This document shows positions 1 through 60,041 of a DNA stretch of 60,041 bases, piece after piece. The first letter of the stretch is position 1, and each line of letters begins with the position of its first letter. This stretch comes from a virus. Taxonomy: Duplodnaviria; Caudoviricetes. The stretch covers positions 1 to 60,041 of IMG/VR virus record IMGVR_UViG_3300033155_000947, one strand, 5' to 3'. A program made the position numbers and the translations under genes. The notes below the pieces were generated by a model. The model did not search any database. It was not told the origin of the DNA and saw only the letters and a program-made list of their open reading frames with translations.

Positions 1-2
1 CC

Positions 3-224
3 GCCCAGCTCTTAGAGTTACGGTTCTCGCGTGCTGGTGGAGCTACGCAGACCGCGCTCGTACTGTACCGCAGAGACAACGAGATAATGCCCTACGTGGT
101 GCATACGTACGTAACCGTCTTGAACGAGGACGAAGCCCACTTAATCCACGGCCACTACTGCGAGACAGAAGAGCTCGCGCGCAAAGTGTTTGCGCGCCTA
201 ACCGCACCGCGCCGTACGAGATAA
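3..224 (+). CDS. 5'-truncated hypothetical protein
   Basis: Open frame from the window edge to TAA 222-224 (...MPYVVHTYV...GHYCETEELARKVFARL...). Confidence 0.5.
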   Translation, partial: AQLLELRFSRAGGATQTALVLYRRDNEIMPYVVHTYVTVLNEDEAHLIHGHYCETEELARKVFARLTAPRRTR

Positions 225-333
225 GTGACCTAATGCCTTTAACCCGCGCCCGCCTTACGAAGTTACTCGAAGACGTCTTTGAAGACCTCGTATATCCGGC
301 TGTAATAGAAGTAAAGGTAATGAAGGAAACAAC

Positions 334-537
334 TTGACCCCTCGTACAGTCCTCTACTCCGTGGTCGAAGAGCCAATCAAGCCCGGTTACTCGTCTACCG
401 TATACACTACAACCTGCCTAGACGATGCGTACGCAGTGCGGGCAGAGCGTAACGCAACTGCCCGCGATAAAGACGCAGAACTGTTTTACTGGGTACGCTC
501 CCAAACCGTCACCGACAAGGAACAACCATGGCAATAG
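334..537 (+). CDS. hypothetical protein
   Basis: ORF track; overlaps the next gene as in a coupled operon. Confidence 0.55.
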   Translation: MTPRTVLYSVVEEPIKPGYSSTVYTTTCLDDAYAVRAERNATARDKDAELFYWVRSQTVTDKEQPWQ

Positions 538-788
538 ACTACAACGACATCGAAGACACCATTAAGCGAATATTAGCGGACGATGCAGGGTGCGCGGACT
601 ACACAGAGATACGCGGATCAATGCTGATCCCCTTCGAGCTCCCGTACAACGCGTTGAGCTGGTACGACTTCGTAGACCGTGTGCAGGAAGTACTAGCGGA
701 TTACGACACCTACGTAACCCTTGACCATCACTTTCGGACTACGTCCGTCGGGCGCTTCATAGAATACGTACAGAAACGTGCCGTCTGA
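528..788 (+). CDS. acyl carrier protein-like protein lacking the DSL serine
   Basis: 86 aa acidic; [11 protein letters not shown]...[12 protein letters not shown]...[10 protein letters not shown] follows the ACP pattern, with NAL at the DSL position. Confidence 0.55.
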
Positions 789-790
789 CA

Positions 791-817
791 CCCCCGCACC
801 CCCGCACCCCCGCACCC
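791..817. repeat. tandem 8-bp repeat (CCCCCGCA)x3
   Basis: Read directly; intergenic, upstream of thyA. Confidence 0.9.
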
Positions 818-853
818 TTCTCACACCCGCACACTAACGACCGGCTAAATCAT

Positions 854-1648
854 ATGCAACAATACCTCGACCTACTGCAGGACGTAATCGACAACGGAAT
901 CCAACGACCCGACCGCACAGGCACAGGCACCCGCTCTGTATTCGGACGGCAAGTCCGTTTCGACCTCGCCCAAGGGTTCCCGCTCCTCACTACAAAGAAG
1001 CTGTACACCCGTGCCATCACACACGAACTGTTATGGTTCTTGGCAGGCGACACTAACGTCAAATACCTGCAGGACAACAACGTGAAAATATGGGATTCTT
1101 GGGCAGGCAAAGACGGAGAGCTCGGCCCTGTCTACGGCAAGCAATGGCGAAGCTGGTCAACCCCGTCCGGCAAGGCTATCGACCAGATGCAGGAGGTGGT
1201 CACCGCCTTGCGCGACAACCCTGACGGGCGTCGCCACATCGTCACAGCATGGAACCCCGCAGACGTCCCGCAGATGGCACTACCACCCTGCCACTGCCTC
1301 TTTCAGTTTTATGTCGCCGACGGCAAACTCTCCTGCCAGCTCTACCAACGATCGGCTGACATATTCCTCGGAGTACCGTTTAACATTGCCAGCTATGCTA
1401 TGCTGACGCAGATGGTGGCGCAAGTCTGTGGGCTCCAACTCGGAGACTTCGTCCACACGTTCGGAGACCTCCACCTCTACAACAACCACGTCGACCAAGC
1501 ACGTGAACAACTTACACGACAACCGAAGGCGTTACCTAGCCTACACCTCAACCAGCAGGTAACCGACTTGTTCGCGTTCACGTACGACGACATCAGAGTC
1601 GATGACTACACAGCACATCCAAGTATTAAAGCACCTATCGCAGTATAG
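854..1648 (+). CDS. thyA: thymidylate synthase
   Basis: [39 protein letters not shown]-terminal IAV; 264 aa. Confidence 0.98.
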
Positions 1649-1650
1649 TG

Positions 1651-1679
1651 TTGACACAACACGGCTAAGTGTGTAAACT
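1651..1679 (+). promoter_or_regulatory. early sigma70-type promoter
   Basis: TTGACA-N17-TAAACT with AAGTGTG before the -10. Confidence 0.8.
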
Positions 1680-1714
1680 ATACCCTACCTCATACACGCC
1701 CCACGGAGCACTAC

Positions 1715-2080
1715 ATGCAACAGACGACCGCCTATGAATCCTCTGACGGTACCCTCTTTCGAACAGAGCAGGGTGCCCGCGAACACGAAGCCTTATTCAC
1801 GGTACGTGACGTGGTGAACGCACTATCCGCAATCCAACACCCTGTCGGAAGTGATGACTTTATGCGAGAGGCGCTGATCATCCTAGCCGACCACGCGGAT
1901 CGTATAACAGTGGTGAAGAAGTACCGCTACCTACGCGAGGGAGAGGCGCTGATCACACCCCCTGCGACCCCCGCAGAACAGGGCGGAACGTACCGGCTTC
2001 CTACGCCTGACACAGACGCCCTTGCGGGTGAGACGACTAACGCACCACACCCCGCGACGAATCCCGGCAACCTACTATGA
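1715..2080 (+). CDS. hypothetical protein
   Basis: GGAG RBS; N-terminal YESSDGTLFRTE..A..HE motif common in small phage proteins. Confidence 0.7.
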   Translation: MQQTTAYESSDGTLFRTEQGAREHEALFTVRDVVNALSAIQHPVGSDDFMREALIILADHADRITVVKKYRYLREGEALITPPATPAEQGGTYRLPTPDTDALAGETTNAPHPATNPGNLL

Positions 2081-2301
2081 AGAACGCCTTCCACGACGCA
2101 ATGCAGGCAATAGCCTCCGCAAAGACGCCCACCGACAGGCCTCTTACCATAGAAGCACTTGCGGAATGTGAAGACCGTTGTGAGCCTAACCCCACAGCTA
2201 AAGAGCGCGCAGAAGCGCGAAAGCTCCGAGCAGATCCGCACGGGTACCGCAGGCGACAAGCACTACGTAAGCGAAGACGCAATAAGCGCAGACACCCTTA
2301 A
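2077..2301 (+). CDS. hypothetical basic protein
   Basis: ATGA overlap with the previous gene; Arg/Lys-rich tail. Confidence 0.55.
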   Translation: MKNAFHDAMQAIASAKTPTDRPLTIEALAECEDRCEPNPTAKERAEARKLRADPHGYRRRQALRKRRRNKRRHP

Positions 2302-2344
2302 CCCCTTTACACCACTTTACACCACTTTACACCACTTTACACCA
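2301..2344. repeat. tandem 10-bp repeat (ACCACTTTAC)x3 plus one degenerate copy
   Basis: Read directly; fills the intergenic gap up to ATG 2344. Confidence 0.9.
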
Positions 2345-3060
2345 TGACCGTACCTACATCTACAGAAGTAATTACACCGATCCTGACGCCTGAGCTTCAC
2401 GATCTATTCGACCACATCGTCAAAACCGTCTCCCGCTGGAACCGCGCCTTTGGCCTAGGGTCTGCGTACAACGCAGACATGCGTTTGGCTATCGAAGGCG
2501 AGGAAGTACTGGAGCTGGCACGTGCAGGCACCACTACAGACATGGCCGACGCTATTGGCGACGTACTGTGGACACACGCAGGAAGTGTGATAGACTTTGA
2601 GATTGAAGGCGGGGTACTGGACTACCTAGGTGCAGTAACCACAGGCTTAGAGGATGTATCCATCGACGACAACTCAGGCACCGGCTGTGATGTCTGTGCC
2701 CTGACCATCATGGGCATGATCTCCCGTGGGTTGATTTACGGAGCGCTGGCAGACAAACAGCCTAACTACTTAACACCCGCCACCGAGACCATGGCAGGCG
2801 CCGCTATCTACATGCTGGTGAAGTTTTCTGAGACGTTCGACACGTCTACGCTTAGGCGCATCTTCGGAGAGGTGTCACGTACAAACTTTGCTAAGCTATG
2901 GACAGAAGCCGAGCTAGCCGACCTCCCGACAGACTGGACGGTCGCACAGGCTACGCGCGTTAAGTATGTGGTAAAGAACAAGCACGGTAAGATTATGAAG
3001 CCCGCCTCATGGGCGGCACCCGACTTCAGCTTCGCAGTCTGCCAAAACGCTACGGCATAA
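2344..3060 (+). CDS. MazG-like / PRA-PH-family NTP pyrophosphohydrolase
   Basis: EGEEVLEL, DMADAIGDVLW, EVSRTNFAKL, GKIMKPASWAAPD. Confidence 0.8.
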   Translation: MTVPTSTEVITPILTPELHDLFDHIVKTVSRWNRAFGLGSAYNADMRLAIEGEEVLELARAGTTTDMADAIGDVLWTHAGSVIDFEIEGGVLDYLGAVTTGLEDVSIDDNSGTGCDVCALTIMGMISRGLIYGALADKQPNYLTPATETMAGAAIYMLVKFSETFDTSTLRRIFGEVSRTNFAKLWTEAELADLPTDWTVAQATRVKYVVKNKHGKIMKPASWAAPDFSFAVCQNATA

Positions 3061-3187
3061 CAGATAACGGTTACTGGGGGTATGGTGTTCTCAGTAACCG
3101 CACAGCGAGGTTTATTCAGCTTCGTTGGAGTACCGCACAGATGAAACATGCTATGCGGTGCCTTACACACCACTACGTTAGGAAGCC

Positions 3188-3463
3188 ATGGCCGAACCTC
3201 GTAAACAGTATTTAATAGACGAAGGGTGCGACGAACAGACGCTCTTCCTACCTCCCGAGTACGACGGAGCTATCCTAGGCATAGCCGACACAGGCTCTGG
3301 CGTATGGGTGGGCGTCTACGACCGCACCAAAGTACTGCAGGTACTACAGATCGGGCTAAGCGTGCAGGACGCGCTCGAGTATTACGAGTACAACATAGCG
3401 GGCGCGTACATGGGTGAGCACACTCCCCTCTTTGTGGACACGCTACCCGCAGACCTGTCATAA
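3188..3463 (+). CDS. conserved phage hypothetical protein
   Basis: YDGAILG...YDRTKV...EYYEYNIAGAYMGEHTPLFV, a recurrent phage family of unknown function. Confidence 0.75.
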   Translation: MAEPRKQYLIDEGCDEQTLFLPPEYDGAILGIADTGSGVWVGVYDRTKVLQVLQIGLSVQDALEYYEYNIAGAYMGEHTPLFVDTLPADLS

Positions 3464-3470
3464 TACGAGT

Positions 3471-3731
3471 ATGAATCGAACCATCCTTTATACCGTACTT
3501 ACACGACCGAAGGCACACAACACATCTAAAGCGTTGCAGGCGCAACAACGACAGGCACTACGTTTGGTGCAGGTGGTACGCACCGAGTCACCTACTGCGT
3601 TCGAGCGCAGGTGTCGATCGCTCGCCTACATCTTCCAGCTGTCACCCGACAACTGGTTATGCCTCGCGTCTGACGCACAGTACTGGGCAAAGCAAGAAGA
3701 CCACGCACAGGCATGGGAAAGCTCCGTCTAG
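3471..3731 (+). CDS. hypothetical protein
   Basis: ORF 3414..3731; ATG 3471 follows the previous stop. Confidence 0.5.
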   Translation: MNRTILYTVLTRPKAHNTSKALQAQQRQALRLVQVVRTESPTAFERRCRSLAYIFQLSPDNWLCLASDAQYWAKQEDHAQAWESSV

Positions 3732-3737
3732 CACAAT

Positions 3738-3873
3738 GTGACAGTTTGTCACCCGAACCACAACCGTACAACTATAAATATACGAAAAAGTATATAAAGC
3801 GCTTGACAACTGTTATCGAAGTGTGTAAACTGCGAGGGTAAACAGCTTTCACCCTCATACCGAGAACATCATG
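3738..3873 (+). promoter_or_regulatory. composite promoter cassette copy 1 (palindrome, TATAC-GAAAAA-GTATA inverted repeat, TTGACA/TAAACT promoter, RBS)
   Basis: GTGACAGTTTGTCAC 3738-3752; TTGACA 3803, N17, TAAACT 3826; homologous to cassettes at 7095, 12821, 16675. Confidence 0.85.
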
Positions 3874-4018
3874 CCCGACACAACGACCGACACCCGTAAC
3901 ATACGCGACGGAGTACGACAAGGCGGAAGCACAGTACCAAGAAGCGCTAGCAGGCCTAACCCACGCTATCGAACACTTACGCAAAATCAGCAAACGACAG
4001 TAAAGGAAACGGTACCCG

Positions 4019-4135
4019 ATGACCGATAAGATCATTAGAGTCGACAAGAAGACGATGGAGAAGCTCCGCGCGTCCCTGCGTAAGACCCCAAAACCCTCGC
4101 GTGCGCTCATAGAGCTGATGAAGCGCGCGAAATAA
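4019..4135 (+). CDS. 38-aa protein resembling the C-terminal part of DUF1778 (TacA/AtaR) antitoxins
   Basis: Hand translation MTDKIIRVDKKTMEKLRASLRKTPKPSRALIELMKRAK; AAGGA upstream; too short for the ORF track. Confidence 0.55.
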   Translation: MTDKIIRVDKKTMEKLRASLRKTPKPSRALIELMKRAK

Positions 4136-4154
4136 CCCTCTAACCGAGAACACC

Positions 4155-4751
4155 ATGACACCTCGACAATTCAATCTAATACTGTTTACAATCTTCACAG
4201 CCTTGCTCGTGCAGTTTATTATCCGACAGCCACTACGTAAGCAGAGAGCGCGCGTAACCGAAATAGAAGAGCGGGTAACCAACCTAGAAGAAGTCGTAAC
4301 CGTCATCACCCTCACAGCAGTACGCCACAGACCTGCACCAGCACCTACGGTACAACCAGCACCCACGTCAGCAGTCGACAGCGCTCGGGCAGTCCACGCA
4401 CTGTTACTCGCATCTATCCAGATACAAGAGACAGGCGGAGAAGCCGACCCCGCACAGGCGGTAACCAACAACGGAAGAGATTGCGGATGGTATCAAATAT
4501 GCCCCGCCTATTACGCGGACGCAGTCGACAGCAGTCTAGGACGTACGGTAGACTGGCCTACGTACGAACAGGCGGTAACCAGCAGAGTATGGAGCGAACG
4601 GCTCGTGGTCTGCTACTGGAGCCGGTACGCGGTACCAGCCCGACAAGGCGACAGCGACCAAGCACGGGCACGTATCAATAACGGAGGCCCACAAGGACAT
4701 AAGCATAACGCCACACTTAAATACTGGGCAGAGGTTCAGTCACGTCTGTAA
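4155..4751 (+). CDS. lysozyme-fold muramidase (i-type/destabilase-like) with N-terminal membrane anchor; candidate endolysin
   Basis: Hydrophobic N-terminus; IQETGG, DCGWYQI..YYADA, ARINNGGPQG...TLKYW. Confidence 0.8.
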   Translation: MTPRQFNLILFTIFTALLVQFIIRQPLRKQRARVTEIEERVTNLEEVVTVITLTAVRHRPAPAPTVQPAPTSAVDSARAVHALLLASIQIQETGGEADPAQAVTNNGRDCGWYQICPAYYADAVDSSLGRTVDWPTYEQAVTSRVWSERLVVCYWSRYAVPARQGDSDQARARINNGGPQGHKHNATLKYWAEVQSRL

Positions 4752-5307
4752 CAGGCTCAGGCGTAGGATCGACCTCGCCCGCAACATCAGCCACTACAGA
4801 GTCACGCTCAGCCTGCGCAGTAACCAACCGCTCCCAATAAGGAGTAGGCTTTCCCCACCGGTCAACCGCATCAGTATGACCCTGACGAATTAACTCCTCC
4901 TGCACCAACAGACCATCAGCAGTCCACACCCACACAAGCAACCGACCGTACACATCTTTATCATCACCGCCCGCAAACTCAATACGAACCGAATCAGACA
5001 TCAACTCCGACAGCGCAACCTTAGCCTGTTCATAACCATCTTGCCCACGCTCAGGAGTATCAATCCCAACCAAACGCAAATCAGTAGACTGCAGAGGCGG
5101 ATCATACAGGACACGACCGGTGTCACCGTCAACAGCTTTGATAACTTCGGTAACCAACGGGTCGGCCACCACTACAGTTATGTTAGATCCATCGGAAGAA
5201 CGAAGTATGTTAACACCGGTACCACCACCGGCACCAATCAACAGACACAGGACGGGAAGTACAGCACGGTTTTTACGAGTACGAACAGGGAGGGTATTAT
5301 CAGACAT
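4717..5307 (-). CDS. thermonuclease (SNase family) with N-terminal hydrophobic anchor
   Basis: VDGDT, LRLVGIDTPE, DKDVYGRLL, QEELIRQG; start at the internal Met (MSDNTL) avoids overlap with the methylase. Confidence 0.9.
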   Translation of the reverse strand: MSDNTLPVRTRKNRAVLPVLCLLIGAGGGTGVNILRSSDGSNITVVVADPLVTEVIKAVDGDTGRVLYDPPLQSTDLRLVGIDTPERGQDGYEQAKVALSELMSDSVRIEFAGGDDKDVYGRLLVWVWTADGLLVQEELIRQGHTDAVDRWGKPTPYWERLVTAQAERDSVVADVAGEVDPTPEPVTDVTEPLPSI

Positions 5308-5371
5308 AAAGCACCTACACGGGTTAGAGGAACATACAGTATACCAGACGGAATAGCAGAGGAATCGCAAT

Positions 5372-6148
5372 ATGACGACACAGATAAGTAAGAACACGCT
5401 ACTACTCGGGGACTGCATCGAACAGATGTCGGAACTCCCTCCGAGCTCAGTTGACATGATACTGACAGACCCGCCTTACGGAACCACCCGATGTAAATGG
5501 GATACCGTCATACCGTTCGCACCCATGTGGGAACAGGTCAAGCGCCTAATAAAACCAAACGGAGCTATTGTAATAACCTCCGCTCAGCCGTTTACTACGT
5601 CTTTGATACACAGTAACCTGCCTATGTTCAGGTACTGCTGGGTATGGGAGAAGACACAGGCGACAGGCCACTTCAACGCCAAGAAGCGCCCGATGGTGGC
5701 ACACGAAGACGTCTGTGTGTTTTACAGCAGGCCGTGCCTGTACAACCCACAGAAAACGCAAGGACATAAGCCTATGAACCACTACACAAAGAAGAAGGAG
5801 GTGGTGAACCGATCCGAGGTATACGGAAAGGTCAGGCGAGACATGAGCGGAGGAGGCGAGACCAACCGTTACCCCCGCAGTGTACAGACGTTCGCAAGCG
5901 ACAAACAACGTAATAAATTAGACGGGACTATCCACCCCGCACAGAAACCCGTGGCTCTTTTGGAGTATCTGATACGAACGTACACTTACGAATGCGACAC
6001 AGTCTTAGACTTCTGCATGGGGAGCGGTACGACAGGGGTGGCGTGCCAAAACCTAAACCGTAAGTTTATAGGTATCGAGAACAATCAACGCTATTTTGAA
6101 CTAGCAGTAGACAGAATAGCAGACGACACCACACAGGACGGACGGTAA
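5372..6148 (+). CDS. DNA amino-methyltransferase (N6-A/N4-C, beta class)
   Basis: LTDPPY, HPAQKP, VLDFCMGSGTTG, FIGIE. Confidence 0.95.
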   Translation: MTTQISKNTLLLGDCIEQMSELPPSSVDMILTDPPYGTTRCKWDTVIPFAPMWEQVKRLIKPNGAIVITSAQPFTTSLIHSNLPMFRYCWVWEKTQATGHFNAKKRPMVAHEDVCVFYSRPCLYNPQKTQGHKPMNHYTKKKEVVNRSEVYGKVRRDMSGGGETNRYPRSVQTFASDKQRNKLDGTIHPAQKPVALLEYLIRTYTYECDTVLDFCMGSGTTGVACQNLNRKFIGIENNQRYFELAVDRIADDTTQDGR

Positions 6149-6244
6149 ATGCTACCATACGCGACGGCAGACCCGGACAGGTACCACCGTACACGAAAAC
6201 ACACGTACTACACAGATAAACCCTCTTTTTGAAACGGATAGACC

Positions 6245-6976
6245 ATGGACACAGAAGTAAACAGCATGAGCCCGACACTGCGGATTCTTACCGATACACA
6301 TGAACGGGTACAGAAACACCTGTTACGGCCTGAAAACAGCGATTATTCACTAGCACAGCTGTCAGACGCCTACCTGTGCCTGCCCGATTACCGACTACAT
6401 TCGCAGGCGGTTCCCCCGATCGTAGGTGATGTCGTAACCCTGCACCGCGACAGTGTCGTGCACTACGCAGGGGTTGAGACCCGCGCTTACGCGCATGACC
6501 TACACAACGTGCCTTTACACGTTGAAGAGATTGCGCGCCACGAACAACAGGTGGTATCGTACGAGCTCACAGGTGTTGACCGCGAAGGCAAGGATATAGC
6601 CTGCACATGCTGGGAGCGTCACGCGTTCTGTGTGGTACTCCGCCCGACCCTGACCTACGCGGACGTAACCTGTTGGTACGGTCACCGGCTTGTGCTAGAC
6701 GAACAGCACGAACAGCCTGCACGGGTACGGCACTTACAGACCGCGCTCGACCTACCGGTCTTACCTCCGCTGGCGATAGCGCATTCACAGACGCTACTAC
6801 GTGAGTACGGCAGTAACCTGCTGGATGTGATTCAGTACCGACCCGAAGAAGATAACAGCAGGGACTTGGCGACATTCTGCGCAGGCACCCACTTCGCACC
6901 TGCGACACCTCTACCCCGTCCGCTATTACTCGTACGTACCGTCCAAGGCGTTTATGAAGTCCCGCTCTGTCTGTAA
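6245..6976 (+). CDS. hypothetical protein
   Basis: 243-aa ORF on the coding strand. Confidence 0.7.
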   Translation: MDTEVNSMSPTLRILTDTHERVQKHLLRPENSDYSLAQLSDAYLCLPDYRLHSQAVPPIVGDVVTLHRDSVVHYAGVETRAYAHDLHNVPLHVEEIARHEQQVVSYELTGVDREGKDIACTCWERHAFCVVLRPTLTYADVTCWYGHRLVLDEQHEQPARVRHLQTALDLPVLPPLAIAHSQTLLREYGSNLLDVIQYRPEEDNSRDLATFCAGTHFAPATPLPRPLLLVRTVQGVYEVPLCL

Positions 6977-7094
6977 CTACTGCTCACACCCTTCCCCCGT
7001 CACCTCACTCGTACAGGCGCTGGCAGTCGACCGCAACATCATTGACGTCTGCCACAACTGCCTCGAAGCCCACTACAAAGCACGCGCTCACAAT

Positions 7095-7221
7095 GTGACA
7101 GTCTGTCACCCGAACCATAACCGTACAGATTTAAATATACGAAAAAGTATATAAACAGCTTGTAATATGTGCACCAACTGTGTAGAATACAGACTCCCCT
7201 GTTCTTAAGGAGAACACCATG
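7095..7221 (+). promoter_or_regulatory. composite promoter cassette copy 2
   Basis: GTGACAGTCTGTCAC 7095-7109; TATACGAAAAAGTATA; TTGTAA 7160-N17-TAGAAT; GGAGAACACCATG. Confidence 0.8.
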
Positions 7222-7959
7222 ACCGATAAGCCCGACACCAACACAGGCCACGCCAACCACGGGAACCGCAACAGCGGAAACCATAACGAGGGAGACCGCA
7301 ACAGCGGACAGAGTAATCACGGCTACCGTAATAGCGGACACTCCAATACGGGTAAGATCAACAGCGGTGATAGCAACCGCGGAGCGCGTAACACAGGCGA
7401 CAGCAACACTGGGAACTGCAATAGCGGGCACCTCAACACGGGAGACCGCAACAGCGGGGACTATAACTGCGGGTACAATAACGCCGGTGACTACAACAGG
7501 GGAGACCGTAACAACGGGTTCTTCAACGTCGGCACACCCGCCCCTACGTTCTTCGGTCAACCCACCTATATGTCGTGGGGGGAGGCACACAATCGGATAC
7601 CTGACATCGACCTGCCCGAAGTCTGTGAATGGGTTACGACCGCTAATATGACAAGCAAGGAGAGGGAGGCACACCCGTCACACACCACCACAGGTGGTTA
7701 CCTACGGTCACATGGTATGTCGTTAATCAAATCATTCCCGCTCGCGTGGGCTAAGATGACAGAAAAGGAGCGGGCGAAGTGGCGGGCACTACCGAACTTC
7801 TGCCCCGTCAAGTTTCTAACCATCACAGGCGTTGACCTACGCGCTACCGACCGCAAGGCCGAGATCCATGCCGAGCTGGACAAGCACCACGGGGCTATCA
7901 CCCGATCGCGTGCGGAGATCGAAGCGCTAGAAGCCGAGCTCGAGCACCTTACGAACTGA
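7219..7959 (+). CDS. N-x-G-x-x pentapeptide-repeat protein with C-terminal coiled coil
   Basis: Long run of NSGxx/NTGxx repeats ending NNGFFN, then TTGGYLR and ALPNFCPVKFLTITG. Confidence 0.85.
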   Translation: MTDKPDTNTGHANHGNRNSGNHNEGDRNSGQSNHGYRNSGHSNTGKINSGDSNRGARNTGDSNTGNCNSGHLNTGDRNSGDYNCGYNNAGDYNRGDRNNGFFNVGTPAPTFFGQPTYMSWGEAHNRIPDIDLPEVCEWVTTANMTSKEREAHPSHTTTGGYLRSHGMSLIKSFPLAWAKMTEKERAKWRALPNFCPVKFLTITGVDLRATDRKAEIHAELDKHHGAITRSRAEIEALEAELEHLTN

Positions 7960-7965
7960 CCTACT

Positions 7966-8244
7966 ATGCTATACACACTCGAAGACATCACCACCAACTC
8001 TGACGGCTACTGCGGGTACCTGCATGCTGACGGACAACGGATTGCCACCGTAACCGCAAGGCACGGCATGCTTCCGACCTGTAAGTTTGTCGACAACCAT
8101 GTACGTGAGGCACTACGGAGCCAACTCGCACAGATCATGGTGATCGAAGGCGGTCGCCTAACCCTACCCATGTTGGTCGATTCGCTTCGCGCAAGCAGTC
8201 TCTCCACCTCCGACACACCCTCCAAGGGTATCCAAATACCATGA
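7966..8244 (+). CDS. hypothetical protein
   Basis: ORF packed between neighbours. Confidence 0.6.
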   Translation: MLYTLEDITTNSDGYCGYLHADGQRIATVTARHGMLPTCKFVDNHVREALRSQLAQIMVIEGGRLTLPMLVDSLRASSLSTSDTPSKGIQIP

Positions 8245-8468
8245 AAACACGACTCCCTCGTAATCTGAAGGCGCTCCGTGAGCACCGCAATTACACCCAG
8301 CAACAGCTGGCCGACCGTGCGCAACTCCATGTAACGGCTATCAGCCAACTGGAATGCGGACGACACCTACCGTCGATCGTCAACCTCGTACGGCTGTCAC
8401 TGGCACTACGTTGCTCAGCCGACGCTCTCTTAACCGAAGACAACCCGATCGAGGGTCTGACCACGTGA
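8241..8468 (+). CDS. XRE-family helix-turn-helix regulator
   Basis: NLKALREHRNYTQQQLADR...ISQLECGRHLPS...LSLALRCSADALL. Confidence 0.92.
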   Translation: MKTRLPRNLKALREHRNYTQQQLADRAQLHVTAISQLECGRHLPSIVNLVRLSLALRCSADALLTEDNPIEGLTT

Positions 8469-8854
8469 AGTTAACCGCACAGCATATCGAAGCCTATCGC
8501 AGTTACCTGCATACCAAGCTCGGCACGGCAGACGTTGAGGCCTCGCGCATGCTCGACGAACTGGTACAGCAGTCACACCGGACGTACGACCTCGAGCGCG
8601 AGCTCAAGCTACAGAGCCACATGGCCGACCATGCTCAGCACAAAGACCAACGCAGGGTCGCCCGCAAGGGCACACAGACAGGGTACATGCGCTACCCCGT
8701 GTTGGTGACCGCACGTGAGCACGGCTATACATGGGACAAGATAGCCACCGTCTGTGAGGTACCGATCACAACCGTCTACCGTTGGAACGCACGCAAAGAC
8801 CGCCCCACCGCTCTCGCCATACTACGTCTCGCCCACCACCTCGAAACCACCTAA
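8465..8854 (+). CDS. protein with C-terminal helix-turn-helix
   Basis: GTG start overlapping the XRE stop; GYTWDKIATVCEVPITTVYRW. Confidence 0.65.
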   Translation: MKLTAQHIEAYRSYLHTKLGTADVEASRMLDELVQQSHRTYDLERELKLQSHMADHAQHKDQRRVARKGTQTGYMRYPVLVTAREHGYTWDKIATVCEVPITTVYRWNARKDRPTALAILRLAHHLETT

Positions 8855-8862
8855 GGAACATC

Positions 8863-10350
8863 ATGCCCAAGAAGCACAAATACCAATACGAAGAGTACGT
8901 CACATTCCACCACCACCAGAAGGCCTATAACTACTACATAGGCGACTGGGGTCTTGTCGCGGCGAACCCCGAGGTTACAGACGCAACGCAAGAGCGGGAC
9001 ATATTCAAGGCGCTGGACATCGGAGACGTACGAGACTTCTGCATGACCGCCTACAGGTACACACCAGCACTCGCACAATCAGACGATATACCGCCGGCTA
9101 CCCGTGGCGACATCAAAGCCGTCCGCAGACTGATCAAGGCACTACACAAGAGGTGCAACCCGTTCGGAGCCGTAGACGCGCCTAACTTCTTCATAGGCGA
9201 CAGGATCCGATTCGAGCACGCAGGCTTTGTTCTGTTCTACGAAGCGCGCTCTTGCCATTTGGAGACAACCGGAGACCAGTTTAAGATACTGGAAATCCTA
9301 GGACTGTCATACGCAGAAGCGCGCGCGCTGTGCTCTGAAGCCTACGGATACCCTGCCTTAGAAGGGCGGTTCCCTGAGTACAAACCGTACGACGTGGGTG
9401 CTATGCGCAGGATGGTAACCGCGATAAGCGATCGCTGTGACCGGCAGGCGCGCCTAGCCGTTGTCGGAGAACAGGCTACTACAGAAGAACAAGCACCCGA
9501 GCAGGTACCTGTTGCACAAGACACCAGCGGTTGCGAGGGATCAGTAGACACTGCGCTCAAGAACGGGGCTAACTCTGTGTGCAACGTCTGTAACGGCTCC
9601 TCGGACACCGACGGTGAAGACACGGTCTACGTACCGACAACAGACGAAGAAGACGCGATCGCCTTTAAAACAATGTGGCCTAAGCACACGAGCGACGTAG
9701 AGACGCTACTGAGAGCTTCCGGCACCGATGACGATGAAGACACTGTCACCGTCGCATTCAAAGCGGCGTGGGAGAAGAAGAAGAAGAACACGATCGAAGC
9801 CGAGGCACTACGGGGCGCAACCGTGAACGGGGGACTAGCCAACGAAGCACTCATGGCACTGTTCGGCGTGGGCGTCACCGCCTACCATGCCCAACGCACC
9901 GAGCACGTGGCACCTGTACCCACAGACCAACTGGCGATACTGATTGCCACCGAGCTCAACTGGAAGACGCGGGTTATCACCGTGAACGACACGACGCTCG
10001 ACGCGTCCGCCCAACGACAGCACGCGGTTGAGCTGTACGATCCCGACAACGCACTAGGCGGTATCGTACTGCACCACCCTCAGTTTACGACGTTCGACCC
10101 TGCGCACTGTATGGAATCCGCGGATAGACTGGTCGCGGTCTGTGATCCACTACGTTACGTGACGGCATTGGCCGAACTCTTAGGCACCGGCTTCCCGCTG
10201 GACGATAAGAGCGTGTGTGCGGTAATAGAAGCACCCGCGCAACTGAAGACCCGAGCGTGCCTGCAGGTACTACAGACCCCAGCAGAGACCGAGGTGAACC
10301 ACGGATCAGTGGGTGAAGCCAGCCCGACACTGCATACAGATTTAACTTGA
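8863..10350 (+). CDS. multidomain hypothetical protein with an internally duplicated N-terminal domain
   Basis: AAGGA RBS before ATG 8863; two related segments (FCMTAYRY...AVRRLIKAL; LCSEAYGY...AMRRMVTAI). Confidence 0.75.
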   Translation: MPKKHKYQYEEYVTFHHHQKAYNYYIGDWGLVAANPEVTDATQERDIFKALDIGDVRDFCMTAYRYTPALAQSDDIPPATRGDIKAVRRLIKALHKRCNPFGAVDAPNFFIGDRIRFEHAGFVLFYEARSCHLETTGDQFKILEILGLSYAEARALCSEAYGYPALEGRFPEYKPYDVGAMRRMVTAISDRCDRQARLAVVGEQATTEEQAPEQVPVAQDTSGCEGSVDTALKNGANSVCNVCNGSSDTDGEDTVYVPTTDEEDAIAFKTMWPKHTSDVETLLRASGTDDDEDTVTVAFKAAWEKKKKNTIEAEALRGATVNGGLANEALMALFGVGVTAYHAQRTEHVAPVPTDQLAILIATELNWKTRVITVNDTTLDASAQRQHAVELYDPDNALGGIVLHHPQFTTFDPAHCMESADRLVAVCDPLRYVTALAELLGTGFPLDDKSVCAVIEAPAQLKTRACLQVLQTPAETEVNHGSVGEASPTLHTDLT

Positions 10351-10375
10351 CACACGTACACGAAGTGTGTACACT
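10347..10375 (+). promoter_or_regulatory. early sigma70-type promoter
   Basis: TTGACA-N17-TACACT with GAAGTGTG. Confidence 0.8.
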
Positions 10376-10429
10376 AAGACTCTCTTGACATCAGTTTAAC
10401 CGACCATTCCACGCACCCAAGGAGCATCC

Positions 10430-10945
10430 ATGTTTGGACGCAAAGACAAAGAACCGACCACCCCCGCAGATCAAGTACCGGACACACCTAAGGCTGTGAC
10501 ACCCGAGGTCACCGAAGCTACCGACACAGCAGAAGACGTCACGTCATCACCCGTAGGTGGCGAAACACCGATATTGCCCGACCCTGACACCGAAGCGTCC
10601 GCCCCTCCGCATGTGGCTGTGCCGGACGCCATGCCCATCTTCAAAGACGGGCAGGTCGAAATCTTCATCAGCAAGAGCACGTACGACCCTGCCAACAAAG
10701 GCAAAGAAATCTACCGCGCGTTCCGTGACGGACAGCCTGACGGCGGAGGTGACTACAGCGCGAAAGTCTGCTATGACGCACACTGCCAAGGATATGCCCG
10801 CTTCCACGACCACGACACCCCGCAAGCGCGGATCCAGCGGTACTCACATATCGCAGTCGCCAAGGCGTACGCACACCAGAACCAGCTCCCGTACTCTGAT
10901 CAACCCGATCAACACACGGCAGGCTTCCAGAAAAGCAAAGACTAA
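10430..10945 (+). CDS. hypothetical protein
   Basis: AAGGAG RBS; Pro/Thr-rich N-terminal half. Confidence 0.75.
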   Translation: MFGRKDKEPTTPADQVPDTPKAVTPEVTEATDTAEDVTSSPVGGETPILPDPDTEASAPPHVAVPDAMPIFKDGQVEIFISKSTYDPANKGKEIYRAFRDGQPDGGGDYSAKVCYDAHCQGYARFHDHDTPQARIQRYSHIAVAKAYAHQNQLPYSDQPDQHTAGFQKSKD

Positions 10946-11018
10946 ACACTAAACACGTTACAATAGAGACGACAGCAGGCACCCGCCTCTGCGACCATCC
11001 CTCACTACGGAGCCTCCC

Positions 11019-11465
11019 ATGAAACCGCTTACCCTCCTTTCCGCCATCCTCTTTGCGTTCGTGCTTACAGTACCGATCACGCTCGTGGGTTGCACAACAG
11101 CACAGCAGTCAGCAGACAGTGCGTCGGAAGCGGCGCGTGATGCGCAGGACTTCAATGTCACGATCTGCGGATTCGACAGCAGAGACGCCGCTGGCGTTGA
11201 ATCCGATGTGGCCGAGGACGTCAAACTCGACCAAGAAACCGGTGAACTATATACCATAGACAACGGTGTGCGCAGTAATATTGACGCACGTAACCTTCCT
11301 CGCCAAGTATTTATCAACTCACCGGTTACCATCCAGCAGGACATTTGGGTCAGTGGTGAAACAGCAGGTGGACAGACCGCGCAAGGCGGGCAGGGCACTA
11401 CCGGCAACCAAGACACGACAGGCGCCACAACCGACGCCGCTCTTGAGCTTGACATAGCACCCTGA
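11019..11465 (+). CDS. lipoprotein
   Basis: Signal peptide with lipobox LVGC; Gly/Thr-rich tail. Confidence 0.8.
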   Translation: MKPLTLLSAILFAFVLTVPITLVGCTTAQQSADSASEAARDAQDFNVTICGFDSRDAAGVESDVAEDVKLDQETGELYTIDNGVRSNIDARNLPRQVFINSPVTIQQDIWVSGETAGGQTAQGGQGTTGNQDTTGATTDAALELDIAP

Positions 11466-11529
11466 CATACTGCGCTAACCCGCACCGACCCCGTTTATCT
11501 ACTTCACTCCTCGTAATACGAGAACCCTT

Positions 11530-11796
11530 ATGTTCAAATTCGCTTCTACTTTCCTCTTCGCAACCCTCGCCCTAGCCGTCATCGGCTGTACCACATCAGA
11601 GCAGACGGCTGACAGTGACACCGCCACTACCGGCGATAGCCAGACGGTTAACATCGACAGCGCAGGCGGTACCATTTCCGCAGACGTAACCACCGGTGGT
11701 AACCAAGACACCACGGGAGGCACCGGCACAACCGGTGACCAAGACACCGCAGGTGCGGGCACAGAGGTCGACGCAGATCTCGCAGTCCCTGAGTAA
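11530..11796 (+). CDS. lipoprotein, paralog of the upstream gene
   Basis: Lipobox VIGC; shares CTT.xQ.ADS and GNQDTTG segments. Confidence 0.8.
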   Translation: MFKFASTFLFATLALAVIGCTTSEQTADSDTATTGDSQTVNIDSAGGTISADVTTGGNQDTTGGTGTTGDQDTAGAGTEVDADLAVPE

Positions 11797-11834
11797 CACC
11801 CGCGTTCCCAACGCATCCCAGTGAGAACTGGTTT

Positions 11835-11860
11835 AGGTGGCTGACACAAGCCACCTTTTT
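11835..11860 (+). terminator. intrinsic terminator
   Basis: AGGTGGCT-gacaca-AGCCACCT followed by a T run. Confidence 0.8.
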
Positions 11861-11875
11861 AATACACGTAACCCC

Positions 11876-12370
11876 ATGGCGATCATCCACCCCACCACTA
11901 TGACCGAACACCAGATACAAAAACGGCTTTACTGGGCACACCGCAAGGACGTGCTGGCTCCGAACATCCACCTGCACAACTGGTGGGAATGTGACCTACT
12001 ACGTCTCACACCCGCGGGTTACCTGTATGAGTACGAGATCAAGCTGACGGTACAGGACTTTCATGCCGACCAGAAGAAGTGCCGGTACCTGAAAGGGGGC
12101 GGGGGCAAGACCCGCAAGCACGACGCCCTGATCAACGGCCTCACCTGCGCTCCGAATTACTATCACTACGTACTCCCGCACACACTGTACCTGCAGGTAC
12201 AGCAGGCCATCCCCCGGCAGTACGGGGTGGTTACCCTGCGTGACGCACGAAGCCGACCGCAGTACGTAAGGCGCGGTACCCGCCTGCACCTGCACAAGAA
12301 TGAGAACGCCCGTAACCAGATCCTCACCAGCACCTACCACAGGTACTGGAAGTACAAAGAATCCTCCTAA
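11876..12370 (+). CDS. MmcB-like PD-(D/E)xK nuclease
   Basis: WECDLL...YEYEIKLTVQDFHAD.KK...PNYYHYVLP...YGV. Confidence 0.75.
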   Translation: MAIIHPTTMTEHQIQKRLYWAHRKDVLAPNIHLHNWWECDLLRLTPAGYLYEYEIKLTVQDFHADQKKCRYLKGGGGKTRKHDALINGLTCAPNYYHYVLPHTLYLQVQQAIPRQYGVVTLRDARSRPQYVRRGTRLHLHKNENARNQILTSTYHRYWKYKESS

Positions 12371-12384
12371 CCTGAAAGAAGACC

Positions 12385-12783
12385 ATGACCGACAACGCAC
12401 CTATCAACGAAGCCGAGAGCCTTATCGCACAATACAAAGACCTGCTGACGTCTGCGCACGCTATTGCCGAACGGAAGGGCGAGCACACCGCGTGGGATGT
12501 ATTCACTGCCCGACTACGCAAAGCCGGAATAGGGTCGGTGACGCCTCGCGTGTTCAAGCTACCGCACGAACCGGAGGACACCCGCCCACCGCATGTCATT
12601 CGAATGGAACAAGAACTGAAGGAGCTAAACGGTAGGCTCAATAAGCTGACCGCCTACCTACAGGCGCACACCGCAGAAGATCCGGCTGACCCGCTCATGT
12701 ACATCCAACGGGACTGTATGCAGGCGTACGCCCACACACTACGTCTGCGCCTTCGTAACAGTGTCGGCTCGGAGACCTCGTGA
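12385..12783 (+). CDS. hypothetical protein with crAss001_48-like coiled-coil C-terminus
   Basis: RMEQELKELNGRLNKL...Q..CMQAY...L..RL. Confidence 0.6.
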   Translation: MTDNAPINEAESLIAQYKDLLTSAHAIAERKGEHTAWDVFTARLRKAGIGSVTPRVFKLPHEPEDTRPPHVIRMEQELKELNGRLNKLTAYLQAHTAEDPADPLMYIQRDCMQAYAHTLRLRLRNSVGSETS

Positions 12784-12820
12784 CCACCCGCGCACACCTT
12801 TAACACGAAAGGCTGACCAC

Positions 12821-12943
12821 GTGACAAACTGTCACCCGAACTTACGGCTTACAGAAAAATAGACGAAAAAGTCCACAAGGCGGTTGACAACTGTTATCGA
12901 AGTGTGTAGAATACAGGCTCACCCTCACACCGAGAACACCATG
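12821..12943 (+). promoter_or_regulatory. composite promoter cassette copy 3
   Basis: GTGACAAACTGTCAC 12821-12835; GACGAAAAAGTC; TTGACA 12884-N17-TAGAAT; GAGAACACCATG. Confidence 0.85.
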
Positions 12944-13168
12944 ACCGTTGATTATTGTGCCTACGACCCCGACCGTGACCTCCCACCGCACGACTGCGAA
13001 TCCTTCGAACACCTGCAGGCTTTCCTCACCAAGGTTATCAACTTCGCAGGCACCGCCAGTCACCTGCAGTGTGTACGTACCGTCACTGACGGCGACACTC
13101 AGGACTCAGACACCTGCAACGGAGCCGAGGCTATGCGCGTCGGTGAACCCGCCTTTGACCGCCACTAA
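12941..13168 (+). CDS. hypothetical protein (tandem paralog A)
   Basis: ATG after the cassette RBS; HLQCVRTVTDGD...DTCNG. Confidence 0.7.
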   Translation: MTVDYCAYDPDRDLPPHDCESFEHLQAFLTKVINFAGTASHLQCVRTVTDGDTQDSDTCNGAEAMRVGEPAFDRH

Positions 13169-13179
13169 CTGATCGCACC

Positions 13180-13413
13180 ATGACCACAACCTACAGCATC
13201 TACAACCACAATCACAATCACGACCGCCCCTCGCACACCTGCACTACGTTCGAACGCTTGCGGGCATACCTCACAGGTGCCAAGGCCGTCGCAGGGGATG
13301 CGGGGCACCTGCACTGCGTACGTACCGTCACTGACGGTGACGACAGTTACATTGACACCTGCAACGGTGAAGAGATACTGCACACCGGCGAAAGCGCGTT
13401 CGACCCTGCCTAA
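13180..13413 (+). CDS. hypothetical protein (tandem paralog B)
   Basis: HLHCVRTVTDGD...DTCNG, clearly similar to the upstream gene. Confidence 0.7.
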   Translation: MTTTYSIYNHNHNHDRPSHTCTTFERLRAYLTGAKAVAGDAGHLHCVRTVTDGDDSYIDTCNGEEILHTGESAFDPA

Positions 13414-13445
13414 GCCCCTGCCTAAGCCCTTGTACCGAGAACACC

Positions 13446-13661
13446 ATGATAGACACACAAACCCACGAAACCCACTGCGCGGTCTGCGACTCCCTGCTTG
13501 AGGATGAGGAAATACGATCCTGCTCATTCTGCGGAGCGCGAGGCTGTTCGGCCTGCGTACTCGAAGTCCTGCAGGATGTCACGAACAGCTCCCGCACCTG
13601 CTGTCACGGTAACGCAGAGTGCGACCAACAGGCGGTAGATTGGATGAGTAACGACGTATGA
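13446..13661 (+). CDS. small Cys-rich (Zn-finger-like) protein
   Basis: CAVC, CSFC, CSAC; GAGAACACCATG start context. Confidence 0.65.
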   Translation: MIDTQTHETHCAVCDSLLEDEEIRSCSFCGARGCSACVLEVLQDVTNSSRTCCHGNAECDQQAVDWMSNDV

Positions 13662-13723
13662 GCTACTACATAGCCAATCACGTTCCCTTCGTTCAACGAC
13701 AAACCTCTTAAACAGGATTAACT

Positions 13724-13987
13724 ATGCACATCTGGTCGATATATAAATACACATTAACAATTACGGATGAGCAGGTCATTCGCTTGCCGTTACGTCACCG
13801 AATCCTAAGCGTACAGGCACAGAACGAAGAGCTGTGTATGTGGGTAAGGGTGGCCACGGACGATCCTTGTATCGATAAGAAGGTTTATGTCCTAGGGACT
13901 GGTCACAAGTCCAACCTTATTAAAAACAAGACCTACGCAGGCACGGTGCCGATCGGCAGTCTTGTCTGGCACATTTTCACGGACTAG
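13724..13987 (+). CDS. conserved small phage protein
   Basis: IYKY.L...ILSVQ.Q...MW...GTGH...Y.GTV...LVWHIF pattern. Confidence 0.75.
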   Translation: MHIWSIYKYTLTITDEQVIRLPLRHRILSVQAQNEELCMWVRVATDDPCIDKKVYVLGTGHKSNLIKNKTYAGTVPIGSLVWHIFTD

Positions 13988-14028
13988 CCCCGCCCACAGC
14001 ACTACAAAGAAGAAGAAGAAGAAATAGC

Positions 14029-14424
14029 ATGAGAACAAAGACCACCTATATCGCACACGACAAAAAGACGTTCAACGACCGCGCCTCCTGCTTGGAGTAC
14101 GAAGCATACCTAGACGAACTGAGTCGGCTAGGGGAAGCGCAGAAGCTCCGTCAGCTCGTGGCCGAACGTCTGGAAAGGGTTGCGCAGTCCCTGCGGGCAA
14201 AGGATAACGGTAAGGTTCATCACACGTGCGCGGAGATCGAAACAGACTGCTTGTGCGGGCACAGTGCCGACGGTTTTATGTACATCGACTTCCACGACAT
14301 CGTAGGAGGTGACAAACCTTGCGGAATCACAGAAGCGGTTGTACGTATAGAACGGCTGTCCCTACAGGAGCAAGACTCTGCGCGGTTGCGCGCAACACAC
14401 GCTAAAACAAGGAAGAAGAAATAG
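14029..14424 (+). CDS. hypothetical protein
   Basis: YIAHDKKTF.D...CLEYE N-terminal motif, similar to gene 1715. Confidence 0.7.
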   Translation: MRTKTTYIAHDKKTFNDRASCLEYEAYLDELSRLGEAQKLRQLVAERLERVAQSLRAKDNGKVHHTCAEIETDCLCGHSADGFMYIDFHDIVGGDKPCGITEAVVRIERLSLQEQDSARLRATHAKTRKKK

Positions 14425-14425
14425 C

Positions 14426-14662
14426 ATGGCAATGCCCCGCCCTTACGGCTGGCTGGTGGTTCAACACCAAACAGGCGATACGTTAGAACTATCCGAGGAC
14501 GGTACGTACCTGCAGTCGGTCAACGCCGTCACTGTCCACACGTGGCGCGATGCGTTACGACTTTACAGGCAGGACGTACGTAACTTCATCTGGAACAATC
14601 ACGGAGAATGTAACATGCACGCGGTCGCAAAGAACGCAGAGCACGACGCAACCACTACATGA
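14426..14662 (+). CDS. hypothetical protein
   Basis: Coupled ORF. Confidence 0.55.
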   Translation: MAMPRPYGWLVVQHQTGDTLELSEDGTYLQSVNAVTVHTWRDALRLYRQDVRNFIWNNHGECNMHAVAKNAEHDATTT

Positions 14663-14853
14663 ACAGGCACAAACACTTCGTACGCCTCCCGACAGGCGAG
14701 TGGATTCACCGCCCGCCGTTGAAACGAATACTGAACCCGCTACTACGTAAGGTTCAATGGTGGACGGACTGCCCGTACGTCCTCGCCACCGCCTGCGAAG
14801 GCGACCCTCCGGTATTCCGCAAGTACGTGTTCATGCGCGTACGCCAACTGTAA
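14659..14853 (+). CDS. hypothetical protein
   Basis: ATGA overlap. Confidence 0.55.
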   Translation: MNRHKHFVRLPTGEWIHRPPLKRILNPLLRKVQWWTDCPYVLATACEGDPPVFRKYVFMRVRQL

Positions 14854-14875
14854 ACCCCACGACAAAGAGAACCCT

Positions 14876-15328
14876 ATGCTTATTACCCCGATCCCACATA
14901 TGAAGAGCGAACGCTTCGCAGAGCTAGTACGTCGCGTCTTAACCGGAAAGCAGACGCAACTCAGAATGCCCGAAGCGTGCACCGCCATCAGCAATCCGTT
15001 TGGCAAGGCAGGAGACTGTATAAAGTTTCATACAACCGAAGGCGAAGCCTATGCGTATTTAAGAGTCGTACGCTCGTGGCGCCAGAAGCTGAACGCTATC
15101 GACAGAGAAGACGTCCGCGCCCACGGCTTCGGCCTACCGGTTAGCCCCGGCGACACACAGTTTAGAGACGGATACAGTGAACTACATAGCATATTCGCGA
15201 ATGAGTGGGATGCGCAATTCACCGACGCTGGTCTAGGCTGGGACAACAACCCTATGGTATGTTGCTGTGAGTTTGAGCTCACGTCCGTATTCACACCCGA
15301 AGGAGTCGCAGATGCAACCACTACATGA
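14876..15328 (+). CDS. ASCH/PUA-like domain protein
   Basis: VLTGKQTQLR, QKLNAIDREDVRAHG, F...WD...WDNNPMV...EF. Confidence 0.7.
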   Translation: MLITPIPHMKSERFAELVRRVLTGKQTQLRMPEACTAISNPFGKAGDCIKFHTTEGEAYAYLRVVRSWRQKLNAIDREDVRAHGFGLPVSPGDTQFRDGYSELHSIFANEWDAQFTDAGLGWDNNPMVCCCEFELTSVFTPEGVADATTT

Positions 15329-15776
15329 ATCAAAACTCAGCGTAATCCTAGAATTCTTGCACAAATACCGGCCTGACCTCGTACCCACGAGACCGTGCGA
15401 TGATAGCGACACAGGAGCGACGAAACCGTATGTCTTAGTCACTACGATGGGGTTTGGCTGGCATAAGACGCACGAGGACAGCAGTTGTCCCGCAGGCTTA
15501 TGCTTCTGCCCCGAACACGAGGCACGCGCCCACATACAGGCTGTGCTTGCCGAGGAAGTGAGCAGACGTAACCTTGTTGTCGTGCTCCTCAAAGACGAAG
15601 GCGCGGGAGAGGCGTGGACATACGAACGTGGCAAGCACCCTGACGGGTACGTCCTACACGGGACAGCACCCACCTACCTCGAAGCCTTATACCGCGTACT
15701 ATGGGCGGTCGCAAAGAACGCAGAGCACGACCTCCGCACTACAGACACCACCGTCACAAGAACCCCCGATGAGTGA
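15312..15776 (+). CDS. hypothetical protein
   Basis: ORF 15267..15776; AGGAG upstream of ATG 15312. Confidence 0.6.
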   Translation: MQPLHESKLSVILEFLHKYRPDLVPTRPCDDSDTGATKPYVLVTTMGFGWHKTHEDSSCPAGLCFCPEHEARAHIQAVLAEEVSRRNLVVVLLKDEGAGEAWTYERGKHPDGYVLHGTAPTYLEALYRVLWAVAKNAEHDLRTTDTTVTRTPDE

Positions 15777-16038
15777 TCACCGATTCTGCCGAGACTTCTT
15801 AACCACCGTAATGATCGACGTGCGCAAGCACACTACATTCGAGCAACGCGGTAACTCGTGGGTAGACGGAAACTCGACCAACGATTACGCGTTTATCTGC
15901 TTTGACGGAAAAACGTACGGTAACGGTGGTTGCTGTAAGTGGGACACCTTAGCTCTTGGCTGGCTTAACTGGCTCAAGCAAAACACACCCGAACCCGAAC
16001 CCGACCAAAAGGATCAGCAGTGCCCGACCACACCCTAA
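15769..16038 (+). CDS. hypothetical protein
   Basis: Internal Met (MSDHRFC) coupled to the previous stop. Confidence 0.55.
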   Translation: MSDHRFCRDFLTTVMIDVRKHTTFEQRGNSWVDGNSTNDYAFICFDGKTYGNGGCCKWDTLALGWLNWLKQNTPEPEPDQKDQQCPTTP

Positions 16039-16217
16039 GCATCACCGACATCGTAGGCCTCACCTGCCGTGTCTGCAGTACCGACATTACCGACTTCCTA
16101 CACGCGCTCACGCTCGAAGAGCGGGCAGTGGTCAGCCGGTGCCCCGCCTGCCAAGCCGAATATATCCTAGCAGGTGTTGTATCACACACCACCGCCCGAC
16201 GCCCGTCCACTACGTAA
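16020..16217 (+). CDS. small Zn-ribbon protein
   Basis: CRVC...CPAC. Confidence 0.55.
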   Translation: MPDHTLSITDIVGLTCRVCSTDITDFLHALTLEERAVVSRCPACQAEYILAGVVSHTTARRPSTT

Positions 16218-16226
16218 GGAACGACC

Positions 16227-16397
16227 ATGTGCAGTAAATGCGTAACAGCTCTAACAACCTACTTCCCCAACGCCACACCCGAGGAGCGCGACCGCATCCT
16301 ATGGGAGGAGACCCCGTGGCCGGCGGGCAGTGCCGAAGACATAGAAAAAGCGATCAAGAACCATTACCTATCCACCAGCCCAAAGGCGACCCCATGA
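16227..16397 (+). CDS. 56-aa hypothetical protein
   Basis: Hand translation MCSKCVTALTTYFP...ILWEETPWPAG...; AAGGA RBS. Confidence 0.55.
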   Translation: MCSKCVTALTTYFPNATPEERDRILWEETPWPAGSAEDIEKAIKNHYLSTSPKATP

Positions 16398-16678
16398 CTG
16401 AGTTTGCAAAACTATTCAAGAGCGAGCAATACGGACAGATCTGCGTCCTCCAACTGCAGAATGAAAAGTACTGCCCCGAGGTACGATTCTTCGTATGCCT
16501 ACAAGGGGTGTGCGGTATCTCAATGGCAATCTCGTACGACGACAGCCCTAAAGGTTGGCAAGCGCGCGACGACTTCTTTACCCGTGTCGACCTACAACAG
16601 GCCGAAATCTATGTGGCGAAGGCCGTAGGACATTGCGAAGCGGAGCTGGGTGTAACCACTACGCAACCGCCAATGTGA
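16394..16678 (+). CDS. hypothetical phage protein
   Basis: MTEFAKLFKSEQYGQI; ATGA overlap; stop lies at the edge of palindrome copy 4. Confidence 0.65.
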   Translation: MTEFAKLFKSEQYGQICVLQLQNEKYCPEVRFFVCLQGVCGISMAISYDDSPKGWQARDDFFTRVDLQQAEIYVAKAVGHCEAELGVTTTQPPM

Positions 16679-16804
16679 CAAACTGTCACCCGAACTTACG
16701 GCTTACAGAAAAATATACGAAAAAGTATATACAGCGGTTGACAGCAGTTACCGAAGTGTGTAAAATGCAGGGGTAAGCTATCCCCTCCAACGGAGAACAC
16801 CATG
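16675..16804 (+). promoter_or_regulatory. composite promoter cassette copy 4
   Basis: GTGACAAACTGTCAC 16675-16689; TATACGAAAAAGTATA; TTGACA 16738-N17-TAAAAT; GGAGAACACCATG. Confidence 0.85.
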
Positions 16805-17113
16805 CCCATGTCCGTCACCGTCTATTTCGTTCGCCTCATCCTAGCCGACAGCACCATCCTTATCGGATACAGCAAGGACGGGTACCGCTTCGACAGCAAG
16901 GGGCACGCGTACGCCCCGCACCACGCAGAGTATGCCAAGACGCTGTACAACCGCACCAAGCGCCTTATCCCAGCAGGCGCGCGTATCGAATTGATCAGGC
17001 GTACATACGACCCGCAGTACGGTCTCGACCTACTTGTACCGTTACCTAACGACCGCTCTGTCACATCGCACAACCAATCTGATAACCCGTTTTCAAGCAC
17101 AGATACAGCATGA
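16802..17113 (+). CDS. hypothetical protein
   Basis: First ORF after the cassette. Confidence 0.7.
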   Translation: MPMSVTVYFVRLILADSTILIGYSKDGYRFDSKGHAYAPHHAEYAKTLYNRTKRLIPAGARIELIRRTYDPQYGLDLLVPLPNDRSVTSHNQSDNPFSSTDTA

Positions 17114-18645
17114 ACGATATAGCCACCTCCTGCAACCTAGATCGCGTCATCGCCCACCATAACGAGACGTGCAAGCTCATCACACTACGCGACGAATACG
17201 ACAAGACAGCACGGGAAACCGCGAACAACCTGTATAACGGGGTCACCCTCGGCAGGTCTGCGAGCGGGCACAACCAGAATACCACCTCCGAAGACATTAC
17301 CGCCTGTGCGTGGGGCTATGTGCTGGAGCGTTCAGGACTGTGGTCGCTGATGAGCCACAAGCAACGCGACAGCTGGTCGAAGACGCTACTACATGACGAC
17401 CTACCCCCGTTCACCCACGACAACGTACACAATACATTCACGGAGCTGTACGCCCGCAGGTTCGATATGATTATCGACGCGGTCGAAGAAGTGTTCAAAC
17501 ACCTAAGCTGGTCGCACAAGACCAACGACCCGCGCGCCCTGTCCAAGCGTATTATCTTTAGCCAGATGACATCCGCAAGCGGGCTCGGGTTCCGCGCCAA
17601 GTGCCTGCTAGACGACCTCGAACGCTGTTGCCTGCAGGTTCTCGAGCTACCGTTCCCATCCCACGAACGGACGCTAGGCTCCCTACTCTCAAAAGCCTGT
17701 GACACCGTACGCAAGACCGTGGCCTTTTACGACACGTTCCAATGCGAATACGACTGCGACCTATTCCACATCCAGACGTACAAAAAGGGCACCGCCCACA
17801 TCACGTTCAAGAACCCTGAAGCGCTCGCAGGACTTAACCGCCTGCTGGCACTACGTTACCCCACCGCGCTCGCCCAACACCGCCCGAAGAACACTGACGG
17901 CCTAACCGGTACGGAGCTGGTGCGCTGGACGGACACGCTTGTCTTTGACGGCCTACCGTCCGCACCCGCGTACATCGAGCACACCGTACAGGCTGTACCT
18001 GCTAATAAACTGGCACCGTACCTAAACGCGAAAGAGCAGGACAGGCTAAGCAACCACTACAAAGGGCTGACGGCACACGGACACTTCCCGACACCCGAGC
18101 CGGTGATCAGGCAGATGATTGACCTGTACGAACAATACGCACGGGGTGACGCAGGCGAGGCGCGTATCTTAGAACCGTCCGCAGGCTTGGGCTTCCTCGC
18201 ACGAGCCGTCTGGAAACGCGGGCACGATTGCGCAGTGGTCGAGTACAACCGTGACCTGTACGAGCACCTACATGACGTGATCGGAGTACCGTCCGAAGCG
18301 CGCTACCGTGGCGACTTCCTATCCTGTCACCCGCGCCACTTCTCACACGAGTTTGACGCAGTGCTGATGAACCCACCGTTTGAACGTATCAAAGGGCTAG
18401 GCTGGCAGGCACTACGCCACGTCCGGCACAGCGCCCACTTCGTACGCGCAGGCGGGCTCATCGTGGCGGTTATGCCCCGTGGATGGGATGGGCACCAAGA
18501 TAAGTTAACACAGCGGTTCGTGGAGTGGGCGAAGCCGTTAACGCAGGAGCACCTGCACCTACCCGCCCGCTCATTCTCTAAAGCGTACAACAACACCGAC
18601 GTGGACACGGATCTCATCGTACTGCGTATGCCCGAAGACGCTTGA
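17110..18645 (+). CDS. DUF4942-like domain fused to a C-terminal SAM-dependent DNA methyltransferase
   Basis: N-half LSWSHKTN...KRII...LDDLER...YKKGTAHITF; C-half HFPTP, ILEPSAGLG, VLMNPPF. Confidence 0.8.
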   Translation: MNDIATSCNLDRVIAHHNETCKLITLRDEYDKTARETANNLYNGVTLGRSASGHNQNTTSEDITACAWGYVLERSGLWSLMSHKQRDSWSKTLLHDDLPPFTHDNVHNTFTELYARRFDMIIDAVEEVFKHLSWSHKTNDPRALSKRIIFSQMTSASGLGFRAKCLLDDLERCCLQVLELPFPSHERTLGSLLSKACDTVRKTVAFYDTFQCEYDCDLFHIQTYKKGTAHITFKNPEALAGLNRLLALRYPTALAQHRPKNTDGLTGTELVRWTDTLVFDGLPSAPAYIEHTVQAVPANKLAPYLNAKEQDRLSNHYKGLTAHGHFPTPEPVIRQMIDLYEQYARGDAGEARILEPSAGLGFLARAVWKRGHDCAVVEYNRDLYEHLHDVIGVPSEARYRGDFLSCHPRHFSHEFDAVLMNPPFERIKGLGWQALRHVRHSAHFVRAGGLIVAVMPRGWDGHQDKLTQRFVEWAKPLTQEHLHLPARSFSKAYNNTDVDTDLIVLRMPEDA

Positions 18646-18670
18646 CAACAGTTACCGAAGTGTGTATACT
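18642..18670 (+). promoter_or_regulatory. early sigma70-type promoter
   Basis: TTGACA-N17-TATACT; spacer nearly identical to cassette 4. Confidence 0.85.
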
Positions 18671-18697
18671 GCGATAACCCCTACATAAGGACAGACC

Positions 18698-19702
18698 ATG
18701 GCCACCAAGAAAAAGAAACGCAACGTACGCCAGATTCTGCAGGATATGCGGAAGAACTATAGCCTGCAACATGGCGAGCTGTATGACGGCAAGGGACAGC
18801 CTGTGCGATTGGTTGCCCGCAAGTACCGAGACAGTACCCGCATGTGCTACTACGTTGACACCGTATACATATCCGCCGCGAACGCTATATGGACGGTTAC
18901 CCATGGTGAGGTGCCGGACGGACATATCCAGTTTGTTGACGGGAACAAGAACAACTTCGACCCGGCAAACCTACGCAGGTCGCGTGACGGACGTCTGCGA
19001 CAGATGGCTAAAGCACGCAAGCGCGCGCAACACCGTACCATGCTCCCGAACATACGACCGACCGAACCGGTAATCAGGCCGACCGAACCCACCGTAAGGC
19101 CGACCGAGCCTTCTGTCCGTCCGACTGAACCGTCTGTACCTGCAACCCTCAGCCTAGCCGACATCACGGAAGCCACCCGCAAGGTCGTGGCCGAGTTTAT
19201 CGCTGACGGCAGACTCGGAGGCGATAAGCCGAGCACTACGCAACAACACATCGACAAGATCGAGCACCAAGCTGAGATCATCCACAAGCTAACACGCACG
19301 TACGGACAGCAGACGGATAAGCTCGCGAAGCAAGAACAGCGTATTGCGCACCAAGATGCAGTTATATCCGAGCTCACTGGTGCCTACGGAGGCCACGAGG
19401 CTAAGATCCTTGAACAAGAACAGCGTATAGCACGCAGAGACGCGTCTATCCGAGAACAGCAAGTGCGCATACGCAAGCAAGGCGGAACGGCGATACACCA
19501 AGACGCAGAGCTCGTAATCCTCCGTGAGGCACTACAGGCGGAGACCGAGCCTACGCCCCTGCCAACGCGGTTGGTGCGCGAAGGCGAAGACCCTGAAGGC
19601 ACCGCCGCGCCCCTGTTCTGCGTTATCTTCCTCGCTACCTGCCTATCGGTTATCGTTTTAATAGCGGTCGGTGCGTATTATCTTGCGTTCGATTTACTCT
19701 AA
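18698..19702 (+). CDS. degenerate HNH domain + RPTEP repeats + coiled coil + C-terminal transmembrane helix
   Basis: AANAIWTVTHGEVPDGHIQFVDGNKNNFDPANLR; four RPTEPxx repeats; hydrophobic C-terminus. Confidence 0.75.
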   Translation: MATKKKKRNVRQILQDMRKNYSLQHGELYDGKGQPVRLVARKYRDSTRMCYYVDTVYISAANAIWTVTHGEVPDGHIQFVDGNKNNFDPANLRRSRDGRLRQMAKARKRAQHRTMLPNIRPTEPVIRPTEPTVRPTEPSVRPTEPSVPATLSLADITEATRKVVAEFIADGRLGGDKPSTTQQHIDKIEHQAEIIHKLTRTYGQQTDKLAKQEQRIAHQDAVISELTGAYGGHEAKILEQEQRIARRDASIREQQVRIRKQGGTAIHQDAELVILREALQAETEPTPLPTRLVREGEDPEGTAAPLFCVIFLATCLSVIVLIAVGAYYLAFDLL

Positions 19703-19737
19703 CTCCCCGCCCACGACACCCCAACACTGGAACCCTT

Positions 19738-20937
19738 ATGGCTCGTACCACTACAAAAGAAGCATTAGCATACGCACAGGCGCATTTCACTTACAGTGTG
19801 GGCAGTGTATACGACGAACGGAACCGCCTCTTACAGCTAAAGCGCTGTAACGGTTGTGATTACTATAACTTCAGAAGCGTGCGCGTCAAAGCGACACGAG
19901 TGGTGTGGGTGTTGACGCACGTGGCACCTCCCCCAGCACGCATCCGTTTCGTAGACGGGGACAGGTATAACCTACACCCGCTAAATCTGTGCGACAGTGC
20001 GTACAAGGCGCGACAGCGATTGCAGGAGAAGGCTATGGCTACTACGCTCGAGCCACCGATACTGACAGATGCGGAGTATGTACCGAAGCCAACCGATAAC
20101 CCTGAAGGCTTGGTCTATACACCTTACGCGCCTATGATGGTGCCTAACCGTAACACTAACCCCCACTTCCCACAGCTCAAGACCACACCCAAGGCACCAC
20201 CCAAGGCCGACGAATTCGCTGACGCGCTCCACACTACAGAGCCCGGGGAAGCCAAGAAGGCGTACACAGCCAAGGAGCTTTTCCGTACCCCACAGCAAGG
20301 TACTGACAAACTACGCAGGTTCGCCAAGGCGTACGGAGCGAATACCGACCTGCGTACTTTCGAATCACAGGCTCGGAAAGCAGAGGCTATGATGCCCGCT
20401 CTCACCGCAGAGGCGATGAAAGTAGAGTCGATAATACCCGCTCCTGACGCAGAGGCTCGGAAAGCAGAGGCTATCTACGCTAGCCACGCTATACGGCGCC
20501 GGACGCTCGGAGAGCAGTTAAAAGCAACAGCAAAGGCACTCAAAGAACAACGACCTGACACCGCAGGCTTCGACATACTGACAATACGTGCGGAGTTGCT
20601 GTTGGAGAAGGAACGTAACGCCTCGCTAGTGCAGGAGCTGGAGCTGTTGGAAATCTCCGCCACGGGTATCACCACTGACCTGCGCAAGAGCTTGGCCGAG
20701 GAGAAGGCGCGCAACCAAGACGCGATACTGTCGGCTGTCACTGCCGTGCACAAGCAGGTGGAGGACTACGCAGGCGACCTAGAGCGCCTCTCGGATGTGT
20801 ACGACACCATCGCAGAGCCTCAACAAGACATGCGAGCACACGTCCGCGTGCACTTCGTGGGCGTCGTAATACTCGCGCTCAGTGTACTACTATCGCTCGC
20901 AGTTACGGTCGCCACCATTCTATTCGCCACCCAGTAA
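19738..20937 (+). CDS. degenerate HNH domain + coiled coil + C-terminal transmembrane helix (paralog)
   Basis: ATRVVWVLTH...RIRFVDGDRYNLHPLNL; hydrophobic C-terminus. Confidence 0.75.
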   Translation: MARTTTKEALAYAQAHFTYSVGSVYDERNRLLQLKRCNGCDYYNFRSVRVKATRVVWVLTHVAPPPARIRFVDGDRYNLHPLNLCDSAYKARQRLQEKAMATTLEPPILTDAEYVPKPTDNPEGLVYTPYAPMMVPNRNTNPHFPQLKTTPKAPPKADEFADALHTTEPGEAKKAYTAKELFRTPQQGTDKLRRFAKAYGANTDLRTFESQARKAEAMMPALTAEAMKVESIIPAPDAEARKAEAIYASHAIRRRTLGEQLKATAKALKEQRPDTAGFDILTIRAELLLEKERNASLVQELELLEISATGITTDLRKSLAEEKARNQDAILSAVTAVHKQVEDYAGDLERLSDVYDTIAEPQQDMRAHVRVHFVGVVILALSVLLSLAVTVATILFATQ

Positions 20938-20961
20938 CCACCAACGAACAGGAGCCCGCAG

Positions 20962-21297
20962 ATGACCAAACCACCCACTGACATGCAGACGGAAATGCTA
21001 GAGCATCACAAGCGAGAGCGGGAACGCACTAACCGCTTGGTACGACACTCACCGCTCCCACGCGACCTACCCGAGCCCGAGCCTGATCCTGTCGCAGACG
21101 CGCAGATCATTTCTGATCTTAGGTGCGAGGTACGCGTCCTCACCGCAGAGGTGTCTGCGCTTAGGGATCGGGAGCATAAAGCGAAGTACGGAGACGACGA
21201 CGCGCAAAGCTATTACACACAGATACTCGCTGGCACACTACTTATCGGCGTCCTGCTGTATGCCGTCTTAGCCTTGCTCGTATACCTACAGCCTTGA
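20962..21297 (+). CDS. short coiled-coil protein with C-terminal transmembrane helix
   Basis: AGGAG RBS; ILAGTLLIGVLLYAVLALLVYL. Confidence 0.7.
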   Translation: MTKPPTDMQTEMLEHHKRERERTNRLVRHSPLPRDLPEPEPDPVADAQIISDLRCEVRVLTAEVSALRDREHKAKYGDDDAQSYYTQILAGTLLIGVLLYAVLALLVYLQP

Positions 21298-21322
21298 CGC
21301 ACACGCGCGAACTGTGTAAACT
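21294..21322 (+). promoter_or_regulatory. early sigma70-type promoter
   Basis: TTGACG-N17-TAAACT with GAACTGTG. Confidence 0.7.
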
Positions 21323-21347
21323 GATAATACCACCAACCGGAGCCCTG

Positions 21348-21710
21348 ATGAAACACCGCATCGTAAAGAGAACCAAGACCGCACGAGGCCGTACTCCGTA
21401 TGTATGTTACGTGCTCCAAAAACGACGCTTGTTCTGGTGGGTAGACCACCCCTATCATAGCGCCTATGAGGATTTACCCCGCCTCCAGCGCCTCCTCGAC
21501 GATTTAGAAGTGGTCACTACAGACGAAGAAATCCCCACGCGCGCCAAAGAGGGCTTGCGCGATCGGGTTGCCACCGACACCGACACCGACAGTGAAGGCA
21601 ACCGACTCTTTTCGGCGGAGGAAGTAGAATGTAAAGGTATTGAGGTTAGCGAAGGCGCTTTTTCTGGTTGCGATCAATCAGGTGGCGATTGCCCTGTATG
21701 TGGCAAATAA
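21348..21710 (+). CDS. hypothetical protein (paralog A)
   Basis: MKHRIVKRT...VCYVLQKRRLFWWVD; GGAG RBS. Confidence 0.7.
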   Translation: MKHRIVKRTKTARGRTPYVCYVLQKRRLFWWVDHPYHSAYEDLPRLQRLLDDLEVVTTDEEIPTRAKEGLRDRVATDTDTDSEGNRLFSAEEVECKGIEVSEGAFSGCDQSGGDCPVCGK

Positions 21711-21794
21711 CACCAACCCCTCACACGTTGTGCGCGCTTGTACGCACCATCTTTTTTAGACCCCCGCTAAACGAACACCCCTTACAGGATCCCT

Positions 21795-22073
21795 ATGAAA
21801 CACCGCATCATACAGAGAACCCAATACGTAGAAGAACGATCCCCGCACGTGTGTTACGTACTACAAGAACGACGATTCTTCCTGTGGCTGGACAAGCCGG
21901 GTTACACACCCTCGGAACGCCTTTCAGACATACAGCGACGACTACGGGCGATCGAAAAGTTGACCATAGACCGCGTCGTCAGCCCTGACGCAAAGCCCGA
22001 TAAAGTGTCTGGTATCCTGATGGGCGAGAGCATGTTGTCCCCGCCTGTACGCACCGCCACCGGCAACGTCTAA
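21795..22073 (+). CDS. hypothetical protein (paralog B)
   Basis: MKHRIIQRT...VCYVLQERRFFLWLD. Confidence 0.7.
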   Translation: MKHRIIQRTQYVEERSPHVCYVLQERRFFLWLDKPGYTPSERLSDIQRRLRAIEKLTIDRVVSPDAKPDKVSGILMGESMLSPPVRTATGNV

Positions 22074-22108
22074 ACCCAACTAAACGAACACCCCTTACCG
22101 GAATCCGC

Positions 22109-22717
22109 ATGGACACCACCACTACAATCAACGTCAACGTATCAGGCAGTCTCGACATAAGCGAGGCACCTGCCAAGCCCATCACAGGCCTACAGCCGTC
22201 CAAGCCCGAGACTATCCGCACGTTTGACGATCCGATCCTCACCGAGGTCTGCGACATCACCGACTTCGAGGCCTGCCTGCGAACGGCTAGCACGCTTATC
22301 GCCTCTGCCCTTAAAAGCGAGACACTCGCCGCAGGGCTCGCCGCCCCTCAGATCGGAAGTCTGTGCCGTGTGTTCGTATGGCGCGATGGAGGTGACGCAC
22401 CGTTCAAGGTGGCGATCAACCCAAGCATACGCCCCGCCAAAGGCGCGAAGACGGTTGCAGGACCTGAAGGGTGCCTCAGCTATCCCAAGCACGCCACCGA
22501 GGTACTACGTTTGAATAAGATCCGCGTAACCTACACCGACGAGCATAACAAGAGCCAGAGCGCGTTCTTGCGAGGCTTCGAAGCCGTGGTCTTTCAGCAT
22601 GAGTTTGACCACCTGCGAGGCATCTGCCCTGTCGCCCGTGCGTGGAAAGCCGAGACAGCGCGTGTCGCTAAGCTGAAAGCCGAAGACGAAGCCGAAGAAG
22701 CAATCGCACAGGATTAA
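22109..22717 (+). CDS. def: peptide deformylase
   Basis: All three PDF motifs: GLAAPQIG, EGCLS, QHEFDHL. Confidence 0.96.
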   Translation: MDTTTTINVNVSGSLDISEAPAKPITGLQPSKPETIRTFDDPILTEVCDITDFEACLRTASTLIASALKSETLAAGLAAPQIGSLCRVFVWRDGGDAPFKVAINPSIRPAKGAKTVAGPEGCLSYPKHATEVLRLNKIRVTYTDEHNKSQSAFLRGFEAVVFQHEFDHLRGICPVARAWKAETARVAKLKAEDEAEEAIAQD

Positions 22718-22721
22718 GACC

Positions 22722-24122
22722 ATGGCCGACGCTGACAAAACATACTTGAAAGACGTGGGTAAGACACTACTAACCGCCAGCGGTAAGCTGTGTGTGGGCG
22801 ACGATTGTTGCGCGTCTGTCGAGTACTGTGGTACGCTCGGTCCTACCCCCGCATGTGGAGCTTATGAGGGCTTTGACATATACCTCACAGCCTGCTCAGT
22901 CAGCGGAACACCGTCCGACTGGGTAGGCACGGGCACGCATCGCGGAACGCCCGCACAGTGGACTGCGGAGTTTTGCGGTGACCCATTTAACCATCCGAAC
23001 GGGTGGCGCTACGTCCATTTAAATGGCGAGTGTTTTGTTTATGTCGGCGCAGACGGCGGTATTGCACACTGGCCTTGGGACGACGGTGGTGGTTGTCAAC
23101 ACACGTCCGACCCTGACTACCAAGATGAGATACCGATTGTTGGCCCTATTACGTTTTTCTGGGACTGCGAATGTTCGGACTTTTACCAGTTACAAGACTG
23201 CACCGACTTGTTCTCTTTCATAACGGTCTACGAGAACGAATGGATAGCCTTGCACGGAGCGGCGACCATAGGGCAGGTGTTCAAAGAAGACGGAGGGACA
23301 GCCTGTTGGAAGTTAACCGCCATCACCAAGGCGCCTATCGTGTTTACCATAGGCCGTAAGCCTACGAAAGACGCAGACTTCTTCGCGGTTCCTGCTTTCG
23401 TAGACTGTGACCTCTGCCTCGGAAACGTCATACACCTAAGGGACTGTGAGACGGGATTGGTTCACCACTACATACCCGCAGACGATTGGGTAGGTGCGCA
23501 CGCGGTACTCCCTACGGTGGGCGAAGCGTGGGAACGCTGGGCAGACGGTCTCTGCTACGAGATCATAGCCGTGGACGACCCGTTCCAAAACCCTACAATC
23601 ACGGCAAACAGTAATGACGAACAGTTCGACAGTTGTGCCTTGTGTGCGGACTATAAGATTAAATTCACGGACTGTGCGACCGGCTTAATAGACAAGTACG
23701 TGCACATGGATGAGTGGCTAAACTATAAACCAAGCGCGCCGAGTATCGGAGACGTCTGGCTGTACAACGAATCCGGGGACGTTGCGTGCTTCGAAGTTAC
23801 GAGCGTGACCGAGCCTGCGATCATAGGCGGTAGCGCAGACGCCTACAACTTCGAAGGAGAGTTCGCAGACTGTAACACCTGCAATAATCAGATGATTAAG
23901 ACGGTGGACTGTGCGACAGGTACGATCTTCCACTACATTCTACGGTCTGAGTGGCTATACTATCACGGGGCGTTGCCTACGGTCGGCACCGCGTGGCTTG
24001 TGGACGGTACGGACTGCTTTGAAGTCTTGTCGATCACACACCCCTTGCAGGCTCCTAACCACGACAGTGACTATTACAGCGTGGAGTATGCTAACTGTAC
24101 CGACTGCGAGGATGCGTTATGA
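22722..24122 (+). CDS. acidic Cys-rich protein with four ~75-aa repeats; possible virion fibre/adhesin
   Basis: Four repeats DC.(T)G...W...T/S(I/V)G...C(F/Y/W)...CxxC. Confidence 0.75.
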   Translation: MADADKTYLKDVGKTLLTASGKLCVGDDCCASVEYCGTLGPTPACGAYEGFDIYLTACSVSGTPSDWVGTGTHRGTPAQWTAEFCGDPFNHPNGWRYVHLNGECFVYVGADGGIAHWPWDDGGGCQHTSDPDYQDEIPIVGPITFFWDCECSDFYQLQDCTDLFSFITVYENEWIALHGAATIGQVFKEDGGTACWKLTAITKAPIVFTIGRKPTKDADFFAVPAFVDCDLCLGNVIHLRDCETGLVHHYIPADDWVGAHAVLPTVGEAWERWADGLCYEIIAVDDPFQNPTITANSNDEQFDSCALCADYKIKFTDCATGLIDKYVHMDEWLNYKPSAPSIGDVWLYNESGDVACFEVTSVTEPAIIGGSADAYNFEGEFADCNTCNNQMIKTVDCATGTIFHYILRSEWLYYHGALPTVGTAWLVDGTDCFEVLSITHPLQAPNHDSDYYSVEYANCTDCEDAL

Positions 24123-26131
24123 TGAAACACTGCTTTAACATATTCTGCCACAAAGGTGACGTCACGGTCGCCAAAGAGTGTAAACGCTTAATCCTCGAGG
24201 TTATGGGTGAGGTGCCCGTATACATTGTCGGTGACGACGACGGAGGCGAAGGCTACGACATGACCAGCACCTTTGACAGGGGTGGGAACCTGTCAAGCAA
24301 AGAAGCATGCCTCGGGCTCTTACAAACCTGCATAGAGAACGGACTACGCACACAGGCCGACTTCTTGTGGAAGGTCGATCCCGACACCGCGCTATTGAAT
24401 GACACACTAATCGCCAAGGTCGAGGCTATAGGAGCAGAGACAGCAGGATATATCGGGCACCCTTCCCGTGGCGGTCACGTTGACTACGAGAAGGCGACGT
24501 TTGGTTGCATGCAGGGCTGGACACCGTCTTGCGCGAAAGATCTGTGGCACTTTATGGACGCAATGTCTATGAGAATCCACATGTTCGGAGACGTGGAAAT
24601 GAGCGGGATCTGCAACGGTATGAAAAAGAAGGGCGCGTACCTACCGAGTGGCAAGGGCGAACACGCGCTGACGTTCAGTGGCGGAGGCTTCCCGGCACAC
24701 GCATATACCCAGCACGGGTACAGCGCAGTGAACACAGGTAACCCGCCCACAACCACCAAAGCACAGCTGAAACTTATGCGGGCGTTCAAGGGTACACTAC
24801 GCCCCGCCGTTCGTACCCAAGTGAACGGTATAAATAACAGGGTGATAGGGGCGTACCACTTCGTCCACGTCCCCAAGACAGGCGGTACCTCGATTGAGAA
24901 GGCGGCGGAATTACGTGACACCCCGCTCAGTAAGCGGTACGGTGACCCCCGTTATCACTTCACCGCAGACGCGATTGAACGTACGTTGCCTGTTATGGCT
25001 ACGTACCGTGATCCCATGGACAGACTGTGGTCGCTGTTTAATTACTTCAAGGGGCGGGACGAGACACTAGAGCACTTCCTCGCCCGCCCACGCAAGCGAC
25101 GCGCGTTGTTACCGGTTAAGTATTTCACCCACAGTCACACTACAGGCAAGTGTTTGGTCACCGACTGGCTAGACTTTAATGATCTGCAGGGAAGCCTTGA
25201 CGCCTTAGACGCAGGCATCACAATCCAGCACAACAACCAACGCGGAGAGAAGCTCGAGCGCACAGCAGAGGATGAGCGGTTACTGCGAGAACACTATCCT
25301 ACGGACTTCACACCCCGCGACGCTGATATAGATGTCAAAGACATAAGCCGTAACCGCAAACGTGACCTGTCGAGGGTGCGCAGGCGCGACAAGATCCGAA
25401 TGGTCGACAACAGGTACCAGTTTATTCACATCCCCAAGACAGGTGGTACCTCCATAGGCAGGCAGTACGGGATCCGGCGCAAGCACATGACTGCGGATCG
25501 CATCACAAGCGACCTCCCGTTCTTCGCGGTCTACCGTGACCCCATGGAACGGCTGTGGTCGGTGGTGCGATTCTTCAAACCAGCGTCCGAGACGGTTGAG
25601 GAGTTCATCACAGGTGAGAAGGCGCTTGTCTACCTCCGACCTGCCAAGCACTTCACCCACAGTCACACTACAGGCAAATGTCTGATCAACCATTGGATTG
25701 ACTTTAATGACATCAACGCAGGGCTGGCAGAGCTAGGCCTCGAACCGGTGGAGCACCACAACAAGGCGCGGAAACACAGACTGAAACGCACACCCGAATA
25801 TGAGCGGTTACTGCAAGAACACTACCCTACGGACTTCCTACCGCGTGACGCGGACGTCGACCCCAAGGACATCGCGTTTGGAGCGCGACACACCACCCTC
25901 ACCCTCGCCATCAACCCTGAGACTATCCGTGTATGTGAAGCCAACCTCGAAATCTGCAAGGTATGTGCTCACTACGACGGGCGACCTCAGATCCGAGAGT
26001 CCCGTAACAAGTTCCTGATTGCTCGCGTACGATGCAAGAAATCAGGAGCCTGCGGTAAGTGGGTAACGCTGACCGGCAGTGGGTGCGACCTTAACCTGCA
26101 CGCTCCGGCACCTGACGCACGTAAAAAGTAA
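24119..26131 (+). CDS. glycosyltransferase-like domain + two sulfotransferase domains + Cys-rich C-terminus
   Basis: KVDPDT (DxD); twice H(V/I)PKTGGTS (5'-PSB) and YRDPM.RLWS (3'-PB). Confidence 0.85.
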   Translation: MMKHCFNIFCHKGDVTVAKECKRLILEVMGEVPVYIVGDDDGGEGYDMTSTFDRGGNLSSKEACLGLLQTCIENGLRTQADFLWKVDPDTALLNDTLIAKVEAIGAETAGYIGHPSRGGHVDYEKATFGCMQGWTPSCAKDLWHFMDAMSMRIHMFGDVEMSGICNGMKKKGAYLPSGKGEHALTFSGGGFPAHAYTQHGYSAVNTGNPPTTTKAQLKLMRAFKGTLRPAVRTQVNGINNRVIGAYHFVHVPKTGGTSIEKAAELRDTPLSKRYGDPRYHFTADAIERTLPVMATYRDPMDRLWSLFNYFKGRDETLEHFLARPRKRRALLPVKYFTHSHTTGKCLVTDWLDFNDLQGSLDALDAGITIQHNNQRGEKLERTAEDERLLREHYPTDFTPRDADIDVKDISRNRKRDLSRVRRRDKIRMVDNRYQFIHIPKTGGTSIGRQYGIRRKHMTADRITSDLPFFAVYRDPMERLWSVVRFFKPASETVEEFITGEKALVYLRPAKHFTHSHTTGKCLINHWIDFNDINAGLAELGLEPVEHHNKARKHRLKRTPEYERLLQEHYPTDFLPRDADVDPKDIAFGARHTTLTLAINPETIRVCEANLEICKVCAHYDGRPQIRESRNKFLIARVRCKKSGACGKWVTLTGSGCDLNLHAPAPDARKK

Positions 26132-26184
26132 AAGCCTGCGCGATAAACGGTACAATAGACATAACCCTTAACAACAGGTATCTC

Positions 26185-27093
26185 ATGCTCACCCCCGTAC
26201 GCACATCAGGCTGTTGGCGCATCAGCGTCGACCGCACACCCGCAGAATCCGTTCGCCAGCTTGACTACGTAACTGACGGACAGCCACACCATGTCGGCAC
26301 CGTACGTGACACCAACGAAGGGCGATCGGTTTCGATCAGCCGTAAGGGCACGGACGTTCGCGAGCTCCTGCCTGTAGGTTCACAGCGGTACACACCTCTG
26401 CAGTTGGCAAACCGCATGGCCGAGGCCTCAGGATACACCGACTTCCCCAACGACAGCACGCTATGGGATAAGGTGGGGCAGGATATGCTTATGACCGAAG
26501 CCGAAGACTGCAGGTACCTCAGCGAGGGCGAGGCCACCAGTGTGAGCAGAGCACCTACCCGTGTTCGCAAGGCCGATCGTGAGCTCCGTACAAAGCTCGG
26601 GAGCCTAGCGCGTAAGATGAAAGAAGTGCACGCGAATTACCACCGTGACACCGTTGTGGTGGATTATAGGCTGGACGCAGAGGACGCTGAAAAGGCTGTT
26701 CTGCGTACGGCACTACGTTTACCGGACGTCCGCACCGCCACATACAAAGACGGATTGCTTACGGTTACGTACAGCGCACCGCTCAACGAAGAGACGTACA
26801 AAGGTGAGCCCGCGCCTTCGTGCCCGTCACCTGATGTGGCCACCGCCTTGTCATTCCTCACACACAGGCGACCGTCCCTGCGGGTCAACCCTACGTCACA
26901 TACGGACGGTTCGCAGATATGGACGTTGGTTGACAGCGAGAACGGCAAACTCCGAGGCGATACGGTCGCGAGCTGGGTGTCCGGTTCGCTAATCCTCCAC
27001 CACGAAAGCGCACGCTCACACGCGGGGCGGAAACTGTTGCACCATGTACGGAATCTAGCGCGCTCCGAGGGTATCCCCGTTGAAGACGCGTAA
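26185..27093 (+). CDS. hypothetical protein at the start of the head-protein block
   Basis: 302-aa ORF with MTE/LSE/LNE sites. Confidence 0.7.
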   Translation: MLTPVRTSGCWRISVDRTPAESVRQLDYVTDGQPHHVGTVRDTNEGRSVSISRKGTDVRELLPVGSQRYTPLQLANRMAEASGYTDFPNDSTLWDKVGQDMLMTEAEDCRYLSEGEATSVSRAPTRVRKADRELRTKLGSLARKMKEVHANYHRDTVVVDYRLDAEDAEKAVLRTALRLPDVRTATYKDGLLTVTYSAPLNEETYKGEPAPSCPSPDVATALSFLTHRRPSLRVNPTSHTDGSQIWTLVDSENGKLRGDTVASWVSGSLILHHESARSHAGRKLLHHVRNLARSEGIPVEDA

Positions 27094-27191
27094 AATCACG
27101 CGCTAAACGGCTTGAACGGTTATCATAGTACTATACTACGGACAGCCCGCACTTGTTAGGCGGAGCACACCTACTATTACAGGATAAATTG

Positions 27192-30100
27192 ATGACCTTT
27201 ACCGACTTCCAAGCCGACTTCCGTGCCGATACCCTGCAAGTCGAGGTCGCAGAGGCCGATCGTGAGACGTTCTTGCAGTTGTTGGCTGAGTCTAAGCACC
27301 TCGAGCAACAGGGCGTCACTACAGGCAACACCGTACTCGAGGCGTCATACGCACGCCTAGCCACAGCCTCCGTCCACAAGGCGTTCGAGCTGGTTGAGGG
27401 TGCGGAGCTCGATAACACTGACACCGGCAATGACACCGATAACGACGACACCGTACCTGACAAGACGTACGAGGGCTTTAATGCCGAAGTGAGCAACCTG
27501 AACGAAGACATTTTATCCGTATTCAATGCGTCCCTGAAGTGGCAGGACGCCAAGGCTATTGCGCACGGACGCGCTTTTTCTATTAAACAAGTGAAAGAGT
27601 CTGAGCACTACACAGTAACCGTGGACGAACAAGAGACAGGTACACTTTTCCTGACAATCGCAGGCGCGAAAGCCGGATGTGGCCGGTACCTACAGTCGCT
27701 CGAAGAGGCTGGCACGTTAAAGCAAAGTTCGGGTGACAGTTTGTCACATGCTGGCGTACCCTACACCGAAGAGCAGTACCTCGAAGAGGCGAGCAAGCAC
27801 GACAAGCTGATCGACAAAGCGTTCAAAAAGCACGGATACGGACACACTATCAACATGCGCAACCTGAGCAAGGTCTTCCGTGAAGCCGGTGACGCGCTTA
27901 AGGCGGGCAAAGACCTAGACAAGGAAATGCCACAGATCGTCAAGAAATACACCGTAGGTGAGGGCGTCGACGAAGGCAAGACCCCACCGCCCCCTGCCGG
28001 TTACAAACTGTACACAGGCAAGCTCGAACGCAACCAGAAGTACTACATGCTCAACACCGAAGCCCCTGCGCCTAAGTGGCTCCCGATGAGCGCGGCGGGT
28101 AAGCAACGGATCAAGCCCAACACGCTGATCGCGATTGCCGAGACCGCAGACGACACCGACCTAGACGAAGGCGTTACACCTATTATCGGCAAAGGTGTTT
28201 CGAAGGATAAGCTCGCGAATGCTCCGAAGTGGTTACTGCGCGCGACTACGAGAGGCGAGAAGGTTGCGTGGGCTAAAGACGGCAAGACTCTGGTCTGGTT
28301 AAAAGGGTCGTGGCTGTGGGGTGACTGGAAAGACGGTATTTGGGAAGGCGGGCACTGGGGCGGGGGTACGTGGCATCACGGTATATGGAAGTCAGGTACG
28401 TGGCACGGAGGTGAGTGGAATGGGGGTACGTGGATAGGAGGAGTCTGGAAGTATGGAGTATGGGGCGGGGGTACGTGGCATCACGGTATATGGGAAAAGG
28501 GTACGTGGAAAGGCGGGGTATGGAAAGACGGGGTATGGAAAGACGGTACGCGGCCCACACCCTTACGCGAAGACACCGACCTAGACGAAGGTTTCACACC
28601 GCTCGACACCAAATCCTATCCTAAGGGTTCGGTCATCAAATGGACGTCACCTGACGGTACGAAGAGTAAAGGCAAAGCCACCAGCGGTAAACTAATCAAC
28701 GGGACGGTGCTTGTCACCCCCGACGGCAAGCGCGCAAGTGATGCAGTAATCGTCAAGGTCTCGACAATACGCGAAGACACCGACCTAGACAACGACCTAG
28801 ACAGTACGCTGGAGCTATCAGAAGCCTCTGAAGTGTCCGTCCGTAACCTGCCTAAGCCCATGGTGTCAGCCGTCAACAAGATCGGCAAGATCACTACAGC
28901 GTGGTCAGGCATTCACGGCATCATCCTGTCTGTCGCGCTCAAGAGCGAGCGAGTCGATATGAAGGATCTTAAAACGCTCGACCCGCGCTGGGTAGAGTTC
29001 AAAGGCAAAAAAGCGCTGTTCGGCCTAGCCGGTCACGTTGACGAAGGCGTTGACGAAGGCAAGCGCGCTCCCTTTAAGTACCGCACCGACGATGGTAAAG
29101 AGCACGTGGGACGCGCGTACGCAGGCAGACTCCCTAAGAAGGCGATGATTTACGTGGATAGCGAGGGGCTAAAATCAGCACTGTCGCTACCGGACTTCAA
29201 GGCGTATGACGGCAGTTTTGACAAAAGCAAATACCGATCCGCCACCCTCGTAGAAGACACCGACCTAGACCTCGAGGAAGCCTCGTATAAAGTAGGCACG
29301 GAGCTACCTTATACTGCGAAGGCGCTTCGCAAAATATACGCAGACGGCTATGGTGCCTCGGTGATAGGATCAGGGGGAGGCGCGTCGGACACGTTAGAGT
29401 ACGGTCGCGACATGGCGGACGCTACGTTCGTGCGTAAAATACTAGACAGGGACAAGCTGGACACTGTGTTGAAACAATCCGCTTCAGTACTAAAGCACGC
29501 TAATACTGATAAGAAACTCAAAGGGCGTAAGCTCTTGATCGTGATTAAAGCAGTACCTGTCAGCCTCAAAGAGACCGCAGACTATGGCGACACCGACCTA
29601 GACCTCGACGAAGCGGCGCCAAAGCTCACTACGTTATCATTCGGTGACGAAGTGGAGATCAATACGCAGTACAAGCGCGCAGGTAAAAAGCCGGTTATGA
29701 ACGGAGCTCTGTACGACTGGATCGCTAAGAAGTTCGGTAAAGGTAACGGTCTGACGATTACAAACAAAGCCTCCGCACTAAAAAAAGGTAAGGTCGAGAT
29801 CCACAAGAGCGTGGGCGCGTCCTCCACAGTGAAAACGATTACGCTGTACCCGTACGGTAAGTTCCTGTCGTATTACGACAACCAAGGTGGCGGTATGATG
29901 AACAACGGGATTAAGAAGTGGTACGCCCTCCCCGCCAACATGATTGCCGAGAGCGTGGACAGCACGGATCTTGCCAGCATCGAAGAGGCTACTGCGCAAG
30001 CGCTGTCCATCATAGACGCGGACTATGACGCTCCGACCGAGTACATTGACCCCGACCTTGACGAAAAAACGAAAGACCGTTTCCGTATGGAGCGTCGCAC

Positions 30101-32372
30101 ACAAGCAACACTCGACAAACTCTCCCGCAAAATGGGCGGACAGTCTGGTGGCGAGGGTACTACTCCTCCGTACGCCAGCGGATTAGAAGGCAGGCGAAAA
30201 GGCTACGGCATGGTCGCCGCTTACGTGTTTGATGACGAAGACTCTGCGAATAAGTTCGCCAAGTCCGCCAAAGACAAGGTCAGCAAGACCGAGGTAGGCA
30301 AGCCACGCGCCTTTTCGAAAAAATGGTGGGTTGACGTATCTATGCCGTCACCACTCAAAGAGTCGGAGATCGAAGAGCTCGCAACCGAGTTCGACCTCGA
30401 CATTACTGATCTTGACGCAGTCGACCACGACACTACAACCGCGTGGGCGGACAGCGACCTTGATGAGGGTATGTCGAAGTCACAAGCTCAGCAGTTGCTC
30501 AAGGTCTACAGCAAGAACGAAGACCGTAATTACCACACCGAGAACATCGTGTTGCTCGCTAAGGCGTTCTACGGCACCAGCAGTCGCGAATACAAATACG
30601 CGAAGGCTATGCTTGACTATCGGGAAGACAACAAAGAAGGCGCGCAACCTGATAAGGCGATGGATCGTAAGATCAACATGTCGTACTACAAGCTGAAGAC
30701 ACTGGCCGAAGACGCACAGGCGGAGCTAGACGAAGCCTTAGAAACCGCGAACATTATACGCAAACAGCTAGGACAGAAGGCGTTGTTTATGATGGGCGCC
30801 AAGAACCTAGCAGGCGACAAACACTCGCTAAGTTTCCGTATCGGCAAGAACAGCAGTGGCGGTAACCATGTTAAAATCCACCACGGCTCCGACGACCTGT
30901 ACACGGTCACCGTCAGCGCCATCCGCGGAGGCAAGGTAAAGGTTAAGAAGGAGTTTAAGAGCGTATACGCTGATAAACTGCACAAGACCCTGCAAGACGC
31001 GACCGGTATGGCGCTCAGCCTAACCAAGCACTACGAGTCAGACAACAGCCTAGGGGAAGGCTTATCGACAGCCGACAAGCATCAGAAGAAAATCGCAATA
31101 GACACCGTCCGTAACCCTGCAAAAGCCTTGCTCGGCGGACCGTCCGCCAAGGAGGCGGAGACGGTACTACGTACCAAGTTCAAGTACTCCGACAAACAAA
31201 TTCAGAAAATTAAGGAACACACTATGCCCCTAGACACAGACAACCCACTCGACGAAGCCGGATACATGACCCCTGCGATTGATGCGATTTACAAGTCGGT
31301 CAAAGACCTAAAAGGTAAGCAGAAAAGCGACGCGCTTGCTGTTTTAGCCACGGCAGTGTTGGTAGACTATCTCAACAAAAAAGGCGACAAAGCACAAGCC
31401 GAACAAAGCAAGAAGGATTCGGTACGTGCGGTCGCTAAATACACACAGACCTACCTCAAAGAAGGTGCCACCGACAATACCGACACCGGCGCGGATACCA
31501 CCGACACCGACAACACTGACGTCGATGAGGTGAACCCAGCCAAAGGCGGACAGCTGGCGGTTGAAGCGCTTGCGCGCATTGACGACTACGCACGTATCGG
31601 AGACGATCAACACTTCGAAGACGCGCAGACCGCCATCACCCGTTTAGCGCGCATTGGCGAACACGCCACGGGCGTACCACAAGAGCTGTGCAACACTGAA
31701 GAAGGTGTTCCGGTTCACACCGCCAAGGTGATTGACGCCCTGCGCACCCGTCTACAAGGAGTCGGAGAAGAGGTTACCGTCCGTCAGATCCGCGCGCTCC
31801 TATCAGAGCAGTTGGATATGTCCAAGGTACCGCTGGAGCTACTACGCGAAGTCGACAGCGCCTTAGAGTCAGGGTCGTCACTCGAGTTCGAGGCCGCTCT
31901 TGACGCATTGGCAGACCATGAAGGCGTGGCACCAGACGTTATCGAAGGCGTGCGCCGTATGTCCCGTTCTACTGTTATGCAACGTAAGCGCTCCGCACGG
32001 TTGAACGCTAATAACCCCGAGGTTAAGGCGAAAAACCGTGCCCGCCGTAAAGAGCGTAAACGCAACACAGGAATGCGTCAGGCCGAGAAGCGGTACAAGA
32101 AGAAGTACCGCCCACGCCATGAAGCTATTCGCGATGACACGGACTTCGACTTCGAAAGCTGTGTCAGTTTCCTCACCACACCCGAGGACGCGGACTATGT
32201 TGCCGAAATGGCCGACGCCCTTGGACTGGTCGAAACCTACACCATCACCGAGAACGGAATCCACGTTCAGGTCGAGATCTTAGAGGATACATTACGCGTT
32301 ATTGACGCCTATATGGACGCCCCTACGGACGAAGAGGCGGAAAGTATCGTCGCCACCGTGCTAAACGCTTAA
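27192..32372 (+). CDS. modular polyprotein-like internal head protein
   Basis: AGGA RBS; Lys-rich modules separated by EDTDLDE/VDE/LEE linkers; W-x-x-G-x pentapeptide module at about 28300-28550. Confidence 0.8.
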   Translation: MTFTDFQADFRADTLQVEVAEADRETFLQLLAESKHLEQQGVTTGNTVLEASYARLATASVHKAFELVEGAELDNTDTGNDTDNDDTVPDKTYEGFNAEVSNLNEDILSVFNASLKWQDAKAIAHGRAFSIKQVKESEHYTVTVDEQETGTLFLTIAGAKAGCGRYLQSLEEAGTLKQSSGDSLSHAGVPYTEEQYLEEASKHDKLIDKAFKKHGYGHTINMRNLSKVFREAGDALKAGKDLDKEMPQIVKKYTVGEGVDEGKTPPPPAGYKLYTGKLERNQKYYMLNTEAPAPKWLPMSAAGKQRIKPNTLIAIAETADDTDLDEGVTPIIGKGVSKDKLANAPKWLLRATTRGEKVAWAKDGKTLVWLKGSWLWGDWKDGIWEGGHWGGGTWHHGIWKSGTWHGGEWNGGTWIGGVWKYGVWGGGTWHHGIWEKGTWKGGVWKDGVWKDGTRPTPLREDTDLDEGFTPLDTKSYPKGSVIKWTSPDGTKSKGKATSGKLINGTVLVTPDGKRASDAVIVKVSTIREDTDLDNDLDSTLELSEASEVSVRNLPKPMVSAVNKIGKITTAWSGIHGIILSVALKSERVDMKDLKTLDPRWVEFKGKKALFGLAGHVDEGVDEGKRAPFKYRTDDGKEHVGRAYAGRLPKKAMIYVDSEGLKSALSLPDFKAYDGSFDKSKYRSATLVEDTDLDLEEASYKVGTELPYTAKALRKIYADGYGASVIGSGGGASDTLEYGRDMADATFVRKILDRDKLDTVLKQSASVLKHANTDKKLKGRKLLIVIKAVPVSLKETADYGDTDLDLDEAAPKLTTLSFGDEVEINTQYKRAGKKPVMNGALYDWIAKKFGKGNGLTITNKASALKKGKVEIHKSVGASSTVKTITLYPYGKFLSYYDNQGGGMMNNGIKKWYALPANMIAESVDSTDLASIEEATAQALSIIDADYDAPTEYIDPDLDEKTKDRFRMERRTQATLDKLSRKMGGQSGGEGTTPPYASGLEGRRKGYGMVAAYVFDDEDSANKFAKSAKDKVSKTEVGKPRAFSKKWWVDVSMPSPLKESEIEELATEFDLDITDLDAVDHDTTTAWADSDLDEGMSKSQAQQLLKVYSKNEDRNYHTENIVLLAKAFYGTSSREYKYAKAMLDYREDNKEGAQPDKAMDRKINMSYYKLKTLAEDAQAELDEALETANIIRKQLGQKALFMMGAKNLAGDKHSLSFRIGKNSSGGNHVKIHHGSDDLYTVTVSAIRGGKVKVKKEFKSVYADKLHKTLQDATGMALSLTKHYESDNSLGEGLSTADKHQKKIAIDTVRNPAKALLGGPSAKEAETVLRTKFKYSDKQIQKIKEHTMPLDTDNPLDEAGYMTPAIDAIYKSVKDLKGKQKSDALAVLATAVLVDYLNKKGDKAQAEQSKKDSVRAVAKYTQTYLKEGATDNTDTGADTTDTDNTDVDEVNPAKGGQLAVEALARIDDYARIGDDQHFEDAQTAITRLARIGEHATGVPQELCNTEEGVPVHTAKVIDALRTRLQGVGEEVTVRQIRALLSEQLDMSKVPLELLREVDSALESGSSLEFEAALDALADHEGVAPDVIEGVRRMSRSTVMQRKRSARLNANNPEVKAKNRARRKERKRNTGMRQAEKRYKKKYRPRHEAIRDDTDFDFESCVSFLTTPEDADYVAEMADALGLVETYTITENGIHVQVEILEDTLRVIDAYMDAPTDEEAESIVATVLNA
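27724..27749 (-). repeat. intragenic inverted copy of the GTGACA-N3-TGTCAC-CCGAAC element
   Basis: Minus strand reads ATGTGACAAACTGTCACCCGAACTTT. Confidence 0.9.
28152..29603 (+). repeat. dispersed 15-bp linker repeat GACACCGACCTAGAC (DTDLD) x5
   Basis: Exact copies at 28152, 28572, 28776, 29256, 29589. Confidence 0.9.
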
Positions 32373-32446
32373 CAAACACCCTCGAATACGTTACACTACA
32401 TAGTACCTAAGTTACAATCTAAAACCCCCCTTTGCTGGAGCTACCC

Positions 32447-33808
32447 ATGCCTATCTTCTTTGAAAACGACGAGCCCGTCGACTTAACCACCGCCACTGAC
32501 CTGTCAGACACCCTAGTCGACGAAGAAGGCAACGCCACTATCGACACCGAAGTGATGTCTGCATTCATCAACACCGTGGACTTCAACCCCGTGTTCGAAG
32601 ACGAAGACGTGCAGGACTACGTACAGACAGAGCTGTCGTACCTCGTGCCTATGTCGGAAGCTGAAGACGCTCCGTACCTGATCCTCAGCGAAGATGAGCT
32701 CGAAGAAATGTGCAAAGACGGCTCCGGCCACCTAGCAGGTAAACAACTGGGCGCGAAGAACGGTAAAAAGTACCGCAAAGCCGAGTATATGGGTATGAAG
32801 GAAAGCATTGACGAAGAGACAGGCGAGGCCGTCTACGCTGAAGATGACTGCGACCAAGACGAAATCAACTTAGACGATTGGATGTTCGAAGACGAAGCCG
32901 GTACGGATTATGACGACTCTGACCGTATCTATATCATCGAAACCGACGCCATCGCAGGTGACCTTGTCGACGCAGTAATCGACATGGACGACATCACTGA
33001 AATGTTTGCCTACTATTGCGCAACCGAGTTGCCTGCCACTACGTTAGAGGAGCGCGCAGTCTTCGCACAGTTCGCTGATCTTTACGAAGTAGAAGACATC
33101 ACCGAAGACGACCAGCTTGACGAAAAATCACCGTTCAAAAGAGGCGACTTCCGTAAAGGCGCGTTCAAAAACGCCAAGCAAGGTACCAAACTATTCAACG
33201 TACGTGCCCGCATGTTCTCTGCTATGCTGAAAAAAGGGGTGCTCAGGCGCGTGAAGTCCGGCAAAGGCTACAAGGGTGGTACCTACAAGTACAAGGGCGA
33301 CAAAACAGGTACGGCACAAGGTAAAAGCCGTTATGCCCGTATCCGTAAGCGTAACTACCGTCGTGCCTCCGACATCAAGAAAATGGTCGGCTCTGCCCGT
33401 GCCAAGGTTGTGAAAATGATCTACCGTAACCTCGGCAAGAAAATGCCAAAACCATACTCACCGCCAGAATCCCGCCTGAAACGCAAGCGCAAGTCGGCGT
33501 CGAAAGCACTGAAGGGTGGCGACGTAAGCAAGGCATCCGTTAAGAGCATCAAGAAAAACGTGTCTACGGGATCCACCGAGAAGAATGCTGTCAGCAAGAC
33601 GCTCGCCAAGTCTAAGAAGCACGCCGCAGGCGCCAAAGCCAAAGTACGGCTCAAAGCCAAGGACGTGAAGAAGAAGGCGCTCGCAAAGGCCGCTTCTAAG
33701 TCCAAAGCTAAGAAAAAGAAAAAGGTATTACCTGAGTCGCAGTACGAAACCAAAGGCATCGGCATCAACGAAGCCGTGATCTGCGCAGGCGCCATCGCTA
33801 AAATGTAA
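32447..33808 (+). CDS. bipartite acidic / Lys-Arg-rich protein; probable prohead core or DNA-binding internal protein
   Basis: Asp/Glu-rich N-half ends at QLDE; histone-H1-like basic C-half. Confidence 0.8.
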   Translation: MPIFFENDEPVDLTTATDLSDTLVDEEGNATIDTEVMSAFINTVDFNPVFEDEDVQDYVQTELSYLVPMSEAEDAPYLILSEDELEEMCKDGSGHLAGKQLGAKNGKKYRKAEYMGMKESIDEETGEAVYAEDDCDQDEINLDDWMFEDEAGTDYDDSDRIYIIETDAIAGDLVDAVIDMDDITEMFAYYCATELPATTLEERAVFAQFADLYEVEDITEDDQLDEKSPFKRGDFRKGAFKNAKQGTKLFNVRARMFSAMLKKGVLRRVKSGKGYKGGTYKYKGDKTGTAQGKSRYARIRKRNYRRASDIKKMVGSARAKVVKMIYRNLGKKMPKPYSPPESRLKRKRKSASKALKGGDVSKASVKSIKKNVSTGSTEKNAVSKTLAKSKKHAAGAKAKVRLKAKDVKKKALAKAASKSKAKKKKKVLPESQYETKGIGINEAVICAGAIAKM

Positions 33809-33836
33809 CGACGTGTGTGGCATAATACGTTAGAAT

Positions 33837-33860
33837 AAGGGTGCGACTACGCACCCTTTT
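33837..33860 (+). terminator. putative intrinsic terminator
   Basis: AAGGGTGCG-acta-CGCACCCTT-TT. Confidence 0.65.
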
Positions 33861-33875
33861 CTAATGGAGCCTGTG

Positions 33876-34190
33876 ATGAGTAACCCGTTCGCCGCGCTTG
33901 CCCGTGTTGGTACCGCCCACCTTAAGAATGACTTGGCGTCTTTAACGCCTGCCGACGCCCCCAAACGCGTGCGTAAGGTCTCCGAGAATTCGGCTACTGT
34001 GTCGGCTATCGCGAACCTCTCAGAGCGTATACAAGGCAGAGAACCGGCTAGCACACAGGCACCCGCACAGTCCGAAGAGGCCGACACCGAACAAGAGACA
34101 GAACCTACAGGCCGTCGGCACACCTTCCCCAAGGTGCGTGAGTCGGTAGGTCCGTCCGCTTCCTTAATATCCGCCCTACGAAAGCTCTAA
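33876..34190 (+). CDS. hypothetical head-region protein
   Basis: GGAG RBS; VSE/LSE/VRE sites. Confidence 0.65.
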   Translation: MSNPFAALARVGTAHLKNDLASLTPADAPKRVRKVSENSATVSAIANLSERIQGREPASTQAPAQSEEADTEQETEPTGRRHTFPKVRESVGPSASLISALRKL

Positions 34191-34191
34191 A

Positions 34192-36294
34192 ATGCTTGTC
34201 TACGATTACGGCACCTACACGCGCAAGGATCTCGCACACATGCTCGTTGTGCCCGACCCGCGCAACATGCACACCCTGCTCGCCCGATCAGTAGGCACTA
34301 CGCAGTGGAATGAGGTTAACCGGATGACCGGCGAAAGCCGTCCTATACAGGCAGACGATGTCCGCCTGCAGAACCTCGACGATGTGGTACAGCGCGCCAC
34401 CGTGGAGCTCAACAAGTCCAGCACAGGCGTCATCAGCTTCGACCAGCTGGAGAATGTCTCAGAGGACGCCCTGACGCTCGCGTACGCTCACGACATTGAC
34501 CTAGACCCTACAGACACCCGCGCCTTCGAGACACAGCTCATGGAGCTCCTAGGGCAGGCACAGATAGCCGAAGACGATAGGCGCATAGATGAGAGCCCAC
34601 ACGACCCTGCGGCGCTCCGTGCGGTCTTCATAGCCGGAAGTGGTGCCTCGGGTAAAGGCTTCGTAGGTCGACAAATATTCACAGCGCGTGACGGGTTCCA
34701 TACCGTGAACGCGGACACCCACCTTGAACGCCTGCTCAAGAAGAAGGGCATAGCTCCCAAAGATGTAGGCAAGCACTACGGACTGTTCACCAAAGCACGT
34801 GACCTGCGACATGCCGAGCTCGGAGTACGCGCATCCGTCCGTCAGGGCATGGTTATCGACAGCACCGGATGGGATTACCCGCGTATAGCCAACCCTAAGA
34901 AGGCGCTCGAGAACCTAGGGTACGATACGTACATGGTGGTGATTATGACCACGCTCGAAACCGCGCGCAAGCGCAACAAAGACCGTGGAGCGTCCGGAGG
35001 GCGAGAAGTACCCCAATCGTACATCGACGATGCGCACCGAGGGCTCATGGATAACCTAGGGCGGTACATGCGGTTGTTCGGAGCTGGGCGCATATTCATA
35101 ATCGACAACGACGATGATCTCACACCCCGCCAGTTTCAGCAGATCGTAGGAGCGAAGCTCAAACAGATCCGCAAAAAGATTATGAACAAGCCGATCAAGA
35201 ACCCGCTGGGCGTGAAGTGGCTTAAAAACGCGTACGCACAGTCCGCGGACAAGGTCAAGAAGCAACAACGGTACGTTACCCGCTCTGCCGGAGACCAACA
35301 AGACCATACACGCGCCAAGCCTGTGTCGCTGTCGCACTACGTACCGAAGCCCAAGGCCTTCGGAGCATCCCTGTCACAGGCACAGACATCGTACAGCGCC
35401 TCGGCCAATGCGTTCGCAGGCGTGAAGGCGCGTAAACGGGCTAAAGTCTTGCCGGAATCGCAGATAACCGAGGACGATTACCCGAAGGTTACAAAAGACG
35501 ATAAGCGCCACATAGCAGACATGCAGAAGAATCGTCGTATCCCTTCCGTGGCGGACAAGGGTATGGCGATAATCGTACGCTGGGCGGACGGTCGAGGGCT
35601 CTTTGCCGTGCGAAGTAAGAAGGCGGTCGCTGATTGGTATGCGAGCAGTAAGTCGGGCGAGCACCCTGAGATCGTATCCATCAAGTACGGGAAGGCGGAG
35701 CACAAGGGCAAGCCACTACGTGTGAGCGAGTCCGCTAGCCACCTCACAGTCTCGCTGATCAACGGCCTCACCCACACCAGCTACTGCCCTAAGTGCGAAT
35801 CCACAAAGGTAACACACCGTGAACGGCACGCGGACACCTCTATCAGTTACTGGGAGAACCGATGCAACGCCTGTAACCACGCAGGCGAGAGCGCAACATT
35901 CACCAGCGATGCGGTTATGTACGCAGAACCCACCCCCGCAGAGGCGAAGGCTATAGCGCTAGAACAGGCACAGGCAGACGGAGACACCTGCGCACAGATG
36001 GCGTTGGTACTCGGGCTGGATGTCGACGACCTGCGCGTCAAGTGGGACAAGATAACACAGGATTCAGAGCTGTCCGAGAGCGTGACAAACTGTCACCCGA
36101 ACCATAACCATACAAAAGCGTACGAACAAGCGGTGGCACAGGCGGAGCGTTACCGAGCATCACCTCCGTCCTATGGGGAGGTCGCGCAACGGATAAAAGA
36201 CGTACGCGAAGTCAGCAACGAACAAGCGTACGCCTTATCATGGTATTTACACGGACAACAGCTCAGCGCTTCAGACGCGCTCGCCACTCTATAA
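34192..36294 (+). CDS. multidomain protein with Zeta-toxin/AAA_33-like P-loop kinase and Zn ribbon
   Basis: VFIAGSGASGKG, VNAD, MVIDSTG, LGYDTYMV, LETARKRNKDR...REVP; CPKC...CNAC. Confidence 0.8.
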   Translation: MLVYDYGTYTRKDLAHMLVVPDPRNMHTLLARSVGTTQWNEVNRMTGESRPIQADDVRLQNLDDVVQRATVELNKSSTGVISFDQLENVSEDALTLAYAHDIDLDPTDTRAFETQLMELLGQAQIAEDDRRIDESPHDPAALRAVFIAGSGASGKGFVGRQIFTARDGFHTVNADTHLERLLKKKGIAPKDVGKHYGLFTKARDLRHAELGVRASVRQGMVIDSTGWDYPRIANPKKALENLGYDTYMVVIMTTLETARKRNKDRGASGGREVPQSYIDDAHRGLMDNLGRYMRLFGAGRIFIIDNDDDLTPRQFQQIVGAKLKQIRKKIMNKPIKNPLGVKWLKNAYAQSADKVKKQQRYVTRSAGDQQDHTRAKPVSLSHYVPKPKAFGASLSQAQTSYSASANAFAGVKARKRAKVLPESQITEDDYPKVTKDDKRHIADMQKNRRIPSVADKGMAIIVRWADGRGLFAVRSKKAVADWYASSKSGEHPEIVSIKYGKAEHKGKPLRVSESASHLTVSLINGLTHTSYCPKCESTKVTHRERHADTSISYWENRCNACNHAGESATFTSDAVMYAEPTPAEAKAIALEQAQADGDTCAQMALVLGLDVDDLRVKWDKITQDSELSESVTNCHPNHNHTKAYEQAVAQAERYRASPPSYGEVAQRIKDVREVSNEQAYALSWYLHGQQLSASDALATL
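36082..36114 (+). repeat. intragenic copy of the palindromic element
   Basis: GTGACAAACTGTCACCCGAACCATAACCATACA, near-identical to 7095-7127, read in frame as VTNCHPNHNHT. Confidence 0.9.
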
Positions 36295-36323
36295 CCACTA
36301 CGTAAATCTACGTCAGGATCGAC

Positions 36324-39300
36324 ATGCCATTAGAACCTCTCGACGAAGCCGTCACAATCAACACAGGGGACATACGACAAGCCCGCCATAAGGTTAAGCT
36401 AGCACAGCCCCTATGGTCAGCCGTGTTTGCACTGGCACAAGAGAGTGACGCCCTTACAGAGTACGTGGCGCCCTACCGTGCGTACATCCAAAAAGGCGAG
36501 AAGACCCCCGCATCTGTGATCAACGCCATGCCACCCGCGTTAGGCCTGTTGTTCAAGGTGATGCACGAGGCCGGTGCCGGATACAAACAGATTGTACAGA
36601 ATACCGCTAAACAAGAGCAGGCCGAAGGTTACGGCATGTTGGCGAAGATTAACGACGACCCTGACGCCATCGCAGACAACCAGCAAGTATGGTCGTTCGC
36701 AAGCGACAGCATCCGTGCCCGCTTATTCGACATAGCACGCGGTCGCAACATCGGATCCCGAGCACTACGTGTCCAGCAGACGCGCAAGCGCCTAGCCATA
36801 ATCATCGACGAACTATTCCCGAAAGACATATCACGCTTCAACACCGCGTATAAGACCGCGGTTAAGGGTGATTTCGACAAGCTGGCCTCCGTCTGGGCAG
36901 ACGCAGACCCGCTGTTCGCGAAAGCGATAGCACAGACCGCAGTCGCAGGACAAACTGCAGATACGGCTACCGGTACCGACGCGCCTGATCCTGACCTCGA
37001 GCCTGCGGTCGTTGACAAAGACAGCAGTTTGTCCGCGCCTCCGAAGACCAAGAAGATAGGGAGCGCCTACCCGCAATGGGTTTATGCGATTGCCGACGCC
37101 AATATGGATGATTTCGTACAAGGCGAAGACGATGACGCAGTGAGCGCAGTGGTAACCCCCCTAAACATTCACGATACAGGTGTCGGAGTCTCGCACGAGC
37201 TCTTCGATTTCCCGTTCTACGTGACAACCGGCAAAAAGAAGGTACTCGAAGTACAAGGCGCCGCGTCGGCTATGGTGAGCTTCACTACGCTTACCAACCC
37301 TGACGGAACCACCGAGATCGTACCGTCCCAAACAGACATCGAATTCGCGCTGTTCGATGAGCAGACCGGTAAGTATTACGTCACATCCGACTCGGATCTG
37401 ACCGACGTACTTGCAGGCAGTTACAAGCTCACCGCGCATAAGCCACACACGCAGGTGCCACAGCAGGTTAAGCCGGCGCCCACGTTCGCCAACCCTGAGT
37501 CCCTGCCTGAGCCTGAATACACGCCCCCGTCACACCTAGCCACACGTCCTGAGATCTGGGGAGTGGTGTTATGGCGCACGGGCATCAACCAGCTCGTGTT
37601 CCGTACGTACGACAACTCGACCTACAGTGATAGCACGCTGTCCCAAGGCGCCACATGGAAAGAACTGACGCAGGACGCCCACTACGGAATCTATCTGCCG
37701 TTGGTGAACAAGGAGATAAAGCTGACGCATCTGACACGCAAACAGATGCACAGCAACCTCGCGAACCCTGTGCCTGCGGTTGCGAACGTCCCTACAATCA
37801 TTGACAGGTCGAACCCCTTTACCACACCAGCACCCGCCATGCGGGTACGCCCAGACGGCACGAAAATGTACCTGATAGCCGTCCTCCCGCTTCCGCAAGG
37901 GGATCGGTACGTGTATGCGCGGGCGATTTATACCGCGATAGAGTCCGCACACTTCAGTAAACTGCACAAAGCGTTCCAGCCCTCGGACGCTTCCGAAGAC
38001 AGTAACATCGCTAATATACCTGAGCCCGAGTTTGAAGACTTCGCACACCTAGCGACCTCCGATTACCTGCAGAGCGTGGTTACATGGGGCAGTCCGATAG
38101 GAGGCGTACCCACACTACGCTACACGGTATACAGCCAAGACGCTTCGGCTAGCCTCTCCCTGTCCTACAACGAGACATGGTCGGAGCTCCTGCACAGCCC
38201 TAACCATCTACCGTACCTCGCACAGGTCAACAAAGTCAGGACGTTGACGAACCCGACACACCCTGCACTGCGTATCTGGTTAGGGACGGAAGGCTTTAAA
38301 GACTTAAGCAAAATGACGCCGGGCGCCGCGGTTAGTAAGATGCTAACAGGGAACGACCTAGCTTCGCTGTTGGATCTTAAGCTGTCTTTGATAGCGCGCA
38401 CCGATACCGAGGATACGCACTACATGTTGGTGGACATTATCAGGAGCTCAACAGGGTCTGCGCGCCACGTATACGCTATGCGTGAAAAGAATAACGACGG
38501 GACGTACGGTAACCTAAGCGTAACCATCACACAACCGAAAGAGGTTGCACAACCGGAGCCGTCAGAGATAGTCCCTGCGTCGCACCCTGACATCCCGCAT
38601 CCGACTGCGATCGGTCGCTGGTTCACAGGCTCCAACAAGGCCTCCGCAGGCGACAAGATTTCCGTCTATCTGGTAAAAGAGGGCAAGGACTTCGACTACG
38701 CTACGGAGGATGCGCACACCCTCCACCAGACTGCAACCGTAATAGACGCGCCCGCAGGTAAGACCCTGTCGATAACAAGGCACGGAAAGATCACCGAACA
38801 GGTTATCACATTCTCACAGCTACTAACCTTAGGGGTTCAGTACACCAAGGACGTGATGAGCGCAGAAGAGAAGAAGAAGTCGGATCAGGCTGTGAGCCAC
38901 GAGAACAAACACGCGCTATTCGCAGGCGCGGGCATGAACAACGTAACGGCAGTAACCGGTCACATGCTGTCCGCGAAGACACACACCACTGCACCCGGAG
39001 CCTACGCCACGACAACAGATATAAACGCCCTGAAAGCAGGTAAGGACGTACCCGATACTGTGCTCCTCTACTACATCACACCGCACTCATGGGTGAATGA
39101 ACTAGGGTACAGCATACCGCATGTGATCCTATACCGTGGCACCATACAGCTAGACGACGCAGGAGCGATCGTCGCAGAGTTGATGGAATCAGCGGAGTCA
39201 CCGTCCAGCGATATACACATGGTAACCAAGTCGGTAGACTCGGGAGCGGTCTTGCCTGTCACCCTTGCTAAATCGTCTCCGCTTATGCCCCCTGTATCTG

Positions 39301-42300
39301 TGCAGAGCGGTACGGGCGTGGTACTCGACAAAGACGACCCGCTTGCACGAACTGCGAGCTCGATACCACAGACACCTGCATTCTTAGGCGGGTTCTATAC
39401 CAACGGCGATCAGCTGGTCTATGTATCACTACAGACCGATGAAGTTGACAAAGTACTCGGGTACGCTTTCGGCACCGTCAAGGACGTGAAGAACGTCGCA
39501 GGCGCGGATTATGTAACCGTCGACCCCTCGCTCCCTGTGTCCGCAGACCTCGTACAACTGACGGCTACCAGCTCTATGACCTCGTATGAAGCAAGTACAA
39601 CTCTAAAGCTCGAAGAGCTAGACGGGCTGTTCTCGGACTTCACACGTGCGTACTTGTTCCTCGACAACAGCAAGGTGCCTGCGTTCGAACGTATAGGGAT
39701 GGGCACGTACAAACAGCCGTTGCGCTTAGCAGGTGTTGAGGCCACGAAAATAGGGACAGTAGAAGACAGCCACGGGGCGCTGAAACAATACCCGCCACCT
39801 GCTATTACCCCCACCAACGACCCGAAACTTGTCGGCACGAAACTCCCGAAGGCGGGCGTGGTGGTTTATAACGCACAGACACAGTCGATCCTGTTCATGG
39901 AACCTGCTAACCACTACAATGAGGTGGGCTTGTCCCTGCCGAAAGGTACGGTTGAGGCTGGTGAGACGTTAGAACAAGGGGCTGTGCGTGAGTGTTTCGA
40001 AGAGACGGGGCACGCAGTACGGTTGATCAAGCATATAGGTGACGTACAGAACGTGCGCTGGTTCTTGGCCGAGACCAAAGCCGTGAACACAGATGCGATA
40101 GGCGACGAAACATCGTCCCTTATCTGGGGCGCTCTGACCCCACAGAAGATGCTATACCCTGACCTGCAGTTACGCCTCCGCCCGCGCGATAAGAAGGTCG
40201 TCATGCTGGCGCTGAAACTGCTCGAGGATGCGAACGCATGGGCAGATACGTCCGAAAAGATTATGGCCACTGACGTACAGACAGGAATCACCGGTTATGA
40301 CAAGCACGGGGTGCCGATCGCGGTCAGCCATGTGCCGGTATCAGACTTGACGCCCAAACAGGCGAAGCGGGTTCCGCCCAAGACCACGAATGTGAACGTC
40401 GTGCATACGAAAACCACGAAGAAGACGCACAATACGAAAGCAGTGATAGACTACGTAGAGAACCTCGACGGCGCCGACATCCCTGAAGCCTCTGACGATA
40501 AGAGCACAGGGGGCGGGTCGAACCCTGCGTGGATCATCGAGCGTAACGGTATGAAGTACAGGCTCAAAGCCTCCAAGGAAGGCACCACTAAGGGCGATAA
40601 GATCCGCGCACACGCAGAGGAGAGCGCGTGGGGTCTGATGTCAGCGCTTAAAGCGGACGGAGTGGCGTCTGGTGTCGCCAAGTACAAAGGCAGGGTCGTG
40701 GCGATACAACCGTTGGTTGACGCAGACGTCGAAGCATCGTTCAACACGGACGACGTCTCACACGCGGACGCAGGTGCGTTGCTCTATCAGCACGTCATTG
40801 ATATGTTCATGGGCGACCACGACGGGCACGCAGGCAACTGGCTTCGTGTGAAGGGTAAGCCACTACCTATCGACCGCGGACAGGCGTTCAAATTCCACGT
40901 ACAGGCGGTCAAGAACGGGAGCACGTACATGCCTGAACTGCACCCGTCGCATAACCCTGCGGGCAATGTCGGACAGCCGTTAGCTAAGAAGCTCTTGCTC
41001 GACTGGTCAGCAGGGACGGTAACCCTACCTGAGAGCGCCTTTTCACGTATGGCGTTGGCTCTCACACGCGTCAGACGCATCACAAGCGACGCGCTTCGAC
41101 CTATGTTAGCGAACCTCGCAGACAGCGCAGACGTCTCGGTGGTCGACCTCACCAACTCTGTTTTAATGGCGCAAGCAACCTACCTCGAGTCGTGGACTGC
41201 GGTACTCAAGTCACTACAACCAGACTTCGCGTGGGCGGTTACACCTAAGGGCATCAGCGCCTCGCTGAATAGCCCACTCGAAACGCCTGCGGATATGGGA
41301 CTGCACAATGAAGTCAATGACGTCGTGATGGACGCAGAGCTTATCCAACGCGCGGGCACCAACGGTATCTCGGTCGCCATAGCAGGGTCGCACGTAGAAA
41401 ACCAAGAGGTTCTCGCCAAAGTGGTCAACCTGACGCAGAACGTGGGCGGGCAGTCGCAGGGCACGCTAATGACGTGGAAATTTACCAAGAGCGCCACAGA
41501 ACAGGCGTCCATATTCATACAGAGCCAGCTAGACGAAAACAGTACGATGTCCACGGCTAACACAGGGGCGTCAACCTCGACCGCGAACAACGGTATTATC
41601 CAGCACGTCGGAAACCAGTACCGCTTAATGGCAGAGGATACGGATAATAAGTACTGGGAAATTATGAGCATGATGGCGAAGTCTTACACCTCTCGCCTAT
41701 GCCGGATCGTAGACGAAGCCGAGGCAGGCGCGCTGGGTATACCCGGAGCTAATATCACCCCACCTCGAGGTGGCTGGAGTACGAAAGAGTCGTTTGTCAA
41801 CGGAGAGAGCAAGTTGTCGGACTACTACAAACAAGCTCAGCCGGTTATCGCGCGCATCAAGCAAGAGCACGCCAAGAAACAGGTTACGGGAACCACCGCC
41901 AACGGTGAGCCGTATGCCGTGGTGTACGCTATGCTGTCGCACTATATGGAGAAGCTCAAAGCATTTGACTATGTGTCCGAAAACGAAGCAAAGCTCTTGG
42001 CCGACAACCCGAAAGGCTTAGAGCCTATCGTCATCGTACCGTTTGACTACGTACCGGTCGCAGACAAAGCACAGGAACAAGAACGCGAAGAGCGCTCACG
42101 TGTCGGATCCGGAGCAACCTACTTCACATCCTCGACCGTCAAACTGCCCGGCGTCTCTGCCGTGTCCCACGGGTCAGACACGCACGCACCCGTACCGTAT
42201 TACACGCCCGGAACCGGCCAAGGTCTGTCGCTGAACGTAGGAAAGTCCAAGACATACGCTGTGACGTTCAAGAACGCGCCCGGCGTTACGTTTGCTATGA

Positions 42301-43391
42301 CACAACAGGCAGGCGGGGGCGGTCCTCGCGCATTCTTCGGGAAGTGTTGGGCGTTCATGCCCGGCGTCCCAAGCCCTAAACATATCTCAGCACTGTTACA
42401 GACGATCGAAGAAGCCACAGGGCTTACCATGCGTGGCGCCACCGCAGAAGATCAGGAAGTTGTCTGGCTCGCCAACAACATTACATCATCCGGAGGTAAG
42501 ATCGCACCTCAGGACGGGTCGGTTGCTCCCGTATTGTCCGAGCTCAGTAAGACTATGGAGAAATACGACAGTGAAGGCCCGTCCGACAAACTGCGCACAG
42601 CACTACGTAAAATACTGAAGAAACGCCTCAAAACGAACAACGTGGAAGTGTCGTTAGAGGAGCTCGAAGAGCAGGCGACCACCCACGGACGCGCGCGTGA
42701 GGGCGCACCGCAAGACGAGAACGCAGGAACTATGCACAGCATACGGGCGGGCTGGACACTTGAGTCCCTTAAAAAGGCGTTAACAGCGTCTGGCCTCAAA
42801 GCCGACGCACTAAGGGTGTCGCACCAGCTTGGCATAGCAGGAAGTCCGTCCTCCGCGTTTCAAGGTATTCTACAAGGGGGATCGACTATGTTGGCTCGCC
42901 ATTCGTTCCAAGAGAACGGAGTCGCAGTAGGCGAGTCTTCGGTGGTACCCGCTGGCTCGGTCAAGAATAACGCGAACGGTTCGTCTGCGACCAGCGATAT
43001 ACAACAAGGCGGGGCAGGCGCCTTCGGAGTCTTCCGAAAAACAATGAAATTGGAGTACCTGCTCGAATTCGGTATCGGTCTGCTACTACGCACCGACATC
43101 CAGACTCACGGTACGGGCGACTCCTACGGTAACTGGGAGCTTCAGCGCTACGCCTCTATCCCCGCCCTGATCGAAACTATCCACGCGTCCCCGCTCTCGA
43201 CAGGCGTAGGACCCGCATCATCACCGCAGGTTATACTACGTACGTCCGTGAGCTGGTCGAAGTACTTACAAGGCGTTACCGTGGGAAGCATACACAAAGG
43301 CGCGCAAGGGCAGGCGCTAACGCGCAAAGCTCTCGGAGACGATGCCACGTTCTACAACGGTCAATCCATCGAACAAACCATTAAAGGGTAA
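36324..43391 (+). CDS. 2355-aa protein with Nudix hydrolase and PI3/4-kinase/HipA-like kinase domains
   Basis: Nudix box GTVEAGETLEQGAVRECFEETGH (~39945-40013); kinase GGSNP..KYRLK..HAEE..DHDGHAGNW..PIDRG (~40510-40890); N-terminal PLDE. Confidence 0.85.
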   Translation: MPLEPLDEAVTINTGDIRQARHKVKLAQPLWSAVFALAQESDALTEYVAPYRAYIQKGEKTPASVINAMPPALGLLFKVMHEAGAGYKQIVQNTAKQEQAEGYGMLAKINDDPDAIADNQQVWSFASDSIRARLFDIARGRNIGSRALRVQQTRKRLAIIIDELFPKDISRFNTAYKTAVKGDFDKLASVWADADPLFAKAIAQTAVAGQTADTATGTDAPDPDLEPAVVDKDSSLSAPPKTKKIGSAYPQWVYAIADANMDDFVQGEDDDAVSAVVTPLNIHDTGVGVSHELFDFPFYVTTGKKKVLEVQGAASAMVSFTTLTNPDGTTEIVPSQTDIEFALFDEQTGKYYVTSDSDLTDVLAGSYKLTAHKPHTQVPQQVKPAPTFANPESLPEPEYTPPSHLATRPEIWGVVLWRTGINQLVFRTYDNSTYSDSTLSQGATWKELTQDAHYGIYLPLVNKEIKLTHLTRKQMHSNLANPVPAVANVPTIIDRSNPFTTPAPAMRVRPDGTKMYLIAVLPLPQGDRYVYARAIYTAIESAHFSKLHKAFQPSDASEDSNIANIPEPEFEDFAHLATSDYLQSVVTWGSPIGGVPTLRYTVYSQDASASLSLSYNETWSELLHSPNHLPYLAQVNKVRTLTNPTHPALRIWLGTEGFKDLSKMTPGAAVSKMLTGNDLASLLDLKLSLIARTDTEDTHYMLVDIIRSSTGSARHVYAMREKNNDGTYGNLSVTITQPKEVAQPEPSEIVPASHPDIPHPTAIGRWFTGSNKASAGDKISVYLVKEGKDFDYATEDAHTLHQTATVIDAPAGKTLSITRHGKITEQVITFSQLLTLGVQYTKDVMSAEEKKKSDQAVSHENKHALFAGAGMNNVTAVTGHMLSAKTHTTAPGAYATTTDINALKAGKDVPDTVLLYYITPHSWVNELGYSIPHVILYRGTIQLDDAGAIVAELMESAESPSSDIHMVTKSVDSGAVLPVTLAKSSPLMPPVSVQSGTGVVLDKDDPLARTASSIPQTPAFLGGFYTNGDQLVYVSLQTDEVDKVLGYAFGTVKDVKNVAGADYVTVDPSLPVSADLVQLTATSSMTSYEASTTLKLEELDGLFSDFTRAYLFLDNSKVPAFERIGMGTYKQPLRLAGVEATKIGTVEDSHGALKQYPPPAITPTNDPKLVGTKLPKAGVVVYNAQTQSILFMEPANHYNEVGLSLPKGTVEAGETLEQGAVRECFEETGHAVRLIKHIGDVQNVRWFLAETKAVNTDAIGDETSSLIWGALTPQKMLYPDLQLRLRPRDKKVVMLALKLLEDANAWADTSEKIMATDVQTGITGYDKHGVPIAVSHVPVSDLTPKQAKRVPPKTTNVNVVHTKTTKKTHNTKAVIDYVENLDGADIPEASDDKSTGGGSNPAWIIERNGMKYRLKASKEGTTKGDKIRAHAEESAWGLMSALKADGVASGVAKYKGRVVAIQPLVDADVEASFNTDDVSHADAGALLYQHVIDMFMGDHDGHAGNWLRVKGKPLPIDRGQAFKFHVQAVKNGSTYMPELHPSHNPAGNVGQPLAKKLLLDWSAGTVTLPESAFSRMALALTRVRRITSDALRPMLANLADSADVSVVDLTNSVLMAQATYLESWTAVLKSLQPDFAWAVTPKGISASLNSPLETPADMGLHNEVNDVVMDAELIQRAGTNGISVAIAGSHVENQEVLAKVVNLTQNVGGQSQGTLMTWKFTKSATEQASIFIQSQLDENSTMSTANTGASTSTANNGIIQHVGNQYRLMAEDTDNKYWEIMSMMAKSYTSRLCRIVDEAEAGALGIPGANITPPRGGWSTKESFVNGESKLSDYYKQAQPVIARIKQEHAKKQVTGTTANGEPYAVVYAMLSHYMEKLKAFDYVSENEAKLLADNPKGLEPIVIVPFDYVPVADKAQEQEREERSRVGSGATYFTSSTVKLPGVSAVSHGSDTHAPVPYYTPGTGQGLSLNVGKSKTYAVTFKNAPGVTFAMTQQAGGGGPRAFFGKCWAFMPGVPSPKHISALLQTIEEATGLTMRGATAEDQEVVWLANNITSSGGKIAPQDGSVAPVLSELSKTMEKYDSEGPSDKLRTALRKILKKRLKTNNVEVSLEELEEQATTHGRAREGAPQDENAGTMHSIRAGWTLESLKKALTASGLKADALRVSHQLGIAGSPSSAFQGILQGGSTMLARHSFQENGVAVGESSVVPAGSVKNNANGSSATSDIQQGGAGAFGVFRKTMKLEYLLEFGIGLLLRTDIQTHGTGDSYGNWELQRYASIPALIETIHASPLSTGVGPASSPQVILRTSVSWSKYLQGVTVGSIHKGAQGQALTRKALGDDATFYNGQSIEQTIKG

Positions 43392-43393
43392 CA

Positions 43394-44143
43394 ATGCTCA
43401 AATTCTTCACACAGTTACAGAACACAGTCGCGACCGGCGCGGAAGTCACCACACCTGCGGGGCTCGTATTCGTCCCTGACGTGGTTTACCGCGTGAGAGG
43501 CGGTATAGTGTTCCGCAGTGGTAAGTGGTGGGAAGACGACAACGATTTCATATACACAGTGACCGGTGATATAGTCGTAACCGATAGCGCTCTGTACATC
43601 CGACCCTCAGCAGGTCTGGCGTCCACCAAGATCGTACCGCTATCAGGGGTTGAGCACGAAGGAGTAAAGGAGTGGCGCAAGGAGCGCGACGAACTCGTAC
43701 GCACGGGCTTGTACGATCAATACATCCAGTCGTACATTAACACAGCTATTACTGACGCCTTTACTCGCCAGACACTACAACAACACCTCCGACTCGTACC
43801 AGCACCACCCGCACCCGCGCGTAACGTCGCTTTTATGCGCGAACGCCTTGCAGGCGTCGACGAAAGTGAGCCACAAACGACCGCAATTCTGGCACTCGCA
43901 GACGACGGTGGCACGTCATTTACGAAAAAAACGCCATGGACGGTGCGAACTTCGTCCGTTTGGCGTGCGCATTTGTCCCATTTTGACTACGATATATCTA
44001 AGGCGTGCGAAGCAATCACAGAACAGGACACACACGGTGTCTCGTATATCGACCCTGAGTATGTGATTCGCACGTCTTCTGCCTCTCTTACCGTTCTGCT
44101 TGCGGAAGTCTCGCAAACATTCCACCCTGTGCAAAGGAAATAA
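43394..44143 (+). CDS. hypothetical protein
   Basis: Coupled ORF. Confidence 0.7.
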   Translation: MLKFFTQLQNTVATGAEVTTPAGLVFVPDVVYRVRGGIVFRSGKWWEDDNDFIYTVTGDIVVTDSALYIRPSAGLASTKIVPLSGVEHEGVKEWRKERDELVRTGLYDQYIQSYINTAITDAFTRQTLQQHLRLVPAPPAPARNVAFMRERLAGVDESEPQTTAILALADDGGTSFTKKTPWTVRTSSVWRAHLSHFDYDISKACEAITEQDTHGVSYIDPEYVIRTSSASLTVLLAEVSQTFHPVQRK

Positions 44144-44145
44144 CC

Positions 44146-44541
44146 ATGCCCGTACATCAAACAGCCGTAATCGCCTATGTCCGTACCGCCGCCCCTGCCG
44201 TTGCGGCGCCTGTCCTAGAGTTAACACTCGCAACCGACACTCGCCCTGTTGCTCGCGTGATTAGCCACCGAGTCCAAGCGTTCGCTGAAGAAGTGACACT
44301 ACAGGCGCGCGTATTCGATCCTCGTGCAGGCGTTAACGCTTGGGTAAACCTCGGCTCTGCCGAAGCCATCCCTGCGGGCGGTTTCGCGGACTTGAGCTCG
44401 ATCATCCCTGCGTATGCCAGTAAGTTTGACTTCACGGCACAAGCGTCAGGCTCAGGCGACCAAGTAGAGATCACAACCCGTGGAGCTGAGGGTCTAGTAC
44501 TCTCGTCCTTCAATCAGCACGGTGCTACCGTCGGTACATAA
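44146..44541 (+). CDS. small beta-rich putative virion protein
   Basis: AAGGA RBS; Ala/Val/Thr-rich; head module context. Confidence 0.6.
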   Translation: MPVHQTAVIAYVRTAAPAVAAPVLELTLATDTRPVARVISHRVQAFAEEVTLQARVFDPRAGVNAWVNLGSAEAIPAGGFADLSSIIPAYASKFDFTAQASGSGDQVEITTRGAEGLVLSSFNQHGATVGT

Positions 44542-44599
44542 TAAGTAACGTACGAACAGCCTGTCACCTCTCCTGCCGTATCCTACAGAAGGCTCGACC

Positions 44600-45061
44600 A
44601 TGACCCTGCATATTGCCACAATACAAGCCAATATCGGACAAGGTGCTGACGCTCCCTTAACAGGGGACTACACACCGCAGACGATATTCGCAACCCATAA
44701 GAAAAACGCACCTGTTGTGGTCGTTACCGTTCGAAACGCAGGCGACGAACCCGCCGTCCTGAATTTCGGATCTTTAGCGGTTTTCACAGCATCCAGCGCT
44801 ACGATTGCAGACGACCCTGTCGACCCTGCAGATAACACGGTAACGGCACTTGACGGTGTCTTGACCGACGGCACAACTGCGGATACCGTAACGGTGGCTC
44901 CGGGCGCTGTCGAAACTTTCATGCTGGTGACCCTGCATGATTACCTGTTCGTGAACGCCTTACCTACGTCTTCACGCCTTGAGATCTTAGCGAGCGCGTC
45001 TTTGGGCGCCTTGTGCCTGATCAACAACGTGGACGACTTCGACATTTCGGCAATACAGTAA
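44600..45061 (+). CDS. small beta-rich putative virion protein
   Basis: Composition and context. Confidence 0.6.
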   Translation: MTLHIATIQANIGQGADAPLTGDYTPQTIFATHKKNAPVVVVTVRNAGDEPAVLNFGSLAVFTASSATIADDPVDPADNTVTALDGVLTDGTTADTVTVAPGAVETFMLVTLHDYLFVNALPTSSRLEILASASLGALCLINNVDDFDISAIQ

Positions 45062-45069
45062 GCTGTTGA

Positions 45070-45465
45070 ATGAAAAAACGCGCTAAACAATCCAATCCGC
45101 AAGCACAGGCACCCCTGCCCGTTCGAGCCATTGGGACGTTCCTAGTACTAGCGCGCGACAAAGAGCTAGCCCACTACGGTGAGGATTTCGCGGATTATAT
45201 ACTCCACATGGAGTCTGAAACGAACCCCAACGTACAGAACAGCTACAACTTAGGCAACGACGCCCCCACGGTCGCCCGTATCTTGCGAAGGTACACACCT
45301 GACCAGTATGTCGCAGAAATGATTGTAGACATTGCTACATCCTTCGGCGCCTCCCAGTATGTGTACCACGACGACCGTATCATCCCCTTAAAAGCCCCCA
45401 CAAAGGACGTTCACGATGCCCTTAGACCCCAACAAAAATGGACAAACCCACGCATCAGTGGATGA
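45070..45465 (+). CDS. hypothetical protein
   Basis: ORF between structural genes. Confidence 0.6.
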   Translation: MKKRAKQSNPQAQAPLPVRAIGTFLVLARDKELAHYGEDFADYILHMESETNPNVQNSYNLGNDAPTVARILRRYTPDQYVAEMIVDIATSFGASQYVYHDDRIIPLKAPTKDVHDALRPQQKWTNPRISG

Positions 45466-46966
45466 GTCGGTACTACTCACAGAGAGCGCAGTCGAGGACA
45501 TCGAAATTGCGTACGTACGCCAAGGCGACCGCGCGTATGTGGCGTTAGGCGACGTAAGCGCCTCCGACATCGGAGAAGGTGTCGAGTTGGTTGAGAACAT
45601 TACCGACCTAGACACGACTGAGGTTATGGTTGAGGGTGTTGACGGTAAGCGTCCGATGAACTTTGTGAAAGACGGTACGTGGGTTGTAGAAGGCATCTTC
45701 CAGCGCGCGGACACTGTGAACGTGAATAAGCGTAAATACTCTCGTAAGCTATGGGAACGGGTTCTGTCAGAAGACGGACCTACCATGCGCAATATCCGTG
45801 AGCGGTCTATGATCGGTCAGGTTGAACACCCCGCGGACGGTCGCAGTAACCTTAAGCTCGCCGCTTTGTTGGTAACAAGTAACAAACTACGTGAGGACGG
45901 TATTGTATGGGGTACTGCCGAACTGCTCAACACGCCGGACGGTATGCTCTTGCAAGCGCTGTCTGAGGCTAAGATCAAGTGGGGCATTTCCAGCCGTGGG
46001 CGCGGACGCGTTGACGGAGAGGGCAATGTCGACGAAGAACGGTTCACCCTCGGTACCTACGACGCAGTGTCGTCACCCAGCACGCCCGGAGCCTTCCCAT
46101 CGGCCAAGCGTGTGAAGAGTGCCAGCCGTGCCAAGGGTACGAACGAATCGGTAACCCTGCCCGACGTTCCCGACTTCGAAGGCCTAAGCGAAGACGACCA
46201 AATCGACCTAGCGCGTGACTTCCTCCGTCAGTTTGCCACGGCAACAGGAGAGACTGAAGTGGCGGATACGCTGGACGGTGTATGGAAAGCGGCACTACGT
46301 GTGCCGTCTGTGTCTGAAGGCGATGACAACTCTGCAGACCTACTCGTGGTTAACGACAATCTCCGTGTGGCGAATCGCCAACTGGTTGCCGAACTCGCAG
46401 AGCGGAAGAACGCCACCCCTACCGTCAACGAAAACACAGACAACCCCGATAACACCGACACAGGCGCGGATAACACCGACACCGACAATTTCCTAGACGA
46501 TGGCGCGCTTGATGACGCGGTACGTCAGAACCTACAATTACAAGAACGAATCGAAGCGATCCAAACAGAGTTAGGCGAGACGCAACAAGCTCTCGATGAG
46601 TCTGTGGCTTCGTCAACACAGCTGACAAGTTTGCAGTTAAAGGTTGACGAAACCCGCGCGGAGTACGATGACCTCGTGACGCTCTATGTTGAGCACCGCG
46701 ATCAAGTCGTCGCATACTTGCTTGAGCACGTACCAGCACTACAGAGTGATCCCGAGGCTCTCGGGGATGTGGATAACATCCAATCACTCTTGCAGTTGGC
46801 AGTACAGGCGAAGCGAGTCGCAGTTACTGAAGCGGATAACAGTACTGCACGTATGCCCGATAACAGCACCAAGCCGTCATTAAACCTCGGAAAACGATGC
46901 TTAAATGATGTTGAGGCACCTATCGGAGCACGTCAGGCCGCCGACGCCATTCGTCGTGCGCTCTAA
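45416..46966 (+). CDS. prohead core protease (T4 gp21-like) fused to an acidic coiled-coil scaffold
   Basis: GIFQRAD..N.NKRKY, GQVEHP, LNTPDG, GISSRGRG, YDAVSSPS; alternative start GTG 45458. Confidence 0.92.
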   Translation: MPLDPNKNGQTHASVDESVLLTESAVEDIEIAYVRQGDRAYVALGDVSASDIGEGVELVENITDLDTTEVMVEGVDGKRPMNFVKDGTWVVEGIFQRADTVNVNKRKYSRKLWERVLSEDGPTMRNIRERSMIGQVEHPADGRSNLKLAALLVTSNKLREDGIVWGTAELLNTPDGMLLQALSEAKIKWGISSRGRGRVDGEGNVDEERFTLGTYDAVSSPSTPGAFPSAKRVKSASRAKGTNESVTLPDVPDFEGLSEDDQIDLARDFLRQFATATGETEVADTLDGVWKAALRVPSVSEGDDNSADLLVVNDNLRVANRQLVAELAERKNATPTVNENTDNPDNTDTGADNTDTDNFLDDGALDDAVRQNLQLQERIEAIQTELGETQQALDESVASSTQLTSLQLKVDETRAEYDDLVTLYVEHRDQVVAYLLEHVPALQSDPEALGDVDNIQSLLQLAVQAKRVAVTEADNSTARMPDNSTKPSLNLGKRCLNDVEAPIGARQAADAIRRAL

Positions 46967-46979
46967 TCTCACCCATAAT

Positions 46980-47000
46980 GTGACAAACTGTCACCCGAAC
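46980..47000 (+). promoter_or_regulatory. palindromic element just upstream of the major capsid gene
   Basis: GTGACAAACTGTCACCCGAAC ending 13 bp before ATG 47014. Confidence 0.85.
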
Positions 47001-47013
47001 GAAAGACTACCCC

Positions 47014-48528
47014 ATGTTAATTAATCGTAAAATGTCATCACGCCGATCTTGGATCGAAGAAGGCCTCGAACTCGCAGACGTAAGTGTCGAAGAGGGCGGT
47101 TGGTCTGAGTACTTCGATGCCGAAGTCGACGAAGCTCTCGAAATTAAAGACGACATGACTCGCGCCGCAACTGCGATCGTCCTCGAAAACACAAAACACT
47201 GGTTAGCCAGCAAGGTACGCGGTAAGCGCGACAGCGATGGCAATATCCATATCGACGAAACAACTGCCTCGGGTTCTGTTGGTGGCTTCACCGACTACTT
47301 GTTCCCGATCGTACGCGCCGCGATGCCAAGCAACCCGCTCAATCAGATCGTATCGGTTCAGCCGACCAGCCGTAAGATTGCTACCGTAACCTACTTTGAG
47401 TGGATTTACGGATCCACCAAAGGTAATGTCACCAAAGGCCAACGCCTGTTCGGTGCCAACACAGGTAAGCCTGACAACGGTCGTAACTACAGTGGTGAGC
47501 TCATCGAAGGTGAGTCTATCGCAGTAAGCTCGGGCGCCTCAACCGGTGGTACCCTTCAATGGGTATCAGGCGGTGGCGTACGTCCTGCAACTGTTAGGTT
47601 CGCAGTAACCACCAGTGTCGGTGCTTCAACTATCGGTGACGATGGTCGTGGTAACCTCACAATCACACGTGACGACACAGGCGCCGCGATTGTCGTAGGT
47701 GCGACATCCATCAACTACATCACAGGTGGTTTCTCTATCACCTTGGCAGGACCGGAGACCTTCTCAGCAGGTACCGGCACGGCCACCTACGGTTGGAACA
47801 GTGAAGGCGGTATCCTACCTGAAGTGGACATCAACATCACCACCAGCAGTGTCGACACCGTCCGTCGTGCCCTGCGCATGAACCATACAAGTGAAGCATC
47901 GTTCGACCTTCAGCAAGAGTATGGCACGTCGCTCGACCAAGCGCTTATCAAAGGCGCCGCAGAGCTTCTCAACTTCGAACAGTTCCAGCAGGTACTACGC
48001 GAAATCTGGGCAGTTACCCCGGTAACAAGCACATGGGATCAAACCCCTGCGTCTGGCATCAGCCGTCGTGATCACTTCGAAGGTCTGTTGTACAACCTCA
48101 ACCAAGCCAGCAACAGCATCTGGCGTCGCACCCAAAAGGCTTACGCCAACTGGGCGGTGGTTGACGAAGGCGCCGCGAACATCTTGGAGTCACTACCTGA
48201 CACCCTGTTCAAAAGCGTTCCCGCGCCTAAGAACGTCATGGGCGCTCACCACATCGGTACCATCAAAGGCAAGATCAAGGTGTACAAGTACATCCACCTT
48301 GCCCAAGAGCCGGGTGCTGTGGCAGGCGGTAACATGATCATGGGCTATAAAGGCTCTGAATTCTGGGAAGCTGGCATGGTATGGTCACCTTACCAACTCA
48401 TGTACACGACTGACCCGTTGACAACTGCGGACTTCGTTACCCAACGTGGCGTGGCAACCCGCTACGCGACAAAACTGGTTAATCCGCATATGTTCGCTCG
48501 CGTGAATTTTACTGGCGCAGTCGTATAA
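47014..48528 (+). CDS. major capsid protein (T4 gp23-like)
   Basis: TAIVLEN, FPIVR, IVSVQP, RRALR, GYKGSEFWEAGMVWSPY, RGVATRYA; follows the protease. Confidence 0.95.
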   Translation: MLINRKMSSRRSWIEEGLELADVSVEEGGWSEYFDAEVDEALEIKDDMTRAATAIVLENTKHWLASKVRGKRDSDGNIHIDETTASGSVGGFTDYLFPIVRAAMPSNPLNQIVSVQPTSRKIATVTYFEWIYGSTKGNVTKGQRLFGANTGKPDNGRNYSGELIEGESIAVSSGASTGGTLQWVSGGGVRPATVRFAVTTSVGASTIGDDGRGNLTITRDDTGAAIVVGATSINYITGGFSITLAGPETFSAGTGTATYGWNSEGGILPEVDINITTSSVDTVRRALRMNHTSEASFDLQQEYGTSLDQALIKGAAELLNFEQFQQVLREIWAVTPVTSTWDQTPASGISRRDHFEGLLYNLNQASNSIWRRTQKAYANWAVVDEGAANILESLPDTLFKSVPAPKNVMGAHHIGTIKGKIKVYKYIHLAQEPGAVAGGNMIMGYKGSEFWEAGMVWSPYQLMYTTDPLTTADFVTQRGVATRYATKLVNPHMFARVNFTGAVV

Positions 48529-48555
48529 TCGCGTTTATCAGTCTAATAATGAACA

Positions 48556-48580
48556 AACCCCGAGCAATCGGGGTTTTTTA
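48556..48580 (+). terminator. intrinsic terminator, copy 1
   Basis: AACCCCGA-GCAA-TCGGGGTT-TTTT. Confidence 0.92.
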
Positions 48581-48609
48581 TTGACAATACGAGGCGTTAC
48601 GTGTATAGT
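48581..48609 (+). promoter_or_regulatory. sigma70-type promoter of the HNH gene
   Basis: TTGACA-N17-TATAGT. Confidence 0.75.
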
Positions 48610-48616
48610 GATGTTC

Positions 48617-49555
48617 ATGGAAAACACACAAGAACAATGGAAAACGATCGTCGGTTACCCCGCGTACGAAGTAAGCAACTACGGACGGGTTAAACGCGTT
48701 ACACGAGCCCAAGGCACGGCCACGGGTGTGCTCAAGACGTTCGACAACGGGCACGGGTATCGACAGTTACGGCTCTGCGTGGGCGGTGTTCCGTGTAACC
48801 ACAAAGTCCATCGACTTGTCTGCCGAGCGTTCCATGGTGAGCCTCCTACACCTGAGCATACGTATGTCAACCACAGAGACTGTGACCCGAGTAACAACAG
48901 GGTAGATAACTTGGAGTGGTGTACGCCGTCTGAAAACGTCCAGCACGCACACGATAACGGTCGACACCCGCGTCAGGCTCCGCCCGCGCCTACTAAGGTC
49001 GGACGTTATCAAGACCTATCGGAGTTACAGACGGTACCGCCCGTAGGAGCCGATGACGTGGAGGAGTGGTATATCGTGGGTGAGTGCCCTGCCTACTCTG
49101 TCAGCAGTCTAGGACAGGTCAAGCGCATGTCAGGCGGGCGTGGCACACAGAGGGCACTACTCAAGACTTCGGCAATTGCGAGCGGGTACCGGAAGGTCTC
49201 CCTGTCGATCGGTAACCGTGTGAAACAACGTCTGGTGCACCGGCTAGTCTGCTCAGCCTGCCACACGCCCCCAACGGCCAAGCATACGGTGGTCAATCAC
49301 ATAAACGGGGATAAGGCCGACAACCGCGCCTGTAATTTAGAGTGGGTAACCTACGCAGAAAACAACAGACACGCCCGTGCGAGTCAGCCAAGCCAGTTCA
49401 AGAAACCACGGGACAAGGTAAGCGACAGTATGATTGAGGAGATCGTCAGGCGATTAAGCGCGGGCGAGACCCGTAAGCAGGTGGGCGCGGATCTAGGGAT
49501 TGCACCCCAACATGCAGGACGTCTCTACCGTCAGTACCGACCTACGAGCATGTGA
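48617..49555 (+). CDS. free-standing homing endonuclease with two NUMOD4-HNH units
   Basis: Twice W...Y.VS..G.VK...VHRLVC...VNH...NR..NLEW.T..EN..HA. Confidence 0.92.
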   Translation: MENTQEQWKTIVGYPAYEVSNYGRVKRVTRAQGTATGVLKTFDNGHGYRQLRLCVGGVPCNHKVHRLVCRAFHGEPPTPEHTYVNHRDCDPSNNRVDNLEWCTPSENVQHAHDNGRHPRQAPPAPTKVGRYQDLSELQTVPPVGADDVEEWYIVGECPAYSVSSLGQVKRMSGGRGTQRALLKTSAIASGYRKVSLSIGNRVKQRLVHRLVCSACHTPPTAKHTVVNHINGDKADNRACNLEWVTYAENNRHARASQPSQFKKPRDKVSDSMIEEIVRRLSAGETRKQVGADLGIAPQHAGRLYRQYRPTSM

Positions 49556-49566
49556 CAGTTTGTCAC
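49552..49566. repeat. core palindrome overlapping the HNH stop codon
   Basis: GTGACAGTTTGTCAC. Confidence 0.9.
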
Positions 49567-49579
49567 GTACGCACTACCT

Positions 49580-49604
49580 AACCCCGAGCAATCGGGGTTT
49601 TTTA
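49580..49604 (+). terminator. intrinsic terminator, copy 2 (25-bp exact repeat of copy 1)
   Basis: AACCCCGAGCAATCGGGGTTTTTTA. Confidence 0.92.
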
Positions 49605-49695
49605 ATGCAGATTCCGACGACCGCCCGCGGTATACGATAAAATAACATAGAGCGTACTGTGCGCTCTTCTACCCTCCCCACTCGAGGTTCCTGCT

Positions 49696-50280
49696 ATGTC
49701 AGTTCCAATCAAACGTACCAAGTCACTTGACCTGTCCCCTGCCTTCATCAACGCCAGCGGTACTCCCGTAGGTGTCCGTGTCGGGGAAGGCAAGTCTGCA
49801 CGCATCCAAGTGGTCTTACCGCTCGCGCATATCAACTCACCTGCGGCGCTCGATGACAACGCCTGCTTCATCCTCGCAGGCAAGTGTTTTGAAGCTGTGG
49901 CGAGCCTAGATGAGCGCCTGCAACCGCTCGACCCGCGTAAGATTCAACAACCGGCTGTCCGCCTAGACGGTGAGACGACCTACCCACGGGTACTACGTGG
50001 TGACGACCCTACCGTCCGCACGTATGTCGTAACCGAAAGTAAGACCGAAGAGGCGCCGAAAGCGCCTGCGAAAGCGCCTGAAGAGCCGGACAAGGAACAG
50101 GACAAGGAACAAGACAAGGTGGCACCTAGTGAATCAGCGGTCGCGTCACAAGTTGAGCCCCCTCTCTCCGAGCTTCCTGAGGTACCGGTCGAAGGACAAG
50201 AAGAGCCGGACAAGGCACCCGCAGACGCGCCTAAGACACCTACCTTGAAACGCTCGAAGCGCACACGCCGTCGCTCGTAA
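49696..50280 (+). CDS. hypothetical protein with low-complexity C-terminus
   Basis: GAGG RBS; position after the capsid gene. Confidence 0.75.
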   Translation: MSVPIKRTKSLDLSPAFINASGTPVGVRVGEGKSARIQVVLPLAHINSPAALDDNACFILAGKCFEAVASLDERLQPLDPRKIQQPAVRLDGETTYPRVLRGDDPTVRTYVVTESKTEEAPKAPAKAPEEPDKEQDKEQDKVAPSESAVASQVEPPLSELPEVPVEGQEEPDKAPADAPKTPTLKRSKRTRRRS

Positions 50281-50313
50281 CCCACAACCCGCCAAACCTA
50301 TTAGGTACCTGCT

Positions 50314-51357
50314 ATGTCGTTAACCGTCGCAGACATATACGAAGAGATCCGGCTTCGTCTAGGGTTCGGAGCTGTCGAAGTGGAGCTCACCGATCCCCAA
50401 ATCGACATCTGCCTCAAGCAGACCGTGCGTCGTTATAACACGCACATAGGTCTGCTGGGTATAGGCACCTTATCTACTGCGATAGGCGCGCCACAGGTCG
50501 TAACCCGTCCGGTTCCCGCAGGCACCACGTTCACCGTGGCCTTGCCGGTCAACGGGGGTGCGGGTTCGACTACGTTAAAGTCGGTTCTTGCGACCAGTCT
50601 TAATCCTGTGAACCTGACCACCGATGACCTCGGCAACGTCATCCTGATAGACAGCGTCACACAAATTTTGATAGCAAGTACAGGGTACTTCAACAGCATC
50701 ACAGGCGGGTTGACCGTAACCTTAACAGGTGCTGAAACCTTCCTCGACCAGCAAGCGACGTTCACGTACCTCGTACGCCCTGCCAGCGGGCGGTATCTGA
50801 TAACCCACCCGAACCTTGCGGGTATTATCTATGTTGACGGGGTCGAGAACGACCTGTACTCCGCAGAACAGCTGGACACATTCAATCCGTACACCTACTC
50901 AGGTATCGGATCACAGCACGGCTTCGAGCCTAACCTGATCGTAGACTACGCTACGTTGACGATGTACCGAGAAATGCAACAGCGTATATTGGCTGACGAC
51001 TTTAACTGGCGTCACGAGGTAGAAGACGGTGAGCATTATCTGTACGTCGCGGCGCCTGCTACCCTCACGGCTATCATGTACGAGTTCAAATGGCACCTGT
51101 CGCCTGACGATGATGCGACTACCGGCCTGCGACACCTACCCGACAGCGACGCAGACTGGGTGATCGACATGACGCTCGCCCTGTCTCAGCAACTGCTAGG
51201 CCGGATCCTCCGCAAGCACGGCGGTATGATGAACAGTGACGGAGGTGTCGACTCGATTGACGGCTCGGAGCTGGTACAAGAAGGGCGTGAAGACGAACAG
51301 CGCCACATGGAAGAGCTCAAGAAGCGTAAACGCACACCACCTCCGATGATCGGTTAA
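50314..51357 (+). CDS. neck / head-tail adaptor protein (T4 gp13-like)
   Basis: IRLRLG...VEVELTDPQID, WV...LALSQQLLGRILRK, IDGSELVQEG, PPMIG. Confidence 0.85.
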   Translation: MSLTVADIYEEIRLRLGFGAVEVELTDPQIDICLKQTVRRYNTHIGLLGIGTLSTAIGAPQVVTRPVPAGTTFTVALPVNGGAGSTTLKSVLATSLNPVNLTTDDLGNVILIDSVTQILIASTGYFNSITGGLTVTLTGAETFLDQQATFTYLVRPASGRYLITHPNLAGIIYVDGVENDLYSAEQLDTFNPYTYSGIGSQHGFEPNLIVDYATLTMYREMQQRILADDFNWRHEVEDGEHYLYVAAPATLTAIMYEFKWHLSPDDDATTGLRHLPDSDADWVIDMTLALSQQLLGRILRKHGGMMNSDGGVDSIDGSELVQEGREDEQRHMEELKKRKRTPPPMIG

Positions 51358-51360
51358 CCG

Positions 51361-51882
51361 ATGGCAAATAAGATACCCGATTTGCGGTATATCTTAACGG
51401 ACTTCGCGCGCCACGCAGTACGTGCGTCTGACACGGCACTCAAGGACGTGGCACAGGACGAAGTGGAAGACTTTCGTAAACGAATCGACGACCAGATGGT
51501 TGAGTCGTTCATCAAAGAGCCGTTGTCCGAAAAGTATGCACAATGGAAGGCGCGCAACCACCTCGACCCGCGCGTGATGGTGCGCACAGGGCACTACAAG
51601 AAGAAGATACAGGTACACGCTGTCGAGAAAAAAGCCCGGGTTCGCGCCTACCGAATAGGCTTCTTACCGTCTGACAGAGCGATACACTGGAAGACACGCA
51701 GACCGATCGCCTTCACCCTGCACAAGCTCGCGCTGGTACAAGAATACGGCACCACGACTCTGCCCAAGCGCCCACACTGGCGACCGCAGTTAAAACGGCT
51801 TCAGCGCCGTGGCCAATCCCATAGCAGGCGCATACGCAAGCACGTGATCCACACCTACAAACCCAAAGTGCGATACAAATAA
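51361..51882 (+). CDS. virion morphogenesis / tail completion protein
   Basis: PLSEKY...K, LALVQEYGT..LPKRPHWRP. Confidence 0.7.
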   Translation: MANKIPDLRYILTDFARHAVRASDTALKDVAQDEVEDFRKRIDDQMVESFIKEPLSEKYAQWKARNHLDPRVMVRTGHYKKKIQVHAVEKKARVRAYRIGFLPSDRAIHWKTRRPIAFTLHKLALVQEYGTTTLPKRPHWRPQLKRLQRRGQSHSRRIRKHVIHTYKPKVRYK

Positions 51883-52460
51883 TGTCCTACTACCCTCCCG
51901 ACATACTGACCCTAACCCCTGTGGAGCGCCCACAAGAATATGGCGCAGACTTCTTACTGCAACAGCGGATAACGCGAGAGCAGTACACCCTACACGCACC
52001 GTTGATCAAATACTACCCGTTGCTAAAGAGCCCGACACGACCTGCCGACCCTGACGACATCATAGGAGCGCCCGCTACTACGAAATTCGACGCACTGTGG
52101 GGCGAGACGATCGCACCTACCATCAGTACATGGGAGCAACCCCACGGAAGTACCCACGATACAGGCAACACAGACACCCTCGCCTACGACGCTCCTGTCG
52201 ATATTCATATCAAGGTTCAGCGTGTGGTCAAAGACGCAGAGCTGAAACGTCTAGGGTTCGACCGACGCCGTGAGCTTCTCCTGCACGTACCCCTGCTGTT
52301 GCTGGATGAAGCGGGCGTAACCGTACAGGCGGGCGATAAGTTTGAGTGGGACGGTAAAAAGTACATCGTCAAACAGTACAACCGTAAAGGCTACTGGAAA
52401 ACGACCAATTTAAGGCTCTTCATGGTGATGAACTGCGACAACTTCTACGAGGGGTCGTAA
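51882..52460 (+). CDS. head closure / neck protein (gp14-like)
   Basis: DALWGE, ELKRLG, AGDKFEWDGKKY; synteny. Confidence 0.65.
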   Translation: MSYYPPDILTLTPVERPQEYGADFLLQQRITREQYTLHAPLIKYYPLLKSPTRPADPDDIIGAPATTKFDALWGETIAPTISTWEQPHGSTHDTGNTDTLAYDAPVDIHIKVQRVVKDAELKRLGFDRRRELLLHVPLLLLDEAGVTVQAGDKFEWDGKKYIVKQYNRKGYWKTTNLRLFMVMNCDNFYEGS

Positions 52461-52461
52461 C

Positions 52462-52884
52462 ATGGCTATCAACATAACACGCAGATGGTATGACGCCCGT
52501 ACCCGCCAAGTGCACAGCCCGAACCTGATCGAGGTCGAGATACCTATTTGGACTGCGCTCACCACTACGTTACGTGTGCGCATCAATAAGGTATCGGTAC
52601 CTGCCACGGGAGACCTGCAGAAACGCGCCATGCACTGTGCGGTGATCCTACTCGGAGGCAAGAACATTGTCCTCGACCTCACAATACCACAGAGCGGGGT
52701 ATCCACGACACCTGCGCAGATTTACCTGAGTGATAAAGTGTCCCGCACAGCACACAACCGTTCCTATACGGAAGTAACGGCTATCGACCCCACGAATTTA
52801 CGTATTAACTACGCACAGTGTATGACGTACTTGGCGCGCAACGGGTACGATATAGCTGAGGCACGTAATATTCTCCGAGGATAA
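52462..52884 (+). CDS. hypothetical protein
   Basis: Coupled ORF in the neck/tail module. Confidence 0.65.
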   Translation: MAINITRRWYDARTRQVHSPNLIEVEIPIWTALTTTLRVRINKVSVPATGDLQKRAMHCAVILLGGKNIVLDLTIPQSGVSTTPAQIYLSDKVSRTAHNRSYTEVTAIDPTNLRINYAQCMTYLARNGYDIAEARNILRG

Positions 52885-52887
52885 TCA

Positions 52888-54477
52888 ATGGCAGTCCCGC
52901 ACACATTCGAAGACTTCATACGAGTGCACGACCGCGCCATCTACGATTGGCTAGGCGGTTTGCTGGTGGACTACTCGTACCAACTCCCGAACCAGCCGAC
53001 AGTGGTGCGCAAGCAACAGTCGATCATACGCGCCTTTTCCAGCCCCCAGCGTGCTGTGGCCGAGGTGGCTGACCTGCTCATACGACAACAGAGCGACCTA
53101 CTCGAAGGTGTAACCGACATTGACAAGTACGCGTCCGGCAACAACTTCCCCGTACAGCTTCTTCCTGCGGTAACCATAGACAGGCCGAGCCGGTTTACGC
53201 GTGACGTGAGCCACACCACGGTGGCCAACTCACAGCGGTTCTGCATAGACCCCGTAACCGGTGCCTATATCATCGTACGTGAGCCTATCGCGTACAACGT
53301 AGAATATGAGGTGAACTTTTGGATGCACAAGCGGTACACAGAGGCGTACATAACCGAATGGATTGAGAGTCAATTCGGGCGTATAGGTTTAGACAACGAC
53401 GAACGGTATATTAACGTCACACACCGAGACCCTATCGGCACTACGCGACAGTCGCTCAAACTGATGAGCTCCGCGGATCTAAGCAACCTTGAAGGCGACA
53501 CACAGAGGTTTATACGCTTCCAGTACATATTCCAGTTACGTGCGTGGCTCTATCAGAGCACCACCACAGGGTCTGAAGAGGAGTACGAAGACGGAACGGT
53601 GAGCGCGGTGGCACTCTACCCCGTCGAGTTTGCAGATTACAGCCAGTTTGTATGTGTCATAGACGCAGAAGGTAACGAGATCACCACCGAGGATCCGTCG
53701 GCGCATCTGAACCTGCCTAACCCGTCAGCAACCGTGGAAGGGCTTAACCTTTTCCCACCGATATTATCGGCTAACCGTGCCCGCGCATCTGCAACCGTGC
53801 CAACCACAGGAACCGCTAAGTTTACGCTCACAGGCGACGGGGTGTTCGACATGGAAGGCGGAACCGCAGGGGGTACGGTTACGGTGCTACTACGTAAGTC
53901 CGTACGCTTCGACCTTAACCCCGGTATCGCGCTGGAGCTAGGCGTGTACGGAATAGCGTACGCGTACGAGGCGTCTGATGACTTCGACATGAACATTGAA
54001 CAGTCGGCCACAGGTGCCGGAGTATTCACTTCGGTACGGTCATGGGATAACTTACGAGCGGGTGACGAAGATGTCCACGTCTTCACAACCATAACCGATG
54101 AATGGTTTAGGCTGTCATTTGACCTAGCACCTAACGCCACGGTTACGTTGTCACAGTTTGAGACCTACCCTACTGCTTTATCCCCTGTATCACTACCTAC
54201 GTCCCTTATGAGTGGGGTAGGTACTTGGGATGTGGACACCAAAGGCCGACCGGCACTCATGTTCGCGGTGCCCGACGCCCCGTTGACAGGCTCGGCTAGT
54301 ATCACCGGAACTGCGCGTGTATGTGACTGGGCAGACGCCCCGCAAGGGCTCTGTTTTCTTACAAGCTCCATCGACAGTAAAATTATCGCAGAACTTACGT
54401 CGTCATTTGTGGGCAAGCTCGGCGTAATACACTACAATGGTTCATATAGAAGTCATACTGCGGAGTTTGACACGTGA
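52888..54477 (+). CDS. tail terminator / sheath stabiliser-like protein with C-terminal extension
   Basis: LPAVTI.R, PIAYNVEYEVNFW, FQLRAWL; position before the sheath. Confidence 0.65.
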   Translation: MAVPHTFEDFIRVHDRAIYDWLGGLLVDYSYQLPNQPTVVRKQQSIIRAFSSPQRAVAEVADLLIRQQSDLLEGVTDIDKYASGNNFPVQLLPAVTIDRPSRFTRDVSHTTVANSQRFCIDPVTGAYIIVREPIAYNVEYEVNFWMHKRYTEAYITEWIESQFGRIGLDNDERYINVTHRDPIGTTRQSLKLMSSADLSNLEGDTQRFIRFQYIFQLRAWLYQSTTTGSEEEYEDGTVSAVALYPVEFADYSQFVCVIDAEGNEITTEDPSAHLNLPNPSATVEGLNLFPPILSANRARASATVPTTGTAKFTLTGDGVFDMEGGTAGGTVTVLLRKSVRFDLNPGIALELGVYGIAYAYEASDDFDMNIEQSATGAGVFTSVRSWDNLRAGDEDVHVFTTITDEWFRLSFDLAPNATVTLSQFETYPTALSPVSLPTSLMSGVGTWDVDTKGRPALMFAVPDAPLTGSASITGTARVCDWADAPQGLCFLTSSIDSKIIAELTSSFVGKLGVIHYNGSYRSHTAEFDT

Positions 54478-54641
54478 TTAAACTCTTGAATAATCTAGCT
54501 CAGCCCTTGACTTTCGTACACAGCGGTACGGTCATCAAGTTACGCGGTCAGGAACTGTCGAGCACTCTCGACAGCGCACTCTTGACCGAGTACGTACGTG
54601 GATTGATTAAACGGGGTTATCTCAGCGTCCTCCCTTCCTAA
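54474..54641 (+). CDS. 55-aa hypothetical protein
   Basis: Hand translation from GTG overlapping the previous stop: IKLLNNLAQPL...LIKRGYLSV. Confidence 0.6.
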   Translation: MIKLLNNLAQPLTFVHSGTVIKLRGQELSSTLDSALLTEYVRGLIKRGYLSVLPS

Positions 54642-54654
54642 CTAGGAGCATAAT

Positions 54655-56580
54655 ATGCCCGGCGTAATCTTTAACGAATTTACAGCATCCCAAGCCAACA
54701 CACTCTCATCCGACTTCGCAGTCGGTGTCGTGGGTGGCGGTTCGTGGGGTCCTACCGACCTTCCTACACTGTTGACCACCGACGCTGATATTGTGGCGCG
54801 TTTTGGCACCCCAACCACAGATGACATGGGATTGTTGAGCGCCATATCCATTGCCCGCCGTGGCGGAAGCGTCTACTACAGTCGCGTCGCAGGGTCAGGA
54901 GCTCTCAAATCAGACGCAGACGTGGTAGGCCGTACGATTACAACACCTGCGGTTAAGGCCTTCGCTACTTTTGTCGCTGACGGTGGCAATACCGCGGCGT
55001 CTGACGCAGATCTGGTAACGATCATCGACGCTGAAGCGAATACGCTCACGTTCGAATTCGACACCGACAATAGCACTACGGGTGCCAACACACCTGTCGC
55101 GCCGGGTGCGACTGCAGACGCAAGCCTGACCAACCTAGCAACCGCCATCAATAACGCGCGTAATGGTGCGTTGCTGAACATGGTTGCCATCTACGACACA
55201 GGCACCCAAACCCTTACCGTCACACAAACAGGTGCAGGTGCAGTAGGTAACACAGCTATCGTAGAAACCGTCACACCTTTGTGGACGATTGACACCGACT
55301 TTGCGGGTGGCGTGACTGAGGTTTCAACACCTGTCGCAACCGCCCTTGCACTGGAAGCCCTGTACCTCGGCACCGGTGGCGACCTCGTACAATTCGAAAT
55401 CACTGAACCGAGCGTATTGGGTACCGCCAACGCCTTCGACCTCCGCGTTTACTATCCACCAGCTCCGGGCGCTCGCCCTGAATTGGTCGAGACATATAAC
55501 GGAGTCACCTTGGCGGCGGGCGCAAATAACGTGGTTGACGTACTCGCCAACGGGCGCGCAGGCGTCGACACCGCCAGTAACTACGTTCGGGGGGTCGCAG
55601 GATTATCGGCCACCGTACTTAACACCGTAAGCGCCTCCACACTATCAGGCGGTAATGACGGCCTGACCATCACTGACGCTGATTACATTGGTACGTCCAT
55701 CGGAGCCACGCCTACGGGTATCCAAGCCTTCGCGAACAGTAACGCCTTCCCGATCTACCTTTTACTCGTACCTGCCGTAAGTAACGCAGACGTGGTTGAC
55801 GCGCAGATTGCATTCTGTGAAGCGCGTACAGACGTGGCGACCTTTATCGACGCCCCGCTAGGCCTGAGCGCAACCCAAAAACGGGACTGGGCAAACGGTC
55901 TCGGTGCTATTCACAGCATCGCCAACGCGCCTACTGCGCTTTTGGATTCATCTTATGGTGCGGTCTTCTCGGAGTGGGAACTGGAGTACGACGCCTTCAA
56001 CCAGACCGAAGTATACATGCCTCCATCGGCCAAAGCGGCGTCCGCGTTCGCGGCGTCTTTCGTGGCTAACGGTCTTGGCGCTGTCGTGGCAGGCTCACTA
56101 CGTGGAGTAACAGGAGCTTCTGCGGGTCTGGAAACTTTGCTTTCAACCGCACAATCAGACGACCTCCTGCACAATGCGAATATTAACCCCATCGAGGCTG
56201 TCGGAGACGAAGCGGTCATCATGGGCAACCGCACGCTTCAGCGTTTTGACGACCCTTACCAAAGTTTACACGTACGCTTCGGCTTGCTGGGCATCAAGCG
56301 TATCCTGCGTCAAGCAGGCCTTGAAGTACGCATGGAGCCAAATGTCGAGTCGACATGGACGCGCCTCGAACTGCGTGTGGAGCCTGAATTAGATGACTAC
56401 GTGACACGCAACGTGGTTGAGCGGTATGACTTCGTCGTGGACACGAGCACCAACACTGAAGAACAGCGCGCGCTTAAACAGATGCGCGGTCGCCTGACGA
56501 TTAAATTCACCGACATTGCAGAGACTGTGGCGTTCGACATTGCGGTAACCGATACTAATTTGACGTTCACTGCTGTGTAA
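54655..56580 (+). CDS. tail sheath protein
   Basis: MPGVIFNE, WGP..P, FGTP, LSGGNDG, YMPPS, NINPI, GNRTL, SLHVR, EPN. Confidence 0.95.
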   Translation: MPGVIFNEFTASQANTLSSDFAVGVVGGGSWGPTDLPTLLTTDADIVARFGTPTTDDMGLLSAISIARRGGSVYYSRVAGSGALKSDADVVGRTITTPAVKAFATFVADGGNTAASDADLVTIIDAEANTLTFEFDTDNSTTGANTPVAPGATADASLTNLATAINNARNGALLNMVAIYDTGTQTLTVTQTGAGAVGNTAIVETVTPLWTIDTDFAGGVTEVSTPVATALALEALYLGTGGDLVQFEITEPSVLGTANAFDLRVYYPPAPGARPELVETYNGVTLAAGANNVVDVLANGRAGVDTASNYVRGVAGLSATVLNTVSASTLSGGNDGLTITDADYIGTSIGATPTGIQAFANSNAFPIYLLLVPAVSNADVVDAQIAFCEARTDVATFIDAPLGLSATQKRDWANGLGAIHSIANAPTALLDSSYGAVFSEWELEYDAFNQTEVYMPPSAKAASAFAASFVANGLGAVVAGSLRGVTGASAGLETLLSTAQSDDLLHNANINPIEAVGDEAVIMGNRTLQRFDDPYQSLHVRFGLLGIKRILRQAGLEVRMEPNVESTWTRLELRVEPELDDYVTRNVVERYDFVVDTSTNTEEQRALKQMRGRLTIKFTDIAETVAFDIAVTDTNLTFTAV

Positions 56581-56640
56581 GTCTTAGGCTCGCACACACC
56601 CCTTAACCTAAACTAACCAAATCCATACTCGGAGATTACC

Positions 56641-57144
56641 ATGGCACTCAACGACATGACCGCAAACTTCTTAGATCAGAAGGAAGTGCAACGTAACAAC
56701 AATGCGCTTCTTACGATCGACGGTGTTATGAACAACGGCTCCCCACTGCAACTTGCGGTCGAGTCGTTCCCCATCCCTAAGACTACGTTGTCGACAATCG
56801 AAGCTCCGTTGCTTAACGAGAGTCGTAAGTACGCAGGCAAGCCGACATTCGACGACCTGTCCGTGGTCTTCAAAGACCTCATCGAGGTTGACATTGCGGG
56901 CGCCATCAACGCATGGTTTCAGACGGTGTACGACAGCAAGACCGGTAAAATCGGCTTCGCGCGTAATTACAAGCGCCAAGGCACTGCAGAATTGCTCGGC
57001 CCTGACGGCAGTAACACAGGCCGTGTCTATGAACTGCGTGGCGTCTTCCCTATTGCATTTGACCCCGGCGACATTGACATGTCGGGCGGTGACTACGTCA
57101 AGATCAACCTAACGCTGAGCATCGACAAAACACGCTTACGTTAA
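56641..57144 (+). CDS. tail tube protein (T4 gp19-like)
   Basis: KYAGKPTFDDLSV.F.D, W...VYD..TG, YKR, L.GVFP. Confidence 0.93.
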   Translation: MALNDMTANFLDQKEVQRNNNALLTIDGVMNNGSPLQLAVESFPIPKTTLSTIEAPLLNESRKYAGKPTFDDLSVVFKDLIEVDIAGAINAWFQTVYDSKTGKIGFARNYKRQGTAELLGPDGSNTGRVYELRGVFPIAFDPGDIDMSGGDYVKINLTLSIDKTRLR

Positions 57145-57257
57145 TTCAAAAGTAAACAGCCGTACAGGCCTTGACGGGCGGGTACGTGCATTTTCGTCAC
57201 GGGACAACGTCTCGTACTTACACATCGTTACACCCCTTTCAACGAATGGGAAACACT

Positions 57258-58064
57258 ATGGAACATACATGGATTGATTACCAACTACCCTCACAAGGAC
57301 GGTGGTATGGCGACAAACTGCCAGACGGCAAAGTCGCTATTCGTCAGCTCACGACACGTGAAGCGGCGCTCTTAGACAGTGACATGCTAAGCGCACTAGA
57401 CCGTACGAATCGTATTATCGACAACTGTGTCAAACTTCCGAACACTATCAAGCCCAGCGAGTTACTCACCAGTGACCGCTTTGCGCTGTTGTTAAACCAA
57501 CGGATTGCCACGTTCGGTCCTCACTACTCATTCAAATTGCCCGCAGGTGGTCGCCTCATCCCGCATACGGTGAACCTCATCCGAGACCTCACCGAGACCA
57601 CGCCCGACCGTGCCCTCGACGCCTGTCGTGAAGCGTACGACGAGGCGTCCGAAGAAGTCCGCGACGGCCTGTTTAAATGGGACGGGTCAGAGCCGTTCCG
57701 CATCACCCTCCCTGACTCCGGTGACGTACTCACACTACGCTTCTTACGAGGCGCAGATGAGTCGCAGATTATGACCACCGCCGCACGTGGCAAAGGCCAA
57801 CCGGGCGGAGGCGACGACGCCAAAATTGTACGCCTCACCACGCACTGCGTAAGCGTAGAAGACAAACCCGAGCTAGACGACGCATACAAACGAAGTCGCT
57901 ATATCCGAGATATGTCGTTCCGTGACAGCCTTGCAATCGAGCGGGCGCTTGAGGCGCGGGAAACCGGTATCGACACCTCCATTTCGATTGACTTACCCGG
58001 AAGGGGGCTGACGACCATTACTTTACCGATGGACGCAGAGTTCTTTCGCCCGTCCCGTCTGTGA
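57258..58064 (+). CDS. baseplate hub assembly / tail assembly chaperone (T4 gp26-like)
   Basis: LPSQGRWY, LTTREAALL, DRFALL..R..TFG..Y, LPDSG..L..RFL...DE, C-terminal EFFRP. Confidence 0.8.
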   Translation: MEHTWIDYQLPSQGRWYGDKLPDGKVAIRQLTTREAALLDSDMLSALDRTNRIIDNCVKLPNTIKPSELLTSDRFALLLNQRIATFGPHYSFKLPAGGRLIPHTVNLIRDLTETTPDRALDACREAYDEASEEVRDGLFKWDGSEPFRITLPDSGDVLTLRFLRGADESQIMTTAARGKGQPGGGDDAKIVRLTTHCVSVEDKPELDDAYKRSRYIRDMSFRDSLAIERALEARETGIDTSISIDLPGRGLTTITLPMDAEFFRPSRL

Positions 58065-58245
58065 TAAAGATATAATAGAATCACATGTATTCTTTATTCA
58101 GTACTACGGCAAAGGTTACGCCGCTCACACCGTTTGGGACATGTACCTTCCAGACTTATTTTCAGCCTCCAAGCGGTTGAAAGAGCAGTTAGACACCGAA
58201 AATGATGCCCACAGACGACAAGCGCAACAGACGCGCAGGAGATAA
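58045..58245 (+). CDS. +1-frame extension of the chaperone (second tail-assembly ORF)
   Basis: Open +1 frame ...DIIESHVFFIQYYGKGY...WDMYLPD...RLKEQLDTEN...TAA 58243; no start codon near its 5' end. Confidence 0.6.
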   Translation, partial: FARPVCDKDIIESHVFFIQYYGKGYAAHTVWDMYLPDLFSASKRLKEQLDTENDAHRRQAQQTRRR

Positions 58246-58247
58246 GT

Positions 58248-60041
58248 GTGAGCGCAGACCATGCCATTCAGTTCCTTCTCCAAGTAGAAGACCAGATAAC
58301 ACCTGCTATCAACAAGGTGGCGGGTAACTACGACAAAGCCGTATCAGCGGTCGAGGCGGCGAACGATCAGCTGTCAGCTACTTCGATGGACGTCGCTAAA
58401 GGGTTCGCGCAGGTCGCCAGCTCTGCGGAACGGATGGCGGACGATGTGTATGACGCTTACAGTAAGACACACGAGCGCATAACCAAGCTAGCCTCGAAGG
58501 CGATTAAACAAAAGATCGAGATTGAGGTGAGCGGGAGATCTTCGGCTAAACTTAGCGCCTCGATTAGCCGCGCCTTAGGGAAAGCTCTCGGAGGCGCTAA
58601 GATACGATTGAGCGCGTCCGCACCTTTGAAAAAGTCACCGCTGTTTGCCCACGACAAGGCTATGCGCGCCTACTACAAAGATATGCCACAACCACCCGAC
58701 ATGTCGGGTATTATCCGCGGACTGCCTAAATTCGCAGACGGTGGTATGGTTGAGGGACAGGCAGGGCAGTCGCCTCTCAAAGACTCGGTGATGGCTATGC
58801 TTCAGCCGGGCGAGTTTGTCATACCTAAAGACATGGTGCAGGCGCTCACGAAGTTCGGAGCCCAGACACAGGACGTGCCTGAAGATATATCAGAGACCAC
58901 AGCCAACGTGCTTAACCTCGTGAAGGCGCTCGACAACCTTAACGGTGACGAAGCGTTCAAAGGAAGCGCAAAAGGCGCGCAAATGTTCAGCGAAATGTCG
59001 GCAACCCTCACCGATGAGCTCGAGATCCTACGCCTGCAGGCGGAGACGCTGTCGAATGACGAATTCCCCGGCCTTCACCTTGCCACTACGGAGCTATCGA
59101 CCAAGGGTTTCATGGCGCTGGACGGGTCGGTTACGGACTTGAGCAAGTCTATGGACAAGATGGCCAAGGACACCAAGCAAGACATGCGACAGGCGTCTAA
59201 ATCGGTCGAAGACTTCGCGGACAAAGCCGTACCCGCGCTCGAAGACGTGAATGACCGTATGGACAGTATTGGCAACAATACAGGGTTCTTGACAGCCTTA
59301 GCCTCTAGCGCGGTTCTCACAGGTGATATAGCGCGCCAAGCCGGACAAGTTGCGGGCGAGGATACTATCGGGACGTTCACCGATGAAATGAACCACCTTA
59401 ATAACTCGCTTAACCTGAGCCGGCCAGCCTTGCGCGACCTCAAAAAGGAAACGCGAGAGTACGTCGCAGAGCTCGACAATGTCGATCTGTCCAAATTCGC
59501 TAATGCTATGGGCGCCGCCGCGCAGGTGGGCGCACGTGACCCTGCCATGTTACGTGAGCTCGCGACAACGGCGGCTATGATGCAGGAAATTGACGAAGGT
59601 ATCGACGCCTCTGCCATATCGCATATCGGGTGGGAGTTGCGAGACGGCCTGCATGCGAGCAACGAGCAGATGAATTCGATATTCGCCACTACAGCCAAAA
59701 TGCAGGAAGCGGGCGGTGGCCTAGGAGCCGGACAGCTCATTACCGACATGCAGGAGGCGATGGAGAAAATGGCTCCGTTTATGGAGCAGGCGACCACCGA
59801 GGCGAATGTGGCGTTGTTAAACGGTCTTGGCACCTTCCGGCAGTCGCTCGAACAGAATTTCATAGAGAGCGCGCCGCTAGCGGAGATCCTAACCGACGCT
59901 ATCGCAGGTAAAGATGACGCACTCGCACACACGGCTATGCTGTTGGGTGTGGGTACGTCCGATCAAGTGGCGTCACTGGTCGAAAGCGGAGAAGCTGTGG
60001 CGGTGCTAACCACCCGTATGACCGAGCTAGGGGTCACCTCC
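58248..60041 (+). CDS. tape measure protein (3'-truncated by the window)
   Basis: AGGAG then GTG 58248; Ala-rich helical frame running off the window; FADGGMV.G...DSVMAMLQPGEFVIP motif. Confidence 0.88.
   Translation, partial: MSADHAIQFLLQVEDQITPAINKVAGNYDKAVSAVEAANDQLSATSMDVAKGFAQVASSAERMADDVYDAYSKTHERITKLASKAIKQKIEIEVSGRSSAKLSASISRALGKALGGAKIRLSASAPLKKSPLFAHDKAMRAYYKDMPQPPDMSGIIRGLPKFADGGMVEGQAGQSPLKDSVMAMLQPGEFVIPKDMVQALTKFGAQTQDVPEDISETTANVLNLVKALDNLNGDEAFKGSAKGAQMFSEMSATLTDELEILRLQAETLSNDEFPGLHLATTELSTKGFMALDGSVTDLSKSMDKMAKDTKQDMRQASKSVEDFADKAVPALEDVNDRMDSIGNNTGFLTALASSAVLTGDIARQAGQVAGEDTIGTFTDEMNHLNNSLNLSRPALRDLKKETREYVAELDNVDLSKFANAMGAAAQVGARDPAMLRELATTAAMMQEIDEGIDASAISHIGWELRDGLHASNEQMNSIFATTAKMQEAGGGLGAGQLITDMQEAMEKMAPFMEQATTEANVALLNGLGTFRQSLEQNFIESAPLAEILTDAIAGKDDALAHTAMLLGVGTSDQVASLVESGEAVAVLTTRMTELGVTS

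Follow-up and report, generated by a model that had tools for sequence, protein, structure and literature searches.

A phage gene of thirteen basic modules separated by spacers that resemble prohead-protease sites: a probable polyprotein for capsid loading

Introduction

The internal proteins of phage T4 are described as a small, basic and highly variable set with only a leader in common, carrying a hydrophobic-x-Glu site that is cut by the S77 prohead protease (PMC3012670, PMC7411985, PMC2839356); their lysines contact DNA phosphates (PMC3012670). T4 core proteins and propeptides are also reported to be cut and then to leave the head (PMC5694885, PMC7411985), and the propeptides of phage SPN3US, 111–254 residues in length, are given as cut at several A-x-E sites (PMC10052503, PMC5694885). 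A further related class is that of the polyvalent proteins, which according to Iyer, Burroughs, Anand, de Souza and Aravind (2017; PMC5512222) combine 2–15 unrelated domains in one polypeptide that is delivered with the DNA. The same account defines the class by enzymatic effector domains together with embedded MPTase or papain-like peptidases and proposes release into separate units, likened to RNA-virus polyproteins (PMC5512222).

Here we analyse a 1726-residue polyprotein gene carried by an uncultured phage with a T4-like capsid, on a DNA stretch of 60,041 nucleotides (the window). We found no published description of such a polyprotein in the literature on prohead proteases, internal and ejection proteins, and jumbo phage virions.

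Results

Organisation of the polyprotein gene

The polyprotein is encoded in one uninterrupted frame, for which the likely translation start is the ATG at 27192, with AGGA 8 nt upstream; the longest version of the frame (27153..32372) opens at TTG. The array consists of 13 Lys-rich modules with 12 K/R-free spacers between them and an acidic region at either end. A preliminary description of this DNA had counted about 14 modules: 13 were found, whilst the fourteenth is an Arg/Lys-rich stretch (residues 1586–1646) within the C-terminal region. The features are as follows:

27192..32372 (stop included), + strand: polyprotein P0001, 1726 aa, without a Pfam or NCBIfam family
27192..27788, + strand: acidic N-terminal region, residues 1–199, net charge about -22, with a DNTDTGNDTDNDD stretch
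27789..27974, + strand: module 1 (200–257) and GVDE joint (258–261)
27975..28169, + strand: module 2 (262–317, end IAE) and spacer TADDTDLDE (318–326)
28170..28589, + strand: module 3 (327–460, end LRE) and spacer DTDLDE (461–466)
28590..28823, + strand: module 4 (467–528, end IRE) and spacer DTDLDNDLDSTLELSE (529–544)
28824..29057, + strand: module 5 (545–618; family D6) and GVDE joint (619–622)
29058..29279, + strand: module 6 (623–688, end LVE) and spacer DTDLDLEE (689–696)
29280..29612, + strand: module 7 (697–794, end LKE) and spacer TADYGDTDLDLDE (795–807)
29613..30065, + strand: module 8 (808–920, end IAE) and 38-aa spacer (921–958, end DLDE)
30066..30467, + strand: module 9 (959–1057, end LKE) and 35-aa spacer (1058–1092, end DLDE)
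30468..30734, + strand: module 10 (1093–1173, end LAE) and spacer DAQAELDE (1174–1181)
30735..31058, + strand: module 11 (1182–1289, end LGE), a member of phrog_9437
31059..31256, + strand: module 12 (1290–1342) and joint HTMPLDTDNPLDE (1343–1355)
31257..31529, + strand: module 13 (1356–1424, end LKE) and spacer GATDNTDTGADTTDTDNTDVDE (1425–1446)
31530..32369, + strand: C-terminal region (1447–1726)

The modules (53–134 aa, 1071 residues in total) contain 14.0% K, 3.9% R and only 4.4% E, whilst the spacers (4–38 aa, 176 aa in total) have no K or R at all, with 29% D and 12.5% E; the pI values, computed with some module boundaries one residue off, are 8.3–10.0 for the modules and approximately 4.1 for the spacers. 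This composition, and the lack of similarity between modules (best E 0.018 over 24 aa in an all-against-all blastp comparison), bear out the preliminary description of mutually unrelated, Lys-rich and Glu-poor modules alternating with acidic linkers. Module 3, for which a W-x-x-G-x repeat had been noted, consists of a cap motif (APKWLLRA) and about 12 five-residue G-x-W-x-x units in a strict 5-residue period, and matches no Pfam family, pentapeptide models included, at E <= 1.

The N-terminal region holds [LIV]xE sites at E21, E33, E50, E69, E172 and E199, and from its sequence it is a candidate for a long propeptide or a core-binding part. The C-terminal region is acidic from 1447 to 1590, Arg/Lys-rich at approximately 1586–1646 (pI 11.9) and acidic again over its last 80 aa. 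Neither terminal region matched any other ORF of the window below E 0.2 or had a relative in Pfam or PHROG profile searches, and the C-terminal region had no usable match in the ESM Atlas.

The gene belongs to a same-strand run of genes whose last members encode the protease, the capsid protein, the neck and the sheath; the genes directly upstream are those at 24119 and 26185. Two other origins of the array were rejected: separate genes hidden inside the frame, because there are zero stops and the modules open with Gly or Ala rather than Met, and an assembly chimera, because the 15-nt repeats described below are too short to produce one.

Cut-site motif in the spacers

Each module ends in [LIV]-x-Glu and each spacer ends in a further such site, although the statement that all 13 modules end in this way is partly circular, since the motif guided the placing of their boundaries. 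The last three residues of every one of the 12 spacers fit [LV]-[D/E/S]-Glu, as the preliminary description had it for (L/V/I)-x-E, and the next residue is Gly or Ala in 10 of the 12. Residues 200–1446 contain 30 [LIVMF]-x-E sites, of which 27 are located in spacers or close a module; three (E231, E385, E435) fall inside modules, where 7.1 are expected, which is a borderline depletion (P = 0.05). When spacers were defined by composition only, 7 of the 13 acidic K/R-free segments ended exactly in [LIVMF]xE against 0.87 expected, and none of 5000 shuffles attained 7 exact motif ends; five of the remaining six segments hold a site internally and one (DDED, 1014–1017) is part of module 9. Chance falls far short of explaining the spacer pattern.

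Enrichment of [LIVF][DE]E was found in 5 of 36 ORFs, all of them head-core genes: the polyprotein (17 observed against 4.0 expected), the capsid protein (5 against 0.7), the gene at 36324 (10 against 3.2), the gene at 32432 (5 against 1.4) and the protease (4 against 1.8). In each of the remaining 31 ORFs the count is 0–2.

Prohead protease, capsid protein and a leader in a neighbouring gene

The following features elsewhere in the window bear on the reading of the spacers:

45416..46966, + strand: prohead protease (Peptidase_S77) with a C-terminal extension of about 230 aa, the proposed enzyme
46451..46488, + strand: 38 nt inside the protease gene, 35 of 38 bases matching polyprotein spacer 13 (31476–31513)
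47014..48528, + strand: gp23-type major capsid protein, with four [IV]-[DE]-E sites in residues 1–82
36324..36347, + strand: leader MPLEPLDE of a 2355-aa NUDIX-bearing protein, followed by Ala, in the same form as the spacer ends

The gp21-like protease that had been proposed at 45416 is confirmed by matches to Peptidase_S77 (E 1e-14), to phrog_207 (E 2.5e-32) and to the T4 gp21 structure 5jbl (E 3.8e-8 over 171 residues); its specificity for [LIV]-x-Glu is inferred from the family and the motif. In the capsid protein, IDE82 precedes by 4 residues the segment aligned to residue 20 of mature T4 gp23. Of 6 relatives, 4 have LDE, LDE, MDE and MTE in exactly the alignment columns of IDE82, whilst in the remaining two the site is displaced by one column. 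The phage and its relatives thus exhibit [LIM]-x-Glu at the conserved capsid maturation position. Because the same [LIM]-x-E occurs at this position of the phage's own capsid protein and in the leader of 36324, the spacers look like prohead-protease sites, in line with the linker type first proposed for them. The leader of 36324 (MPLEPLDE before Ala) also resembles the joint between modules 12 and 13, which retains a Met (MPLDTDNPLDE before Ala), and the two are alike in DNA too. Neither a portal nor a terminase was recognised in the window by Pfam and PHROG searches.

DNA repeats at the spacers

The exact DNA repeat reported for five linkers was recovered: GACACCGACCTAGAC occurs in 5 exact copies (at 28152, 28572, 28776, 29256 and 29589) and in 3 extra copies with 1–2 mismatches, giving 8 matches against 0.25 expected, a number reached in none of 100 shuffles. 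Five DTDLD spacers share the identical 15 nt (5 of 5), for which the per-copy chance is 0.034, and since their codons are identical throughout, the sequences argue for an origin by DNA-level exchange or duplication, as would suit a linker acting as a recombination joint. The GVDE joint after module 5 exhibits 82% DNA identity over 28 nt with the first GVDE/GK joint.

Modules found in other proteins

Relatives of module 7 at 43–49% identity occur in three other architectures, and in 5 of 5 aligned members of this family the module begins 1–3 residues past [LI]-x-E. Two of these proteins (P0151 and P0152) carry one leader (MKKSELRQIIREE...) before each of two modules, with an internal Met retained; P0101 is another Lys-rich chain, with [VI]NE joints followed by S, and has module 7 alone in common with the polyprotein. 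Genomic loci for these relatives were found neither in IMG/VR scans nor in a metagenome scan. The module 7 fold predicted from 5 sequences (pLDDT 72.8) had no PDB match at E <= 0.001 with Foldseek, and the best hit of a wide VIA structure search (Z 4.9) was within noise.

Module 11 matches phrog_9437, a family of unknown function, with E 1.7e-16 over profile positions 4–98 of 98, and this is the sole PHROG match among the modules. Two cultured phages encode the same unit as a stand-alone gene of 98 aa (Pm86 ORF50 and Tunturi_5 gp289); in the ESM Atlas module 11 retrieved only viral clusters, at 0.82–0.87. A HMMER search with residues 261–1446 gave 2548 matches at E <= 0.001: among the best 150 of these, 147 of the 149 non-query matches fell in module 3 and the other 2 in module 7, and weaker relatives of the other modules may lie further down. 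Outside phages, domains related to module 3 are found for example in lipoprotein-like proteins that carry signal peptides, and they are also found within the sheath-like protein P0012. These occurrences support the view that the modules are independent units, found elsewhere alone or in other combinations, and to this extent the idea of shufflable modules holds.

Pfam searches returned no family for the whole polyprotein at E <= 0.01 or for its 15 pieces at E <= 1; none of the modules matched a functionally characterised family in Pfam, NCBIfam or the PDB, the best PDB match by sequence being E 0.5. A single-sequence fold of residues 261–1446 had a mean pLDDT of 36.2, too low to judge separate domains.

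Relatives of the whole gene

A full-length relative was found neither by blastn against cultured phages nor by a pattern scan of IMG/VR, and tblastn against cultured phages gave 2 records only, both matching module 11. Word-indexed protein searches retrieved only the polyprotein itself at near lengths and no match to residues 467–1446 at shorter lengths. Related phages were located through an alignment of 3 protease sequences (8 loci; a single protease sequence gave 0 loci): none of the 5 records nearest by protease similarity holds a relative of the polyprotein, and the one complete genome among the closest two has 46 ORFs of at least 300 aa, none of them comparable. Judged by these sequences, the polyprotein architecture therefore does not belong to the conserved head-assembly equipment of the lineage.

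Discussion

Basic modules are joined by spacers that carry the apparent cut site of the head protease, and therefore the gene probably loads many DNA-associated proteins into the capsid. Our preferred reading, to which we assign a probability of about 0.6, is that it encodes a polyprotein cut inside the prohead into products like the T4 internal proteins. The acidic N- and/or C-terminal regions would bring the precursor into the prohead core, a role modelled on the T4 capsid-targeting sequence and on the long SPN3US propeptides, and the gp21-type (S77) protease of the phage would then cut after the Glu that precedes each spacer and after the one that closes it. Small peptides from the spacers, and from the acidic end regions with their additional sites, would exit the capsid, whilst 13 proteins of approximately 6–15 kDa and pI 8.3–10 would be retained in equal numbers, sit on the packaged DNA via their lysines and, like T4 IPI–III, be ejected together with that DNA on infection. 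The spacer, which may itself descend from the leaders of formerly separate genes, would be where recombination or fusion adds or removes modules.

A more far-reaching proposal, which we regard as tentative and rather doubtful, is that the gene holds small effectors for injection as a library shuffled by recombination: the spacer would be protease site, charge mask and homology patch for swapping at once, and the phage would deliver a changeable anti-defence or host-takeover set in fixed 1:1 amounts under one capsid-loading signal. Until closure of the prohead, the charge mask would prevent harm from the basic modules and maintain their solubility, and modules would be swapped between phages at the homology patch.

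Three other explanations are less probable. Acidic D-x-D-x-D spacers bind calcium in some bacterial adhesins, where they hold apart or stiffen domains, and DTDLD fits this pattern; the protein could then be an uncleaved string of beads, a capsid or neck fibre or decoration, which would also suit the presence of module 3-like domains in non-phage lipoprotein-like proteins and in the sheath-like P0012. We consider this improbable, as the capsid-maturation motif forms the exact end of the spacers, with Gly or Ala next in 10 of the 12, the modules are all basic yet share no similarity, the relatives of module 7 follow removable-looking leaders and the motif is enriched solely in head-core genes. 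Slightly less probable again is a multi-effector polyvalent protein, delivered whole with the DNA and either left uncut or cut only in the host by another peptidase. Zeta_toxin/AAA_33, NUDIX and DUF4942 methyltransferase domains are probably typical of polyvalent proteins, and neighbouring genes carry all three (34192, 36324 of 2355 aa and 17110, respectively). Domain release by embedded peptidases is moreover what Iyer et al. (2017; PMC5512222) propose for multi-effector proteins of this kind; the polyprotein, however, has no peptidase or any signature domain (0 Pfam families), and its joints match the prohead protease motif instead of that of an embedded peptidase. The lowest probability of all falls to a non-virion protein, in which the acidic spacers are flexible linkers and the motif is a by-product of a composition rich in Asp, Glu and Leu: whilst the lack of a recognised portal or terminase in the window is compatible with this, the same-composition shuffles gave far fewer motif ends than the 7 observed (0.87, with 0 of 5000 reaching 7), and the gene lies on the same strand as, and in a run ending with, the protease, capsid protein, neck and sheath genes.

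Were the prohead-cleaved polyprotein correct, its modules could easily be gained or lost at a short shared joint, and an acidic K/R-free spacer, [LIV]-x-Glu and then Gly or Ala would provide a search rule for head-packaged proteins in uncultured phages. The 13 small modules are candidates for DNA condensation or early host interaction, and the chain design could serve for packaging several foreign proteins in phage capsids.

With polyvalent proteins the polyprotein shares the many unrelated domains in one phage polypeptide (here 13 modules), but it exhibits neither the signature effector domains nor an embedded MPTase or papain-like peptidase. Module 11 matches phrog_9437 end to end, whilst the cultured-phage members of that family stand alone, outside the head module. 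As in T4 gp22, gp67 and gp68 and the ejection-protein propeptides of SPN3US and phiKZ, several prohead-protease cuts per substrate and exit of the acidic fragments are predicted; those core proteins and SPN3US substrates yield one mature product or waste peptides, whereas 13 folded products are predicted here. The design resembles that of T4 IPI, IPII, IPIII and Alt in its small, basic and Lys-rich products, represented by the 13 predicted modules, in its hydrophobic-x-Glu sites and in the S77 protease of the phage, all predicted here from sequence, although the polyprotein showed no similarity in sequence to proteins of T4. The polyprotein does not have the 10-residue N-terminal targeting sequence of T4 type; in place of a short leader it exhibits a 199-aa acidic N-terminal region and acidic spacers with double sites, whilst a short leader of T4-like form opens the neighbouring gene 36324 and survives as a relic at the joint between modules 12 and 13. 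Known T4-type loading uses one small basic protein per gene, each with its own leader of approximately 10–20 residues, whereas here 13 predicted products lie in one frame: if true, this would be a different genetic economy, with one promoter, one loading signal and equal copy numbers.

Structural genes and layout of the polyprotein

The window is the entire IMG/VR virus record (60,041 bases, linear, 34% complete by CheckV, 55% G+C), and a block of myovirus structural genes makes up its right half. Upstream of the protease at 45416 lies a series of large same-strand genes, namely the polyprotein gene, 32432, 34192 and 36324:

27192-32372, +: polyprotein, 1726 codons open
32432-33808, +: 458-aa protein, acidic first half, very basic second half
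34192-36294, +: 700-aa protein with a Zeta_toxin/AAA_33 kinase domain
36324-43391, +: 2355-aa protein with a NUDIX domain
45416 (start): S77 prohead protease with a long C-terminal extension
47014 (start): gp23-type major capsid protein
54655 (start): sheath
right half of the window: HNH endonuclease, neck proteins, tube, baseplate hub

The phage belongs to a distant lineage; its capsid protein reaches at most 32% identity to those of cultured phages (top: Bacillus phage SP-15), with 771 of 771 matching cultured-phage records less than 60% identical. Immediately 3' of the capsid gene lies an HNH/NUMOD4 homing-type endonuclease gene (48581-49555, +), and in SP-15 an endonuclease gene splits the capsid gene. 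The + strand carries nearly all genes, and A exceeds T on it in 30/30 2-kb bins (AT skew mostly 0.1-0.3, minimum 0.012). Tandem repeats of CACCCCCG (about 790-850) and of CCACTTTACA (2290-2343) stand directly upstream of the thymidylate synthase gene and of the gene at 2344, respectively. At 24119-26131 (+), a 670-aa protein of two similar halves is encoded, in which the blocks HFTHSHTTGKCL and EHYPTDF...RDAD are repeated and which has a weak sulfotransferase PHROG match (E 2.6e-7).

The polyprotein frame opens at ATG 27192, with AGGA 8 nt upstream, and runs on without a stop. The preliminary description had counted about 14 small basic modules: the Lys-rich, Glu-poor array is borne out, but the count is 13, within residues 200-1446, where modules of 53-134 aa alternate with 12 spacers of 4-38 aa. 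The modules contain 14.0% Lys, 3.9% Arg and 4.4% Glu (pI 8.3-10.0) and are, as had been proposed, mutually unrelated (blastp among modules, best E 0.018); the spacers (176 residues) contain neither Lys nor Arg, with 29% Asp and 12.5% Glu. Of 30 [LIVMF]-x-Glu sites in this region, 27 fall at module ends or in spacers and 3 inside modules, whilst the C-terminal end of the spacer is [LV]-[D/E/S]-Glu in 12/12 cases, followed by Gly or Ala in 10/12. Because these boundaries had been set with the motif in mind, we re-tested the spacers by composition alone: acidic K/R-free segments end exactly on the motif in 7/13 cases against 0.87 expected, a number reached in 0/5000 shuffles; in 5 of the remaining segments the site lies just inside, and 1 is not a spacer. 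The 3 sites within module interiors compare with 7.1 expected (P = 0.05), a weak sign of avoidance.

Spacer ends, the putative protease cut site and shared DNA

T4 gp21 cleaves after the Glu of Leu/Ile-x-Glu. The SPN3US protease is described as cleaving behind A-x-E, in a way 'reminiscent' of gp21 (PMC7411985, PMC10052503). The gp21-like protease recognised earlier at 45416 is, judged by its sequence, a clear member of the S77 family. Capsid protein 47014 carries four [IV]-[DE]-Glu sites within its first 82 residues. When its N-terminal 130 residues were aligned with six relatives, IDE82 shared a column with LDE, LDE, MDE and MTE in 4/6 and stood one column off LYE and LME in the other 2/6, one of which has an identity of 15% and is perhaps not a capsid protein. 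IDE82 lies about 15-20 residues ahead of a conserved V-G-x-F...VSVQP block and adjoins the stretch aligned with residue 20 of mature T4 gp23. On this evidence, the maturation site of the phage itself has the same form as the ends of the spacers. Enrichment of [LIVF][DE]Glu was found in 5 of the 36 ORFs tested, the other 31 carrying 0-2.

Table. Sites of the form [LIVF][DE]Glu in the five enriched ORFs
ORF: observed; expected
Polyprotein 27192: 17; 4.0
Capsid protein 47014: 5; 0.7
36324: 10; 3.2
32432: 5; 1.4
Protease 45416: 4; 1.8

The repetition of linker DNA noted previously holds: the 15-nt repeat occurs in five exact copies, with 8 matches at ≤2 mismatches against 0.25 expected, and encodes all five DTDLD peptides of the polyprotein. 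Since the probability of writing DTDLD in exactly these codons is 0.034 under the codon usage of the window, the chance of four further identical copies is ~1e-6. The two GVDE/GK joints (slash, predicted cut) are 82% identical in DNA over 28 nt. In addition, a 38-nt stretch is common to spacer 13 of the polyprotein (31476-31513) and the protease gene (46451-46488), with 35/38 bases identical; it encodes NTDTGADTTDTDN in the polyprotein and NTDTGADNTDTDN in the protease (about residues 346-358), and a third, weaker copy lies at 27405-27455. This suggests, at the sequence level, either that head-core genes exchanged DNA or that the peptide has a common function.

The same motif form recurs in the neighbouring genes. 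The 36324 product starts with an 8-residue leader, MPLEPLDE, then Ala; the joint ahead of module 13 reads MPLDTDNPLDE, then Ala, with its Met kept, and its DNA aligns with the 5' end of 36324. The 36324 product, whose NUDIX domain lies at residues 1175-1243, is a candidate for a second head-packaged substrate of the protease. The 34192 product has RIDE/S at residues 132-135, just ahead of the kinase domain (residues 141-308, P-loop, Zeta_toxin/AAA_33), with a version of the spacer repeat that reads DIDLD in front of it (34492-34506), and is possibly a kinase whose N-terminal part can be removed. In the 32432 product, residues 1-232 are strongly acidic and the rest extremely Lys/Arg-rich, with QLDE/K where one part passes into the other, an arrangement resembling an acidic propeptide fused to an internal protein of histone-like type.

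Relatives and possible mobility of the modules

As regards the proposed comparison of module content and order in related phages, single modules have relatives, but no full-length relative of the polyprotein was found in any of the collections searched. Relatives of module 7, 43-49% identical to it, stand in three further architectures. P0101 is a 574-aa Lys-rich chain with [VI]NE/S joints, which has only module 7 in common with the polyprotein and whose first module is a 61-aa stand-alone gene in the T4-like Vibrio phage Va1. P0141 consists of the leader MKKSELRQIIKEELQRLEE and then module 7 directly, although its source contig of 564 bases may cut it short. P0151 and P0152, from other metagenomes, are 203 aa each and hold two different modules, each preceded by the same 19-residue leader (MKKSELRQIIREE...), the second copy of which retains its Met; the Met-bearing joint before module 13 parallels this internal leader. 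Across the module 7 family, the module starts within 1-3 residues of [LI]-x-Glu in 5/5 aligned sequences. Such starts would be the expected remnant of fused neighbouring leader-bearing genes, and P0151/P0152 appear to be such a fusion caught in the act.

Module 11 aligns with phrog_9437 from one end to the other (E 1.7e-16), and its relatives in Pasteurella phage Pm86 and Tunturiibacter phage Tunturi_5 are stand-alone genes of about 98 aa outside the head genes. Module 3 is one of a very large family without a name, whose members combine a P-x-W-L cap with five-residue repeats of the form G-x-W-x-x and are found alone, after signal peptides, after leader-like sequences (the relative P0079: ...VVLNE/S) and inside larger proteins. 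None of the modules had a match among families of known function, and the structural search that had been advised gave, for a predicted model of module 7 (pLDDT 72.8), no structural neighbour.

The closest protease relatives are 38% and 46% identical over the catalytic part. A polyprotein relative was found in 0/5 records picked by protease similarity; one of the closest two is a complete genome of 166 kb, in which none of the 46 ORFs of at least 300 aa is comparable, its only motif-rich protein being its protease-scaffold protein. Because it is missing from the closest protease relatives, we regard the polyprotein gene as accessory rather than as a core head gene.

Interpretation and comparison with known systems

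We favour, with a probability of about 0.62, a prohead-core polyprotein that is cut by the S77 protease into Lys-rich, DNA-associated products. The precursor would enter the prohead core, where the protease would cleave at either end of every spacer, the spacers being strongly acidic and carrying two sites; spacers and end regions would exit as small peptides, and 13 Lys-rich proteins would remain with the DNA, later to exit together with it. The acidity of the spacers may, in addition, serve to neutralise the basic modules until cleavage. The released proteins may act mainly in packing the DNA or, alternatively, as effectors directed at the host.

An uncut fibre-like protein, with D-x-D-x-D spacers binding calcium, is unlikely, and we consider a polyvalent protein (Iyer et al. 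2017) that is either delivered intact or cleaved by a different peptidase quite unlikely; a non-virion protein with spacers acting merely as flexible linkers seems very unlikely. Against all three stand the match of the spacer ends to the capsid maturation site, the confinement of the motif to head-core genes and the leaders borne by module 7 relatives.

We found no published description of such a polyprotein gene in the main text of openly accessible literature. The nearest published concepts are the separate internal-protein genes of T4 and the polyvalent proteins, which differ in that they depend on embedded peptidases (PMC5512222). The proposed mechanism has parallels in IPI-III of T4 with their leader (PMC3012670, PMC7411985), in the T4 core proteins that are cut and whose fragments leave the head (PMC5694885), and in the long propeptides of SPN3US, which are cut multiple times (PMC10052503).
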